A DNA stretch of 63,059 nt, counting the filler, from Collodictyon triciliatum (lineage: Eukaryota), in the NCBI GenBank assembly GCA_043381765.1. It is 9 parts of 9 records of this genome, joined end to end, with 100 filler letters (N's around TTAATTAATTAA, not from the genome) between each part and the next. Parts side by side here need not be neighbours in the genome. Positions count along the whole stretch, not along the records: positions 14,037 to 20,962 come from JBHJMP010004162.1; 8 more parts are not named here. One strand, 5' to 3'. Shown here one piece after another: positions 1 through 63,059 of the stretch. Within the stretch, counting starts at the first letter, position 1. Every line of letters begins with the position of its first letter. The notes below the pieces were generated by a model. It was not told the DNA's origin and searched no databases. It saw nothing but the letters and a program-made list of their open reading frames with translations. The translations under genes were made by a program, and so were the position numbers.

Positions 1-2
1 AG

Positions 3-3001
<2,999 letters not shown>

Positions 3002-3521
3002 CATAATGCTCTATCCACGAATAAGACTAATAAAAGAAACGCTTTCAATGGTGTTCAGCAGCACCCACTAGATGCGCCGCTTGGTGGGCATCAGTCTTGG
3101 TCTTTTTTTCTTTTTTCCTTTTCTTTTTTCCTTTTTCTTCATAATAGGGCAGGGTCGTTCTGGGGCGTTTGTGATGCTGGCAACTGCCTGTCAATCCGTC
3201 ACTCTTATGTCCAGTCGCGACACTCGTGATATACTCATCGCAAACTCTGATTTCTTATTTGTGGCAAACAGAGAGAAGTGGAGAAAAAGCACGGTTGACT
3301 GCTTTCAAGTCGATTGTTTATTCCAGCGAAGAAAAGGAGACGACATAAAGAGTGTGCACGACGCAACTGTCGAAGCCCCGGCTTTAGAGTCGACGAGCTC
3401 CGATTAAAACTGTATATTCAAGTGTGGTTGCTTTTCTCTTCCCTACAAAGTTTGTAGAAAAAGTTGTTTTTTTTTTTAAAAAAAAAAAAAAACAGGAGCA
3501 CAACAGAACAGCCGACTTCGA

Positions 3522-5171
3522 ATGCAAGAGGACTTCTTTGACGCAAAGCTTTTTCTTAATCAAGAGTAAGTGGTTGTTTTCCTTTGCCATTCTTGAGCTC
3601 TTTTGGTCTCGACTCTTGTCAGGGACTGCCCTTAACACTCTCTCTCCCTCCTTCCCTCTGTCAGTAAATCGAAGCAAAAGTTGTAGAGAACTGTTGAGAA
3701 ACTGGGACTTCATAACCTGACCCGCCTTTGCTCTTATTCGCGCAGGTATTCTGTGCGTCGTTACGAATACAATGAATTCTCTGTAAGCATATCCTGCCTG
3801 GACTCATCCTCAAGTAAGTCTTGTGCCATTTCATATTCCTGCTGTACATGATGCTGCTTTTCTTCTGCCTTTTTACTTATGTTTATCTTTTTTCTTTCTT
3901 TCTTTCTTTCTTTAATTAGGATTTTTAGACATTATTGACCCAACCTCTGAACTTTCATCCGTTTTCTTGAATGTTTCTTGAATAATTACTGGTATATTAT
4001 TTTAGCCGACTTTGACCTCACCGGGCAGATTTTATGGCCTGCTGCTGATGTGCTGTCATATTACATATCCACACACCCAGAGACATTTATTGGGAAGCGA
4101 GTCTTAGAAGTTGGCGCAGGGGTCGGGCTCTGTGCTCTGATGATTGCTAAATATTGCGGGCCGGCCCATGTCATGCTTACCGACCACAATGATGTTGTCA
4201 TGGATATTATTCGCACGAACATGGAAATCAATGCTCCTTACAGTGAGATACATGCTGCACCCAGTTTTCTAAGCCCTGTTTTTTTATTATGCCATTTTTT
4301 CGCTTTTGAATATTTGTGATTGGTTCTTACATTAAAAATACCATCATTATGATTATTGCAGATTGCGATGTCTCTGAAATGACGCTGGATTGGAAGGAAT
4401 GTGAAATATCAACCCTTCAACCGAAATCATACGACCTCATCGTTGGCTCGGATATTTTGTTCGTCTATACATTAGTTGAATTTCGATATTTTGTATGTGT
4501 GACCAAATAATGAAGTGCTTTTATCCTTTATTCGATTCGAAGTCCAAATAATGAAGTGCTATTTAATCCGTGAATACATTCATATTCTCTTGCATGTACT
4601 CGTATCCTAAACTTTCATCGTTGGATAGATTTTGGCCCAATTCTGTGCAGCCCCTTGTTGAGACGGTCGATCGGTAAGTAGATGGGCGAGAAATATAACA
4701 TGTGGCATCTGATTAGTATCGTTTGATAAGCGAACCAAAAGAAGATAAAAGGCTGAAATGATACATACCTGATCTGATTTAGCCCAGATGCGTTGCTTTA
4801 CTCACCCATGCCCAAACAGCTTCTTGTCAGAGGACGCCAACGCTAGATTCATAGTCGCCTTCCGCCCGCGCAACATGCTCGTCCATAATCTTTTTCTTGA
4901 TGGAATATCATCCAAGGGATGGGCCATTCAGCAAGGTGAAAACTCTATATGTTCGGCATCCGCTATGTCCATTTTGAGGACAGCTTCGGTTTGTGGGAAA
5001 ATCTGCGAATGAAAGGTGTGGTACACCCAACGCAAACCCAAGCACCCAAGGGAAGCTAGTTGTCAAAATGTCTGACTATATTTTAATCTTTATTTCATAT
5101 CAGAAAACATCAGCAAGTGGATGCCTGAATTGCCCCGGGAGGAGGTCATACTCTACATAATCAAAAGATGA
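3522..5171 (+). CDS. Family-16 (METTL21/EEF1AKMT-like) SAM-dependent protein methyltransferase, multi-exon
   Basis: MQEDFFDAKLFLNQE|YSVRRY...TDFDLTGQILWPAA, motif I RVLEVGAGVGL, MLTDHND, LDW, YDLIVGSDIL; ends VILYIIKR* (TGA 5169-5171). Confidence 0.88.
4503..4560 (-). mobile_element. Tail-only (24 bp) antisense insertion of LINE family A with a perfect 17-bp TSD, in a methyltransferase intron
   Basis: CCAAATAATGAAGTGCT at 4503-4519 and 4544-4560 flanks the reverse complement of ACTTCGAATCGAATAAAGGATAAA. Confidence 0.85.
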
Positions 5172-5416
5172 AGAGTGGAACGATACCTATTTTTCTCTTC
5201 TTTTTTTTTTCAACCGGGATACTCGCAAGATATTGAAGAAATTGATAATAATTCATAAACAAACCAGGATAAATCGTATAATAATACTACATCACTACAT
5301 GAAAATATATTATCTACAAGTATCAACCTTATTTTTTTATACTTGAAGAGCAAATGCGGATACCATCAGTAGTGCGTTTACTCCTATTACCTCCTCGCCG
5401 CTGAAGACAAACAGAG

Positions 5417-5723
5417 ATGGTGCGTGATATTTGCGCGCAGGAAAAGAAGCCGTGTTCCCACACGAGAACCTTAGGTACCGGCTACTATCCATTTGAGGAT
5501 TTCTTTGCAATTGGGAATTCCGCAATTAACGGTGGCGATAATTTCTTGTTTTCTCCACAAATGTCACCAGTAAGGCAACAGCAAACTCCCGCGTTGATCG
5601 CCCCCGTCATTCCCTACTCGTACAGCAATCAATCAACCGCGTCCCTTTTGTGCTGTTGGCGGCATCGACTGATAGAGACACCCAAAGGGTTTCTATCACC
5701 GAGCTTTCTTTTCCTCACATGAT

Positions 5724-5769
<46 letters not shown>

Positions 5770-6050
5770 TCTCTCTCTCTTTTCTTTTTTGGCCTTATGT
5801 CTAGGGATGGATGGATCCGAGAGTCAGCGGGTGTTTGTACAGCCAAAAGGGAAGAAACTTCGCTCGCTTGAGAGACAGAACTCTTACATCACCACAAGGA
5901 CAACACAGTCCGGAAAGAATGCAGGGTCGATCCAGGGCGACTCCGAAGCCTCTACAGAGGATAATTCAGTTGATGGTCTTTTACGGGCGTGGGATGGAGT
6001 GTCGATTAACGACAGCTTCAGAAAGCGGGGGTTTATGAATAAGTTTGAGT
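5417..6050 (+). CDS. Possible small hypothetical protein (2-3 exons)
   Basis: GC-richer exon-like blocks (GYYPFEDFF; DGSESQRVFVQPKGKKLRS) separated by a polypyrimidine tract and TAG acceptor. No recognisable family. Confidence 0.3.
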
Positions 6051-6779
6051 TTTTTAGTTTTGTTTGTGTTTTTGTGTTTTTGTGTTTTTGTGTTTTTTGT
6101 GTTTTTTGTGTTTTTTGTGTTTTTTNNNNNNNNNNNNNNNNNNNNNNNNNNNNNNTGTTTTTTGTGTTTTTTGTGTTTTTTGTGTTTTTTTGAGAAGAGT
6201 AAAAATGAAGAAACAAACACGATAAAATTGTAAGTCTTTTTTGAACAGCTCATAAAAATAAATAATAATACTTCATAGTCAAGAAAATTACAAAAGCTAT
6301 CAATTCATACTTAAAATGATAAATAAACATATGTATAGGTATTGTATCCATATAAAGTATGAATATTGATTCCTGCAACTACACACTCGAGAAAGATAGG
6401 AGAAAGAAGCAAAAATTAAAAATCAGAAAAGGAAAATGGAAAGGAAAAGAGAAAGAAAGAAAAAAATCAGGAATTATTGAAAAGAGAAATGTTTATCTGT
6501 TTAAAAAAAGAGAGAGAGAGAGAGAGAGAGAACCCCATGCAAGAGGAAAATATTACCTCAGGCTCAGCTGTGAGGACTAGACTTGATTGATCGATGACAA
6601 TTTTTCCATTGATGAACTAAGAGATAAGGCGAATGTAATCATTTTTAAACAATCGTTTCTGTTTCAATGGCTTTTTTTTTTTCATGGTCTACAATTCTAA
6701 CTAATGATAAGTCATTGAAATCAACTTGAAAACAGTAATCGTAACAATACAGCAAGGGATGATAATAATCAAAATAAAA

Positions 6780-6922
6780 ATGAGAATGAAAATAGGAATG
6801 AGAATGAGAATGAGAATGAGAATGAGAATGAGAATGAGAATGAGAATGAGAATGAGAATGAGAATGAGAATGAGAATGAGAATGAGAATGAGAATGAGAG
6901 TGAGAATGAGAGTGAGAATGAG
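6780..6922. repeat. (GAGAAT)n microsatellite at a contig end
   Basis: Tandem hexamer running into the gap. Confidence 0.9.
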
Positions 6923-6929
6923 ATGGAGA

Positions 6930-7029
6930 NNNNNNNNNNNNNNNNNNNNNNNNNNNNNNNNNNNNNNNNNNNNTTAATTAATTAANNNNNNNNNNNNNNN
7001 NNNNNNNNNNNNNNNNNNNNNNNNNNNNN
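6930..7029. other. Artificial contig linker N-TTAATTAATTAA-N (also near 13981, 21007, 28029, 35044, 42060, 49075, 56090)
   Basis: Identical palindromic all-frame-stop spacer embedded in N runs about every 7.0 kb. Confidence 0.97.
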
Positions 7030-8581
7030 CATTGACATATTAGTGCTTAACTTATTTTTTGTAAAAAAATAATTCTGTTTTGTATCAGGCAGTTTTAAAA
7101 ATAAATCAAGAATAACTTAATGAAAAACAAACTACCTCGATATATAGACTTAAATAATAAAGCTAACACGATGTAAATAAACTTTTGTTGACAATAAAAT
7201 CTAAATAATCGTGTAAAGTGCATTCAAGTTTCAATCTAGCGCATTTTATTATCAAGTGATCAAGAATAACATAGCCAAATTTCGAACAAATTGGCTTCAC
7301 TCTTATAATTTTGGATATAAACCATGGTAATAAAGCTTTATTACTTCTCATAGGGAGCTGGCTCTATAATTTTTGGATGAATAATGAAGTCATATAGAAA
7401 ACCAGTCAATGATGTGTGAACCTTGCCTTAACTCGAACCTAAATACAGAAGAGAAAAGTGAGACACTGATAAAATTCGGAACCAATTTAGAGATGCAAGG
7501 GATGATATCTATTATTTGTGTCCTTGTCGCCAGAAGTATGAGTAATTTTTGCATTTAATCAAAGTTGAGAATTTCCCAGTATTTGTCTACGCTTCAATCT
7601 TTAAACCATACTGTTAGTGTTGCATAAGAATCAACTTAAATATATTTTAAACCAGCCAAGAACTCACGTAACGTGCAAAGAACCAAAGAAAAGTGCAAAG
7701 ACGTTACAATTTTTTGCACTGGAGTGTTTTGTTAGTATGTGGCCAAATGAACCTTACGCTGACACTTTTTGCCGCGGACTTTCATGAGATTCAGTCAAAA
7801 TTGATAAAAAACGTCGAAATTACTCGAATATATTCTAAACACCCGCCAAATTCACTCTAGGTCATGCTCTGAAAGTAACGGACTCGTTTAGCCCATCAGC
7901 TAGGTAGTCTATTCGTAACGCTCTGTTGAAGAGACAGTCGCTAAAATTGCATTTCCATTAGCAAAGTGAATAGCATCGACGATATTCTGTGTGGATTCTC
8001 AAAAAAAAACTGGCATAACGGCCGAAAAATAATATTCAATATATAGTTTTTCTCTTCGTATAAAGCCGTTTTTCTTGTGTATAAAAGAGCTTTTATTTAT
8101 TTAAGCGTGAGTTTATCATATAAGTGACGGTCTATAAATACGGCGATGCATCAAGGAGTCAAATAATTTATAATCTTACTCAATTTTTTATAACAAAATA
8201 CATTATTTCAACACCACGGAAGAAAGTGATAGAATAAAAAATTGAAGCAAATCAAGAGAAATTGAGACATTACAACATCATGCAATAAAAAATTAAAATA
8301 AATTTCAATATTTGCGTTAATTGACCATCGTTCTTTGTATTCGAATAATATTGATATATAATTTTTAATAATTAAAACTCGAAAATCATCAAATTCATAA
8401 AATATTAATAGAAAATAGGATAGAAATGAATTCCTCAGTTATTTTTCTAATAATTATGTAAATATCGATTTTTTGGATACCAAATTTTCATTTTTCATTA
8501 TGGTTTAAGAGTTTTAATATTGAATGTAGTGAATATTCGCTCAATTTTTTAATCCGGTGAAATACCCAGATATTTTGGAAA

Positions 8582-11500
8582 ATGACCACCCGCACACAAG
8601 ACAACAAGCCGCGTATTTCACTGGCTTCTGATGAATCCTCTGGTCCAAAAGACCCAAACAATAACGCCTGGGCTGATGTGATTTTTGCTTATATAAACTT
8701 GATTTTCATTTTAATAATGAAATTAAAATGTTTTTCAGTTATATAAATTTGAAAATAAAGGATCTTTAGATTTAATTGTGATATTAAAATTATATATGCA
8801 TTTTAAAAACCAGGCCGAAATGAAGAAGAGCATTCAACGCACTATATCCCTGCGTAACTCGATTCTATTGCTTTCCTTTGTCTCAGTCGTCTCAGTTGCC
8901 CTGGTGAGCGTTGTGCCCTCCTATACCTTCGGCTTCTCGGTTAGTATATTTTACACTTTATCATTTTTCATGTTTTCGGTTTATCAGATATAAAAATACG
9001 TATATGTAAATTTTTTAAATATGGAGACTGAATCTGTAAACGGATAAATCCAGTCTGTGAACGATATTTCCAACCAGCTTCAGACACAGGTATTCACATC
9101 AATTTTATTTATATCACCAATTATTTAATAGATTTATTTGATAGAAATATTGTGCCAAATGCTATGCCAAATGTTGCACTGAATATAATTAAATCTATTT
9201 TAGACCGTGGAGAGAATAAGACAAGAAATTCAAGCATCTCTTGACATTCCCCATGAAATGCTGCGTGGATTCGAGGCAACACTATTTCAAATGGATTTAG
9301 AGACCAACGGACTCAGTTGTGACAACTTTGCTGCACGTTTAATGAATATTGGAATTGTAGAGGTGGTGATTTTACTTCAATTAACACATATTTTTATATT
9401 TATGTTTCGAATAACTTACTGAGTGGGCATAAATAGAAATCAACTGCGTTTTCTCAGGCATTTTTTGGAGTAGAAGATGGAAGTGCTGCTGGTGATGTTT
9501 CTATTAACTATTTTAAGTCCAGAAAAATTTAATATCATTAACTTACGTAATTTATGTAGTGAGATTCCAAAGGAAAAATAATTTTATAGGTATCGTTAAG
9601 GATAGAGGACCTACTTCCTGGGCATGTGCTTCACCAGAGACCAACTTCGAACTTCGAGATTCCCTGGTCACAAGAGCAACAATTATGACTCCTTTTTCTC
9701 AGCTACTTATTAGAAATAGATCTCCTGGATTTAATTCCACAATAAGGCCGTGGTATATATAATTATAAATCTTTCATTTTGTTCAAAGTTATTAAACTAA
9801 TTGAACATATAATTTTTTCTTTTCAAATAAGTATGTATTCACTTTTCCTAAAATAAAGGTACAGAGCTGCAAAAGGAAAAAGAGGTCCAACATGGACACC
9901 AGTTTACACATTGATTGCTGCAGGTGGTGGAGTCTTAAGCATCGCAGCAGCGAGACCGATTTTCAAGGATCTTAATGACTGTATGCGCTTATCAGAAATT
10001 TAGAAAAAAATATGCCTTATTCATGAAAAATTTCTACTAATGACAGAAATGCACAAATATAGCGAAAATTATAGGAGTAGCAGTCGTTGGTATGAATCTG
10101 GACTTAGTTCAAGCAAAACTTAAAAGTATCAAAACAAGCGATAATGGAGAAGCTTACATACTACAAAAGGTTTGCCAGTAACTTTCACTGATAGAATTAC
10201 AATAATTTACAAAAAAAAAAGTGATCATAGAAACCACAATTTAATCGATTTTAACTCAAAAGGACGGTAGCATAATTGCAAATACCTTGGACGTTCCAAT
10301 TATCGATGAAAATAAGAAAATGGTGCCCTACAAAAACTCCAACAATCAACTTATGATTAAATCTGGAAATGTGAGAATATATTTCTTGGAACCTATTTAG
10401 CTGTATTCTTATATTTACTCTTAATTCCATCCCAGAAAAATTAATTTTATGATTGAAAAACATATTTATAACTTCTTCATATGTTAATGTAATTTGGAAA
10501 TAAAGAAACTCCAAAAGAATCCAGATGGGAGTTTTGTGGCTATCAAAGGTATCCGAAAATTTTCTACATACAAGGGTGACAAAGAGTATCTTACTTTTGC
10601 ATCAACACTGGTCGACCCGAGAGGTGGAATAGAATGGGTAAGCATGTAATATATTCTTGTTATAGATTATGCGTAGAAAATAATGTTGGAATAAAATTGC
10701 TGCTCGCTTATTGAAAATATTCCTAGACTGTTGTCATCTTGATTCCCCGTAGTGACATCTTTTCGAAAGTTGACAGTATGATTGTGCTTTCCTCATCACT
10801 TACAGCAGCGCTGTTTGTTGTCACACTGATTGTCACAATGGTTGTGTCTACATACATCAGCAGGTATATATTGAATAAAAATGAAATACTGGGTAATTCT
10901 GTCCATTGAAATCATGGGTGAATGTTGGATATAGAGATAATTCGATTGCCTTTTAATAATATTAGGCCTTTGAATGTCGTTGCAGATGCCATGCAAAATA
11001 TCTCCAGGCTTAACTTCGATAAGAGAGCATCGGTGAACACCGATTACAAATATTTGAAATCTTCCATCAATTTTAAAAATCACCGAATATCAAGTGCATC
11101 AGAACTTACTCAATAAGCTGATCAAATCATGCAGGGAGATTCTAGCTCTACCTTGCGCGAAATTCGTATGATTCAGTCCTCATTCCAGGCAAGACACTTT
11201 CTATTGAGAACTGGTATCCTGTTGAAATATACCACCGAAACTCCCAGTATAATTTATATTCTTTCAATAATATCCCAGGTAATGGACACAGCCTTGCAGT
11301 CGTTCGGCAAATTTGTGCCCATGGCGGTGGTCAAGAGAATCGTCGCAGACCCAAGCAATCAAGGCCAGCTTTTCTTGGACCGTAGAAACGTGACGGTGAT
11401 GTTTACAGGTATTTTTGTAGTCAAACGGATGCAACTGAAAACCAAAATGCACATTATCAAGTTGATTTATAATATTATAAGTACAACTTTGTAAAAAAAA

Positions 11501-12694
11501 TATTCATTTATATTTCACATATTAACTTTTTATGAAATATTTTTCATCTATAGACATCGAAGGGTTCACCACCTTGTCAGAGTCCATATCAGCAGAGGCA
11601 CTTGTCGAAATACTTGCTGACTATCTGGAAGAAGTCTCTAGCATCATCATAGCCACAGGAGGGACGGTTGTTGACTTTATAGGTGATGCGGTTGTGGTGA
11701 GTTGATGAATTACTTCAGAGTCCTTGATATTCAAATAATAAAGTATATAAGATTACAAAATTTTTGTATGACCTAAAAATACAGGCAATCTGGAATGCCC
11801 CGACTGATGTGCCTGACCACGCGCTTTGTGCTTCTATCTGTGCTGCTCGCTATACCGTGAGCTTCAAAAGACAATGGCGATATAAGATAGCACCCACTCA
11901 ATTTTACCTTTGATTTTCTAGAAAAATGGACTTATGAGTAAATTAATATTCCGATTCAAATAGCGCGTGCTGACAGAGCTGAACAACAAGTGGCTGTCCA
12001 AAAGACTGGTCAAAGACCCCCTCAATGTTCGCATCGGTATCCACACCGGTCCGGTATATGCTGGCAATATCGGGTCATCCAAGCGCATGAAATACGACTC
12101 TATAGGAGATACGATGAATCTAGCATCCAGGTAAAAAAATCATTCACTAACGTTAATGTGCCATATTCGAGTCTATAATGTGAATATGAGGCACGTACTA
12201 TTGTAACTGATTTTTTTTTTCAAGACTGGAGGGCTTGAACAAGAGATACAAGACCAATGTCATTATCAGTGAAGAGACACGCAACTCTATTCAGCCTCGC
12301 ATGATATCACGACCGCTGGAGTACGTGGTAGTCAAGGGAAAGTATGCATTCTAAAGGACATTATACTATATCCGATAAACTCATGTATAATAATAATTGA
12401 CAAAATAAATACATATAAAACGATGAACTCAGGACAACTCGCACACAAATCCATGAGCTCCTTGTCGACACACAAGAGAGCGGAGAGCAAGAAGTCAGCA
12501 AGGCGAACGCCAAACAGACTGCCTCTGTATCGTTCCAGCACTTCACGCAAATGACCAGTAGCCAGAAGAATGACGTCATTGGGAATCTGAGCGACTACTG
12601 CGACACCAATCCGACTGACAAGCCGATGAAGGTGCTTCTGGGTATTGTGAGTGCCCCAAACTATGATGGCGTGACTGTTCTGGACGACAAGTAA
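8582..12694 (+). CDS. Membrane class III adenylate/guanylate cyclase with TM-Cache-TM-HAMP-cyclase architecture, many exons
   Basis: N-terminal TM (SILLLSFVSVVSVALVSVVP). Cache-like FNSTIRPWY, WTPVYT, ARPIF, GVAVVGMNL and W|TVVILIPRSDIF. Second TM, then HAMP PLNVVADAMQNISRL...LREI...ALQSFGKFVP. Cyclase motifs VTVMFTDIEGFT, FIGDAV, WNAP, RIGIHTG, GNIGS, GDTMNLASRLEGLNK, VKGK. Stop TAA at 12692-12694. Confidence 0.92.
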
Positions 12695-13409
12695 AAGGCA
12701 CCGAAAACGGTTCTCATATATCGATACATTCTCATTGTCTGAGCCGTTCTCTTTGAAGCAACTGAGCTGAAATAAAGGCTATTTACCAGAAAGACCCTTG
12801 AGTTGAATGTGTGATTCTTGTATATATTGAAAGCGAAGTCATAAAAATCGTACGAGAGTATGATGTGAATGCCGTAATATCCTCATAACTACCCTGTCTG
12901 CCATATAGCTCTTCTAAGGAGTGCATTTGGTTATTTATGATGCTTATCATGCAGGCAGGCCCAATTATTCTCTTTTCCTACACCCCTGGAAGATTTGCGG
13001 TACACTTTGCTTCTGGTGCGTATAAAACTTAGCAGCTTTTTCGATTGAATAAGATGGAATTCATGGCGTTTCTGTTGGAAAATATATCGTGTCCCACACA
13101 TTATCCTTCGAGTAATAAAATAAAGTATATCAGGAGTACTATTTTGGACATACTACATCAAGGCAAACCCCCTTCTCGATATGGTTGCTATCATACCCAT
13201 TTTTTCCCTAAAAGCCTCAGATACATTTTCTCTAATCTCGCAAACTTCCAGGCAGCAAATCTCTTCATGACCTCATAGGAGATTCACATATTTTTGACTA
13301 CATGTGCAGCACAAAAACTCATGTCTACTAGAGTTTCACAGAGTAATTTTTGATTTTTCCCAACAGTTTATTAAGGTAATACAAATTCGAGGAATTTTCA
13401 TTCTCTTAT

Positions 13410-13936
13410 GGGACAATAATGAGCTGTGGACGAGACAGTAGAAACCCCAGATTGTGTGGCTGGAGGTTTTGTGTTTTGGGTGGAAGGAAAGAAAAATCGA
13501 CTAACAAGATAGAAAGGAGAGAAAATGTTCTCACACGTAGACTAATCTACCCAAAGTGGTTCAGCTCCAACGCGATTTCTGGTTGTGTTCGAGACTGGCA
13601 GAAGAGCGGATAAACTTGTCGGGTCGGTGAAAGTGCACATGACAGTTACTTCTCGAGTCGATTCCGACGAGTCCTTTTAACCGTTTATCTCAGACAAGAT
13701 TTACATCCTATTTCATTCCACAGGACGAGTCTTTTGGGGGGACAACGGGTCACTTTCCTTACGTTTCTTGCTGAGTGACTCCGATAGAAAGCGATATATC
13801 GTTGTTCGTCTGGTATTATCGAAAGTGACGCTTGATCGTCCCCTGGCATCGGGACCATGCGTAGCCGGCAGTGGACTTTGCTTAACCGGAGTATGGATAC
13901 GCGTTTGTGGTTTTAGAAACATACGCTCCTGCTTGC
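13410..13936 (-). mobile_element. Interspersed repeat family C, 3' part (copy 1)
   Basis: High nucleotide similarity to 28808-29340 in opposite orientation; carries the ORF end ...NTRRTTIYRFLSESLSKKRKESDPLSPQKTRPVE*. Confidence 0.8.
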
Positions 13937-14243
13937 NNNNNNNNNNNNNNNNNNNNNNNNNNNNNNNNNNNNNNNNNNNNTTAATTAATTAANNNNNNNN
14001 NNNNNNNNNNNNNNNNNNNNNNNNNNNNNNNNNNNNTTCTTTGTTTTCTTTGTTTTCTTTGTTTTCTTTGTTTTCTTTGTTTTCTTTGTTTTCTTTGTTT
14101 TCTTTGTTTTCTTTGTTTTCTTTGTTTTCTTTGTTCTCTAGTACGATATTTTCTTTCCATTTTGCATCATCCAGAAACAAAATGCGGAATGCGGAATGCG
14201 GAATTAAAAAAAAAAAGACTCACTCGACCTCACAAAACAACAG

Positions 14244-15480
14244 GCGCACAGAGAACTCTTCGATGAAATTATCGAAAAGGAGCCAAACATCGGGCATGTT
14301 CTCCGACAAATAAAGCACGAATATGATATATCCGGGGTTCAAATTCAGGATGGAGGTCTACAGTCGATGTACGAGGAACTTGTGCAATCTCACGCATTGT
14401 TGAAACAAGAATACGAAAAGCTATCCATGGACAACAGTCACGAGCACATATACTCTCGTAAACTGGAGGAAGAAAATGAGGAATTGCTAGCACTTCTTTG
14501 TATTATTTCTTATTGTTTTATTGCTGAGCGCCGAGTTAATTGTGTATACGTTTCTTTTGCTGATGAACTAAGCAACATTGACATCTCCATAACTATTTAA
14601 GATATATTGCGCGCCTTTACAACTTTCTTTATAGGAATGTCAACATTCTCATGTTAACAACACTTCGCCTACCTGCTTAGCTTCGAAGGAGAAGGAAATT
14701 CAACAGTTGAAAGAAAATCTATCATCAACTGACCCGATGTGGCAACATCAGCTAATGCTTCAAGCCAGAATTGATGACTTGGAGGTTCCTATCAATATAA
14801 TTCTTTATCTTTCTGTTGTCGTGTCTTGTTTTGATCTGGTTTGGTTTTCACTCTGTATTTTATACACCTGAATACTTGACCTTCTTTTTCTCTGTGGCGC
14901 AATAAATATTTGTCCGGCATTTAGCCGATGGATTCAAATATTTACCAAGGAAATGAATCTACTTTTAATTTCGTGCCCAATAGCAACGAGAGATTCCATA
15001 TGATTTAAAAGAGAGCCCAGCAGCAACAATGCCAACTTTCAAACGTAACCCAAATATGTAAACTGTATCTCCGCCCGCGCAAACATTAAGTATTATTTTT
15101 AAATATATGCTTTCGCCCAATTATCCTTCCCTCATATAGCTGGAACGACTTATTCCAACCCGAAATCTCTATGGGCTGAGAATCAAGAGCTTGGTCGCAA
15201 GATTATGGAAGTGTCCAATGCAGTAGACCAGGTTATAATCGCTAAAACATCATCATCATCACTAATGATAATCGAATATTTTAATGCATGCAAAAGCTGG
15301 CAGTCTACACCAAGACTATTGATAGTTGATTTGGATTCAAAGAAGTACGTCATATTGAAATCACATATGTGTCTTTTTCCTGTGCCTTAGGTCAAGCGCA
15401 AGGAAAGAGAGTCATACCAGCTGCTTTCGAACGTCTCAGGGGATATCACGTCGATGGTGACGAATAGCAAGCGTGTATAA
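14244..15480 (+). CDS. Coiled-coil protein with a TSNAXIP1_N-like motif, 5' partial, multi-exon
   Basis: ELFDEIIEKEPNIGHVLRQIKHEYD resembles the TSNAXIP1/C6orf118 N-terminal motif. Spliced coiled-coil exons end MVTNSKRV* (TAA 15478-15480). Confidence 0.55.
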
Positions 15481-17086
15481 ATCACGGAGTACACCTGACA
15501 GCGTCGTCTCAAAGGAGATGTCCAGATTCCTTGCACAAAATCTCATTTGTATCTTTCATGCTCTCTCTCCATTTCTCTTTTCTTTTTTCTCCGGTTTATT
15601 TCTTTTTCTGATATTTACCAATTTTTCTCGTTCTTTTCTCTTTTTTTCTTTTTATTCACGAAGCGTCGTATTGGTTCAATTTTACTTCCTTCAACAATAT
15701 GCGCTATTTAAAAAAAATGAGAGTGAAGAAACGAAAATATGGCGAACCATCAATTGGAAAGACTGTTCACTGCTATGAAATGCTACTTGATAATCAGTGG
15801 ATAATAATGGTTTGTTTTACCGTGTGTTCATCATATGCTTACTTGTGTTCAACACTCCATCCCCGCTGTCGAGTGATCACATAGATCCCGCCCTAGTTGG
15901 TGTCCCGATGAGACCTGAATAAATTGGAGGAAGCATTATTTTCTCATGTAGTCAAGGCTCTCTAAACATGAGGATTGCCTGATGGTGGAAAGTTCCTTAA
16001 GTCTTCTGCTCGAACCCCACGCCAGAAAGTGTTGTTCTACACCAAACAGGGGGCTGCCTTTGCGGTTTGGCTTGGTGGTTCGATAATGATTTCTCCAGTC
16101 GGTAGCCCTCGTTATAATGCACTTGATTTCTAATTATTTTCGTTATGCCCTCGACTTGGCGAGTTATTCTTTGGTTCAAACTATCAAAAATGAGAGCGCG
16201 TAATGATTAATTATTATTTCCACATATATGTCATTTCCTACATATTTCTACCAGAATATCTATCTTTGGAGAACACTCGGAGATTTGGCAAAAAAACACT
16301 AATATATTCATCCCAATTCACATCCTATTTTTGGAAAATACAGCTTTTGAGTGCAGACAATTATACTAAAATAGAAAATATTTACGCAGAAATATCCTAT
16401 TTGATTAGTAGTCGGTTGCACCACGAAAATCGCTCTTTATTCATAGAAACAGCCCGTTTCTGGACATATTTTCCTCGGCAATACAGGCTGCTGAAAGCCT
16501 CGGAACAACAAAATCTGACTCTTACTCAGCATTGCGCCCCACGCTGGTTAGTTGAGGTATTTGGCAGTCGCCATGATTGCGAGTTGGGAGAGTCGGGAAT
16601 GTCTGGGCCGCCCTGCCTGCCCCTTGGAGCGCGTTGTGGGCTAAGGCCATGTCTGCATCTAAGTATACCCATGCATCTATCTTACTCCGTCACAAGAGCC
16701 CGACCCAGCTTGTTGGTATATCGAATACTCATGGCCGGCGGTCTGCCGCTCTAAAATTCTCTGCAGTTAGACCTGTGGCTCGGAAGGCGGATCGGCTATC
16801 GGTCTCGGCTGCTGCGCTGTCTGTGTTGCAGTAGATCCACTCGTCTTTCATGATCGCGGGCCGCGGCCTCATTTCTCTGGCTGGCGTGCTCGTATTTCTT
16901 TCAGCTCCCGTCCAGTTGTTCGCTTTGCTCTATTCCAAATGGCAAAATCTGCGAATTATGTGCGGTAGCAGAAAAAAAAAGCGACAAAAACTAATAAATG
17001 TAAGAAAAATTGGGATATTGATTAAATAAAAAAATAAACATCTAATCCTTCGTTAATAGCTCCTTTTTTTTACTTTTCGTTTCGGT

Positions 17087-17236
17087 TCTGACCAACTTGC
17101 TATCATTAATTTCTTTCTAGTGCTAGCCCTTCCATGGCAGGGTCTTCTCGCGTTTGCTCCGTTCCATAGATACCTATCTCGCCCCTTGTATGGCATAACC
17201 TCCCAGCACTTTGAATCGAATAAAGGTTAAAAAAAT
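17087..17236 (+). mobile_element. 5'-truncated LINE family A 3' end
   Basis: Degenerate DQLAIINFF coding end, the 3' UTR TCGCGTTTGCTC...GTATGGCATAACCTC and the terminus CACTTTGAATCGAATAAAGG, matching 53518-53725. Confidence 0.85.
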
Positions 17237-17466
17237 ATTTTTTTTCCCTTTTAATTTGTGCAAGATTATAAATGTTTTGGCTTTGGTTCTCTAGCCATCA
17301 TTTGCATTGACGCTACTTGGTGGCCGGGTGGCGGAGAAGTAGTCGGTAATCAGGAATTGTATCCTGCAGTTTGGCCTGTAGTCTGGGTCTTGTGCTTGCA
17401 TGAGAGATACAAGGCGAAGTTGAATCTCTTTCTCGGCTTCCTTCCACATGTCTCTTCTCACAGAGT
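17237..17466 (-). mobile_element. 5'-truncated LINE family B 3' end (copy 1)
   Basis: The reverse strand encodes RRDMWKEAEKEIQLRLVSLMQAQDPDYRPNCRIQFLITDYFSATRPP, similar to the family A ORF2 C-terminus. Tail TCTTGCACAAATTAAAAGGG-A(n). Homologous to 43470-43568 and 54941-55165. Confidence 0.75.
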
Positions 17467-17886
17467 TAATCAGTTGAACCTATAAACTTTAAGGAATCGG
17501 TAACTAATAGGTATTTATTTCTTCATTATTTTTTGCATTTTTAATCGATAAAGAAAACTTAGGGTGTGTATTGCTTGCCGCAGAAGAAAATCAGAGCGTT
17601 GATTTAATCCTTTGAATCATAGGACACCGCAGATTTTGAGGCTAGATGATTTCCAATTCCATCAATAAGCATATGAAAAGGGCATACCTGGATTGGACGA
17701 AAGACAAGAAAAGTCATTAAGGAGAATATCCCAAAATATTTCAACAAAAGCTCGCTGACATGCAGTCATGATTGGAGACTATTTAGAATTTTGGAGGTAA
17801 TTTAAGAAATTATATATTACAGGTATTGTCTTCATGTAAACTGTTTCCTAAAATAGACGATGATAGTAATATATATACCCATAATT

Positions 17887-17950
17887 ATGATACGCCAACA
17901 AACATATTTGAATCGAATAAAGGGAAAAAAAATGATACGCCAACAAACAT
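17887..17950 (+). mobile_element. Tail-only (26 bp) insertion of LINE family A with a perfect 19-bp TSD
   Basis: ATGATACGCCAACAAACAT at 17887-17905 and 17932-17950 flanks ATTTGAATCGAATAAAGGGAAAAAAA. Confidence 0.88.
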
Positions 17951-19460
17951 TTTGATTTTGGATACTTCTACGTAAAAAAAAGAGTATAAGCCAAAATTTT
18001 AGAAAATTTACAACTCAACCATTTAAATTATTTCTAAATTTTAATTGTTCTCGTCATACCAGGAATTCAGGTGCTAATGGGATAAAAACCCCTGGTTTTT
18101 TATGTTGTTTTGATTTACAGGCAAGTATGGGATTTTATCTACATCCATAACACAGGCAAAAATACATTGCAGTCCAGTATTTCTGGTAAATTCATTTGGA
18201 GTCGTCTATCCTCTAAAAAAAATTATCCGGTTATAAGGAAAGGATATTTGTGTGACTCAAGTATTAAGATAGTTTTTATTTTCTCTTGGAGAAAGGAAAA
18301 GGGTAGATACAGCAAGACGGAGGATGGTCCTTCAGTATTTGATAGGTAGACCCTTCCAGAGGGTTCCCTAGGTGCTATTTCATTTAGAAATACTCCCTAT
18401 GTTCCTGGATTTTTCCAGAGCTTCTAGAATGTAGATGTAATTTACAGAATTGATAATTTTATATGATATATACCTAGAATGTAAAAGTTTCAAGAATCCT
18501 TGTAAAAAGGGCGTTTGTTACACCGGCCTATGAAAAGATTTGATGCAGGAATGTCAATTAATTTTTTTTGTACATTGGCAGTAGCTAATATGGCCCAAAA
18601 CTTGGCAGAAAAAAAGTATAATATGCACATACTTTGAAGTTAAAATAAGATCTCCTCTTTTTTCTATAGAAAATCTGAAAAATAATAAGATGGATACCAT
18701 CTTAAATATAAACATATAATTTTAGGATACGGAAAGTTGCAGATGCCGTATATTGTATTCTAACATTCTAGTTCTGGTTCTGGTTTCTGTTTCTGTTTCT
18801 GTTTCTTTAATTTTATTTTATTTATTTTATTTATTTTATTTATTTATTTATTTTATTTATTTTATTTATTTTATTTATTTTATTTATTTTATTTATTTTA
18901 TTTATTTTATTTATTTTATTGGGCATGCCCCATTCCAAAAGAGAGAGAGAAATCAGATAGAATTTTATATTTCAGTTTTGGGTTGAATACAAATTTCTAA
19001 ATGGTCATTAGGCATATTTATTGAGTGGTAAATACACTAATCACTCGCTTCTTGAAAGTATGGCTTTGAGAAAAGTTTTTCATGTTTCTGTTTCTTTTAT
19101 TCCGAGAAAAATCACACTTTTCGATTCAAATCAGTTTCCTGAAATATGTTTCAACCACTTACCTTTCCTCTACAATACTAATTTTAATATTAAAAAAACA
19201 TACACATTCACACTTTAGTCGCTTTTGCGGTGATAAGACTGGCCTCTCAGCTTTCCATGCAAGTTCACGTTTCCTATGGTCTTTTCTACGCTGCGGTTGT
19301 TTTTGAGAATCTGGGACTTGAGTATTGGGGATCTATATACCAACAAGAAGCGATGGCGTAAGGGAGAAAAACTTTAATATGAGATATTAAACTTAATATA
19401 TAGATATATAGTCGATTAAAAAATCGGTGAACATAATAATACTCAACACGAAGAAACAAC

Positions 19461-19538
19461 AACCTCAATTCTTTCCTTCCCCACTGTCCTGTACAAAAAT
19501 TGAAAGGAAGAATAAAAAAAACCTCAATTCTTTCCTTC
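19461..19538 (+). mobile_element. Tail-only (40 bp) insertion of LINE family B with a 19-bp TSD
   Basis: AACCTCAATTCTTTCCTTC at 19461-19479 and 19520-19538 flanks ...TCCTGTACAAAAATTGAAAGGAAGAAT-A(n). Confidence 0.82.
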
Positions 19539-21199
19539 TAGGAGATTGGATACATTTGAGGAAAAATATAGCGTTTTCTTTAGGACAAGGGCTGTGTTTA
19601 TCCTTAGTATGATGAAAGGAAATTTTGAAGGGGCTTACAAAGCGTTTGACTTTGACCCTTTGAGACCAAACGATTATGGAGAAAAGTAATTTAATACACA
19701 GCAAAAAAAAAAAAAAAAGACTCTTATTCATGCCCTTAATCGAATCTCTCAAGACTCTATGATGAAGTTTGATAGAATACATAACAAAATGCACCTTTAC
19801 AATTTTCAGGATTTTAGTTTCAACCGAGACAGCACTCTCTTCCATCACATCGATTTTGTACTACTCATCAAACTTTTCATTGGCGTATAAAGTGGCACAG
19901 GAACTCGAGGGTATGGGATTGTGCGAGTTTTCATTTATCTTGTCCATATATTCGTAGTGGCTTACGCTATCTCTCTCCTCTTCTTTGTCAGAACCCTCAT
20001 CACGAGTAAATATTAAGGATATCTATATAGACGACATAAATAATCCGCTAAATAGCCTCCATATGTTAACCAGGCTTGGCTAGAAAGAAGGATAATGTAA
20101 TATTGGAACTATCTGCGATAGGAATAGAAGTTTTATCCTCGTACAAACTTGGAAAGTTTCAGGATTGTCGCGAATTACTGTCGCGAATAGGTGTGTATCC
20201 AATTCGGCTTCCTCGATAGTAGTGTGTTCCATTTCATAATCACCCTTGATTATTCATCCATACTTATGATTTTTTTTTCCATTCCGTTGTTTCTTTTCAA
20301 GATTATCGCAATGCCACATCTGACCCTGCACTACAAATATCCTTTCTTTCCGCGGCGGCTGCGCTATTCTTTCGCGAGGGAAACATGAGCAAATGCCTCG
20401 AGCTGCTGCAAAGTGCATTTTCGTTTATGAAGCAGCAACAAGTAACTGCAGAATCTCTTTAGTAATGATGTGTTTGCACAATGCGTATAAAATGAGCCTT
20501 TGAAAGAAATGCGGAGGATAATTGTAAGGGTGTACATAACCGTATCATTACGTGTAACCGAGCAATACAACATAATTTAATTAATCGTAGTTGGGAGCCA
20601 ATATTTCGTACATCCGAGCGTTCGGAACGTACTTGGGTACCATCTTGGAAGTATGGCAATTTTGTGTATCGCGTAAGCTCGATACTATGGCAAAGAGCCG
20701 CAGATTCAACCCTGTCCACTGCCAAGCGGGTCGCCTCTCGTACTTGTACGAAGGATTAAACGGTGTGTGAATACTCCTCAAAACAAAACAAAACAAAACA
20801 AAACAAAACAAAACAAAACAAAACAAAACAAAACAAAACAAAGAAGCAACACCAACCAACTCATGACTTTGCGCTTTCCTCTGTCAACACTACAATCGCT
20901 TGATGCGCATAATAACATCTAACGTCTGCTAGTTGTTGTGGACGAAGAGACCATCGGTCAACNNNNNNNNNNNNNNNNNNNNNNNNNNNNNNNNNNNNNN
21001 NNNNNNTTAATTAATTAANNNNNNNNNNNNNNNNNNNNNNNNNNNNNNNNNNNNNNNNNNNNTCTACTGTCCCATCGCAGCTGTCAGCACAAGCTAAAAA
21101 AAAAAAAAAGAAGAAGAGAAAAGAAGAAAAGTAAAGTCCATGGAACGAGAATCCAGCCGCCCCAAGACAGCCGACAGGTGAGCGTAGGCATATTACTTG

Positions 21200-23090
21200 C
21201 ATCAGCAGAGGCTCGCTGAAATCCATCTACTTTTGAATTGTATAGCGAACGAGCCGAAAGGGATGCTGTTGGACCAACAGCACGAGCGCACCGACCAGCA
21301 ACAGCAACCTCGTATTCTCCTCAGTCAGGGGCGAAGAAACTTGGAAGCCTTCGCGGCTCTCCTTTGACCAAATCACCGAGTTCCAAAGATATCACTCCCC
21401 GATCACTCACGGGTAGACGGATCGACTCCAGGAACGAGCCTCTTCATCAGGTCGTGGACAAGGACCAGGCCTATAGTTCAAAAAGTCTGGCGACGCGGGC
21501 ATTCAGAAAAATCGAAGGATCTATTAACGTTGTATGTGTGTAAAACAATCCATCTCATAAGCCTTTTTCGAGTGAAGAGGATAACACCTCAGCGTATTTT
21601 GCTTGAATTGAACAGAAATGCGTATAATTATGTTATATCGTCTGTTTGCAGAGTGACATGATGTTGTTTATTATCAGTTTATTCTTTTATATGTTTTCAG
21701 ATATGTAACCACTTTGAAGAGGTTGATAAAAAAGTAGAAAAAGGGTGCCTTGTTTACTCTAATTTCCTTCTTGCTCTGCAAGATCGTGAACTGGGAGTGG
21801 TATATCAGAAGAATAATATTATTCATTACAACTCATGTATATAATATACTTATACATTACTTACATAATACATCATCTGAAATATTAATATTTGCATTAT
21901 TATATGGAATTATACAGCTAGGCGATTATAGAAGGCGCCTCACAAAAAACATCCAATCAAATGAAAATCGAATCCCCAGTATACGCGTATTGTTGAAAGC
22001 ACTGCAATTTATTCGCTTCCGTATGAGCCAATCGGCGGAAGCACCAACATCTGCAAAGGATGCACTTTTAAAATATGTCCCTTTACATACAATATCACAA
22101 GTTATTCGTTTCACTACTATCCCAAAGAGCAGTTTCTACGATCCAAGGCAGATTCATATACCAAATATCAATTTCTTTCTTCCCGACAAAATAACTTATT
22201 CGAAGGACATGACCAATCGCCATGACTCGGTATCCCGGGAGTTCACCCCGATTGAGTTTGATTACAATTCGGTATCAAAGCCCAGGAAGTCTTATGGCCT
22301 ATGCGCTTATCGCACGAATGACTTGGATATGCCTTCTGGTTTCTCAATCAATCCGATGACAGGCCATGTTTACGTCTCTGACACAAAAAATCATCGTATA
22401 AGGGTGCTTTCTGCTGATTTGCAGTATATCGCCACGTTCGGAGATAAAGGCGCTCCGGGAGACAGAGTGCAGAGTCCTATGGAACTAACCATCTCTCCCA
22501 ATGGAGAGCGTGTGGCAGTAAAGACAATGTCCCATATATTAGTTTTATACAATCGTCGTGGCCAACTTATCCGAAGGATAGATGGGAGGTCGCTGCCTCC
22601 AGCATATGTGTTTTCCTGTATTAAACATATCGCATTCGATAGTCACAATCATCTGTACGTTTTCGGATGCTATGACATGAACGTCCGAATGTTTTCGGTG
22701 GATGGGGAGTATATGGATTCATTCCCCATCCCTGTTGAAAAACAAGGTGATGTAGTTGAAGGGGTCATTATCGACGGCTATGACAATATAATTTATGGGC
22801 TGAACCCAAGTCGAAAAATTATTGTCTGTACAATCAGAGGTGAGAAAATTAAATCCATTCCGCACAAAATAAAGGGGTTCGTGTCTCAAATAACCAGAGG
22901 ACCGCGGAATGGATATTTGGTTGCATCGAGACTCACTTTTGGCCAATCCATAGACTCTGTTTACTTCTGCAACTCTAAATTCCAAATACTCAAGGAACTT
23001 ACACTCATGAATGGGCGCTATGTTGCAATATCGCCAGGTGGCCGGTTTTACGTGCTCAAGCCAACAAATAATTGCATCGAGATGTACTGA
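21200..23090 (+). CDS. NHL-repeat six-bladed beta-propeller protein; 5' exon structure uncertain
   Basis: Long terminal exon with LDMPSGFSINPMTGHVYVSDTKNHRIRVL...FGDKG, IAFDSHNHLYV and VAISPGGRFYV...NNCIEMY*. Confidence 0.85.
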
Positions 23091-23746
23091 TTTATGTTGC
23101 TTCGACACTAAAACAAAAAAAAAATCAGGGATGTCTTCAGAAGAGAATAAAACGCCTGTGAAATACCATAAAATATAAAAGAGAAAGCGTAATGGGATAA
23201 AAGAAACAAGCATTACAGGCCATCTTAACTTGTCAAAGTTTTTATTCGCTTCCTACTATGAGAATGTATTTCCATAATAATGATGAAAAATAAAAGAAAA
23301 GCAATTGCTATATTGTCTCGAGTACCAAAAAGTTCCTGTTCAAGAGGAAAGTGCGGTCTACGGCAGTATACCCGTTACATTGAACTTTATGACGGTATTG
23401 TGTGAATGATATCGATAAACATGTAAATGAATGAGGCGGCCTGTGCAGGATGAGCATGACATAGTATTTATTGAAAAGTTGTGAAAGAATAGAAAACGAC
23501 AGGTGTATGTTGATGTTTTATCTTAAATTACAGAGTGACGAAGTAAGCAGGGCGTGAAATGGTATATAAAAAGAGTATGGAACGCGTGTCCCTGTTGTCA
23601 GCTTTCAGATGTATACCTAGCTTGGAGATGATTCTAGTACCGACACATGCAAAACAAACGGGACTCGCAATAATGAATTCCTAAACATTAGGAAAAGGGG
23701 TTGGCAAGGTATTTGGTCTCGAGATACTCAAAGCGACTTAGTATTA

Positions 23747-26237
23747 TTAATCGCTTTGGGCCTGTTCAGAGACCGCAGAGTCATCGTAGTATCTGTAAGA
23801 GTCGCTATCTATCTCACTAGAGGGTGCCAGGCCCGGTTTCTTTTCTCGAATCTTTTTAGCATATTCTGTAGCCTACGAAAGAGAGCATCATACAAATCAG
23901 TATCTTTGTTTGACTACTTGATGGTTTTCTTTTGAGTATCTGAAGCTTTCAATTAGGATTTTTTTTTTCAGATAATTTATTATGGCAAGTGTGGAAAACC
24001 TTAATTCTTGCTTGTGCTTTCTCTAACTTTGCCTGGTTTTGTTTCAATTCCAACTCTTTCTTTTCTTCTTCTGAGAGAACATGGACAAGGCCTCGTAAAT
24101 TTCGAGAGTATTCTTTTCGTTTTTCAAGTATGGCTTTCTGCATTTCAGTAGAGAATGTGGTCATAAATTAAGTTTTGGCAATTTGAAGAGCGGGAAAAAA
24201 AATTAAGAAATGATAAGGTTGTACTCATATATCAATGTGAATAAAATTAACCTTTTGAACAAGCTCTTCCGAACTTAAGTCAGGTCCTAACTTCCCAAGC
24301 TCGACATATTTTTTCTTGTGCTCTGGGTACTTTTCTTTGAACTCAGATACAGATATGGGTTTGTACTGAGCAAGTTTTCTAGGCTCTCCAATTCCACCAT
24401 TTGAAGCGTTCTCTAAGGAACTGGGGAGTTTCTCAGCCATTTCCCCTGTTGGTCGATGACGACGTCCGTGAGAAGGGTTGTATTGGACTTGAAGCTGTTG
24501 TGGCTGCTGTACTTGATGTTGAATTTGGGATGCGTAATGATTTGGCCGCGCTTGCATTGGTGGTTCTATCTGTACCATTGTCCGTGGTTGCTGATAAAAG
24601 CTGTATTGAATTTCGTCACTAAATCCATCCAGATTGTAGCCTTCTTCCTCTATGACAGGCTCGAAGTAATTATAGTTGGGAGCAATGTACTGCTGGCTTT
24701 CATAATCATGACTTTGACTTACATATCTTTCATCGGTATTGTAGTGAACTTGCGCTGTATTTTCATATTGGTAGTATACATGTTGGTCGTTGTAGCCATA
24801 TGGGTTGAGGTTTTGTGTTTGTGAATGCGCAGCAGGGTAGTATATATCATCAACAAAATAAGGCTGCTGAAGGCTTTGGTTCTGATATGGTATTTGCAAC
24901 GATTCTGTAGGGAATGTGGGTTCATAGTACAGTTGAGGTGGGATGATGTGAGGTTCTGGTGCCATGTATGTTTTCGGATTGTGATCGGATGAAGGCTTTC
25001 CATAATTCACCTGCATTTCTGTTGGTTGAGCAGTTTTCGATTGCATATATGATAATTCTGGCGCAGAATATGGTACACGGGTGTAGTTTCCATGGAAGTT
25101 TGCCTGCCTATCCCCATTTAAGCGCTGAGGGTTTCTGTTTTGCGTCTCATTCGGTATAATTGAGGTTTCTTGAGACAAGCTCGGTCGAGACATACTATCC
25201 TGTGGCCTTCTTCTCCCGGCCTTAGCGATGTTACCAGGGGTATTTTTTCCTTGTGTGTGGATCTGTGATAAAGGAATAATAATTTGATTTTCTTTTCAAT
25301 ATTGACATGTCCTTTTTTATTTTATTTCTGATGGAGGGTCTTCATTAAAAAAAAAAAAAAAAACATATTTCGAGATAGACAAATAACAAGGTCGTGAGTG
25401 GGTGTATAATTTGTGACATATTTGTACGATACTTACATCTTCATGAGGTGGAGGTGTTTGCTCAGCCCCGGCACGTCTTCCCCTATGAAAATGAAATATA
25501 AGTGAAGAAAAGAAATCGACTGATACATACCCTGCTGTATTTAGTCTTTGTATTAATGGGGAAAAAAACATTGAACAATTCAAAAAGTAAATAGAAGAGA
25601 AATGAAACGAAATAGTTAGCTCGATGCTGGGAATTTTCGGATTGGCAGAAAGATTTGAGGTTATCTTGACCCAATACATTTTTGGAACGTGATTTGGAGC
25701 TGCCGGTTTCAATTGTTCGTGGTTATGACTATTTGCTTGGTTGATATGGTAGGCCATGTTCGAATTAGAGGCAGACATTGCATTAAACTCCGAGACCTGA
25801 TTACCGCTCCCAATCAGCGAGCCATCCCGCCCAATAACAGAGAGCTTATCCTGATACTGTTTTGGAGGACAGTCAAGAATGTGAAGTAAATATTGAGACA
25901 ATAGAAATAGGAGGGGGAATATTGTAAAAAAAAAAAATGTTTGTATACTGTTGCTATGGATAGCGGACCAAAGCCAAACCCCCATCTTTTATAAATTGAG
26001 CGAAAGAATAATTAAAATAAAAATATGATGAAGATAAAGAATAATAAATGTTGTTATGGTGATCACTACATCAGCACTATTAAAAACAGCACTATTCAAA
26101 GTGATAAGATGTCTTGAATTCTTTCTCAAGGAAAAGCCTTATTTACTTTTGCCTATCAGAAGAAAAGTTAAGAAGAAAAAGTGACCCACTCGCTCTTTAA
26201 AGTTAGATGCCTTCTGGTGGCTCCTACTGTTTGACAT
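23747..26237 (-). CDS. JHY-like protein (ciliary Jhy/C11orf63 C-terminal domain) with a Q/P/Y-rich low-complexity region, multi-exon
   Basis: YKPISVSEFK...VELGKLGPDL...RKEYSRNLR...K|ATEYAKKI recalls the JHY domain (LGGLGPD...QKEYA...KALEYAK). ATG at 26237, TAA at 23747-23749. Assignment is from recalled motifs only. Confidence 0.6.
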
Positions 26238-26588
26238 TTCCGCTTCGCAGGCCTCGCCCAAGAGTGTGTCTCGTTCTGTTTTGTTTTGCTTTCTTGTCGT
26301 TCCTGTTAGAGCAATAAGAAAAAAGGTACTTGTCAAGTCGGAGTGTAACTGGCTTTGTGCTAAGCCAAGCAACCCAAGATATCCCTCCCTCACAATCTCA
26401 GATCCTCGAGCGATCATCACCGCAGCTTTGCAGCGCTCGTGCAGCACACGGAGACGAAACACACAGCGCAACAGATAAGGAGAGAGAGAGAGAGAAGTTT
26501 TGCTGCAGATTCGCGATCCATGGTTTATTAGCCGTTATATCATCCTAATCTGGAGTGTTTGGCCAGCCCTCTGTGGCGGCGGGGTGCT

Positions 26589-27840
26589 TCACTCGGCCAT
26601 CGCTGTTTGTCCCTTGGACACGCTTTCCTGGAAGTAGAGTTGGAGCTGGAGGCGGCGGGCGGTTTTGCGGGTGGGTCAGTGAAGAGAGGTTGCGAGTATT
26701 GTTAGGTTTCGTAGGAAAAGAAAAAAGGCATTATTAGGATGTACATAAGTGTGTATGTGCATGTGGATGTGGAGGATGCCGCCGCGATTTTTTAGGTCGT
26801 ACAGTGAATATTTTGAGGTTGGAATCCCAGTCAGTGTAGAACTTCCCCTCCGAGGTGTCGATCTTGCGCTTGGGGATTTTGAAGCCGACTGTTTCATACG
26901 GATCCGCAGCGAACACAACGTATCTGATTATTATTATTATTCAGAGAATGCACGCCATTATTTTATGATCGTAAATATATTATGTTACTATTAAAGCTTA
27001 TTTTCTTTTCTCTTTTCTATTTACTATTTTGCTTGGCCTAGGAGTCATATGTGGACTTGAATATAAATGACGCTAACTGAGTAGATCTCGGTAGACAAGA
27101 GAGAGAGGTAGAGTTCAAGGAATCCAAATCACGTCCTTACTGATAGTTTGGATCGGGAGCCTCCACTTTCTGCTCGTATGCATTCACAATACGATGACGC
27201 GGCTGGATTCCGTGGGAGATTTCGGGATACTCGATGCGGAATAACAGGCAGTTTTGCTTGGACTCGGGGTCATATTGCTTGATCACTCGGTAACCTGGCT
27301 TCCCGATTCTCTCAGCCGCGTTCTTTTTCAACGGATTTTTGCTTCGGCTGATGCTAGAACATCGACATTTGTTTTGTTTTGTATTATTTTGTATGGATAA
27401 AGCGATTATATTCTTTTGATTGGTACCAAGCGATGGATAATCATAGTGGTAATCGCACATAGCGCCGTAGTCTTTTTTTTGTTTTGTTTTGTTTGCATTT
27501 TAGAATATATATATTTGAATTGATCAACAAAACATACGGAGCGGGCTGGATGGGATTTGCTTGTGCGTCCTTGGCAGCTGGGTTGACATTAAAAAAAAAT
27601 CAGTCCCTCTAAAGACATGAAAATGTTGCTGTTCTATTTATTTTTAGGACACATGTATGAGGAATACTTGGCTTTATTCGTGAATTATTGTTGTATTTAT
27701 GTATAAAGACCTCTTCTCGCAAGGTTTGTTTGGTGTCTTTTTCCTTGCGTGTGAGCCAAGTAGTTTCCTTCGTTATTATGCAATGTCAAGCAGAGGCGGC
27801 ATTCGTACGTGCCCAAGTGGTTTCGCATAAAGTAAGGGTC
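26589..27840 (-). CDS. SF3A2: Splicing factor 3A subunit 2 (SF3a66/PRP11), 5' partial
   Basis: PYFMRNHLGTYECRLCLTLHNNEGNYLAHTQGKRHQTNLARR; RIGKPGYRVIKQYDP; PRHRIVNAYEQKVE; FAADPYETVGFKIP; ends LQLYFQESVSKGQTAMAE*. Confidence 0.95.
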
Positions 27841-28084
27841 CTATGATTAGGATGGTTGTCATGTTTGTCAGTCATTCGATGGGCTATATATAGATATGTA
27901 AAGTTGGGGGGGGGGGGGGGGGGGGGGCGCCGCCGGGGAAAAAAAGACAAGAGTATTAGTGATTGTGGGGGGGGTGAGAAAAAANNNNNNNNNNNNNNNN
28001 NNNNNNNNNNNNNNNNNNNNNNNNNNNNTTAATTAATTAANNNNNNNNNNNNNNNNNNNNNNNNNNNNNNNNNNNNNNNNNNNN

Positions 28085-29410
28085 TCTACCAACTACCGCT
28101 GGACGTGTGGCCGCAACTCCTTCGTGAGGAGCTGAAGCCGTTCAGACCGACCCACGTGGAGATCAAAAAGGACAAAGGCTTCTTCACAGACACGGCCGTG
28201 GTGAAGCTTCTCTGTCACAAAAACCAGCTCCCTGCAAAGTTTACGGTCATGGGTAAGAAGTGTCCAAAGCGCATCCTCAAAGAGCGTCCGCCAGTTGCGA
28301 ATAACGAACGACAAGTAAAAGCCCCGCAAAAGATTACACCCGCCAGGCAGACAAGCAGCAACGGGGTCAAGGAAGCCAAGGCCAGGCAACAACGGAGTCC
28401 GCAAGACTCACAGCAGATACGCGCATGCAGCGACAAGGACAATGACATGGAAGGAAATCTCGGTTCCTCTTCAGAATCCTCGCACTCGAGCCCCTTCTCC
28501 ATAGCCAACACCGGACAAGCCCGTACATCGCGAGACCCAATAGCAGCGCATCTCCAAACCCCGAAAGAAATACCCACTTAAACTACCCATTCAGACTGAC
28601 GTGAATATTGTTAACATAGGAGGCCTCAAGGCAGTCTTCGTTACTTATCCGAAAGGATACTCCAAAGCGAAGCAACACAAGAACCAGCGCCCACCAAAGA
28701 TAGGCCGTTTCCCCTGCCCCAGCCCGTCTCATCGAGAACCAAGGAGCAAGAGCAAACACCACAAGTCGAATCCAAGCTTGGAACTTCACACACCAAAGAC
28801 AGCCCGAGCAAGCAGGAACGAATGTTTTTAAAACCACAAACGCGTATCCATAATCCAGTTAAGCAAAGTCCACTGCCGCTACACATGGTTCCGAAACCAG
28901 GGGACGGTCAAGCGCCACTTCCGATAATACCAGACAAACAACGATGCATCGCTTTTTGTCTGAGTCGCCCAGCAAGAAACGCAAGGAAAGTGACCCGTTG
29001 TCCCCTCAAAAGACTCATCCAGTGGAATGAAATAGGATGTAAACAAGTCTGGGATAGACGGTTGAAAGGACTCGTCAGAATCGATTTGAGAAGTAACTGC
29101 CATGTGCGTACTATCATCGACCCGACAACTTTATCTGCTTTTCTGTCAGTCTCGAATACAACCAGAAATCGCGTTGAAGCTGATTCACCTTGGGTAGAAT
29201 AGTTTGCGTGTGAGAACATTTTCTCTCCTTTCTATTTTCTTTTTCTCTTTCCTTTTCTTTCTTTCCACCCAAAACACAAAACCTCCAACCACACAATCCG
29301 GGGTTTTCCACTGTCTTGTCCACAGCTCATTTCTTGTCCTAGAGGCGAAGGCGGTTTCCTCGGCTTTGTTTTCTCTCAATAAACTGTTGAAAAGAAACCA
29401 AAAAAAATAA
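28085..29410 (+). mobile_element. Interspersed repeat family C (copy 2): degenerate ORF1-like protein plus 3' region, 5' end in the gap
   Basis: GC-rich, intronless, frameshifted ORF (YQLPLDVWPQLLREELKPF...FTDTAVVKL..., then S/P/K-rich) ending QTTMHRFLSESPSKKRK...PVE*. The 3' part is repeated at 13410-13936 and 34190-34330. Confidence 0.65.
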
Positions 29411-30314
29411 TCTCACTTTTGTTTTCACAAAAACCATAATACCATATGAGGCTCGGAATATATGCCTCCAGGCTTCGAATCTTGTTGGATGTCCCAATCT
29501 GATGACGCCTTCATAAATGTCGTACTTTTAGAATATGTCGATAAACTCGTAATCAGCGCATCGAACCAGGAGCCTATTCTCTTTATTGACACACAAAATC
29601 AACAAGCAAGTATATGGAGCCGCTGATTTTGCCTTTTCCTTTCATGGTCCAAATAAATTGAACCTTTTTTTTGTTAAGCTTTTGTATTATTTGGTTACCA
29701 GAGTCTGTCAGATTAAAACTCCCTTGGCTATCAAAAGTAACCGAGAGCGTGTGGTTTTATATTTTTTTTTCACCTGAAATCTTTATACCTCCGATAATTG
29801 TGAAAAGTTTCAAACAGTCAGCGCAAAGCTTCGTTTGATGGTCTTTATAGCATGCAAACGCAATGAGTCTGTTGTCAGACACAGCAATTACTTTCGGTCT
29901 GTGTAAGAAAAAAAAGGCATTTTATTTGCACATCAATACAGGTACATGTGTAGCTGGGGCTGTTGCGAACTGTATGAAAACCATCTGCAGGTCTTCATGT
30001 GTTCTATTAGTGTTCTCGTTCTGTGGATGAGCACATACGATTCATGGACACTAAACTTGAGCTTAAGTCTTGAAAAACCATAAATAGCTTTAAGATTTGC
30101 TGCGTTATAAGTAGAAAATGCAGAAATGGATAATATTATGTAGAGTGACCTCTGTGCTTTTTTTTGATTTATGTGAGACGATAGAGAATTTTTCGTAAGC
30201 TGCGTGTTATGTTTTGGAGTGAATTCAGTGACATTTAATTCAAACACAATGATTCGCTCGTATTGTCTTATTTTTTCCTTTATTTGATTCAAGGGAAGGA
30301 AGGGAGAAGTTAAT

Positions 30315-30525
30315 TTTTTTTTCAGTCTGACGTAGTTGTATGCGCCTTGGTTGGAAGCAGTGACGCGTGTCGGATTCCGGTGCAGGCCGGCCTGTATTAA
30401 AAACTCATTTTGTGGCTCATCAAAATGCATGTATGAAGGCCGAGGATAGTTACAACTCTAAAGGGCTGCAACCAACAGGGGCCTGACCTGGATTCGACTC
30501 TAGGTCAATTTACGCTGAAGGCGAA
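30315..30525 (-). repeat. Candidate tRNA-related SINE (family D), copy 1
   Basis: Reverse complement TGACCTAGAGTCGAATCCAGGTCAGG...GTTGCAGCCCTTTAGAGTTGTAA...GCATACAAC...GACTG-A(n) aligns with 32455-32675. Confidence 0.55.
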
Positions 30526-32454
30526 TGAACGCAAATTATATTACTTTGTGTTAAAGTGAATATAAGGGCAGATTTAGTATCTTATTGGATAATAAATCGT
30601 GCATTCGAGGTCAGCAGTACAGAGTAAGAGTTGAATATCGAAAAGGCATCTGCGCGATTGCTATGGCCATGTTATCATGAGAACACATCGCTGAGGGGTA
30701 AAATTATCATCACTTACTATTCATTTATGAGATATTACATATTTTGCATCGTTTTGATTAATTGTTCATATCCCAGACATAAATTAAAAGCCAACTGGCC
30801 AAGATAAGACTTTTGCGTACGAAGAAAGGGTGGACGAAAAGCCCCCAGCAAGGATTATGGACATATATGTGATTTTTTTATTTTTACTTGGCGTAATTTC
30901 TTGTAAATATCTGTGCAAATCTAAGCCTTTCAGATAAACAGAATGAGAACATAAAAAAGTGTGACAGAGGTCGAAATCAACGCATGCTTCAGCAAAAGTG
31001 TTTGTGGCATATGTGTCACTCAATAAAACAGTTTGCAGTTCCACCGGGTCGAAAACACATTTTTTGCTTTGGCTGTATCATGTCAGCCGTCAGCAATTCA
31101 AATGAAAGTCTGGCGTTTGGATGCCAAGTGTGTACAGAACTAATTCAAATGAATGAAAAAAGGCAGTGAGTATCATATATAATGCGATTGATTCGCGTTT
31201 ACTGGATATATAATCAGGTAAAGACACCTATGGTAAGGTCACAAAAAGGTTCATATGTTATCCGATGCAAGGAAAGAGCATTCAGAATCATGCCAAAAAA
31301 TAAGTGTCTCGTCTGCATTGAGAAAGGGCGATATCTTTACGGGGCATGGCAAAATGCATACCGAATTAAATGATGACAACCGTGCTTCTGTGTAAGTTTA
31401 TATATATTGATTATTCAAATTATGTTTTCCTAGCTTATGCATATTTAATGCACAATTAATGAATAAAATATTAATAATAACTATAATTTTATCGACTGTT
31501 TATCATTATATGTTGTTATTATATGTAATTTTATTATATGTTTTTTTTGCATTCCTGGTACTCAAATTTGGAGCTTTACCAAAAAAATAAGAGAAAACTA
31601 CGCAATCAAATGAGGGTTCATGTTGGACTGTTTTTTGACCATTTTTCCCTGAACCTGCATTAAAAAGTGCCCATTGTGAAGAAAGTGACTTTATACGCCA
31701 CAAAATAGGCAAATCATCTAATCAACAATTATATTGTGCCAATTTAATAATCTGCCTTAAAAATACAAGAGCTTTATTGTTCATAACGCCAGTCGGCGGG
31801 ATGCATAATTTTGTTGAGGTAAAATCAATCAGGTATGTATATCATAATTATTTTTTTACAAATAGGTTATGCGTGACTTTTTTTTACATATGAAAAATAT
31901 TTCATGAATAACAAACATTTAAATCCACACGAACTGCAAATAAACAACAAATGAGCCATACATTCAAAGAAAGATTAGGTAGGCAAGTACAATTATTTAA
32001 TGAAAGGCTAAAAATCTATAAGTAGACGTTTATTTTGTAAATGTCACCGACGTTCAATAGACGAATATCATTAAATTTGTAATTTATCATTTGCATGTCA
32101 TATATTTTTATGATTTGATATGCACATAATTGGTTTATATTAAATCATATAATTCAACATCTGGAATCCTTGAAGCACTGTGCCTTTGACCCACTCGAAA
32201 AGCCAAAAGACGAGCTAGTCTGTGACATGCACTTAACTTACATCACCGATGAAGCTCTATGCACGCTCATGAAATAGTCTGAAAAATAGCATTCATAGTT
32301 TCAAACGGGAACGTAATTCACTTGGTTAGGAAAATATATGTATTTATCTTTCACTCCAAAAAAAAAATGACACATCATTGAAATATCACCGCTACAGATT
32401 ATCTCCAGTGTGCTACGATATATCTTGAATCAATAAATATAACAATATGATGCC

Positions 32455-32675
32455 TTCGGGGGAAAGTTTGGCCTCGGATCGAATTCAGGTCAGGGGCCTT
32501 GGTAGTTGCAGCCGTTTACAGTTGTAATATTTCCCAACCCTCTCGGATGCATAGTGATGAACCAAGAATCCAGCTTCCGTACCAAGCTGACCTTGACCCG
32601 AATTTGATGCGTTCATTGCGTTCAAACAAGATGCATACAACAGCGGCGGACTGTAGAAAAATGCAAAAAAAAACT
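32455..32675 (+). repeat. Candidate tRNA-related SINE (family D), copy 2
   Basis: TGGCCTCGGATCGAATTCAGGTCAGG...GTTGCAGCCGTTTACAGTTGTAA...GCATACAAC...GACTG followed by an A-rich tail. Confidence 0.55.
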
Positions 32676-34189
32676 TACTTTGAATTGAACGAAGGATATA
32701 AAATTATTAAAAGTATTATTATTTGCAGTAAACTGTTCTGTGTTTCATGAGCGAAAGGCATGTATTTCATCCTATGCAAAAATATTGTAAGGTATGTTGA
32801 TTTTGTTTGCATATTTTGTGTTCCTGGAAGATTTTGCTATTTTTTATTATTAAATTATATGTAAGAAATCATAATTTACACAACATGTGTAGACAGTTTT
32901 TAACTCTTGCACGTGTGTCACTTGCTCTCAATATGATAATTTTATTATATATTTTGTAATGAAATATATGTCATTGTAATTTCTTCAAGATGCAGGCTTT
33001 GCGTGGCCTTTTAATATTTGCTACTTTCTTTGAGCTTGTAAGGCACCGGCAGTGTTGTTCAACAATTAAAGCAATATTAATTTTGTAAAATATTAAGTTG
33101 TTGTTATATCTATGTATTTAAAGAGTTTTAGCAAACGTGTTCATAAAGCTTCAGAGCGTGTAAGCACAGGATATTTATACCTGTTGTTGCGGTAGAGAAT
33201 GTTAAGTAATTTCGCATGACACTGTCCTTATTCTGTTCGTAAGGTCTCTATTTATACACATCACTGGCACATTTGTGAGGGATGCGACTCCACATGCAGC
33301 TCTTCCATATGTTCGCATACTTGTTAGCTACTGAAGAGAAAACAAACAAAAAAATATGTAAAATCATATTGCACAAATAATAAGAAAAAAAGTGAATAAT
33401 TTAAAACTGACTTAAACTTACTGGATTCGCATAAACACCAAGAGAAGTAAATCCGGTCAAGAAAAGTATTTATGGTGGTATCAAACACGAATAATTTAAA
33501 GAATAGTTTTATCAAAACAAATATTCGAATAAGAAAGGAATTGAAAGGAACAGTTTCAGATTCTTTGTTTTTAAGAAACAGAAATACACACTCAAGCAAG
33601 GTGGCAATATTGTGAAAATCAGTAATTGCTCTCTGCTCCCTTAGGAACAAAATTTTTTAGGGTATTACAGCGAAATATAGCAAGTTTTTTTCAATATATT
33701 CCATACAAATGTGCGAGCAAATCGATAAGCTTGTGGTGATGCGTTGAAGGTTTTTTTATAATTTGCCAAACATCTTTTATAATAGATAAAAAATTTCAAA
33801 GCCGATGTTTTGTATATATGAGTTATGTTGCTTTTAATTGATTCAAGGTAGCAGTTTTTTATTTTTCCTTGGTTTCATTTCAACTATTTACTGATAGAAA
33901 ACAAAGTCGAGGTGCTGCCTGCGCCTCTAGGACAAAAACGAGATACGGATGAGAAAGTGGAAAACTTGAACTTTATGTAGTTGTATTTTTTGTTTATAAA
34001 AAATAAAAGATAGATAGAAAGAGATGAATAAGAATGTAAGAAAAGATATACCGGTTGTTGAAATAGAAAGATAGCAAAGTGTTTTTACACACAGACTTTT
34101 CTTCCTGAAGTGGGTTAAATCAAACATGTTTTTAAGATTTTTTTGCACGGGCGCCAACATCTTATTCCGTCATGAATAAAAAAAAATCC

Positions 34190-34330
34190 AACACGGGTTC
34201 ATATTGTTTTCGAGACAGACAGAAGGGCGGATAAAATTGTCGGGTTGATAAAAGCACTCACAGATCAGTTACCTAAAAAACGATTTCAAGGAGTTTCATT
34301 ACCTGTGTATGTCAGACGGTTATTATATTC
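34190..34330 (-). repeat. Diverged fragment of repeat family C 3' region (copy 3)
   Basis: TTCGAGACAGACAGAAGGGCGGATAAAATTGTCGGGT matches 13588-13624. Confidence 0.6.
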
Positions 34331-35239
34331 TTCAACGCAAGTGTCATTTAAGTAAAGACTATGATATATAACAACAATAAGTGGTGCGGTTGAGCAAGGG
34401 ATTGAAAGGTAAAACAAAAACACAGGGATTTTTCTTTATATTTGGTTATGTTGTGGTTGGGACAATCTTACAATTATTCGCAATTATACCAGAAAAATAT
34501 TCTGGAAGTTTGAGAAGTAATTTGTTTATGGTTATTTTTCGTGTGCAAGGTATTTCAATTGCGATGATGTTTTGGTGGATTCCCATTTTTTTATTTGTTT
34601 TGTTTACAGTTGTTATTTGTTTGGATAACTATATCTAAAGTTTTATCATTCTATTTTTTATGTACACGCTTGTACTTTATGAGATGGGTTTCATATGCTT
34701 TTGATTTCTTCGATTTATTTGTAAGATTAGCGTCCCAAGAAATATCATATGACAGTAACACAGCTCTCTTGGGTTTTATGTCGGCTTGGTTTCTCTTCAG
34801 GGTCTAATAACTACCAACGTTCTTTTGCTGATATATATTAGTTTTCTGGTATCAAAATAATCGTATAGATTATGTGTATTATTATTTGATGCATCTAAAA
34901 AAATACATTACTATGTCAGGTCAAACAATCGAGGGTTACACAAATTTAAAAAGAGAGAAAATAACAATTTACAAAGTCAAGCCTTTACGCCGTGGTCTGN
35001 NNNNNNNNNNNNNNNNNNNNNNNNNNNNNNNNNNNNNNNNNNNTTAATTAATTAANNNNNNNNNNNNNNNNNNNNNNNNNNNNNNNNNNNNNNNNNNNNT
35101 TGTTTGTTTGTTTGTTTGTTTGTTTGTTTGTTTGTTTGTTTGTTTGTTTGTTTGTTTGTTTGTTTGTTTGTTTGTTTGTTTGTTTGTTTGTTTGTTTTAT
35201 TTTCATTTTTCTATTTATTTATTTATCTATCCTGTTTAG

Positions 35240-38200
35240 AAACAATTCGAGTTGCTGGAACCAAGTTGTGATAGTGCGTTCGGTCCGGGCTTCTTGATGA
35301 TCAAGATGGAAAAAGACGAACGGAAGCCCGAAAATGAAGAAGGTAGCTATGGTCCTTAACAAGAGGCTAAAAGCACACCCAATTCATACTAAGGCTGCCT
35401 CCTTTGCGTGTTTATCTTTGAGAAAAGAGTCCTTAGTCTAAAATGAGTTTCTTGTGTGTAGTAGACAAGCATATTCGCCTTTTGGATGAGATATTGTGCG
35501 TTTCGCTTCCACCTCTCATGTCACCTGTTTGCGCAATAACGGAGGAAACATCACATGAAAACACATCAGGCACCTTTGAAAAAAACATGTGACTCGATTT
35601 TTTAAAATTAGTATCAATATAATGAATATATGCGCATCTCTGTCCTTCATAAGAAAAGAAAGAGGAAAATAAAAAAAGAAGATAATTACACAATCTGCGT
35701 ATATAAATACTTTAAATTTATTTATTTGATTCGACCGCCTCTTGGTCATCTTTTCAACATTTGGCAACCGAGCTCATCCAAAAAAATCAACCATTCTCAT
35801 ATTCACAATAACAGGTACTTTTTTTCCACGGACGACTACAACCGTTATGGGTATGCATCGAAAATATGGCGCAATATCGTCCAGGAATACGGCCCAGGCT
35901 TGAAAAATGAATCTCAAAGAGAATCTCTTTCATTAAGTCGGCTTCCTAAACCCTGCTCTGGAGATTTACCTTCACCAACAGACCATGCCGAAATGCCACC
36001 TTTCAAAATACAAGAGTCCGGTGTTTTTGACAAAAAGATAGAGCAAACAACTCTCACTCCCCCAAATCCTGTATTAAATTCCACCATAGAGCAAGGTGAT
36101 CCCACAAATGATTTTGGTATAGAGTCTACATCTGTAAAGGATTCCGATAGATTGCATATGGAGACACCCTCATGGCAACCTGGCCCTCCTTTGTCAATCA
36201 TAGCATCTAATGCCTGCGATTTTGCTATTGCATCTAGCCCCACAAACAGAATTCAGGCCGAAGACAATGTCTCGGTTTCCGATGCGAATGACGATTCAGG
36301 GTCGACCACTTCTGGAGATTCGAACATCTCTTTTGAGATAAAATCAGATGAATCATCTGGAGACGAAGCAATTAGAGCTCGAGATGTACAACCCTTAGCT
36401 GAAGAAGAGCCTTCCAGAACAAGTCACCAAGAACTAAAAGACCCTCACAAACACCCAAGGGCGGCAGATAAGGACATACTAGTCTCTGGTTACATAGACC
36501 TTAATAAGTCGTCTAAATCAGTTGCCATTTTGCTTGACGAGTCGGATGGAATAATAGCTGCTAACGAAAAGGAATCCTCCTCTCATACATCAAAAAGGGA
36601 TACTGCACAGACAAGAAATAACCAGAATCTTACAGTTCCACTCAGTCAAGAAGCACAAAGGACAGAAAAGCAAAATGCAGTTGAAATCCAAAGTGAAACA
36701 CCCACCCAAAAGGCGTTACCAAAAGTCGCAGCATCTGACTTATCTGATGGACCCACAAGAAAAAAGGCCAAGGTCGATCACGAATCTAATCCAATATCAC
36801 CAGCCGGGCCATCACAACGGGGCATTAAGCGCATCGCGACTGAAACAGACTCTGTTGGGGCTGAGTGCATATTTTCAAGCCTATCGAAGGATGAACACAA
36901 GGAATTTCTTGTGCTATCCGAACTTATCCATAATGATCATAAGGGGGCATCTGAAACGGTTTGCTTTATCTAATTTTACTTTATTTTACTTTCTCTATTT
37001 GATTTATTTTCTTTATAACTTTACTTTGCTTATCTTTGTTTATTTTATTTGTTTATTTTACATCACCGGTGCAATTGATACGACCATTCATGACCTTGAT
37101 ATTACAACTAAAAAGCTGTAATATTCTTGTGTAGCCGAATCGACTTGTTCCTGCACAACTGTCTCGTTTCACACAATTACTCCAAGTAGTCCGCTCAGAA
37201 CAAGAAAAATATAGGGAGCACACAAAAACTGTCATGATTAAAAAGACAGATATCTATTTATTTTCCAATCAACAAGTGATGGAGCACGTCAAGGTAAAGC
37301 ATCAATTTCTTGATATAATTATACGAAACATTCAAAGTATATAGTTTGTGGAATCAATACGTAGTTACTAATCTCTCATAGGAATATATCAAAGAGAGGA
37401 AACAAAAGTCAATTGATTGGTATCCAAAAAAATACGTGGAGCATACTATCATTAGCTTACTTGGAATCCAACCTTCCGCGGGCGACCCTGTTTTGCGATT
37501 TTCAAATGCTGTAAAATATATGGTATGCAAACATATTACACAAATTGCTTTATGGATCAATATCATTTTGATTTTTGAATCGAATACTGGAAAAAAATAT
37601 CGTTTTGATTAATTTTGAATATGAACTTTCGAACTCTGTCACGAATTGAAGACCTGAGACGTAATTTAATAGAGTAATAATGTTAATTTTATAATCGTCT
37701 CTGCAATAAATTAACATTTATAATAACTGAAATCTTGTTAATATGAAAACTCAAGGGCAAATGTTTATGGATAGAGCCACCCCAAGCCATGAGTTGTATT
37801 CCTGTGGACATTCCAATCCTAGAAACAGAACATGGTGATCGTCATTGGAAAAAGAAGGTTTGTCTTCCGCCTAGTTCTTAGTTTGATCTCTCGGAAAAAG
37901 AAAAGAAAATACTTTCCTTCCTATATATGTCACTTAAAAAGATGGATATTCGCACTATATACTTGAAGAAAAAACCCATAATTTTTTCCGCCCTTAACAA
38001 TAGTGTAAACAATTTCCACCATCAATTCAATAGATTCAACCCCCAGTTTCTTTGGATCCTAACTGCCACGAAATAGTGCGAACAATGGATCCAGATATTG
38101 TCATCTCATCCAGTGCGCTGCGTGCGTTGATAGATCTGCATCCCCCGTTTTTCCCAAGGCAGTTTAATATTCCTGTAAAAATAGAAAATATAATCAACCC

Positions 38201-40041
38201 TGGTTTGTATTGCATTCTTAATCCAAATTATCCCCTATTAAAGACCTTTAAGCAAATGCTCGAAGCAATTCTTCAAACTACTTTTTCTTGTTTTTTTATC
38301 TTGCTGAATAGGAATAATATTTTATTACCTCGAAAATCTAATGTTTCTTTTACAATACATAGAGAAAGAAGTATCTAGAAAAGTAGTGTACATCGACAAA
38401 GTGTTGCTCCCTCAAAAACTAACGATGAGGGATAAGAATCAAATATACTACAAGCTTGCATTCGAGTCATTATCTCTCAAAGGAGTTTGCAGACAATACG
38501 GACAAATGCCAACCGAGCATATTGCTCAAGAAAAAAGGCATGGATCCACTTTGGATACGGAAACAAAAACGGAAAAAGATAGTAATTTCTACGCCAGAAA
38601 TGTTCCAAACGTAAACATAGAGCAAGACAACTTATTATACAACGTATGGATGTTTGGTGACATCAAGGTGCTCATCAGATGCAAAGTTCATGGTGGAATC
38701 CGAGACCCAAACACTGCAAAGGTATTTCCACAATTGATATGATAGGACATTATTTGCTTCCTCCTTCTTTTCGTCTTTTCTTCTTTTCTTCCTCATTTAT
38801 CGACAAATAAGGCATTATATCTTATTATTGCTTTCTTTGAAGTCACCTGTTTGAAATCATAGGGAATTCGATACGTGGGAATACAAACGAAACTAGAGTA
38901 TCTTAAAAACTATGGATGGGAAGAGGATACAGTGAGCGAGCTGGCCCGTTGGTGGATATACTCTTTTATTCGGCCAGATGCCCACCTATACATAGGTCAT
39001 TACCAAATATGCGTTAATCTGCCGATTTATTTTTATGCTGGGAAGCGCACACAAATATAACCAACCATTTTTTGAAATTTTAATTCAATCTTGCCCCCAT
39101 TTGAGTAACTATAAATAAATAGGCCGTATTGATCCAGCATCATCAACACTACTTTCTGTCGAGAGGAGAGGAATGACAGACATAATATACCAACAAGGAC
39201 CATTTCAGTAATTCTTTTTTCTATTATTCTATTTGAATCTATTTTATTTTGTGTAAGGCCGTTTTTGGAAGGAAAATTATATTTACACCCACCATTATGG
39301 CGACGCTTCTTGGCACACTTGCAAGTATTAATTGAAGTATTTGTTAACCCTCAAAATAGACCGCCTCAATTCATGAAGCAGATTTTGGTCATATTCCAAA
39401 AGCTACGAGAGCTTCCAACAGGCTCATATGTCTTACAACACGAGGGAAATGCCGATTGCCTAAAAATAATTAAAAGTGTTGATGACGAACCCATCACACC
39501 GGAGGATAGAAAACCAATAATCGATCTTCATCAAACCATACAATCAAGCGGCGTTACAGACCGGGTGAATATGCCTTACATTCCTGTCAAGTGGGTACCA
39601 ACGAGCGACCAAATTCCGTACACGTTTCCACACGCCCCATCAGCAACTGCCGAAAATATTTGCTACATATTTGCGATGCACGGAAATTGCTCGAAAGGAA
39701 AATTGGTATGTTTACATATTAAATTGAATACACATGCCCGAGAATACGCGAGTGAGAACATCTGGCGATAACAGGCAATCTGTTTTATAGAAAAAAATGA
39801 ATCAGATTTAATCCGTCTTCTTTATATGTATAATTACCTTTCAAAGCCATTCCTTTTCTTTTTATAGTGTAAATATGTGCACGAGAAACTCCCCAGGCAC
39901 CTATGGGAGTCGTATGGAATACTACCGCACAAATCCATGAATACAAATTGGAAAAAGACAAAAAAGGCTCAAAAGAAGAAGAAAAAGAAACAAGTCGCTG
40001 CGCCTGCAGCCAATCTAGCCCAGAAAAAAACCACCCAATAA
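35240..40041 (+). CDS. Little elongation complex subunit ICE2/NARG2-like protein with a C-terminal CCCH zinc finger, multi-exon, probably 5' partial
   Basis: NARG2_C-like motifs DIVISSSALRALID, VYIDKVL, YNVWMFGDIKVLIRC, TKLEYLKNYGWEEDTVSELARWWIYSFIRP, IG|RID and LPTGSYVLQH. CCCH finger ICYIFAMHGNCSKGKL|CKYVH. TAA at 40039-40041. Confidence 0.75.
37559..37610 (+). mobile_element. Tail-only (22 bp) insertion of LINE family A with a 15-bp TSD (1 mismatch), in an ICE2-like intron
   Basis: AATATCATTTTGATT and AATATCGTTTTGATT flank TTTGAATCGAATACTGGAAAAA. Confidence 0.75.
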
Positions 40042-40165
40042 TTCACGCAGTTTTTAAAATAATGATATTTAACCTCGCATTAAACAAACTTCCCTCAGAC
40101 ACCCAAAGTCCGTAAAATGGCCTCTACAAATCATGTATAGTCAAATTTTGTTTTCTCTCAAAGTT

Positions 40166-40549
40166 CTACAACGAGGATTCACACATTTCTGCTATATAAA
40201 GGATGCATATTTTCAGGATAAAAAAAAAAAAAAGAAAAGGGAAGTATGTGATCACCGTATGAATATATCCAACCCCCCACCAGGAATGTACTAGAGTGAG
40301 CAGCGTAAGCGAGTGAGTAAGGCATGAACAACGAGTAGAGAGGTGTATTTTCCTCCTTTTTTTTCTTTCAGAAATACTCTTGCCTCTGCGTCTCGGTATC
40401 AAAGGAGGCAGAATATTATATAGTAGCCCTTCATAGGTGTCAAATAAATACTGCAATAAATCGATTTCTTTTTTTCCATATATCTTGGCTGGCACAATTT
40501 TGCCGACGATGTTGGGTCTGGCAGGTTGTAGCTTACAAAGTATGACCTG

Positions 40550-40602
<53 letters not shown>

Positions 40603-41901
40603 AGAGCCTATTTATGTCTCCATGGGTCTTAAAGGGAGGCTTTGAAGGGTGAGTTTATTGAGATAGTCTTTTCTGGTTGTTTTGGTCGGTTCAAATTGTA
40701 TCTTTCGGGTTTGATGGCATTAAAGTATGCATGGAGGGTAAAAAAATAATAGTATTTTTTTTTTTTTTTTTTGCTACGTATACTTTAAACGAGAAATAAG
40801 GAAAAAACGAAAGAATGGTGATGAGTTAAAAGACACATAAACAAGTTCGACCACCTCATTTAGGATTTGACGGTGACATCACCATAGTGGCTTTCCTTGA
40901 TATTTCACGTAGATTTGCCATGTGTGATAGACGCCCTATTAGAAGTGCCTCTTCGTTTTGCGGCTGTTGCCAGCGTGATGCCACATCTACCGGAAGCTCG
41001 CGCGCTCGGTTCGTACAAGAGCAGTTTGCGCCACTTTTGAGGAGAATGGTTAAAATATTATAGTTTTCGTCAGATGAAGCAGCAACGTGAAGCGGCGAAT
41101 CCCCAGTTATACCATCCATTTGGTTGATATTAGCTCCATTGAGGAAAAGTGCGTAGAAGCAGTCAAAAGATTTTGATTTGATTGCGGAGTGTAAAAAGGG
41201 CGTGTCTCCGACATTATGGTCTATATTAACACCAGATGCAAGTGCTTTGAATATGCGATCTATGTTGCCTTCCTCACAGGCAGATTTCATATACTAGTAT
41301 CGCATGTATGTTGATTTGAGCTGAGGAGGTTTCCAAAGACACATAACGAAACAACTTGAATATGAGTAAAAGATCAGATTCATGACTTACAGCTGCAGGA
41401 TTTTCGCACTTAGATACGAAAGCCTTGTTTGCATACTTTTCTTTAATATATACTTCTCTTCCCATGCTTTTACATATCATACCAGGAAATGAAGGTAATT
41501 TTAATATGTGTTGATGAAATTAAGGAGGAAAATGCTTCTATAAATTTATCGATGATGCTATTTATAAGAATTATAAGTAAAAACGCATATGAAACACACC
41601 TGGCAAAAGCATCTTCAGGCGATAGCTCAGCCCAAATCTTGTTTGATTTTTCATTACCGATTTTCTTTAAGAACTAATCGCCAAAAAAGAATTAGTGGAT
41701 ATATTATTGATACGCTGTTTATGCTATCTTCTAAAAAGAAAGACAAAGTTGCCTCAATTGTAAAATCATCCATCTTATCCAGTTTCAGAGACCGAACCTT
41801 TTTTTTTTTTTTTTTTGAAATCATTCAAAAAAAAAGGAAAAATTAGCTATCAATAAAATCATCATACTTTGTTGTCAAAAGTATGTATTCATAAAATTGA
41901 T
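40166..41901 (-). CDS. ArfGAP-domain plus ankyrin-repeat protein (ACAP/ASAP/AGAP-like), 5' partial
   Basis: K|VRSLKLD, FLKKIGNEKSNKIW and REVYIKEKYANKAF form the ArfGAP C-terminal half, followed by ankyrin repeats GDTPFLHSA, GANINQMDGITGDSPLHVAA and LLKSGA. Confidence 0.8.
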
Positions 41902-41914
41902 CTAAGATGGTCAC

Positions 41915-42015
<101 letters not shown>

Positions 42016-42115
42016 NNNNNNNNNNNNNNNNNNNNNNNNNNNNNNNNNNNNNNNNNNNNTTAATTAATTAANNNNNNNNNNNNNNNNNNNNNNNNNNNNN
42101 NNNNNNNNNNNNNNN

Positions 42116-42837
42116 GCGTTTCTCCTCCTAGACCAAGAGAAAGCCTACGACCGAGTGGAGCACGAAGTAATGATTAAGGTACTCAAAGCGAGAGGAGCTC
42201 CGGATAACATCATCAACCTTATCCAAAAATCATACGAGGACGCCCCACTTCGAGTTATTGTCAACCACGGTTTCACCAAACCTTTAGTTAGGACTCGAGG
42301 TGTGTTCCAAGGGTGTCCGTGTGCCCCAATAATATACAACTTCATAGCTGATATACTGGCGAAGGCAGTTAAAACAACAACCAGAGGAATGCATCTCAAT
42401 CCCACAACGCACATCCAAATAGCTCAATACGCAGACGACACTATGATTTTCCTGGAAGACCAAGAGGACGCACAAAGAGCGATTGAAGCAGTGTCACGTT
42501 TCAACAAAGCTACCGGAAGTCGAACAAACTTTGCCAAATCCAAAGGTGTTGTCTTCTCGAAGGACAATATAGATGCCTTCCCACCTATGGTTCCATGGCA
42601 ACCATCAAACGAACCCATTAAGTACCTTGGCATCCACTTTTGTACTGACCCTCACAAAATAAAGGTCAACTGGGACAATCTCAGTCTAAGCGTTGTCAGG
42701 ACTATCAATGTCTGGAAAAAACATGGCCTGTCAGCAGCTGGAAAAAAAGTTGTCTGGAACACCTTTATTCTTCCCAAGGCTTTGTATTCAGTGACTGGGG
42801 CGGAAGTCCCTGAAGGATGGATTCAAAGCATAGACCT
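42116..42837 (+). mobile_element. L1/Tx1-clade non-LTR retrotransposon ORF2, reverse transcriptase fragment (open frame, bounded by gaps)
   Basis: LLLDQEKAYDRVEH, RGVFQGCPCAP, QYADDT, TGSRTNFAKS, IKYLGI, LSAAGK. Confidence 0.95.
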
Positions 42838-43469
42838 NNNNNNNNNNNNNNNNNNNNNNNNNNNNNNNNNNNNNNNNNNNNNNNNNNNNNNNNNNNNNNN
42901 NNNNNNNNNNNNNNNNNNNNNNNNNNNNNNNNNNNNNNNNNNNNNNNNNNNNNNNNNNNNNNNNNNNNNNNNNNNNNNNNNNNNNNNNNNNNNNNNNNNN
43001 NNNNNNNNNNNNNNNNNNNNNNNNNNNNNNNNNNNNNNNNNNNNNNNNNNNNNNNNNNNNNNNNNNNNNNNNNNNNNNNNNNNNNNNNNNNNNNNNNNNN
43101 NNNNNNNNNNNNNNNNNNNNNNNNNNNNNNNNNNNNNNNNNNNNNNNNNNNNNNNNNNNNNNNNNNNNNNNNNNNNNNNNNNNNNNNNNNNNNNNNNNNN
43201 NNNNNNNNNNNNNNNNNNNNNNNNNNNNNNNNNNNNNNNNNNNNNNNNNNNNNNNNNNNNNNNNNNNNNNNNNNNNNNNNNNNNNNNNNNNNNNNNNNNN
43301 NNNNNNNNNNNNNNNNNNNNNNNNNNNNNNNNNNNNNNNNNNNNNNNNNNNNNNNNNNNNNNNNNNNNNNNNNNNNNNNNNNNNNNNNNNNNNNNNNNNN
43401 NNNNNNNNNNNNNNNNNNNNNNNNNNNNNNNNNNNNNNNNNNNNNNNNNNNNNNNNNNNNNNNNNNNNN

Positions 43470-43568
43470 GTTTACATGAACGCTACTTGTTGGCCGGGTG
43501 GCGGAGAAGTAGTCGGTAATCAGGAATTGCATCCTGCGGTTTGGCCTGAAGCCTGGGTCTTATGTGCC
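43470..43568 (-). mobile_element. LINE family B 3' fragment (copy 2)
   Basis: Encodes RMQFLITDYFSATRPTSSVHVN; nearly identical to 17305-17400. Confidence 0.8.
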
Positions 43569-44334
43569 CTATCTTCACCATATTACAAGATATGATGTGA
43601 TTGGGTATGGAAGTTTGTTCTAGAATATGTAAACAGGATAAGTGGCGCAAGTCGAGGATATCTCTTTACAAGAAGCCATGATTCTGTTTGGTCTCTAGAA
43701 CATTGCATTGGTGGTAAGTGCTTAGCATCCACCCCACAGTATGTGTGATAAGTATTTTCATACTCGCTGATTTTTAGGTTGCGATAAATGTGCAATATTC
43801 GCACAAGTAGGTATTAGGATTCATAAATTACTTAATTTGAATTGTGATGGATCAACTCACTAGGTTTTTCTTTGAAACCCTTACGACGAACAAGGGAAAC
43901 CCCCCTTCGGTTTTAATGACTAAACTGTTTCTTTATTTACTTAATAGTCCTAATGCATTTTCATCTCTCTGGTATATTTCTGTCGCTTTAGAACTAAATT
44001 TTATTATATGTGGCGAACCATGCCTACTCCTAAAAACGTTTAAGTTCATGTCTCCTCCCCTTGTGTTTAATTCAGTAAGTGATGAATTCTATTGGGACGT
44101 GAATTATAATGGCGCTGGTCGAATCAATGCTAGGTCGAGCGTGCCTAGAAAATGGAGCCTCTTAACCGAATTATTGTGAATGACATAACACTATCGAAGA
44201 GTGTGATTGAAAATGAGCTATTCAAAGACAAAGACTGCATCGTCCAACTTCGTGGTAAACTATGACCGGTCCTTTCCTTCGCATACCCCACATCTATACG
44301 CAATCAATTGTAATATGTGATGCGTGACCAAAAG

Positions 44335-45530
44335 TGAAACGAAAATATTGTGACACTTATAATCAACAACCCTGCCCTCGGTCTCACACTCGCTTTCCCA
44401 TGATATGGAAGCGCAGCAAATCTCTTTAAGTTTGAGTCCTTTCAGCACCCTGTTCACCAATGCGTTTCCACACTATCCAATACCGGGCTCATGATCGTGC
44501 ACGTATCTTATATCCCGTTGGGACCCAACCGGAACGGCGTTTCCAAAGCATACAGTAAGTCATTCATGTCAATCGAGCTCAAGAGGAGAAAGTTCAGAGG
44601 GATATGCCTGAACGATGAACTCATCACCTTTCGCCTGAAGAACCAAAGGCGGTCCATTACACCTGACTCTCCGCAATTCTCTATGGCCATGGCGTACTCC
44701 AAGCTGTTTCGATACAAAATCATCAGTCCGAATCCCTACAAACCGGAGAAAATGAGTCGTTGGGCCGAAACTATTGACATTATAGACCCGCCGATAGTCA
44801 AAAGCTGGAAGCAAGCCCGTATATCTCAGCTACTCCCGAAACACCGCGCTCTACTGCTCAATAATATCTCCAACAGAGAGCTGTGGATAGGTGTGCGTGT
44901 ATTCCATGCAGCAACGACCTCTCCAGAATGCACCATGTACCATAGTGGAGATGACTCTATCGAACACATATTTGTGAAGTGCTCTCTTGCTCAAAAAGTG
45001 ATAGAATCTACCCATAAGATGCTCTCTGAGCTTGATTATGCTCCCAACCGACTCAGCGCGTCCGACATCCTGTTTGGCCCACAATACCGAATGACCCACG
45101 ACTCTAGAATACTCTGGACAGTCATAAGGGGACATATGTTGTAGTCCCTATGGAGTGTACGTGCATTCTCTCGCTCTAAGATTACCCGAACGAGAAATCA
45201 ATGTATCGAGGCTGAAAAGCCTCGTGCAATACAGCTTCCTGAACAGCCTGCTGAAACACGCTCGCATTCTTCACTACTCTGACCGCAAGCGATGAGAGAT
45301 GTGGGAATGTGTCGTGCGATATCTCCCACAGCATATCCAACCGCTGCTACCCACGCAGCCAATCAACCAGTTGGGCCGCCCGCCTGACCAGCTCGCTATC
45401 ACTGATTTCTTTCCGGTGCTACCCTCTCCACGGTAGTGTCTTTTACTAATCGCGTTTGCTCTCTCCCGTGCGTCCCCATCCCGCCCATTTGTATGACATA
45501 ACCTCGCTGCACTTTCAATCGAATGAAGAG
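44335..45530 (+). mobile_element. LINE family A ORF2 C-terminal region and 3' UTR, degenerate copy
   Basis: zf-RVT-type region (C..Y...DSIEHIFVKC) with internal stops and a frameshift; ends QLAITDFF, then the 3' UTR and CACTTTCAATCGAATGAAG terminus. Close homolog of 52800-53725. Confidence 0.9.
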
Positions 45531-46088
45531 ATATGACATTTTGGGTGAGTGCGAATGGCTGCCCGACGGTCACACGTAATTGATTTGGTGCGGGAAATAC
45601 CTCCTCGTCCACAAAACATGCTGTTCTCTGGCAAGATAGGCTTCGTCAAAATAGGGTACAATAATTCAAGATTTAAGATTCCATGTCCATCCAGGTCTTT
45701 TGGGATTTCAGATTTCTTCTGGACACAGCATTTCTTGTTCGTCACATCTCGCCACATCTTCATGAATGTGGTTATGCTTCTGGGAGTGCATGGAAGAAAA
45801 AAAATTTATCTGTCATAACCCCGCCGACCCGCCCTATTGTGATGTCGTGGTATTATCGCGTGGGTATTGCGTTCGCTGACACTTGCAAACATCTAACGAG
45901 ATGAGAGGATTTTTAAAAGGGTCAACCACGCACGTTTTCCAGCAGAATGATTTTTTATATCTTCCCTGGCATTTCAGGAGAAATCATCTTTCTGATTTCA
46001 AGCCCCACATTCTCTCCATCATTCGTTTCCTCCAAAACGACGATTCCAACCAGTGACTTTACCCCACGGTTGGGGCGGGTGACTAACC

Positions 46089-48877
46089 TCAGTGGAATGG
46101 CGGTGGTGGCGGGGGAGGCAAAATGCCAGCAGGTGGCGGAGGTGGCGGCATTCCCATAGATGGCGGAGGGGGTGGCGGTAGATTGCCAGCGGGAGGCGGA
46201 GGCGGTGGTAGATTGCCAGCTGGGGGTGGAGGCGGTGGCGGCATTCCTGATGATGGAGGTGGAGGCGGTGGTAGATTGCCAGCGGGAGGCGGAGGCGGTG
46301 GTAGATTGCCAGCTGGGGGTGGAGGCGGTGGAGGCATTCCTGTTGATGGGGGTGGAGGCGGTGGCGGCATTCCTGATGATGGGGGTGGAGGCGGCGGAGG
46401 CATTCCTGATGATGGGGGTGGAGGCGGTGGTAGATTGCCAGCAGGAGGTGGAGGGGGTGGAGGCCCTCCTGATGATGGAGGTGGAGGCGGTGGTAGATTG
46501 CCAGCAGGAGGTGGAGGAGGCGGAGGCATTCCTGATGATGGGGGTGGATGCGGTGGAGGCCCTCCTGATGATGGGGGTGGAGGCGGTGGAGATGCAGGCG
46601 AGGAGGCGGCTGAAGTGGCGCTGGTGGAGATGGAGGGTGGGCGAGCAGTTGGTGTGGTGTTTGCAGGGGTTTCCTCGCGTAGGGTGGTCACCTTGAATTC
46701 CTCCACGTATTCATGGGCGGGTGGGTGGAAGACGGCAATCTGAGAGTGAGTGAGTGAGTGAGTGAGTGAGTGAGTGAGTGAGTGAGTGAGTGAGTGAGTG
46801 AGTGAGTGAGTGAGTGAGTGAGTGAGTGAGTGAGTGAGTGCGAAAGGGAATTACCCGCTCGTCCTCGAAGGGGCAGTAGTTTTGCAGAATGGAGAAGATG
46901 GACGTGTTGAGGTCACGCATGGCGATGCAGTTCGAGATGAATAGCTGCATGGTCTGTGTGCGTGTCATGAGCGAGGTGTGAGTCAGTGAATCTTGGTATT
47001 GTAGTCACTCTGCGTGCCTATTTATATGTGGACCAAGAATAACAATTATTTTCGATTCGTACGGGGTCCAGGTTGGCCATCCCAAGGGCTTGCGCGGCGT
47101 TGAGGATATGGTAGCAAAAGTCAAACACTTCCAAGCGGTGGTGTTGATTCAAAAAGTAGATGATGGTAATTCCTGAGACATGGAATTGACGCAATGGAAA
47201 AGTAAAACCAGAATGCAAAAGTAGAGATGGGTTACCATATGATACCGTAAAAAAGTAAAGTTTTTATTACATAAGCTCATGCATTACACAACTACACGAT
47301 AGCTTTGATGAAAAGGATGCCATGCATGCACAGAGGATAGACATATGAGGCCAGCCAATAGAAAAAGCAAACAATACTGTAAAATGCTCTCACCAGCCCA
47401 TGCCCATCCATCCCCATAACACTCGAAGCAATCGGGAACTCGGCGCACTGGCTCAACTGGCTCCTTGCTCTTGGGGTCACGCGGTTCTGGTTTCGGTTGG
47501 TCAGGCGGCAGGCAGAAAATGAACTGAAGGGAGCTCCACAAGCGGTAGAATTCCTATGCATAACGTAAAAATAAAATAAGATAATCAATCAAGGGCACAT
47601 AAATATTAGAGTTCGAATCAGATTTGTCTATTGCTTAGTGTTTCCGCTTCGCCCAATTTGTTGTTTTTTTTTAAAAAAAAAAAAGAAAAGAAAAAGAAAA
47701 AGAAAAACTACAAGAGAAAACGAAGTTACTATATGGATTGACATTCTCTGAAGATATAATCCTTCATACTCTGGAGTTATCGATGGGGAACATGTCTGCG
47801 GGTCCAAGATTGGCGCACCATTCAGATTTTAATGGGGACAGAGCAGATTGAAACCTAAACTCAGAGAATAAAATTAAAATTTCAGTAACAAAAATAAAAA
47901 TAAAAACCAAAAAAACAAAACCTACTTGTTCAAAAAATACTTGACAAACGACTTTCCTTTCTCTGGTTTGTACATCTCCTCTGGTAATAAAAGTACATAT
48001 ATTCGTTAAATGTTTAAATGTACTGATTATTGGCGGGGTTGCTTTCAGATAGAGGCAATTTTGAAGATTAAGAGGAAAGAAAAATTACCAGCTCTGGCAG
48101 CGATATTTGGAATATGTGCCAAGGCATCCGCATTTCGCGCAATCCCATGTCCAAGCAACCCAGATAACTGTAATAAACCCATCAATATTCAGTAATAGCT
48201 TTAATCATCCAACTGCACACAGTCAGTCGAAGAAGCAATCTAGGAATAAAGCTCAGAAAGAAAAATGGATAGTCAAGCTTACTTGTAACACAGAGTCCAT
48301 GAATGGAGATGAAGGAGGGAGAATGTTATCATGAGAAACTCCAAGGAAAGGAGCGGCTTGCATGTAAGTAAAGAGTTCTACTTGGGCCTGTGCACAGTAA
48401 AGCGAAAAAAAAAAAAAAAGATCACGTTAAGTATAAAGATAAAGCAGTGATGGGCACTGTTTCAACTTTAAACCCCAAAAATATCACATAGTCTACATGA
48501 AAAACCATTCGAAAAAAGAAAGCTATACCACAGCGACATCGAGAACTCCCATCAGCGCCAAGCTGTTGCCAATCGACCGAATGGTTTGGAACACCTCAGA
48601 CTTCAGCTCTTCATATGCGATGTAGTCTTTCAAAAGCAGTTGGAAATAGCCGAAAATTCCTGTTTGGTACAAGTGATTGGTTATGCAGGGAAAAAAGGAG
48701 AAGACAGGTGGATATATCCAGACTCCATAATACTCCGCTGGAACTTTACGAAAGATGGTTCATTTGATTAGAGATGAAGATAAAACCTTGGACACCGTAG
48801 TCGAACAGAGGTAACTTTGTGGAAGGCGGGAGACCAGAAATAAGCTCTCTGATGTATGGCGCCAAAGTTTGTTGCAC
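46089..48877 (-). CDS. CYFIP: CYFIP/Sra1/PIR121 (SCAR/WAVE complex subunit), 3' part, with a long polyproline C-terminal tail
   Basis: [74 protein letters not shown] and FHPP; stop at 46089-46091. Confidence 0.92.
46743..46839. repeat. (GAGT)n microsatellite in the last CYFIP intron
   Basis: Perfect tetranucleotide run. Confidence 0.95.
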
Positions 48878-48972
48878 CTACCAATAAGAAAGCCATAAGA
48901 AACCACCATTCGGTCATTTTAGAAGAGAATGAGCGCGGCTGACATCTTTAAAATAAAAGTTTTTTCTTTGTT

Positions 48973-49030
<58 letters not shown>

Positions 49031-49523
49031 NNNNNNNNNNNNNNNNNNNNNNNNNNNNNNNNNNNNNNNNNNNNTTAATTAATTAANNNNNNNNNNNNNN
49101 NNNNNNNNNNNNNNNNNNNNNNNNNNNNNNACGCGCACCGCCCGCAGAATGGATTCGAGGCACGCGGCGCATCAGTCTCTATGTTTGTCAGGCTGACACA
49201 TCCGATCACGAAGGCCGGCTCTGTCTCCGGAAGTGGGCGGCGATTTATCTCTGTCGAGGGGAGCAGACGGACAGCCTGGTTGCGAAAGGTGCATCCACAT
49301 ATGGAAGGGGCGATGGCTGCTATATGCGTAAGGAGAAAAACGGCAGAGTTCCACGCTTGTAACGGGCGTTCCACGCAAGGAATGGCTGGCTATCCGTCTG
49401 CTCGTTCAGTGTTTTAGATTAAAAAAAAAATTAATTCTGATCCACTTTGTTTTTCTTCTACGCTCAGTTTCAACAAAAGAGAAGTTCATATCCTAATCAG
49501 TTCATACATCACGCCAGAATCAC

Positions 49524-49603
49524 AACGCCCAGAAGCGATTTTTTTTTTTTTTTATTCTTCCTTTCAACTTTTGTGCAGGACCGAGGGAACGCCCAGAAGC
49601 GAT
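49524..49603 (-). mobile_element. Tail-only insertion of LINE family B with a perfect 16-bp TSD
   Basis: AACGCCCAGAAGCGAT at 49524-49539 and 49588-49603 flanks the reverse complement of CCCTCGGTCCTGCACAAAAGTTGAAAGGAAGAAT-A(n). Confidence 0.88.
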
Positions 49604-49902
49604 GAAAGATACTGATGCAGATCTGATATATACAAGTATCATATTTTTAATTATTATTTCAAACAAAAGCGCTTCTGATACGAGAAAACATAGTGATACC
49701 ATAAAATCCACATATATCCGCTTGATAGACTGTGCTTTGATGCGCGGGTGATTGGGGTTCCTCTCTTTGGTGGTAAAAGGGACAGAATTAATGACCGAGC
49801 GCGAATAGTGATGTGAGTTTTATTCTGTGTCGCTTTTTTGAATGTGGGATATAGATGTTCAATCTCATACAAAGTCGAGGACAGGGCTCTCTGCTTCATT
49901 AC

Positions 49903-52550
49903 CTACGCACCGAACTGCGAGAAAAAGAAGTTTTTTGCCCATTCTTAAGTGCTCATCGTCACCGCACACGAAATAGGTATGCGAGTGAGACGTGCGTTGA
50001 GTCCCATGAAGAAACCATGGTACCCTTGATTTAGCGCGACGTCTTTGATAACTGCTGTTGTCGTTGACGATTTTGCCTGCTTTCACGTATAAATTCGAGC
50101 GTGGTTAAAATAGATTGTATGGGAATCATCCCAAAGTAAAATAGCCACTAGGGTGACCTTGCAGATATCACAAGTGTAGTAAAGAAACTGGAATCATTAT
50201 CAAGGCGGTATAAAGAGTACTATGTTAGAAAGATGAGAATGACTGAATGGATGAAAGAAAGAAAAAACAACCAGGGTTCCACAATTCCCGACAGTGACTT
50301 ATATTCTGGTCTTTACAACATCTGCTGGATTCGTTACGATTGCAGCAATGGCTCCGGAGGAAGCGGCTGTCATATGCAATGTTCATCTCTTAAAGTAATT
50401 TTGAAACTTTTGATTCATCCAGTATTTATTATACAATTGACTTTTTATTTCATCGGATATAAACCTAACCAGCCAGAAAATGTGTTACATAAACAGGAGA
50501 ATCATTTTGGGCGGGCAGGACGCTTCGGTAATATACTGAGTCTTTCATATCCAAACCAATATCTATTTTTTTTTCGAATTAAATGAAAGGGCAATTTATT
50601 GAATATTACCAAATGATGTCAGGGATTCTTTTATAATTATAGATAAAAATATGCTTGGGCATATTTTTTGTACATGAATTATAAATAAGACACCGAGGTT
50701 TTTTTTTTTAAAAAAAAAAGAAAAATAAATATCTAAGGTGTTCGTAATTTAAGGCGCTTTTCAGAGACTATATCAATGAGATAATGCATCGCAGAAATAG
50801 GAGCGTCTCGTACGATTGTAGCGCCTAGGGATACATATTTAACGCTTCGAATAAATAAATCATCAACCGAACAGCGATGAGATTATGCGATACAGAGAAA
50901 AGTTGGCGAGGTCAACGAAGAGAAATATCTATATATTTGGTATCCTTTGAATCGAATAAAGGGAAAAAATATATCTATTTGGCATATTTACCAAGACTAG
51001 TCCAAAGTGATGCGACTCCACATTTTCTGACTACTCGGTGTAGAATTTCAAAAGAACCTGAATCACCCGTTTTAGTCATATTTTTGATAGGACCATAAGA
51101 TCAACTCTTCGTTGGCTTTATATATTTATCATTATTATTATATTACTAATCGCGGCCTTGTCTTTGTTGAACTGCATATTGGTTCTGAGTAATTCAAGAG
51201 GTAGGGTAGCGGTGACAATCAAAGTTCTACTCAGACCACCTGTAGTTTAAATTGGTTACTTTAATAGTTGCTTTGTGGAACATACTGCTTGGAAATTTAT
51301 GTTATTCCGTTTGTGCCGTCAAAAAAAGAAGGGGGAAAACCTGCTAATAGAGGAGAATATTCTGAAATAACTTTATGGTGGTTGCGTTCGAGAATGTACT
51401 TTGTTTTTTCATACAAACTAAAGTACCTGTATATCATAAAGAATTATCGCTCAGTCGGAAGGTTTTTGAATGATTGAATCCATCTCAAACTATGTTAGAA
51501 ATTTGGCCCATGTGCGACTAGGCTCGAAAATTAAAGGAACAAACAATGCCGAGGATGGAAGAACCATAAGCAAGGTTGGCCTCATTCCCCTCCATAAGCT
51601 TACTACACCTTCTCGGTGGGCAATAGAACGCAATGTGGACTTCGAAAAAAGAGGGGAAAAAATGAGGATATCAATTAGCTCGTGGCACATAATAAAAAAA
51701 ATGAAATGTAAAGGATGCCCAGAAGTTCATGGTGGCGAATATCATACGTGGATAACAAAGTCAATAAACAGATGGAAATAGTTCTTATTAACCGCCCCTT
51801 TTGTGGGGATAAATACGGATGAATTGAGGGATTGCCAGTTGATAGGTTGAGAAAAGCTTCGCGCATACCTATATTCCCCTACGAGTGGTTTCTAATGCAT
51901 GATTCGTTGGCTGGGTCAGGTTGTGCGTCTGGAGTCTCACTTTGGCGACCTCAAAAGGCGAAACTAAGTGGAAAGTCTTTAGAATCTCAATATTGCATGC
52001 TAAAGGGAGAAAATCCAGCTCTAAGAAGATTGATACGGCCATCAGAAGAAAATTGTATAATTAAATCGCAAGGGGAAAGAAGATGGATTTGGAAGAAAGA
52101 CAAGACACTAAATAAACCTTTTTTTATTTAAGAATATTTATGAGAAGAAAAAAGGGGTAAGCCAGTTACCAAAGAACGATGTGATAGCAGCACTAGAGGC
52201 AGCTGACAAGGAGAGAGCGGCAAAGACACAAGAGCTAAAGGGATCTCTGTCTAAATAGTGGGTTAGAGGGTATCAGGGTGGTTATTGTAGATCTTTGCCC
52301 GACAAACACCGAGCCACTCGACAAGAGGGCAAGAGTTAGCGACTTACATAGTTGTTCCTTCCGATTTTTAAATATAAGTCATATAAACTGGCTCGCAACA
52401 CAACGGGTAATGCGAAGGAAAAAAGGAAGGCACTTTTACCTGGTGAAGCCATTCCTTTTGGCTGGATTTCTGCTGTTGGAAGCGAGGCTTCTTTGGTCTT
52501 TCAAGGCTTTGAGCTTAATGTCACTTTGTGTTGCTGAAGCAGTGGGGTGA
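49903..52550 (-). pseudogene. SLC25A39/40 (Mtm1)-like mitochondrial carrier, intron-containing pseudogene
   Basis: Three carrier repeats: SPFEVAKVRLQ...EGVVSLWRGMRPTLLMVLPSSALYFSLYE; LPLELLRTNMQ...ATIVRDAPISAIYWFGYE; TNPADVVKTRI*...GFFMGLNARL...CAVTMST*EWAKNFF. In-frame TAA at 50299-50301 and 49945-49947. Confidence 0.8.
50923..50985 (+). mobile_element. Tail-only LINE A insertion with a degraded TSD, in a carrier intron
   Basis: CTTTGAATCGAATAAAGGGAAAAAA between the imperfect repeats ATATATTTGGTAT and ATCTATTTGGCAT. Confidence 0.65.
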
Positions 52551-52799
52551 GTTAAAGGTGCGAGGGAGAAAAAAAGTGCAAAGGAAAACAGAAGGCGTTC
52601 GGTTGAGAGGGGATGTGGCAAACTAAAAAAAGAAAGCAAGAGAGTGAAACAAAATATCATAAAACTAAAGAAAAGTGGCGTGGGTGTGGGAAATGCCTGA
52701 TCGGTAAGCGAAGCCCTTTGTCCATTCGTGATATGCAGGTTTATCTAACCTTCATTTTTCAACTATTCATTATTATTATTATTTTTTAGCCACACACGC

Positions 52800-53725
52800 G
52801 ACTCCTCGTAATTCTCGATGGCCATGGCTTATTACAAGCTCTTTCGATATAAAATCATCAGTCTGAATCCCTACAAACCGGAGAAAATGAGTCGTTGGGC
52901 CGAAACCATAGGCATTATAGACCCGCCGATAGTCAAAAGCTGGAAGCAAGCCCGATTATCTCAGTTACTCCCGAAACACCGCGCCCTACTTCTCAATATC
53001 TCCAACAGAGAGCTGTGGGTAGGTGCGCGTCTGGTTCATGCAGCAACGACCTCTCCAGAATGTAACATGTGCCATAGTGGAGATGACTCTACCGAACACA
53101 CATTTGTGAAGTGCTCCCTTGCTCAAAAAGTGACAGAGTCTACCCACAAGATGCTCTCTGAGCTTGATTATGCTCCAAACCGACTCAGCGCGTCAGACAT
53201 CCTGTTTGGCCCACAATACCAAATGGCCCACGACTCTAGAATACTCTGGGCAGTCACAAGGGGACATATGCTGTGGGCCTTATGGAGTGTGCGCGCATTC
53301 TCTCGCTCTAATGATTCACCCGAACGAGAAATCAGTGTATCCAGGCTTGAGAGCCTCGTGCAATACAGCTTCCTGAACAGCTTGCTGAAACGCGCCTGTG
53401 TTCTTCGCTACTCTGACCGCAAGCGAAGAGAGATGTGGGAATATGTCGTGCGATATCTCCCACAGCATATCCAACCCCTGCTGCCCACACAATCAATCAA
53501 CCAGTTGGGTCGCCCACCTGACCAACTCGCTATCACTGATTTCTTTCCAGTGCTGTCCTCTTCGCACTAGTGTCTTCTACTCGCGTTTGCTCTCTACCAT
53601 GCGCTCCCATCCCGCCCCTTTGTATGGCATAACCTCGCTGCACTTATAATTTTTTTTTTTTATTCTTCCTTTCAATTTTGTGCGGGATGCCGCTGCACTT
53701 TGAATTGAATAAAGGGAAAAAAAAA
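52800..53725 (+). mobile_element. 5'-truncated LINE family A copy with an intact ORF2 C-terminus (zf-RVT), 3' UTR and A-tail
   Basis: ORF 52818-53570: CNMCHSGDDSTEHTFVKC (CCHC), LWALWSVR, ending QLAITDFFPVLSSSH*. Terminus TTGAATTGAATAAAGGG-A9. Confidence 0.92.
53636..53700 (-). mobile_element. LINE family B tail nested antisense in the LINE A 3' UTR, with a 10-bp TSD
   Basis: CGCTGCACTT at 53636-53645 and 53691-53700 flanks the reverse complement of GCATCCCGCACAAAATTGAAAGGAAGAAT-A(n). Confidence 0.85.
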
Positions 53726-53727
53726 GT

Positions 53728-54930
53728 TTCGGTTTATACGGTTGTCAGCTTCATCGATTCGGATATCGAGACTTATGTAGCAGCCTGGAATAATCTCTCT
53801 GAAGCGAGGATTGAGCTTGGCTATCCATTTCTTGCATAAAAACGCTACACCTGCATGTCTGTTGATTATCGTCACAGGACCTCATTTGTGGACGTTTTCA
53901 TGTTTCATTGTTGGTTAGATTGTCAGGGCTGAGCCATGTTTCTTGGAGGCAGATGATATCTGCGTGAGAGAAAAGAGCAGTGTTTAGGGCCTCTTTTCTT
54001 TTTTGGGGGTCGTTAATCCCCTAACGTTCCACGACAGAACGTTAAAACGCATGAATAATCTATTGGCTTTTGGAGGCCATAGCCTCCGGTGATTGGCCCT
54101 CTCCGCTGGAGCTGGGTTGCTCAGGGTGGGATGGTTTACTCGATTTGTCCTTCATTTGGCCGGTGTTATAATTGCTCGCGGTTCGGCCAGGATATATCGG
54201 ATGGTCTTGGGCTTTTGGCTACAGCCCCTTTGTAGCTGGTGTGTTGGCAGATGCACTCTATCGGTCACTAGCAACCCTCGGTTCCAATTTTCTATCTCAT
54301 CCACACGGTAGGCAGGGCCAACCATGTTTCCGCTTTCATTCTGGCTTGCTTTCTGGCTCGCTATATTCGGTGGTGTACTTGACTGATTCACACTCTTCTC
54401 ATTAGGCGATGCTTTATCTTCGACGGTTTCGCTCTTTTTTGGTGCGCCAGGGATTGCAGGATGAGTAGCCGGTGTTTTATATTCGTCTACGTTTCTTTTT
54501 CTTGGATAGGAAGGTGTTTGTCGCTGGGAGGCGCAAGAGTTTCGACAGCAGGTCTGTTTTCATAAACAGTACTTGAGGAGTAATTTGTCGTTCCCGAAGC
54601 TTCAAGGTGCTCGCTTTCTTCTTCAGCAGAACCTTCTATGACGACGACAGGTTGGATGGACTGTTGTTCTTCCAATCCCGAGTCTGGGACGTTGCTTCTT
54701 ATGGATTGCGCAGTACTTGCTGAAGAAAGAGTCTCTTGAGTGGTTCCAGGAGCCATGACCTCTAAGGAGGTAGGCGGGTGTGGTTTGCTGGGTGCCATTA
54801 TGCTGTTTCCCGATTCTGTTACCGAGTTGGGTTGGGGTTCCCTTTCCTCGGCATCCTCTCTATGATTTAAAGGAGAGCTTGGTGAGATATCACCGGCTTG
54901 GGGTGGTTTCCTTCTCCACCTGCGCGTTCT
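53728..54930 (-). mobile_element. Degenerate LINE 5' segment: ORF1 C-terminal low-complexity region and ORF2 APE endonuclease N-terminus
   Basis: ATG at 54052: MRFNVLSWNVRG(frameshift)INDPQKRKEAL...DIICLQETWL, then HAGVAFLCKK...IIPGCYISLDI. These are apurinic endonuclease motifs. A S/P/T/E-rich broken ORF lies upstream. Confidence 0.85.
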
Positions 54931-54940
54931 CTACTCCTCA

Positions 54941-55165
54941 GACCCTGTGAGAAGAGACATGTAGAAGGAGGCTGAGAAAGATATTAAACCTCGCGTTGTA
55001 TCTCTCATGCAAGCACAAGACCCAGGCCACAGACCAAAGCCGCAGATGCAATTTCTGATTACTGGCTACTTCTCTGCCACCCAGCCAACGAGTAGCGTCC
55101 ACACGAAACAAGGCAGGCACCTTGGAGATAGGAACTCCATCTCCACACGCAAAAAAAAATAAAAT
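54941..55165 (+). mobile_element. LINE family B 3' fragment (copy 3)
   Basis: DPVRRDM*KEAEKDIKPRVVSLMQAQDPGHRPKPQMQFLITGYFSATQPTSSV followed by an A-rich tract. Confidence 0.8.
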
Positions 55166-55459
55166 AAAATAACTAAAATAAAAAAGCAAACTATGGCCCG
55201 GTAATATGGGTTTATTGACTGGCCATAATGGCCTCGACTTCGGCTTAGTGGATCAAATAAATATACGACTGCGATAGATTTTTTTTTTGGGCAATACACT
55301 TAAATAGAGCTTTGGAAAAAATGGCAAAATGAAATTGCTCAGGAAATGGGTCGTGGTTCGTCAGTACAGTTCAGAAGCGTGTATTAATCACGGACAAACG
55401 GCATTCAATCAAATAACAATACAAAAAATCATAATACAGCATTATATACAAATTGAATG

Positions 55460-55516
<57 letters not shown>

Positions 55517-55591
55517 GGATTAGCAACTTTCGCATGCTGCGTCCTCTGGTTATGCATTAATTGTCTGATTTAAATCAGTCGTATCACCTAG

Positions 55592-55665
55592 ACTTTGCTG
55601 GAAGTTAGGCCTCTGATTGAATCCAGGTCAGGATTTTTGTCAGTTGCAGCTCTTTAGGGTTATAA
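55592..55665 (+). repeat. Candidate SINE family D, partial copy 3
   Basis: AAGTTAGGCCTCTGATTGAATCCAGGTCAGG...GTTGCAGCTCTTTAGGGTTATAA. Confidence 0.5.
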
Positions 55666-56547
55666 GGAAGCTCGATCCACAATAGATATATTTAGGTGAG
55701 TCATGAATTTAGGTCCTTTTTTTTTTTATTCACGACAGACATTGCTGTTGGCGCCCATGCCAACAATCTTTTTTCCAACCACCAAGCAAGTATTCCGAGT
55801 TAAAAAAAAGGGGAAAGTGATGGCGGATGTGCCATCAGAGGAGTATAGAGATGGGGAATAGATAAAAGAGAGAAGGGGATGAGAAGGAAGAAAAAAAGGA
55901 GGTAAAGACCCTGGGGCTTGATAAGAGGCCCAGTGATTCCTTTCATGATAGGGCTTGTGGTGAAGTCCTTGGGAGAGGGAAAGTAGCGGGCTTGATTATG
56001 TTTAGAGGGGAGTGGAAGAGGATGGGAATACTACTTTGGTGGCGCNNNNNNNNNNNNNNNNNNNNNNNNNNNNNNNNNNNNNNNNNNNNTTAATTAATTA
56101 ANNNNNNNNNNNNNNNNNNNNNNNNNNNNNNNNNNNNNNNNNNNNATGTTTTTATGTTTTTATGTTTTTATGTTTTTATGTTTTTATGTTTTTATGTTTT
56201 TATGTTTTTATGTTTTTATGTTTTTGTTTTTTTTTTGTTTTCTTAAGAGGCGACACATCTGCACAATTAACACACAATTTTTCGACCACACATTCGGAAG
56301 CCAAACAAGAAATAATCAAAAGTGGCCAAGCTCCGGGTGATTCAAACCACACAGAGCGAGCTGTTGGCCATAGATTTTTCAAAACTTGTATTTATTTTTA
56401 CATAAAAAAAAGTGAAACCCACAGACAAAACGATCAATAAGACTGTCGCGCTGCATACTCCCCACAAATTACGACAGCACCATGACGAGAGTGCCCTGAC
56501 TTTTACTATCTCTTGAATCCTTACCTATCACCCAAATACCCAACAGC

Positions 56548-58972
56548 ATGGCTTCACCAAAAGACGCTCTTCGGCTGTACGGACAACTCAAAAAAGCTGT
56601 GGAGGCTCATGAGGCGAGTGGTTGATCACCATATATTATGTTTTGTAAACTGGTTCCAGTTATCCGCCACTCTTTCCACTGCCTGTCCCAATAACTTTCC
56701 AAAGAGGCTGCTATATACGCCCGCAACTTCATTAGGCGAGAGAAATGGTTGTGTTTCTGACTCTGAATTCTTTCATCTCACATGAACACCAGAGCGAGGA
56801 GGACAAGATCCGCATATTGGATGTCATGGAAAAGTTTCCAATGACCGCCGACGTTCTTATGGTGGCAATTATTAATGTTACTATTGTTGTTATTGCTCCC
56901 TCTGGTGGCTTTCACTAAATCTCTTACCTTGTTGACGCCATTATGAATTCCTCATCCCCTGCTCCCTTCTTTTTTATTTTTAATTTAAATTCATGTATTT
57001 TTCATCCAAAGTCTCATAGACCATCTCGTTTTCCCTTTCTAATTCATCTATCGGTCTATTATTACCGCCTGACTCTTGCATTTATAAAAGTTTGCGTCGT
57101 TCTGAGTGTAATTTCTAAAATCATAATTATTTTCTTTCAAAAACTATTATTTTCTTTTGTCTAATCACGTTCATTAACGTGCGAATGAATGTAGGAGACT
57201 AAAATTGCAAAGCTTCTGAATGAGCTCCGCCCAAAGTTGGATCTGAATGCCGCAGATAAGTGCAAAAAAATATGTATCAAGTGGAGGAAAGTGTTTGAAT
57301 CAGCCAAGAGCACGGAGACTTCATCAGACTCCGGGAAATCGTCCATCTCAACTAGTGCAGGATCAGCAAGAGGCCCCACTGTGTCATCTCCATCCATTAC
57401 AACAGCTTCGAATCTTAAATCGCCGACAACACCCCCACCGTCGTCTCGTACAGCTACTGGTACATCGGGGCAAAGTGGTGATGAGCCTACCAAGGTCTCC
57501 TTCGAGAAGTATATCGATGGTAAGGCTCAATCGCCTCAATTAACTATTTAATCATATCAAAAGAAAAGTCTCCATTCTTCAAAAACAATTATTACAATCA
57601 TGATTAATATATCCCTTTCTCAGACCTTGAGCCTACTCAGAAAGTCTATTGCAACCTTGTTTGTAAAACTTTTTACGGTGAAGAGCGAGGTACGTGGTCT
57701 CTGTTTACTTACAAGTACACTCTATATATTATTTTGGATACTCATTTGAGTAAAATGATAAACACCTCTAGTAAGAAAAAATTATTGAACGATATAAACA
57801 GATATCATAAAAATTGTCACCAAGAGCAAGGAGATTATTCGAGGTGAGTCAAAATTATGTCTTATAGTTGGGGCTGACCTTCTAGGTCTTAATCCCTCTG
57901 ATATTTCTTGTTTTTTTTTTTTTTTTATTTTGTCCTTTCATCCATTTTTTTAACGAAAAAAACAATTCTCTCCGCCTCTATATTTGTTTCTGCGAACTTC
58001 CTATGCAATTTTGTAAATGAAAAGTAGATAGTTGGCTCTGAGGTGATCATTTTATGATAATTATATATGTTTAGTTTTATTCCAAACAATTACCTCCGAA
58101 TCGGATCGAGGGAATAAATTGCAGTTTATTCTGTCCCAATTGCGGCTGCAGTCAAATCACGAATTAAGAGCAAATGTGATTAATGGCCATGTCACGGTTC
58201 CTGAACTTCTTTCGTTCAAGAAAGAGGTATTCCTTTTCTCTATTTTTCTTTTTCTTTTTCTTTTTCTTTTTCTTTTTCTTTTTCTTTTTCTTTTTCTTTT
58301 TCTTTTTCTTTTTCTTTTTCTCTTTCTTTTTCTCTTTCTTTTATTTCATCTATTATCAATACACAAATAATCACTTGAACGTCGTCGATATGCGTTCAAA
58401 CACTTACCTGCCTTCGTGCGCCATGATGCAGGAAATAGTTACCTATCATAATAATCACCCAAGTATTTTGCGTATATTAGGACTTGCTGAGCCCCAAATT
58501 GAAGCGCATGGCTGAACAGCAGCAAGCGAAGGAGCATGAAAAGGAAGCCCTGATGAACAAGAAGGTTTACAGCTCACTTTTCAAATGCCCTAAATGTGAA
58601 GAGTACAAGGTAATTGCCAAGCAACAGCAGACCCGCAGTGCTGATGAGGTAAAGCGAGACCAAAGAATTCCATATTCTAAATACATCGAAAACTCTTTCT
58701 TTTCTTTCTTTTTTTTTTATCTGCTTCCACAGCAACCGCATCCACGAACAATATTTGCAGTGAAAGCATAAAGGAACCAGAAAAAAAAAAAAAACAGCGA
58801 TACTAGTGTATTCCATATGTCAAGAACACTTTAAAAATGATAAAAAAAAAAAGCCTTTTCTTAGGCTACGTTAACACACTCGCCTATTTGCTTGTAGCCC
58901 GCCACTGTCTTCATGAACTGCGACGCAGAAAACTGTGGGTACAGTTGGAGCAACAGCGACGGAACCGCCTGA
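56548..58972 (+). CDS. TFIIS: Transcription elongation factor TFIIS (TCEA-like), multi-exon
   Basis: N-terminal LW domain (MTADVLM|ETKIAKLLN...KWRKVF), central domain, and zinc ribbon FKCPKC...QQQTRSADE|PATVFMNC...CGYSW. TGA at 58970-58972. Confidence 0.9.
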
Positions 58973-59470
58973 GCAACACTCATAATTAAAAGCAAGATTG
59001 AAGTTAGTTGTTGAAAAAGTTTGAGCCGAGATATCGGGTTGAAAGGCCAGCAGGGTGTGTCTCGGCTGCTTCACCCTTTCTCTCCTTGCCCCGACCCCTC
59101 CACTTCCTTTTGCCCAGACAGCAACGGCCAAGGCCACACGCCCTGCATCTCGGATATATGCACACCGCACTCTTCTTCCCTCGGCCCGCAAGGCAGCCGT
59201 TTTCCACAAAGGCCAGCAAACCGATCAACCCAGCACACCAATCACTTTCCCATCGCCGAATTTTCCCCCGCGCGCCGTCCCGTTCTCGGCTCTCGCACCT
59301 GCCTGATTTAAAAAGACACGTCGCGCGTTCCTGTGTGATTCTCCGCCCAGAAAACCGGCAGGGTTGGGCTGCCTGGTGATCAAACAGGCCAAGTTACGCA
59401 AGTATGCTTTGACTAATGCAAGAAGCAGGCCATAACAAAACAGAGCAGAACAGAACAAAAAGCAGCAGCC

Positions 59471-62400
59471 ATGGCAACACCCAATCGCGTCTTTGTGACG
59501 ATCGAACTCGACGACTCCGACTCGCCGCATAGCTCGCCAGCGAAGCCCGCACCAAAGAGGCTTTGCACACGCAAGGATGCAAGCAGCAGATCTGCAAGTC
59601 ACAAACTGCCTTATGCCCCTGCATTTTCCCACCTGCTGCTCGACGACATTGTTGACGAGGGGGACGATCCCTCCCATATCTCGGCCAACAGACCCTCATC
59701 AGTACGCTTTGTCTACTACCCTTCTCTCCAGCCTATCTCACTTATTATTATTTTTTCCCTTCACTCATCGCGCATTGCTGAATCTATCTCGAGAGCCTCT
59801 TTCTCTCTTTCTCTTCTTACCCCCCATGTGAAGCGCAGTCGTCTTCTCTTCCATCCTGACTCGTGCTCTTTTGAATGACGCTTCCAAATGGTACAGCAGA
59901 GCACGAATTCCGAAACCAATGAGCGCATCTCCCCGTTTGACTGCACCGCACTGCACGATTCCCAAAGCTCAGACAATTACCAGCCACCGGACAAAGCTGC
60001 CAGCAGCATTCAAAGGACAACTCCCAAACAAAATCAGTTGTGCACACCTCAGCCAACCCTGTCTCCATTCCGGCGTTGTCTCTTTCCCTCCGAAACCTCT
60101 ACCATGGCGACGAGGGCAAACCTGAGCGGTGCGCATTCAGCCGTGTCCAACTTTACCAAATCTACGGTGGATTCACCTGCGCTCAAAAGTGAAAGCGCCT
60201 CGCAACCGCTCTCTTACATTCAGAAGGGAAATGGACAACAAATTGAGGCGTCCGAGCTTAGTTTCCGTCCCAATTTTTTGAACCAGACAAAGAGCACATC
60301 TGTTACGGCGTCCAGTAGCGATAGCCCCCTTAAAAAGGTAGCACCCCTACACTTCCAAACTTCATTTTTATGATGTTCAATTTTAAAAAAAATTCGCCCA
60401 TATTCTATTATCGAAAAAACTGTGCTAATTTATATAAACGCACCCTGCGCAGCTCGGTATCTCAGCCTCTCCAGCAAAAAAGAGCTTGATAACAAACTGG
60501 TTCTCATATTCTGAATCTAATTCTATCAAAACTGTAACACCCCCTCGCAATTCATCCTCGAGTGCATCCAGCAGAGTACCCCAAACACATAGTCCAGTCC
60601 AAAGGCGGACAAAGAGTCCCGACATAATCAGTTCCGTCCCAGCGACAAATAGAGGCAAAGAAATTCAGGAATCCACTTCATCGCATATACAACCCACAGG
60701 TTTTTATAATGTGCTATACTGAAAACATAAGGAACGGAATTCCTCCCCCCATTGCACACTTATGTTATACTCAAGCAATATTCAATTCATTTTGATTCTG
60801 TAAAACCTCGGCACTTGGCCATGAAAAAAAAAACCTTGATAAAAGGGAATGAAAATCAATACGGATTCAAATTAACTATGACATTCAAAAAATAGCGCAA
60901 GTTCCTGTTATACATATTGATGACGACAATGAAGACCTTGGGCACCAATCACCTCAGCCCTCATCAAAGGCATATGACCAATCGAATATTAGCTATGAAA
61001 GAGATACCAACATGACCACACCTGAAAAGCCGATGATCATCGAGGCAGAGGAAGCACATGTTAGCTCGGTTAAGGTCGAACCAGCGCAAACACCCACGCG
61101 GAAGAAGAGGTTGATAATCCATGACAACTCTGCCGATGACGAAACCATAGTAATCGAGGTAGATAACATCACTGCTAAAGCTGAGTGTGGCAGGGTTGAT
61201 GTTGTGATGGACAAATCTGCTGTCGACGAAAGGACTAGGAATGTACATACCAATGAAGCTGCCTCTGAGGCTGGAAGTGACGTAGAATTCGAGTGGAAAT
61301 TATCTCCGGTTATGAAAAGTCCCTTGAGAAACTTGAGGCCAAGGCATGTCAAAGTAGAAATACCAAGATGCCTCGAGGAGCTCAAGAAAGCCAGGACAGC
61401 CAAATCTGATCTAGACGAGGATGCTGACGACATTACCGATCAGAATGAGAATTCAACGTCAGCGGTGAAATGCCAGTCGACACAAACTTTCGGTGGATAC
61501 ATTTACCGAGAACAACAGAACACTTTGGGTGAAATTAAGCGAAAATACGGACCCAAAGCGAAAGATAAGAAGGACAAAGACTTTACCACCATCCCGGACG
61601 AGATGAGAGATTTTATTGTGGATGAAGATGATGATATCGATGATGAAGACGGTGATGAATATAACAGGGTGGAAATTAGTGACAGCGAGCATTCGCTATC
61701 AGGCTCAGACGAAGAAGAGAATGGAGATAATGTCGACTGCGAGGACGAATCTGACCAAGGCAAACAAAAAGGAACCACGGCAGGCATACTCAAATCCGAA
61801 GCACGCCATCGTGGAGAACACAAATGGAATCTACGCCGAAAGTCGGATGTGATTCCAGGCGTCATGAAGAGGTTGCAATTAATAGGGCACGGGTCTGCTC
61901 ATGATACGACAAACCATAGCATCGACTCATGCGATGGAAATAGCTCCGTGTCGCCTCGTGTTTTTATTGGCTCAATTGAAGACCAGACTCCAATTAAACT
62001 CGCTCGTGTAAGTCGCAAGGTCATTGAGGAACTCCCGTGTGAGCATGAAGATGAACCTGAGCACAGCCATGACGATGACGATGACCCAGAGCCAGAAGAC
62101 GGTGAGGAAGACAACGAGGAAAATAGTGATGATGAGGTCGTTGGAGCTGATGAAAGAATTTTATCAGCTCGTGGCCTGGCAAATATCTTACCGGAGCCGG
62201 CAGGGTTCAAACTACAAAACTTTACGATAGATCAGGCGTTCGAAATCGTTGTACAGGTAGTATTGTATTCCATGAGATGATTCCTTTTTTTTTTCTTTTT
62301 TTTTTTTTTGATCACCTAATTGGAGGTTAAATGCGTAGTACATCGCGTCTTGTTTACTTAATAGAGAGTTTGCCGAATCCTTACAAGACGATGAAGAATC

Positions 62401-62867
62401 TGGTAAAAGGAACATATATGTACATATGTGATTGTAATAAAATAAACGTTTCCCCTGTGCGTCTATGTGTTGCAATATATTCCCTTACCTTAGTTTCCCC
62501 TCGTAATTACTGACATGTAATCTGATTTTCCTGGCGGAATAAAAAAAACTCGCTTTTTAGCGTCTTATTTTTACTCGGCCCTGAAGAAGTTTCACAATGT
62601 TGTAACTGTACGGAAGGACTCACTATTGTCATCCCAGGCGTGGAAAGCCCTGTTCCGAGTATGTTTCTAGGATAATATGTTCAAAGATATATGATTATAC
62701 ATCTGGATCCGTCCTCCGGCCTTCTTGTTTCGATAGCACCGTTGACATGTAATGTCCTACATCATGGTAAATAATATAGGAGAATGTCACTAGCTATCCG
62801 TATTTCAAATATGGAAAGACTCTCGTTGGCACAGACTGCGAAGCTTGTGGCCGTTCAAACCATCCAG
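59471..62867 (+). CDS. DUF4211/CCDC82-like protein with a long disordered acidic N-terminus, 3' partial
   Basis: MRDFIVDEDD, AFEIVVQ|YIASCLLN, YFYSALKK, LLSSQAWKALF, YP and CEACGRSNHP are typical of DUF4211. Confidence 0.72.
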
Positions 62868-63059
62868 GTTTGCTCATTTTCATCTTTCATGCCCTGGCTC
62901 CTTGGGATTCTTTATGGTTTATCGCCTGCCAATGTCCATTTCCCATTTCCCTATCTAGCCTTTTCGTCTTTTTCGTCTTTTTCGTCTTTTTCGTCTTTTT
63001 CGTCTTTTTCGTCTTTTTCGTCTTTTTCGTCTTTTTCGTCTTTTTCGTCTTTTTCGTCT

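What the first reader, a model, noticed from the sequence alone, without database searches (positions are those of the whole stretch)
17324..17359. Diverged family B keeps the terminal PIP box and matches a full CRL4-Cdt2 PIP-degron consensus
Seen: the minus strand encodes QFLITDYF-SATR; the identical motif is at 43494-43529 and an eroded QFLITGYF is near 55050. Families A and B differ strongly in DNA and share little beyond RR[DE]MW and Q-x-x-ITD-[FY]F, which suggests selection on the motif. Established: a PIP degron is a PIP box with TD plus K/R at +4 after the last aromatic; Arg is at +4 here but not in family A. Inference: family B protein may be destroyed on chromatin-bound PCNA, a self-limiting or cell-cycle-gated retrotransposon. 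B's status as an ORF2 C-terminus is itself inferred, since no B RT is visible.
Basis: partly seen in the sequence, partly recalled or inferred. Interest (0 to 1): 0.75.

Follow-up and report, generated by a model that had tools for sequence, protein, structure and literature searches.

The report
PCNA-binding motif on LINE retrotransposon tails
Three short, decayed 3' ends of an L1-like retrotransposon encode the tail of its ORF2 protein, which keeps a strong PCNA-binding (PIP) motif; the match to a "destroy-me-on-PCNA" degron rests on one arginine that chance alone can explain.

Summary
Minus strand 17359-17324 reads QFLITDYFSATR, the same 12 residues lie at 43529-43494, and an eroded copy (QFLITGYFSATQ) lies at 55049-55084. 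A PIP box with TD occurs 4 times in the six-frame translation, against 0.01 expected, always in LINE tails.

"Family B" is three 5'-truncated 3' ends (about 95 to 265 bp or more) of an L1-clade LINE. Database fragments carry the B frame 46 residues upstream, into helices that align with the ORF2 C-terminal domain of family A and of full-length EN+RT+zf-RVT proteins. That supports the ORF2 C-terminus reading, but no B reverse transcriptase was seen.

Between A and B the 28-residue linker is saturated (2 of 28 identical). The Q, I, T, D and F of the PIP box are kept, four of them through synonymous codon changes, so the constraint acts on the protein.

The degron reading is weak:
- Arg at +4 is in 3 of 5 B copies and is absent from three of the four related lineages.
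- Lys/Arg frequency is 12%.
- B+3 is not basic.
- No binding or degradation test could be run.

Most likely this is a PCNA-recruiting tail, a relocated analogue of the human L1 ORF2p PIP box.

The parts
17238..17470 (-). B1: a 5'-truncated family B LINE 3' end of about 235 bp. It holds an ORF remnant, a 3' UTR of about 42 nt and an A8 tail.
   Evidence: Self-blastn matches 17309-17466 to 55099-54942 at 86%. The alignment is and the sequence. Homology to B3 and P0008 stops near 17470.
17294..17479 (-). B1 stop-to-stop frame of 62 aa. It runs from the RRDMW helix through a linker and the PIP box to a 14-residue tail.
   Evidence: Translation. No Pfam family matches it. It is 73% identical to P0010 and 79% to P0008.
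17324..17359 (-). The finding itself: QFLITDYFSATR, a canonical PIP box with TD and Arg at +4 (CGG at 17326-17324).
17444..17458 (-). RRDMW, the start of the last helix of the ORF2 C-terminal domain. Family A has RREMW at the same place.
   Evidence: In the family A model the helix spans residues 203-223.
43470..43564 (-). B2: a shorter 5'-truncated family B copy reading DPGFRPNRRMQFLITDYFSATRPTSSVHVN. Its 3' side is lost in the N gap at 42838-43469.
43494..43529 (-). Second intact copy of the degron-pattern match, QFLITDYFSATR.
54902..55165 (+). B3: a longer, decayed family B copy. It has an in-frame stop in RRDM*, D>G in the PIP box and R>Q at +4, and an A-rich tail begins near 55151. It may extend upstream to about 54699 on a weak match (E 1.7).
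55049..55084 (+). Eroded motif QFLITGYFSATQ.
52794..53725 (+). Family A copy: an open 252-aa ORF2 C-terminus (52812-53567) with zf-RVT and a CX2CX8HX4C motif. Its PIP box QLAITDFF lies at 53523-53546. The 3' UTR ends in AAAGGG(A)9.
   Evidence: Pfam zf-RVT, E 8.7e-8.. The AF2 model has mean pLDDT 76 with the tail 227-252 below 50. The top Foldseek matches are human L1 ORF2p.
44650..45514 (+). Family A2 copy, with a frameshift and an in-frame stop. Its PIP box QLAITDFF lies at 45389-45412.
   Evidence: P0007 is identical to its tail.
42116..42835 (+). Reverse-transcriptase fragment (RVT_1). It is probably the upstream part of the A2 element, separated from it by the N gap and by B2.
   Evidence: 46% identity to P0013 residues 589-828, E 6e-70. 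Pfam RVT_1, E 3.6e-25.
17088..17237 (+). A3: a short, eroded family-A-like 3' end (DQLAIINFF) lying tail-to-tail with B1.

Best explanation
Family B is a diverged family of L1-clade LINE retrotransposons. In this window it is present only as three 5'-truncated, decayed 3' ends.

The frame in question encodes the last helix and the tail of the ORF2 protein. The tail carries a canonical PIP box of the high-affinity TD type. Purifying selection has kept that box in at least three diverged lineages of this clade: A, B and the P0002 lineage. A TN variant is present in the P0005 lineage.

Most likely mechanism (inferred): the tail docks ORF2p onto PCNA at the insertion intermediate. This is the job done in human L1 by the internal PIP box between the endonuclease and RT domains, which is required for retrotransposition. 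On this reading the Arg at +4 is an incidental feature of family B, not a selected degron.

Shown:
- the motif, its copies and their LINE anatomy;
- homology of B to an ORF2 C-terminal domain;
- protein-level constraint on the PIP positions.

Inferred:
- PCNA binding;
- a role in retrotransposition;
- neutrality of the +4 Arg.
For: LINE anatomy:
- The three copies have different 5' ends (about 43564, 17470, and 54902 or further upstream) and share the same 3' region. They end in A-rich tails and carry stops and substitutions.

ORF2 homology:
- A profile search of 1.84 billion representative proteins gave 19 hits at E<=1e-3.
- P0008 and P0010 are family B fragments. P0008 extends the frame upstream and aligns with family A 157-245 and with P0013.
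- P0013, P0014 and P0019 (1226-1275 aa) carry Exo_endo_phos and RVT_1. P0013 and P0014 also match zf-RVT, below Pfam's cut-off.
- The best solved relative of P0013 is human L1 ORF2p, E 2e-60.
- Family A has the CX2CX8HX4C motif that PMC5381506 (passages) gives for non-mammalian L1. The top Foldseek matches of its model are human L1 ORF2p: TM about 0.5 and probability 1.00, but E about 0.05.

Constraint on the motif (A versus B):
- The linker is 2 of 28 identical.
- PIP positions 1, 4, 5, 6 and 8 are identical, and position 7 is F/Y.
- I, T, D and F are kept through synonymous changes (ATC/ATT, ACT/ACC, GAT/GAC, TTT/TTC).
- Positions 2 and 3, which are free in the PIP consensus, differ.

Tails elsewhere:
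- Six genuine hits cover the tail. Four have a canonical PIP box: P0002, P0007 and P0010 with TD, and P0005 with TN.
- P0008 has lost one aromatic residue.
- P0003 has N at position 4.

Accessibility:
- The family A model puts the PIP box in a low-confidence tail (residues 227-252, pLDDT below 50) that follows a confident helix.

Precedent:
- The PIP box of human L1 ORF2p binds PCNA and is required for retrotransposition (PMC10830420, PMC5371812, passages).
- TD confers high PCNA affinity (PMC3973308, passages).

+4 by chance:
- K+R frequency is 0.123, so P(at least 1 of 4 lineages has a basic residue at +4) is 0.41.
Against: - No PCNA-binding evidence of any kind was obtained.
- No full-length family B element was seen, in the window or in the protein collections. 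The link to an RT rests on homology of about 95 residues.
- The full-length relatives P0013, P0014 and P0019 end soon after the RR..W helix with no C-terminal PIP box, so the tail is clade-specific and dispensable for L1-like elements in general.
- The AF2 model of the isolated 62-aa B1 fragment, built from only 5 sequences, predicts the PIP segment as a confident helix (residues 38-50, pLDDT about 91) beside the preceding helix, not as a disordered tail. This may be a fragment artefact, or it may mean the motif is partly buried.
- The +4 Arg is the parsimonious ancestral state of B (R, R, R, Q, L; Q and L are each one base from CGG). Lineage P0003 also has K at +4. That makes 2 of 5 lineages basic at +4, with a chance probability of about 0.12 (my own arithmetic from the frequency). 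Selection on +4 is therefore not excluded.
Confidence: 0.62

Rival explanations
1. The family B tail is a working CRL4-Cdt2 PIP degron, so ORF2p that docks on chromatin-bound PCNA is ubiquitylated and destroyed. That would limit or cell-cycle-gate retrotransposition.
For: - B1 and B2 match the published signature Q/N-x-x-psi-T-D-theta-theta-x-x-x-R/K exactly (signature from PMC3973308 and PMC8871960, passages).
- According to PMC3973308, TD is rare among PCNA partners and typical of CRL4-Cdt2 substrates.
- Arg is the likely ancestral +4 residue of B (3 of 5 copies).
- B2, P0008 and the majority of B copies have two Arg residues just upstream of the Q.
- The family A tail is predicted to be disordered, as degrons usually are.
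- The host is an animal by its gene content (Pfam TSNAXIP1_N, NARG2_C, SF3A2), and the pathway is described from fission yeast to metazoa (PMC3152358, abstract).
Against: - It rests on one residue with a 12% background frequency.
- The TD part is shared with families that lack B+4 (A, P0002), so TD is explained by PCNA affinity alone.
- B+3 is Thr, whereas PMC8871960 calls a basic B+3 important in human cells.
- Two of the 5 B copies lack the Arg.
- The isolated B1 model makes the segment helical.
- A degron would lower the element's own fitness unless it were offset by some benefit.
- No paper in the library links ORF2p with Cdt2 (0 papers). The 4 papers that hold both 'PIP degron' and 'transposon' concern cell-cycle reporters.
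Confidence: 0.15
2. The conserved stretch is kept at the RNA or DNA level, for example as a 3'-end recognition signal for the reverse transcriptase. On this reading the PIP-like peptide is a by-product.
For: The motif lies within about 120 nt of the 3' end. Families A and B also share a 3'-terminal TGCAC...AAAGGG(A)n element, so 3'-end signals do exist in this clade.
Against: Four of the five residues shared outside Q are encoded by different codons in A and B. The nucleotides vary while the amino acids are held, and blastn finds no A-B similarity here. The conserved positions are exactly those of the PIP consensus, and the free positions vary.
Confidence: 0.04
3. The copies are not retrotransposon tails. 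They are exons of a multicopy or domesticated host gene that encodes a PCNA-binding protein.
For: The B1 frame is open for 62 codons and begins just after an AG. Predicted small proteins with this sequence exist in public collections (P0008, P0010).
Against: - There is an in-frame stop in B3, and each copy is truncated at a different 5' point.
- The copies have A-rich tails, lie tail-to-tail with another LINE end, and differ by 10-14%.
- The upstream residues are homologous to the ORF2 C-terminal domain.
- The database 'proteins' come from contigs of 570-1523 bp and begin at the internal Met of RRDMW, as gene callers would produce from repeat debris.
Confidence: 0.03

Closest known systems
Human LINE-1 ORF2p PIP box (residues 404-419, tower region between EN and RT)
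   Same: It is an L1-clade ORF2 protein carrying a canonical PIP box. In human L1 the box binds PCNA and is required for retrotransposition (PMC10830420, PMC5371812, passages), and it is present in all vertebrate L1s examined (PMC5381506, passages). The closest full-length relative found here, P0013, has human ORF2p as its best solved match (E 2e-60).
   Different: Here the box sits in a C-terminal tail after the Cys-rich domain, not between EN and RT. It is of the TD type, and in family B it is followed by Arg at +4. Whether A and B also keep an internal box is unknown, because that region is absent from the window. P0013 has N-x-x-V-x-x-Y-Y at 406-413.
PIP boxes of pogo / Tigger / Lemi1 DNA transposases
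   Same: These are transposable-element proteins with a PIP box. Pogo was found as a PCNA interactor in a two-hybrid screen (PMC5371812, passages). I recall, from no call, that the pogo box is C-terminal and of the ITDYF type.
   Different: They are DDE transposases of cut-and-paste elements, not reverse transcriptases, and share no homology with the ORF2 tail. The review says the functional relevance of the pogo box remains unclear.
CRL4-Cdt2 PIP-degron substrates (Cdt1, p21, Set8)
   Same: The signature is identical: canonical PIP box, TD, and a basic residue four positions downstream (PMC8871960, PMC3973308, passages).
   Different: The match is a motif only. There is no basic B+3, no degradation data and no conservation of B+4 in sister lineages, and the carrier is a retrotransposon enzyme rather than a cell-cycle regulator.
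Full-length L1-like ORF2 proteins P0013, P0014 and P0019 (1226-1275 aa) from public collections
   Same: They share the C-terminal domain. Their helices align with families A and B up to the RR..W helix, and P0013 has KRRNLW where A has RREMW. Their EN and RVT_1 domains are confirmed, and zf-RVT is matched below the cut-off in two of the three.
   Different: They end 10-20 residues after that helix and carry no PIP box at the C-terminus.

Membership tests
Canonical PIP box (PCNA-interacting peptide) | Sequence pattern Q-x-x-[ILMV]-x-x-[FY]-[FY] | tested here: met
   B1, B2, B3, A and A2 all match. The loose pattern alone is common by chance (20 hits against 9.6 expected).
Canonical PIP box (PCNA-interacting peptide) | Physical binding to PCNA | not testable with these tools
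PIP degron (CRL4-Cdt2 substrate) | TD at positions 5-6 of the PIP box | tested here: met
   TD is present in B1 and B2 (and in A, A2, P0002, P0010). B3 has TG.
PIP degron (CRL4-Cdt2 substrate) | Basic residue at +4 after the box | tested here: met
   R in B1, B2 and P0008; Q in B3; L in P0010. That is 3 of the 5 B copies that cover the site.
PIP degron (CRL4-Cdt2 substrate) | Basic residue at +3 (important in human cells, PMC8871960) | tested here: not met
   +3 is Thr in all 5 B copies.
PIP degron (CRL4-Cdt2 substrate) | Motif exposed in an intrinsically disordered region | tested here: inconclusive
   The family A tail 227-252 has pLDDT below 50. The isolated B1 fragment model makes residues 38-50 a confident helix (5-sequence alignment).
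PIP degron (CRL4-Cdt2 substrate) | PCNA- and Cdt2-dependent proteolysis in S phase or after DNA damage | not testable with these tools
   This needs an experiment.
PIP degron (CRL4-Cdt2 substrate) | Host encodes Cdt2/DTL, DDB1 and CUL4 | not tested
   The rest of the genome is not available. Among the window ORFs scanned against Pfam (30 of at least 100 aa; 128 of at least 45 aa around the LINE copies), none matched a cullin, DDB1 or Cdt2 family. Animal-type genes are present.
L1-clade LINE ORF2 protein | C-terminal domain homologous to that of ORF2 proteins that carry EN and RT | tested here: met
   For B: P0008 and B3 align with family A 157-245 and with the P0013 C-terminus. For A: Foldseek top hits are human ORF2p.
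L1-clade LINE ORF2 protein | Cys-rich motif CX2CX8HX4C (zf-RVT) | tested here: inconclusive
   Met for A and A2. Not seen for B, because no B copy reaches that far upstream.
L1-clade LINE ORF2 protein | Reverse transcriptase and APE endonuclease in the same frame | tested here: inconclusive
   No B copy has either domain. An RVT_1 fragment lies upstream of A2 at 42116-42835.
L1-clade LINE ORF2 protein | Genomic signature of target-primed reverse transcription: variable 5' truncation and a 3' A-rich tail | tested here: met
   Three different 5' ends, an A8 tail on B1 and an A-rich tail on B3. Target-site duplications of the B copies could not be resolved.
pogo/Tigger transposase | DDE transposase and CENP-B-type DNA-binding domains | tested here: not met
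   No such Pfam domain was found near any copy. The upstream sequence is an ORF2 C-terminal domain.

The most novel reading that the evidence does not exclude
A lineage of L1-like retrotransposons moved or duplicated its PCNA handle to a C-terminal tail of the high-affinity TD type. In family B that tail became a true CRL4-Cdt2 degron. ORF2p would then be destroyed once it sits on chromatin-loaded PCNA, giving a built-in, replication-coupled limiter of retrotransposition, or a host-exploited off-switch.
Probability: 0.12. Interest if true: 0.7.

Novelty: new variant of a known kind. Interest (0 to 1): 0.4.

Why it matters
PCNA binding through a PIP box is required for human L1 retrotransposition, but why is still debated.

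A clade of L1-like elements keeps a TD-type PIP box in a C-terminal tail, under clear protein-level constraint, while the surrounding sequence is saturated with change. This suggests that PCNA recruitment is a general and movable requirement of L1-type insertion. It also offers short natural peptides for testing that requirement.

If the family B version were a real degron, it would be the first retrotransposon enzyme tied to replication-coupled proteolysis.

As it stands, the solid result is modest: a conserved PCNA-type motif on decayed LINE tails, and one suggestive arginine.

Tried and rejected
- Word-indexed protein searches for longer relatives of A and B found nothing at the thresholds used.
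- A profile search at near lengths added only P0020 and P0021, which are B fragments that stop before the motif.
- Of the 19 hits in the representative search, two look spurious: P0015, a repeat protein matched at TDFAYF, and P0018, a multi-CxxCH protein matched at the Cys motif. I ignored both.
- A PDB sequence search with the B1 peptide gave only noise (E above 6).
- Pfam on 128 short frames around the copies found no RT or EN next to any B copy.
- A relaxed tblastn of the relatives against the sequence upstream of B1, B2 and B3 found only one weak extension of B3, at 54699-54785 (E 1.7).
- Target-site duplications for B1 could not be resolved by eye.
- Complex prediction produced no model, so there is no complex result in either direction.
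- The cluster look-up for the database fragments could not be made. Their organisms and accessions are unknown, apart from P0007 being identical to the window's A2 tail.
- The only collection scan left open covers bacterial and archaeal genomes and was not used, because it cannot hold this animal repeat. Genomic copies of family B outside the window therefore stayed unchecked.
- The idea that B1 and B3 share one 5' boundary, and so form a fixed-length unit or exon, was considered and rejected. B3 continues at least 40 nt further upstream in frame with P0008.

Full report
**Observation**

The minus strand at 17359-17324 reads QFLITDYFSATR, with the Arg codon CGG at 17326-17324. The 24-nt core recurs exactly at 43529-43506 on the minus strand. 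It recurs with 3 mismatches at 55049-55072 on the plus strand, and shuffles give no such match. The third copy reads QFLITGYFSATQ. Its CAG at 55082-55084 is one CpG transition from CGG.

A six-frame scan separates the loose pattern from the strict ones:
- The loose PIP pattern is common: 20 hits against 9.6 +/- 3.2 in 200 shuffles.
- PIP with TD occurs 4 times against 0.01 expected.
- The full degron pattern occurs twice against 0 expected.
- Every strict hit lies in a LINE tail.

The motif is not strictly terminal. In B1, 14 codons follow it before the stop. B2 runs into a 632-N gap, and B3 has lost the stop.

**What the copies are**

Self-blastn and alignment show three copies that share the same 3' region but start at different points:
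- B2 starts at about 43564.
- B1 starts at about 17470.
- B3 starts at 54902 or further upstream.

B1 ends in a 3' UTR of about 42 nt plus A8, and B3 ends in an A-rich run. B3 carries an in-frame stop inside RRDM*. This is the usual picture of 5'-truncated, decaying LINE insertions.

B1 lies tail-to-tail with a short family-A-like 3' end at 17088-17237. No RT or endonuclease domain lies next to any B copy.

**Family A and the clade**

The 252-aa open frame at 52812-53567 has zf-RVT and the CX2CX8HX4C motif that PMC5381506 (passages) reports for non-mammalian L1. It ends QLAITDFFPVLSSSH.

A second copy, A2 (44650-45514), is frameshifted. An RVT_1 fragment at 42116-42835 lies upstream of it.

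The AF2 model of A has mean pLDDT 76. Its best structural matches are human L1 ORF2p, with TM about 0.5 and probability 1.00 but E about 0.05.

**Is B an ORF2 C-terminus?**

Word-indexed searches for longer relatives found nothing. A profile built from the A and B tails and run over 1.84 billion representative proteins gave 19 hits at E<=1e-3.
- P0010 (52 aa) and P0008 (94 aa) are family B fragments.
- P0008 continues the frame 46 residues upstream of RRDMW. It aligns with family A residues 157-245 (36% identity, E 4e-10 against the window).
- In the multiple alignment P0008 also lines up with the last helices of P0013, P0014 and P0019.
- Those three are 1226-1275-aa proteins with Exo_endo_phos and RVT_1. 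Two of them also give a weak zf-RVT match.
- The best solved relative of P0013 is human L1 ORF2p, E 2e-60.
- B3 in the window shows the same upstream residues: LLHLRVLYSSDPVRRDM, against LRHLHVLYYSDPVRRDMW in P0008.

The inference that B is an ORF2 C-terminus is therefore supported by homology over about 95 residues. No B copy with a Cys motif or RT was seen anywhere. The refuting condition of a non-contiguous frame remains formally untested.

**Selection on the motif**

A and B align without gaps for 48 codons, and 11 residues are conserved.
- The 28-residue linker is at random-level identity (2 of 28).
- In the PIP octet, Q, I, T, D and the last F are identical, and position 7 is F/Y.
- The two positions that the consensus leaves free differ.
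- I, T, D and F are each encoded by different synonymous codons in the two families.

This is protein-level constraint, and it argues against an RNA-level signal.

Six genuine database hits cover the tail:
- Four have a canonical box: P0002, P0007 and P0010 with TD, and P0005 with TN.
- P0008 has lost one aromatic residue.
- P0003 has Asn at position 4.

The full-length relatives P0013, P0014 and P0019 stop soon after the RR..W helix and have no C-terminal box. The tail is therefore a clade-specific addition.

**The degron claim**

Two papers give the signature as a canonical PIP box plus TD plus K/R at +4 (PMC8871960 and PMC3973308, passages read). The first adds that a basic +3 matters in human cells. 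The second says TD is rare and gives high PCNA affinity.

B1 and B2 meet the minimal signature. The limits on the claim are:
- +3 is Thr in all five B copies.
- +4 is R, R, Q, L, R across the five B copies. Arg is the parsimonious ancestor, since Q and L are each one base from CGG.
- The sister lineages have S/P (A), H (P0002), P (P0005) and K (P0003, whose box is degenerate).
- With K+R at 12.3% of residues, one basic +4 among four lineages has probability 0.41. Two among five has probability about 0.12 by my own arithmetic.

The data therefore neither require nor exclude selection on the Arg. TD itself is shared with families that lack B+4, so PCNA affinity is enough to explain it.

Structural context is mixed. 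The family A tail (227-252) is low-confidence with a short helix at the box. The isolated 62-aa B1 fragment, modelled from only five sequences, gives a confident helix over the box.

No binding prediction could be obtained. The host genome could not be searched for Cdt2, DDB1 or CUL4. The window's genes look animal (Pfam TSNAXIP1_N, NARG2_C, SF3A2).

**Comparison with what is known**

- PIP boxes on transposable-element proteins are known: pogo, Tigger, Lemi1 and human L1 ORF2p (PMC5371812, passages).
- The L1 box lies between EN and RT at residues 404-419 and is needed for retrotransposition (PMC10830420, passages). It is found in all vertebrate L1s examined (PMC5381506, passages).
- I found no paper in the library describing a C-terminal PIP box on a LINE ORF2 protein, or a link between ORF2p and Cdt2. 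The searches were made, and one search returned 0 papers. The library lacks most subscription journals, and I consulted no repeat database.

**Verdict**

The best reading (about 0.6) is a PCNA-recruiting tail of an L1-clade ORF2 protein, with the +4 Arg incidental. The degron reading stays open at about 0.15. I rate it a new variant of a known kind, of moderate interest.

Noticed in passing
window 53646-53691 (within the family A 3' UTR, 53571-53725): A 46-bp insert sits in the 3' UTR of the family A copy, flanked by a duplicated GCTGCACTT (53637-53645 and 53692-53700). Read on the minus strand it resembles the last 35 or so bases of the family B 3' end (GCACAAA..TT.AAAGG.A plus an A run). It looks like an extremely 5'-truncated LINE insertion with a 9-bp target-site duplication.
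   Followed up: partly
window 17088-17470: A family-A-like tail (plus strand) and B1 (minus strand) lie tail-to-tail, with their A/T runs abutting at about 17227-17248. Together with the insert at 53646, this suggests that LINE 3' ends and their A-rich tails are preferred targets for new insertions. Families A and B also share a 3'-terminal TGCAC...AAAGGG(A)n element.
   Followed up: partly
window 53693-54052 (minus strand): This is the N-terminus of an L1-like endonuclease (MRFNVLSWNVRGL..., with stops), 29-30% identical to residues 1-114 of P0013 and P0019. It lies between the family A 3' end and B3. The minus-strand frames at 54155-54930 just upstream of it have no Pfam match and might be the 5' region or ORF1 of that element.
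   Followed up: partly
window 42116-42835 (plus strand), N runs at 42016-42115 and 42838-43469: An RVT_1 fragment, 46% identical to P0013 residues 589-828, sits between masked runs and a 632-N gap, with B2 in the opposite orientation directly after the gap. Either B2 is nested in a long family A element, or the assembly gap hides the junction.
   Followed up: partly
window 13347-13936 and 28808-29404: An inverted pair of about 600 bp at 85% identity, unrelated to families A and B. It is an unclassified repeat.
   Followed up: no
window 45958-46850: A GC-rich tandem repeat (GC 0.50, strong GC skew) reads on the minus strand as a proline-rich protein ([21 protein letters not shown] units), followed by a run of (LTHS)n. 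All six frames are open.
   Followed up: no
whole window: Pairs of 44-N runs recur about every 7,030 bases (6930, 13937, 20963, 27985, 35000, 42016, 49031, 56046). There is also one 30-N run at 6126 and the 632-N gap. The regular pairs look like masking, not assembly gaps.
   Followed up: no
window 3951-4316, 14208-14597, 21738-23087, 27140-27499, 39133-39768, 40859-41293, 51493-52060: These are host gene pieces by Pfam: Methyltransf_16, TSNAXIP1_N (below cut-off), NHL repeat, SF3A2, NARG2_C, ankyrin repeats and Mito_carr. They form an animal-type gene set interspersed with the LINE debris.
   Followed up: no
P0013 residues 406-413 (database protein, not the window): The closest full-length relative has N-x-x-V-x-x-Y-Y at almost the same residue numbers as the PIP helix of human ORF2p (404-419). 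P0014 and P0019 have no such match. This may show that the internal box is variable in this wider group.
   Followed up: no

What the first reader, a model, noticed from the sequence alone, without database searches (positions are those of the whole stretch)
53523..53546. LINE family A ORF2 ends in a canonical PCNA-interacting (PIP) box
Seen: the last 14 aa of ORF2 are QLAITDFFPVLSSSH, and QLAITDFF recurs at 45389-45412. Established: the PIP consensus is Q-x-x-[ILM]-x-x-[FY]-[FY], and TD at positions 5-6 marks high-affinity PIP boxes (p21, Cdt1). Human L1 ORF2p has an internal PIP box between EN and RT, not a terminal one. Inference: this retroelement tethers its RT/EN to the sliding clamp via a C-terminal PIP on a flexible Pro/Gln linker, coupling insertion to replication or repair. 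I know of no description of this arrangement.
Basis: partly seen in the sequence, partly recalled or inferred. Interest (0 to 1): 0.8.

Follow-up and report, generated by a model that had tools for sequence, protein, structure and literature searches.

The report
LINE ORF2 tail with conserved PCNA-binding motif
Several related jumping-gene (LINE) families in an unnamed freshwater eukaryote end their reverse-transcriptase protein in a short, selectively preserved motif that matches the classic docking peptide for the DNA sliding clamp PCNA, an arrangement not found described for LINEs.

Summary
QLAITDFF is encoded at 53523-53546 and 45389-45412, seven codons before a TAG stop. Both sites are the 3' ends of 5'-truncated copies of one L1-like non-LTR element.

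- Across five subfamilies (36-54% identical), the 8-residue window has pair identity 0.56. The 28 residues before it have 0.07-0.20.
- 16 of 19 sequences covering the site fit Q-x-x-[ILM]-x-x-[FY]-[FY]. Changes stay within that consensus: F/Y, D/N and free x positions.
Its I, T, D and F codons are different synonymous codons, so the constraint is on the protein, not the RNA.
- Within family A, pN/pS is 0.19-0.24.
- More distant ORF2s (14,822 residues) have no such motif.
- AlphaFold2 puts the tail in a low-confidence, probably disordered segment.

PCNA binding itself is untested, because the complex job was not folded. The best reading is a genuine C-terminal PIP box: a new variant of the known LINE-PCNA link. 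Six literature searches found no description of this arrangement for LINEs.

The parts
53523..53546 (+). PIP-consensus motif QLAITDFF of family A, copy 2 (residues 236-243 of the open 250-codon fragment).
   Evidence: It is the peak of conservation among five subfamilies.
52818..53570 (+). Open C-terminal piece of ORF2, family A copy 2: 250 codons plus TAG. Homology to copy 1 starts at about 52794.
   Evidence: zf-RVT PF13966 at E=1e-7. pN/pS is 0.19-0.24 against copy 1 and L001.
53061..53114 (+). CCHC zinc knuckle C82-x2-C85-x8-H94-x4-C99.
   Evidence: Read. It has the same spacing as the non-mammalian L1 consensus quoted in PMC5381506 (passage).
53487..53567 (+). Predicted disordered tail (residues 224-250) that holds the motif.
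   Evidence: AlphaFold2 pLDDT is below 50 for residues 224-250. The last helix is 201-221. The model is weak.
53571..53726 (+). 3' UTR of copy 2. It ends ...GCACTTTGAATTGAATAAAG plus a short A run, and is interrupted by an insertion of about 55 nt at about 53646-53700.
   Evidence: A joint 53635>53691 that skips 55 nt is seen in a contig of run X11.
45389..45412 (+). PIP-consensus motif QLAITDFF of family A, copy 1. Q is CAG here and CAA in copy 2.
44629..45528 (+). Family A copy 1, 3' piece. It is decayed: an in-frame stop at 45142-45144 and a 2-nt gap relative to copy 2. It runs to the element's 3' end ...CATAACCTCGCTGCACTTTCAATCGAATGAAG.
17086..17225 (+). Third family A copy, only about 140 nt. 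Its motif reads QLAIINFF (17093-17116), which still fits the consensus. This is a truncated dead copy.
17240..17461 (-). Family D (P0030-like) 3' end. QFLITDYF lies at 17336-17359, followed by SATRPPSSVNANDG and a stop.
43479..43559 (-). Family D 3' fragment next to an assembly gap, with QFLITDYF at 43506-43529.
54902..55160 (+). Family D 3' end, decayed, with QFLITGYF at 55049-55072.
42116..42835 (+). Reverse-transcriptase fragment between two N gaps. It cannot be assigned to family A or D, and it is not shown to be continuous with copy 1.
   Evidence: RVT_1 at E=1e-24. It is 46% identical to the full-length ORF2 P0012 and 100% identical to metagenome protein P0037.
53735..54052 (-). 5' end of another LINE ORF2 (APE endonuclease, MRFNVLSWNVRGL...). 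It is cut off by the insertion of family A copy 2.
   Evidence: tblastn to P0015 residues 1-114 and P0012 residues 1-100; sequence.

Best explanation
The motif is a genuine short linear motif under protein-level selection. It lies 7-14 residues from the C-terminus of ORF2p in a group of L1-like, APE-type non-LTR retrotransposons. Families A and D are in this window; B, C and E are in freshwater metagenomes.

Its pattern, Q-x-x-I-T-[DN]-[FY]-F, is that of a TD-type PIP box. It sits on a probably disordered tail behind the CCHC domain.

Inferred mechanism:
- The tail docks in the hydrophobic and Q pockets of host PCNA.
- This tethers the ORF2p ribonucleoprotein to clamp-loaded DNA: replication forks, lagging-strand gaps or repair patches.
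- Alternatively, or as well, it holds PCNA on the target-primed reverse-transcription intermediate, so that host factors such as RNase H2, polymerase delta and ligase can finish the insertion.
- This is the role proposed for PCNA with human L1.

Shown here: the motif, its position, its selective conservation and its absence from outgroups. Inferred: PCNA as the partner, and the coupling to replication or repair.
For: 1. Consensus fit. 16 of 19 sequences covering the site match Q-x-x-[ILM]-x-x-[FY]-[FY]. These are 6 of 6 window copies, L001, and 9 of 12 database proteins.

2. Substitutions follow PIP rules.
- Q is kept in all 5 subfamilies and I in 4 of 5.
- Position 7 is F or Y, and position 8 is F in all 5.
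- The x positions 2 and 3 vary freely: LA, TA, TV, SV, FL.

3. Island of conservation. Pair identity is 0.56 at the motif window, with the peak exactly at residue 236. In the preceding windows it is 0.07-0.20.

4. The constraint is on the protein, not the nucleotides.
- Family A uses ATC ACT GAT ..TTT. Family D uses ATT ACC GAC ..TTC for the same I, T, D and F.
- Within family A the only change in the motif is CAA/CAG.
- pN/pS is 0.19-0.24 over 245-249 codons, and 0-0.22 in the linker.

5. Specificity. There are 0 strict matches in 14,822 residues of 15 more distant RT/ORF2 proteins (expected 0.64). None of the C-terminally complete outgroups (P0012, P0013, P0014, P0015, P0018, P0039-P0042, P0046) has a terminal motif.

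6. Context typical of PIP boxes. The motif is close to the C-terminus and lies in a segment with pLDDT below 50. PMC6881253 reports that most PCNA motifs lie in disordered regions and that TD strengthens binding (passages).

7. Biological precedent. Human L1 ORF2p needs PCNA (PMC10830420, PMC7617806, PMC5371812; passages).

8. No canonical internal PIP in this lineage. In the RT lineage present in the window (P0037) and in P0012, the helix homologous to the human internal PIP reads IEDEIHKFY and INAEVQRYY. The Q is missing in both.
Against: - No binding evidence of any kind exists. The host and its PCNA are unknown.
- One of five subfamilies (E, P0007) reads QYFNTPFF, with N at the aliphatic position. 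P0021 reads QFLITDF-S, and P0009 is frameshifted inside the motif. These may be dead copies, which cannot be shown.
- Family A's flanks carry no net positive charge, which PMC6881253 links to weak affinity.
- T at position 5 is invariant, even in E. The PIP consensus does not require this, so another partner with an overlapping specificity is possible.
- The sample is small and comes from short metagenome contigs. No full-length ORF2 of families A-E was found, so it is unknown whether the same protein also has an internal site or a wrist 'PUB'-like site.
- The structure model is poor: mean pLDDT 57 from a 6-sequence alignment.
Confidence: 0.6

Rival explanations
1. It is a conserved C-terminal peptide that binds something other than PCNA. 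Candidates are another host factor that reads an aromatic pair (for example Rev1-type FF readers), the element's own ORF1 protein, or a groove on ORF2p itself as an in-cis latch. On this reading the PIP resemblance is coincidental.
For: - Conservation is shown, but the partner is not.
- T240 is invariant in all six aligned sequences, although PIP does not demand it.
- Subfamily E keeps Q, T and FF but loses the aliphatic position.
Against: - The conserved positions are exactly i, i+3, i+6 and i+7, with the x positions free. This is the PIP geometry.
- F/Y swaps at position 7 and D/N at position 6 are those seen in known PIP boxes (consensus from PMC6881253).
- The strict regex occurs nowhere else in 14,822 outgroup residues.
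Confidence: 0.2
2. It works mainly as a PIP degron. Once ORF2p sits on chromatin-bound PCNA, CRL4-Cdt2 destroys it. This would be either a host restriction or self-limitation by the element.
For: Family D (QFLITDYF-SATR) and P0031 (QTVITDFF-AVPR) have TD plus a basic residue at +4. That is the canonical degron as defined in PMC6881253 (sequences).
Against: The +4 basic residue is not conserved. Family A has S or P, P0005 has H and P0008 has P. A degron therefore cannot be the shared, selected function. It also presupposes PCNA binding, so it is a sub-case of the main reading.
Confidence: 0.07
3. The conservation is at the RNA/DNA level. The end of the ORF would overlap a 3'-end element that the reverse transcriptase recognises, and the peptide is a by-product.
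For: Many LINEs need their own 3' end for recognition (established knowledge, recalled). The family A 3' UTR is well conserved among copies and ends in a recurring 20-mer, with 6 matches in the window against 0.03 expected.
Against: - Between families A and D, only 15 of the 24 motif nucleotides agree.
- The third positions of the I, T, D and last F codons all differ while the residues are kept.
- Within family A, synonymous changes outnumber non-synonymous ones per site about fourfold to fivefold.
Confidence: 0.03
4. Chance match with no function: a short motif inherited from a recent common ancestor.
For: The motif is only 8 residues with 4 defined positions.
Against: The subfamilies are only 36-54% identical overall, and the tail flanks have 7-20% pair identity, yet the motif stays. 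The chance of a strict match in a 45-residue tail is about 0.1-0.3%.
Confidence: 0.05

Closest known systems
Human LINE-1 ORF2p and PCNA (internal PIP box at residues 407-415 or 404-419; 'PUB' motif in the wrist)
   Same: It is the same kind of element. The closest full-length relative, P0012, is collinear with human ORF2p over residues 3-860 at E=2e-60, with APE endonuclease, RT and a CCHC knuckle. It has the same proposed host partner, and PCNA is reported as required for human L1 retrotransposition (PMC10830420, PMC5371812; passages).
   Different: - The human PIP is an internal helix that packs on the RT palm and fingers (PMC10830420).
- According to PMC7617806, it may not be the real contact at all; that paper proposes a folded wrist surface (W1011, I1014, N968) instead.
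- Here the motif is a canonical TD-type peptide, 7-14 residues from the C-terminus, on a probably disordered tail.
- The helix homologous to the human internal PIP lacks the Q in this lineage.
Pogo/Tigger transposase PIP box
   Same: A mobile-element enzyme that carries a PIP box and binds PCNA. It was the first such case (PMC5371812, passage). That the Pogo motif lies near the C-terminus is my recollection, not a call.
   Different: Pogo is a cut-and-paste DNA transposase, not a reverse transcriptase. There is no homology, so the resemblance is convergent.
p21 / Cdt1 TD-type PIP boxes and PIP degrons
   Same: They share Q-x-x-psi-T-D-theta-theta. Family D adds R at +4, as in the degron definition (PMC6881253).
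   Different: They are cell-cycle regulators. Their strongly basic flanks give nanomolar affinity, whereas family A's flanks are neutral. The +4 basic residue is not conserved across the LINE subfamilies.
Bacterial transposases (Tn7 TnsE, IS families) and the group II intron protein RmInt1, which bind the beta sliding clamp
   Same: These are mobile elements, including a retroelement RT, that use a short clamp-binding peptide to couple insertion to replication (PMC5371812 passages; PMC6698660 and PMC4549789 seen in search listings only).
   Different: They use a bacterial clamp and a different motif (QL[SD]LF type), and the proteins are unrelated.

Membership tests
PIP box (PCNA-interacting peptide) | Sequence Q-x-x-[ILMV]-x-x-[FY]-[FY] | tested here: met
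   QLAITDFF (A), QT[AV]ITD[FY]F (B), QSVITNFF (C) and QFLIT[DN]YF (D). 16 of 19 sequences covering the site match. The misses are P0007, P0021 and P0009. The consensus is as given in PMC6881253.
PIP box (PCNA-interacting peptide) | Lies in a disordered region, often at a protein terminus | tested here: inconclusive
   The motif is 7-14 residues from the stop. AlphaFold2 gives pLDDT below 50 for residues 224-250, but the whole model is poor, with mean pLDDT 57.
PIP box (PCNA-interacting peptide) | Anchor positions conserved among relatives while the x positions and flanks drift | tested here: met
   (identity 0.56 against 0.07-0.20). Synonymous codon differences are seen.
PIP box (PCNA-interacting peptide) | Physical binding to the PCNA hydrophobic and Q pockets, lost on mutating Q or the aromatic residues | not testable with these tools
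   No host PCNA is available. The complex job with an archaeal stand-in was not folded.
PIP degron (CRL4-Cdt2 substrates) | TD before the aromatic residues plus K/R at +4 | tested here: not met
   Family A has S or P at +4, P0005 has H and P0008 has P. The feature is met only in family D (SATR) and P0031 (AVPR).
L1-type (APE) non-LTR retrotransposon ORF2 | Reverse-transcriptase domain | tested here: inconclusive
   RVT_1 at 42116-42835 (E=1e-24). It is separated from copy 1 by N gaps and other DNA, so it is not shown to be the same element.
L1-type (APE) non-LTR retrotransposon ORF2 | C-terminal CCHC knuckle (C-x2-C-x8-H-x4-C in non-mammalian L1) | tested here: met
   C82-x2-C85-x8-H94-x4-C99. 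zf-RVT hit. The consensus is quoted in PMC5381506.
L1-type (APE) non-LTR retrotransposon ORF2 | N-terminal APE endonuclease | tested here: inconclusive
   It is present in the relatives P0012, P0014 and P0015 (Exo_endo_phos) and in a separate minus-strand fragment at 53735-54052. No family A or D copy with its 5' half was found.
L1-type (APE) non-LTR retrotransposon ORF2 | 5'-truncated copies ending in AATAAA and a short A run | tested here: met
   Three family A copies start at different points and share the end ...GAATCGAATAAAG(A)n.
Human-type internal PIP box between EN and RT | Canonical Q-x-x-I-x-x-Y-Y on the NTE helix | tested here: not met
   The homologous helix reads IEDEIHKFY in P0037 and INAEVQRYY in P0012, with no Q. 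This was tested on the RT lineage in the window, whose family (A or D) is unassigned.

The most novel reading that the evidence does not exclude
A whole branch of L1-like retrotransposons solved the need for PCNA in a different way from mammalian L1. The internal helix lost its glutamine, and a free, canonical TD-type PIP peptide was added at the extreme C-terminus.

On this reading ORF2p rides on loaded PCNA as a polymerase or FEN1 does, and is delivered to lagging-strand gaps. In family D the peptide is a complete PIP degron, so the enzyme would be destroyed on chromatin after one round.

This would be independent evolutionary evidence that clamp recruitment is a general requirement of APE-type target-primed reverse transcription. 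It would also provide a simple peptide handle for testing that requirement.
Probability: 0.15. Interest if true: 0.8.

Novelty: new variant of a known kind. Interest (0 to 1): 0.6.

Why it matters
How and where PCNA engages LINE-1 is currently disputed. One view is the internal PIP helix (PMC10830420, PMC10830416); the other is the wrist 'PUB' surface (PMC7617806).

A distant L1-like lineage with an unambiguous, terminal, selectively maintained PIP peptide would matter in two ways:
- It would show that clamp recruitment has been selected more than once in APE-type LINEs.
- It would offer a clean experimental handle. A tail deletion or an FF-to-AA change should not disturb the RT fold, unlike mutations of the buried human helix.

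It also extends the list of mobile elements that converge on sliding clamps: Pogo, Tn7, IS elements and group II introns.

Tried and rejected
- Whole-genome search: no genome is held for this window, so genomic copies could not be collected.
- The search for homologous proteins with 'longer' on the 250-aa tail found nothing.
It ran with A3 and gave only one locus, L001, of family A itself. DNA of subfamilies B, C and E could therefore not be obtained.
- Sequencing runs: no run holds half of the words or more, and no RNA holder is listed. The 20 holders are small-share, mostly freshwater or subsurface metagenomes. The host organism was not identified.
- Read laying on contigs of X1, X4, X7 and X11:
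  - Both LINE 3' ends are covered, and no variant inside 53523-53546 appears among the rows shown. 329 rows were not shown, so this is not evidence of invariance.
  - Loose-end consensus at 55038 reads ...ATG CAA TTC CTG ATT ACC GAC (X1) and ...CAA TCC CTG ATT ACC GAC (X7). The X7 form is an x-position change.
  - The X11 consensus has agreement of only 0.75 and was not used.
  - Depths of contigs were not used.
- Complex prediction of the tail with an archaeal PCNA stand-in gave no verdict. The job was not folded because the tool does not pair a eukaryote chain with a microbial one. Nothing further was tried on this.
- The protein-atlas search on a neighbouring NHL-repeat ORF gave no taxon.
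- Rfam found 0 families in the window.
- Linking the RT fragment (42116-42835) to copy 1 was rejected. N gaps, a minus-strand family D fragment and about 1.8 kb lie between them.
- The third family A copy (17086-17225) was not used as evidence of selection, because it is a 140-nt dead fragment.
- Two paper look-ups failed: term too long; Warbrick 1998 not held. Supplements were not consulted.

Full report
**The observation**

The sequence at 53523-53546 (+) is CAA CTC GCT ATC ACT GAT TTC TTT = QLAITDFF. It lies in a frame that is open for 250 codons (52818-53567) and ends PVLSSSH-TAG.

**What the two sites are**

The two sites are the 3' ends of two 5'-truncated copies of one non-LTR retrotransposon.
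- They are 90% identical.
- Each has a zf-RVT domain.
- Each has a C-x2-C-x8-H-x4-C knuckle, the spacing quoted for non-mammalian L1 in PMC5381506 (passage).
- The element ends ...CATAACCTCGCTGCACTTTGAATCGAATAAAG plus a short A run.
- Copy 2 has an insertion of about 55 nt in its 3' UTR. It is itself inserted into the 5' end of another, minus-strand LINE.
- A third family A copy, of only about 140 nt, lies at 17086-17225.
- An RT fragment at 42116-42835 is separated from copy 1 by assembly gaps and other DNA, and cannot be assigned to it.

**Relatives**

No genome is held for the window. A full HMMER scan of 1.84 billion representatives with the 250-residue fragment gave only 21 hits. A profile word search gave 12. 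One metagenome locus, L001, was found.

The hits come from unnamed metagenome and Logan contigs. They fall into subfamilies that are 36-54% identical to the window copy.

| Subfamily | Members seen | Motif |
|---|---|---|
| A | window copies, L001, P0010, P0028, P0029, P0035 | QLAITDFF |
| B | P0005, P0026, P0031 | QTAITDFF, QTAITDYF, QTVITDFF |
| C | P0008 | QSVITNFF |
| D | P0030, P0021 | QFLITNYF, QFLITDF-S |
| E | P0007 | QYFNTPFF |

tblastn then showed that family D is present in the window itself.
- QFLITDYF at 17336-17359 (-).
- QFLITDYF at 43506-43529 (-).
- QFLITGYF at 55049-55072 (+).

In all, 16 of 19 sequences that cover the site fit the strict consensus Q-x-x-[ILM]-x-x-[FY]-[FY]. 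The three misses are P0007, P0021 and the frameshifted P0009.

I used one sequence per subfamily. The 8-residue window at the motif has mean pair identity 0.56, with the peak exactly at residue 236. Windows over the preceding 28 residues score 0.07-0.20.

The positions that are kept are the PIP anchor positions:
- Q in 5 of 5 subfamilies.
- I in 4 of 5.
- An aromatic pair in 5 of 5.
- T-[DN] in the four canonical subfamilies. T is kept in all five, and E has P at position 6.

Positions 2 and 3 are free.

**The constraint is on the protein**
- Families A and D encode the same I, T, D and F with different synonymous codons (ATC/ATT, ACT/ACC, GAT/GAC, TTT/TTC).
- Within family A, pN/pS is 0.19-0.24 over 245-249 codons.
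- Within family A there is no non-synonymous change in the motif.
- In the linker, pN/pS is 0-0.22.

The copies therefore descend from different active masters that kept the tail.

**Chance and specificity**
- A strict match in the last 45 residues arises in 12-68 of 20,000 shuffles.
- Fifteen more distant RT/ORF2 proteins (14,822 residues) contain no strict match at all. None of the C-terminally complete ones has a terminal motif.

The tail motif is thus a derived feature of the A-E group.

**Context**
- AlphaFold2 on a six-sequence alignment gives a poor model (mean pLDDT 57). It consistently leaves residues 224-250 at pLDDT below 50, after a last helix at 201-221.
- The closest full-length relative, P0012, has APE, RT and zf-RVT domains. 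It is collinear with human L1 ORF2p over residues 3-860 at E=2e-60.
- At the human internal PIP (IQTTIREYY), P0012 has INAEVQRYY. P0037, which is 100% identical to the window's RT fragment, has IEDEIHKFY. The helix is kept but the glutamine is not.

**Interpretation**

The pattern is what a functional C-terminal TD-type PIP box would leave, and I rate that reading at 0.6. Binding to PCNA is inferred from the motif only.
- The host and its PCNA are unknown.
- The only complex job, with an archaeal stand-in, was not folded and gives no verdict.
- PMC6881253 (passages) cautions that affinity depends strongly on positive flank charge. Family A lacks this. Family D has it, and also has R at +4, which is the PIP-degron definition.

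The rivals considered are:
- Another partner for the peptide (0.2).
- A degron role, which is a sub-case of PCNA binding (0.07).
- RNA-level constraint (0.03), disfavoured by the synonymous differences.
- Chance (0.05).

**Literature**

Six searches found three relevant lines of work:
- The human internal PIP (PMC10830420, PMC10830416; passages).
- Its reassignment to a wrist 'PUB' motif (PMC7617806; passages).
- Transposase-clamp links, including Pogo (PMC5371812; passages).

None describes a C-terminal PIP box in a LINE ORF2. These searches cover open-access text and bioRxiv only, and Warbrick 1998 was not held. I therefore file this as a new variant of a known kind.

**Limits**
- The sample is small and fragmentary.
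- No full-length element of families A-E was found.
- The host is unidentified. Only small-share holders in freshwater and subsurface metagenomes were found.
- There is no functional evidence.

Noticed in passing
window 17225-17240: A family A 3' end (+, ends at 17225) and a family D 3' end (-, from 17461 downwards) meet tail to tail in one A/T run (GGTTAAAAAAATATTTTTTTTCCC). This suggests two independent insertions into the same A/T-rich site.
   Followed up: partly
window 53646-53700 and 49540-49585: The ~55-nt insertion in the 3' UTR of copy 2 (T run + ATTCTTCCTTTCAATTTTGTGCGGGA) resembles a stretch at 49540-49585. Read on the minus strand, both look like the AATAAA-plus-poly(A) end of another short retroelement.
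   Followed up: partly
window 2169-2188, 4526-4545 (-), 50942-50961: Three further matches (2-3 mismatches) to the 20-nt terminus of family A (..TTTGAATCGAATAAAG). They may be very short truncated copies, or a SINE that shares the LINE tail. The window has 6 matches against 0.03 expected.
   Followed up: no
window 46099-46652: A Gly-rich 30/33-nt tandem array of about 12 units, open in several frames, followed by a (GAGT)24 microsatellite at 46744-46840.
   Followed up: no
window 13483-13865 and 28878-29261: Two inverted-repeat pairs (157-166 nt, 83-89% complementary) about 15 kb apart. They are probably two copies of another repeat in opposite orientation.
   Followed up: no
window 42071-42115, 42836-43471, 43440-43468, 48990-49130: Runs of N (assembly gaps) interrupt the LINE-rich region. 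The apparent order of the fragments around copy 1 may therefore not be real.
   Followed up: partly
window 21738-23090 (+) and 39133-39771 (+): Host-like ORFs with an NHL repeat (PF01436) and a NARG2_C domain (PF10505). They gave no taxonomic clue.
   Followed up: partly
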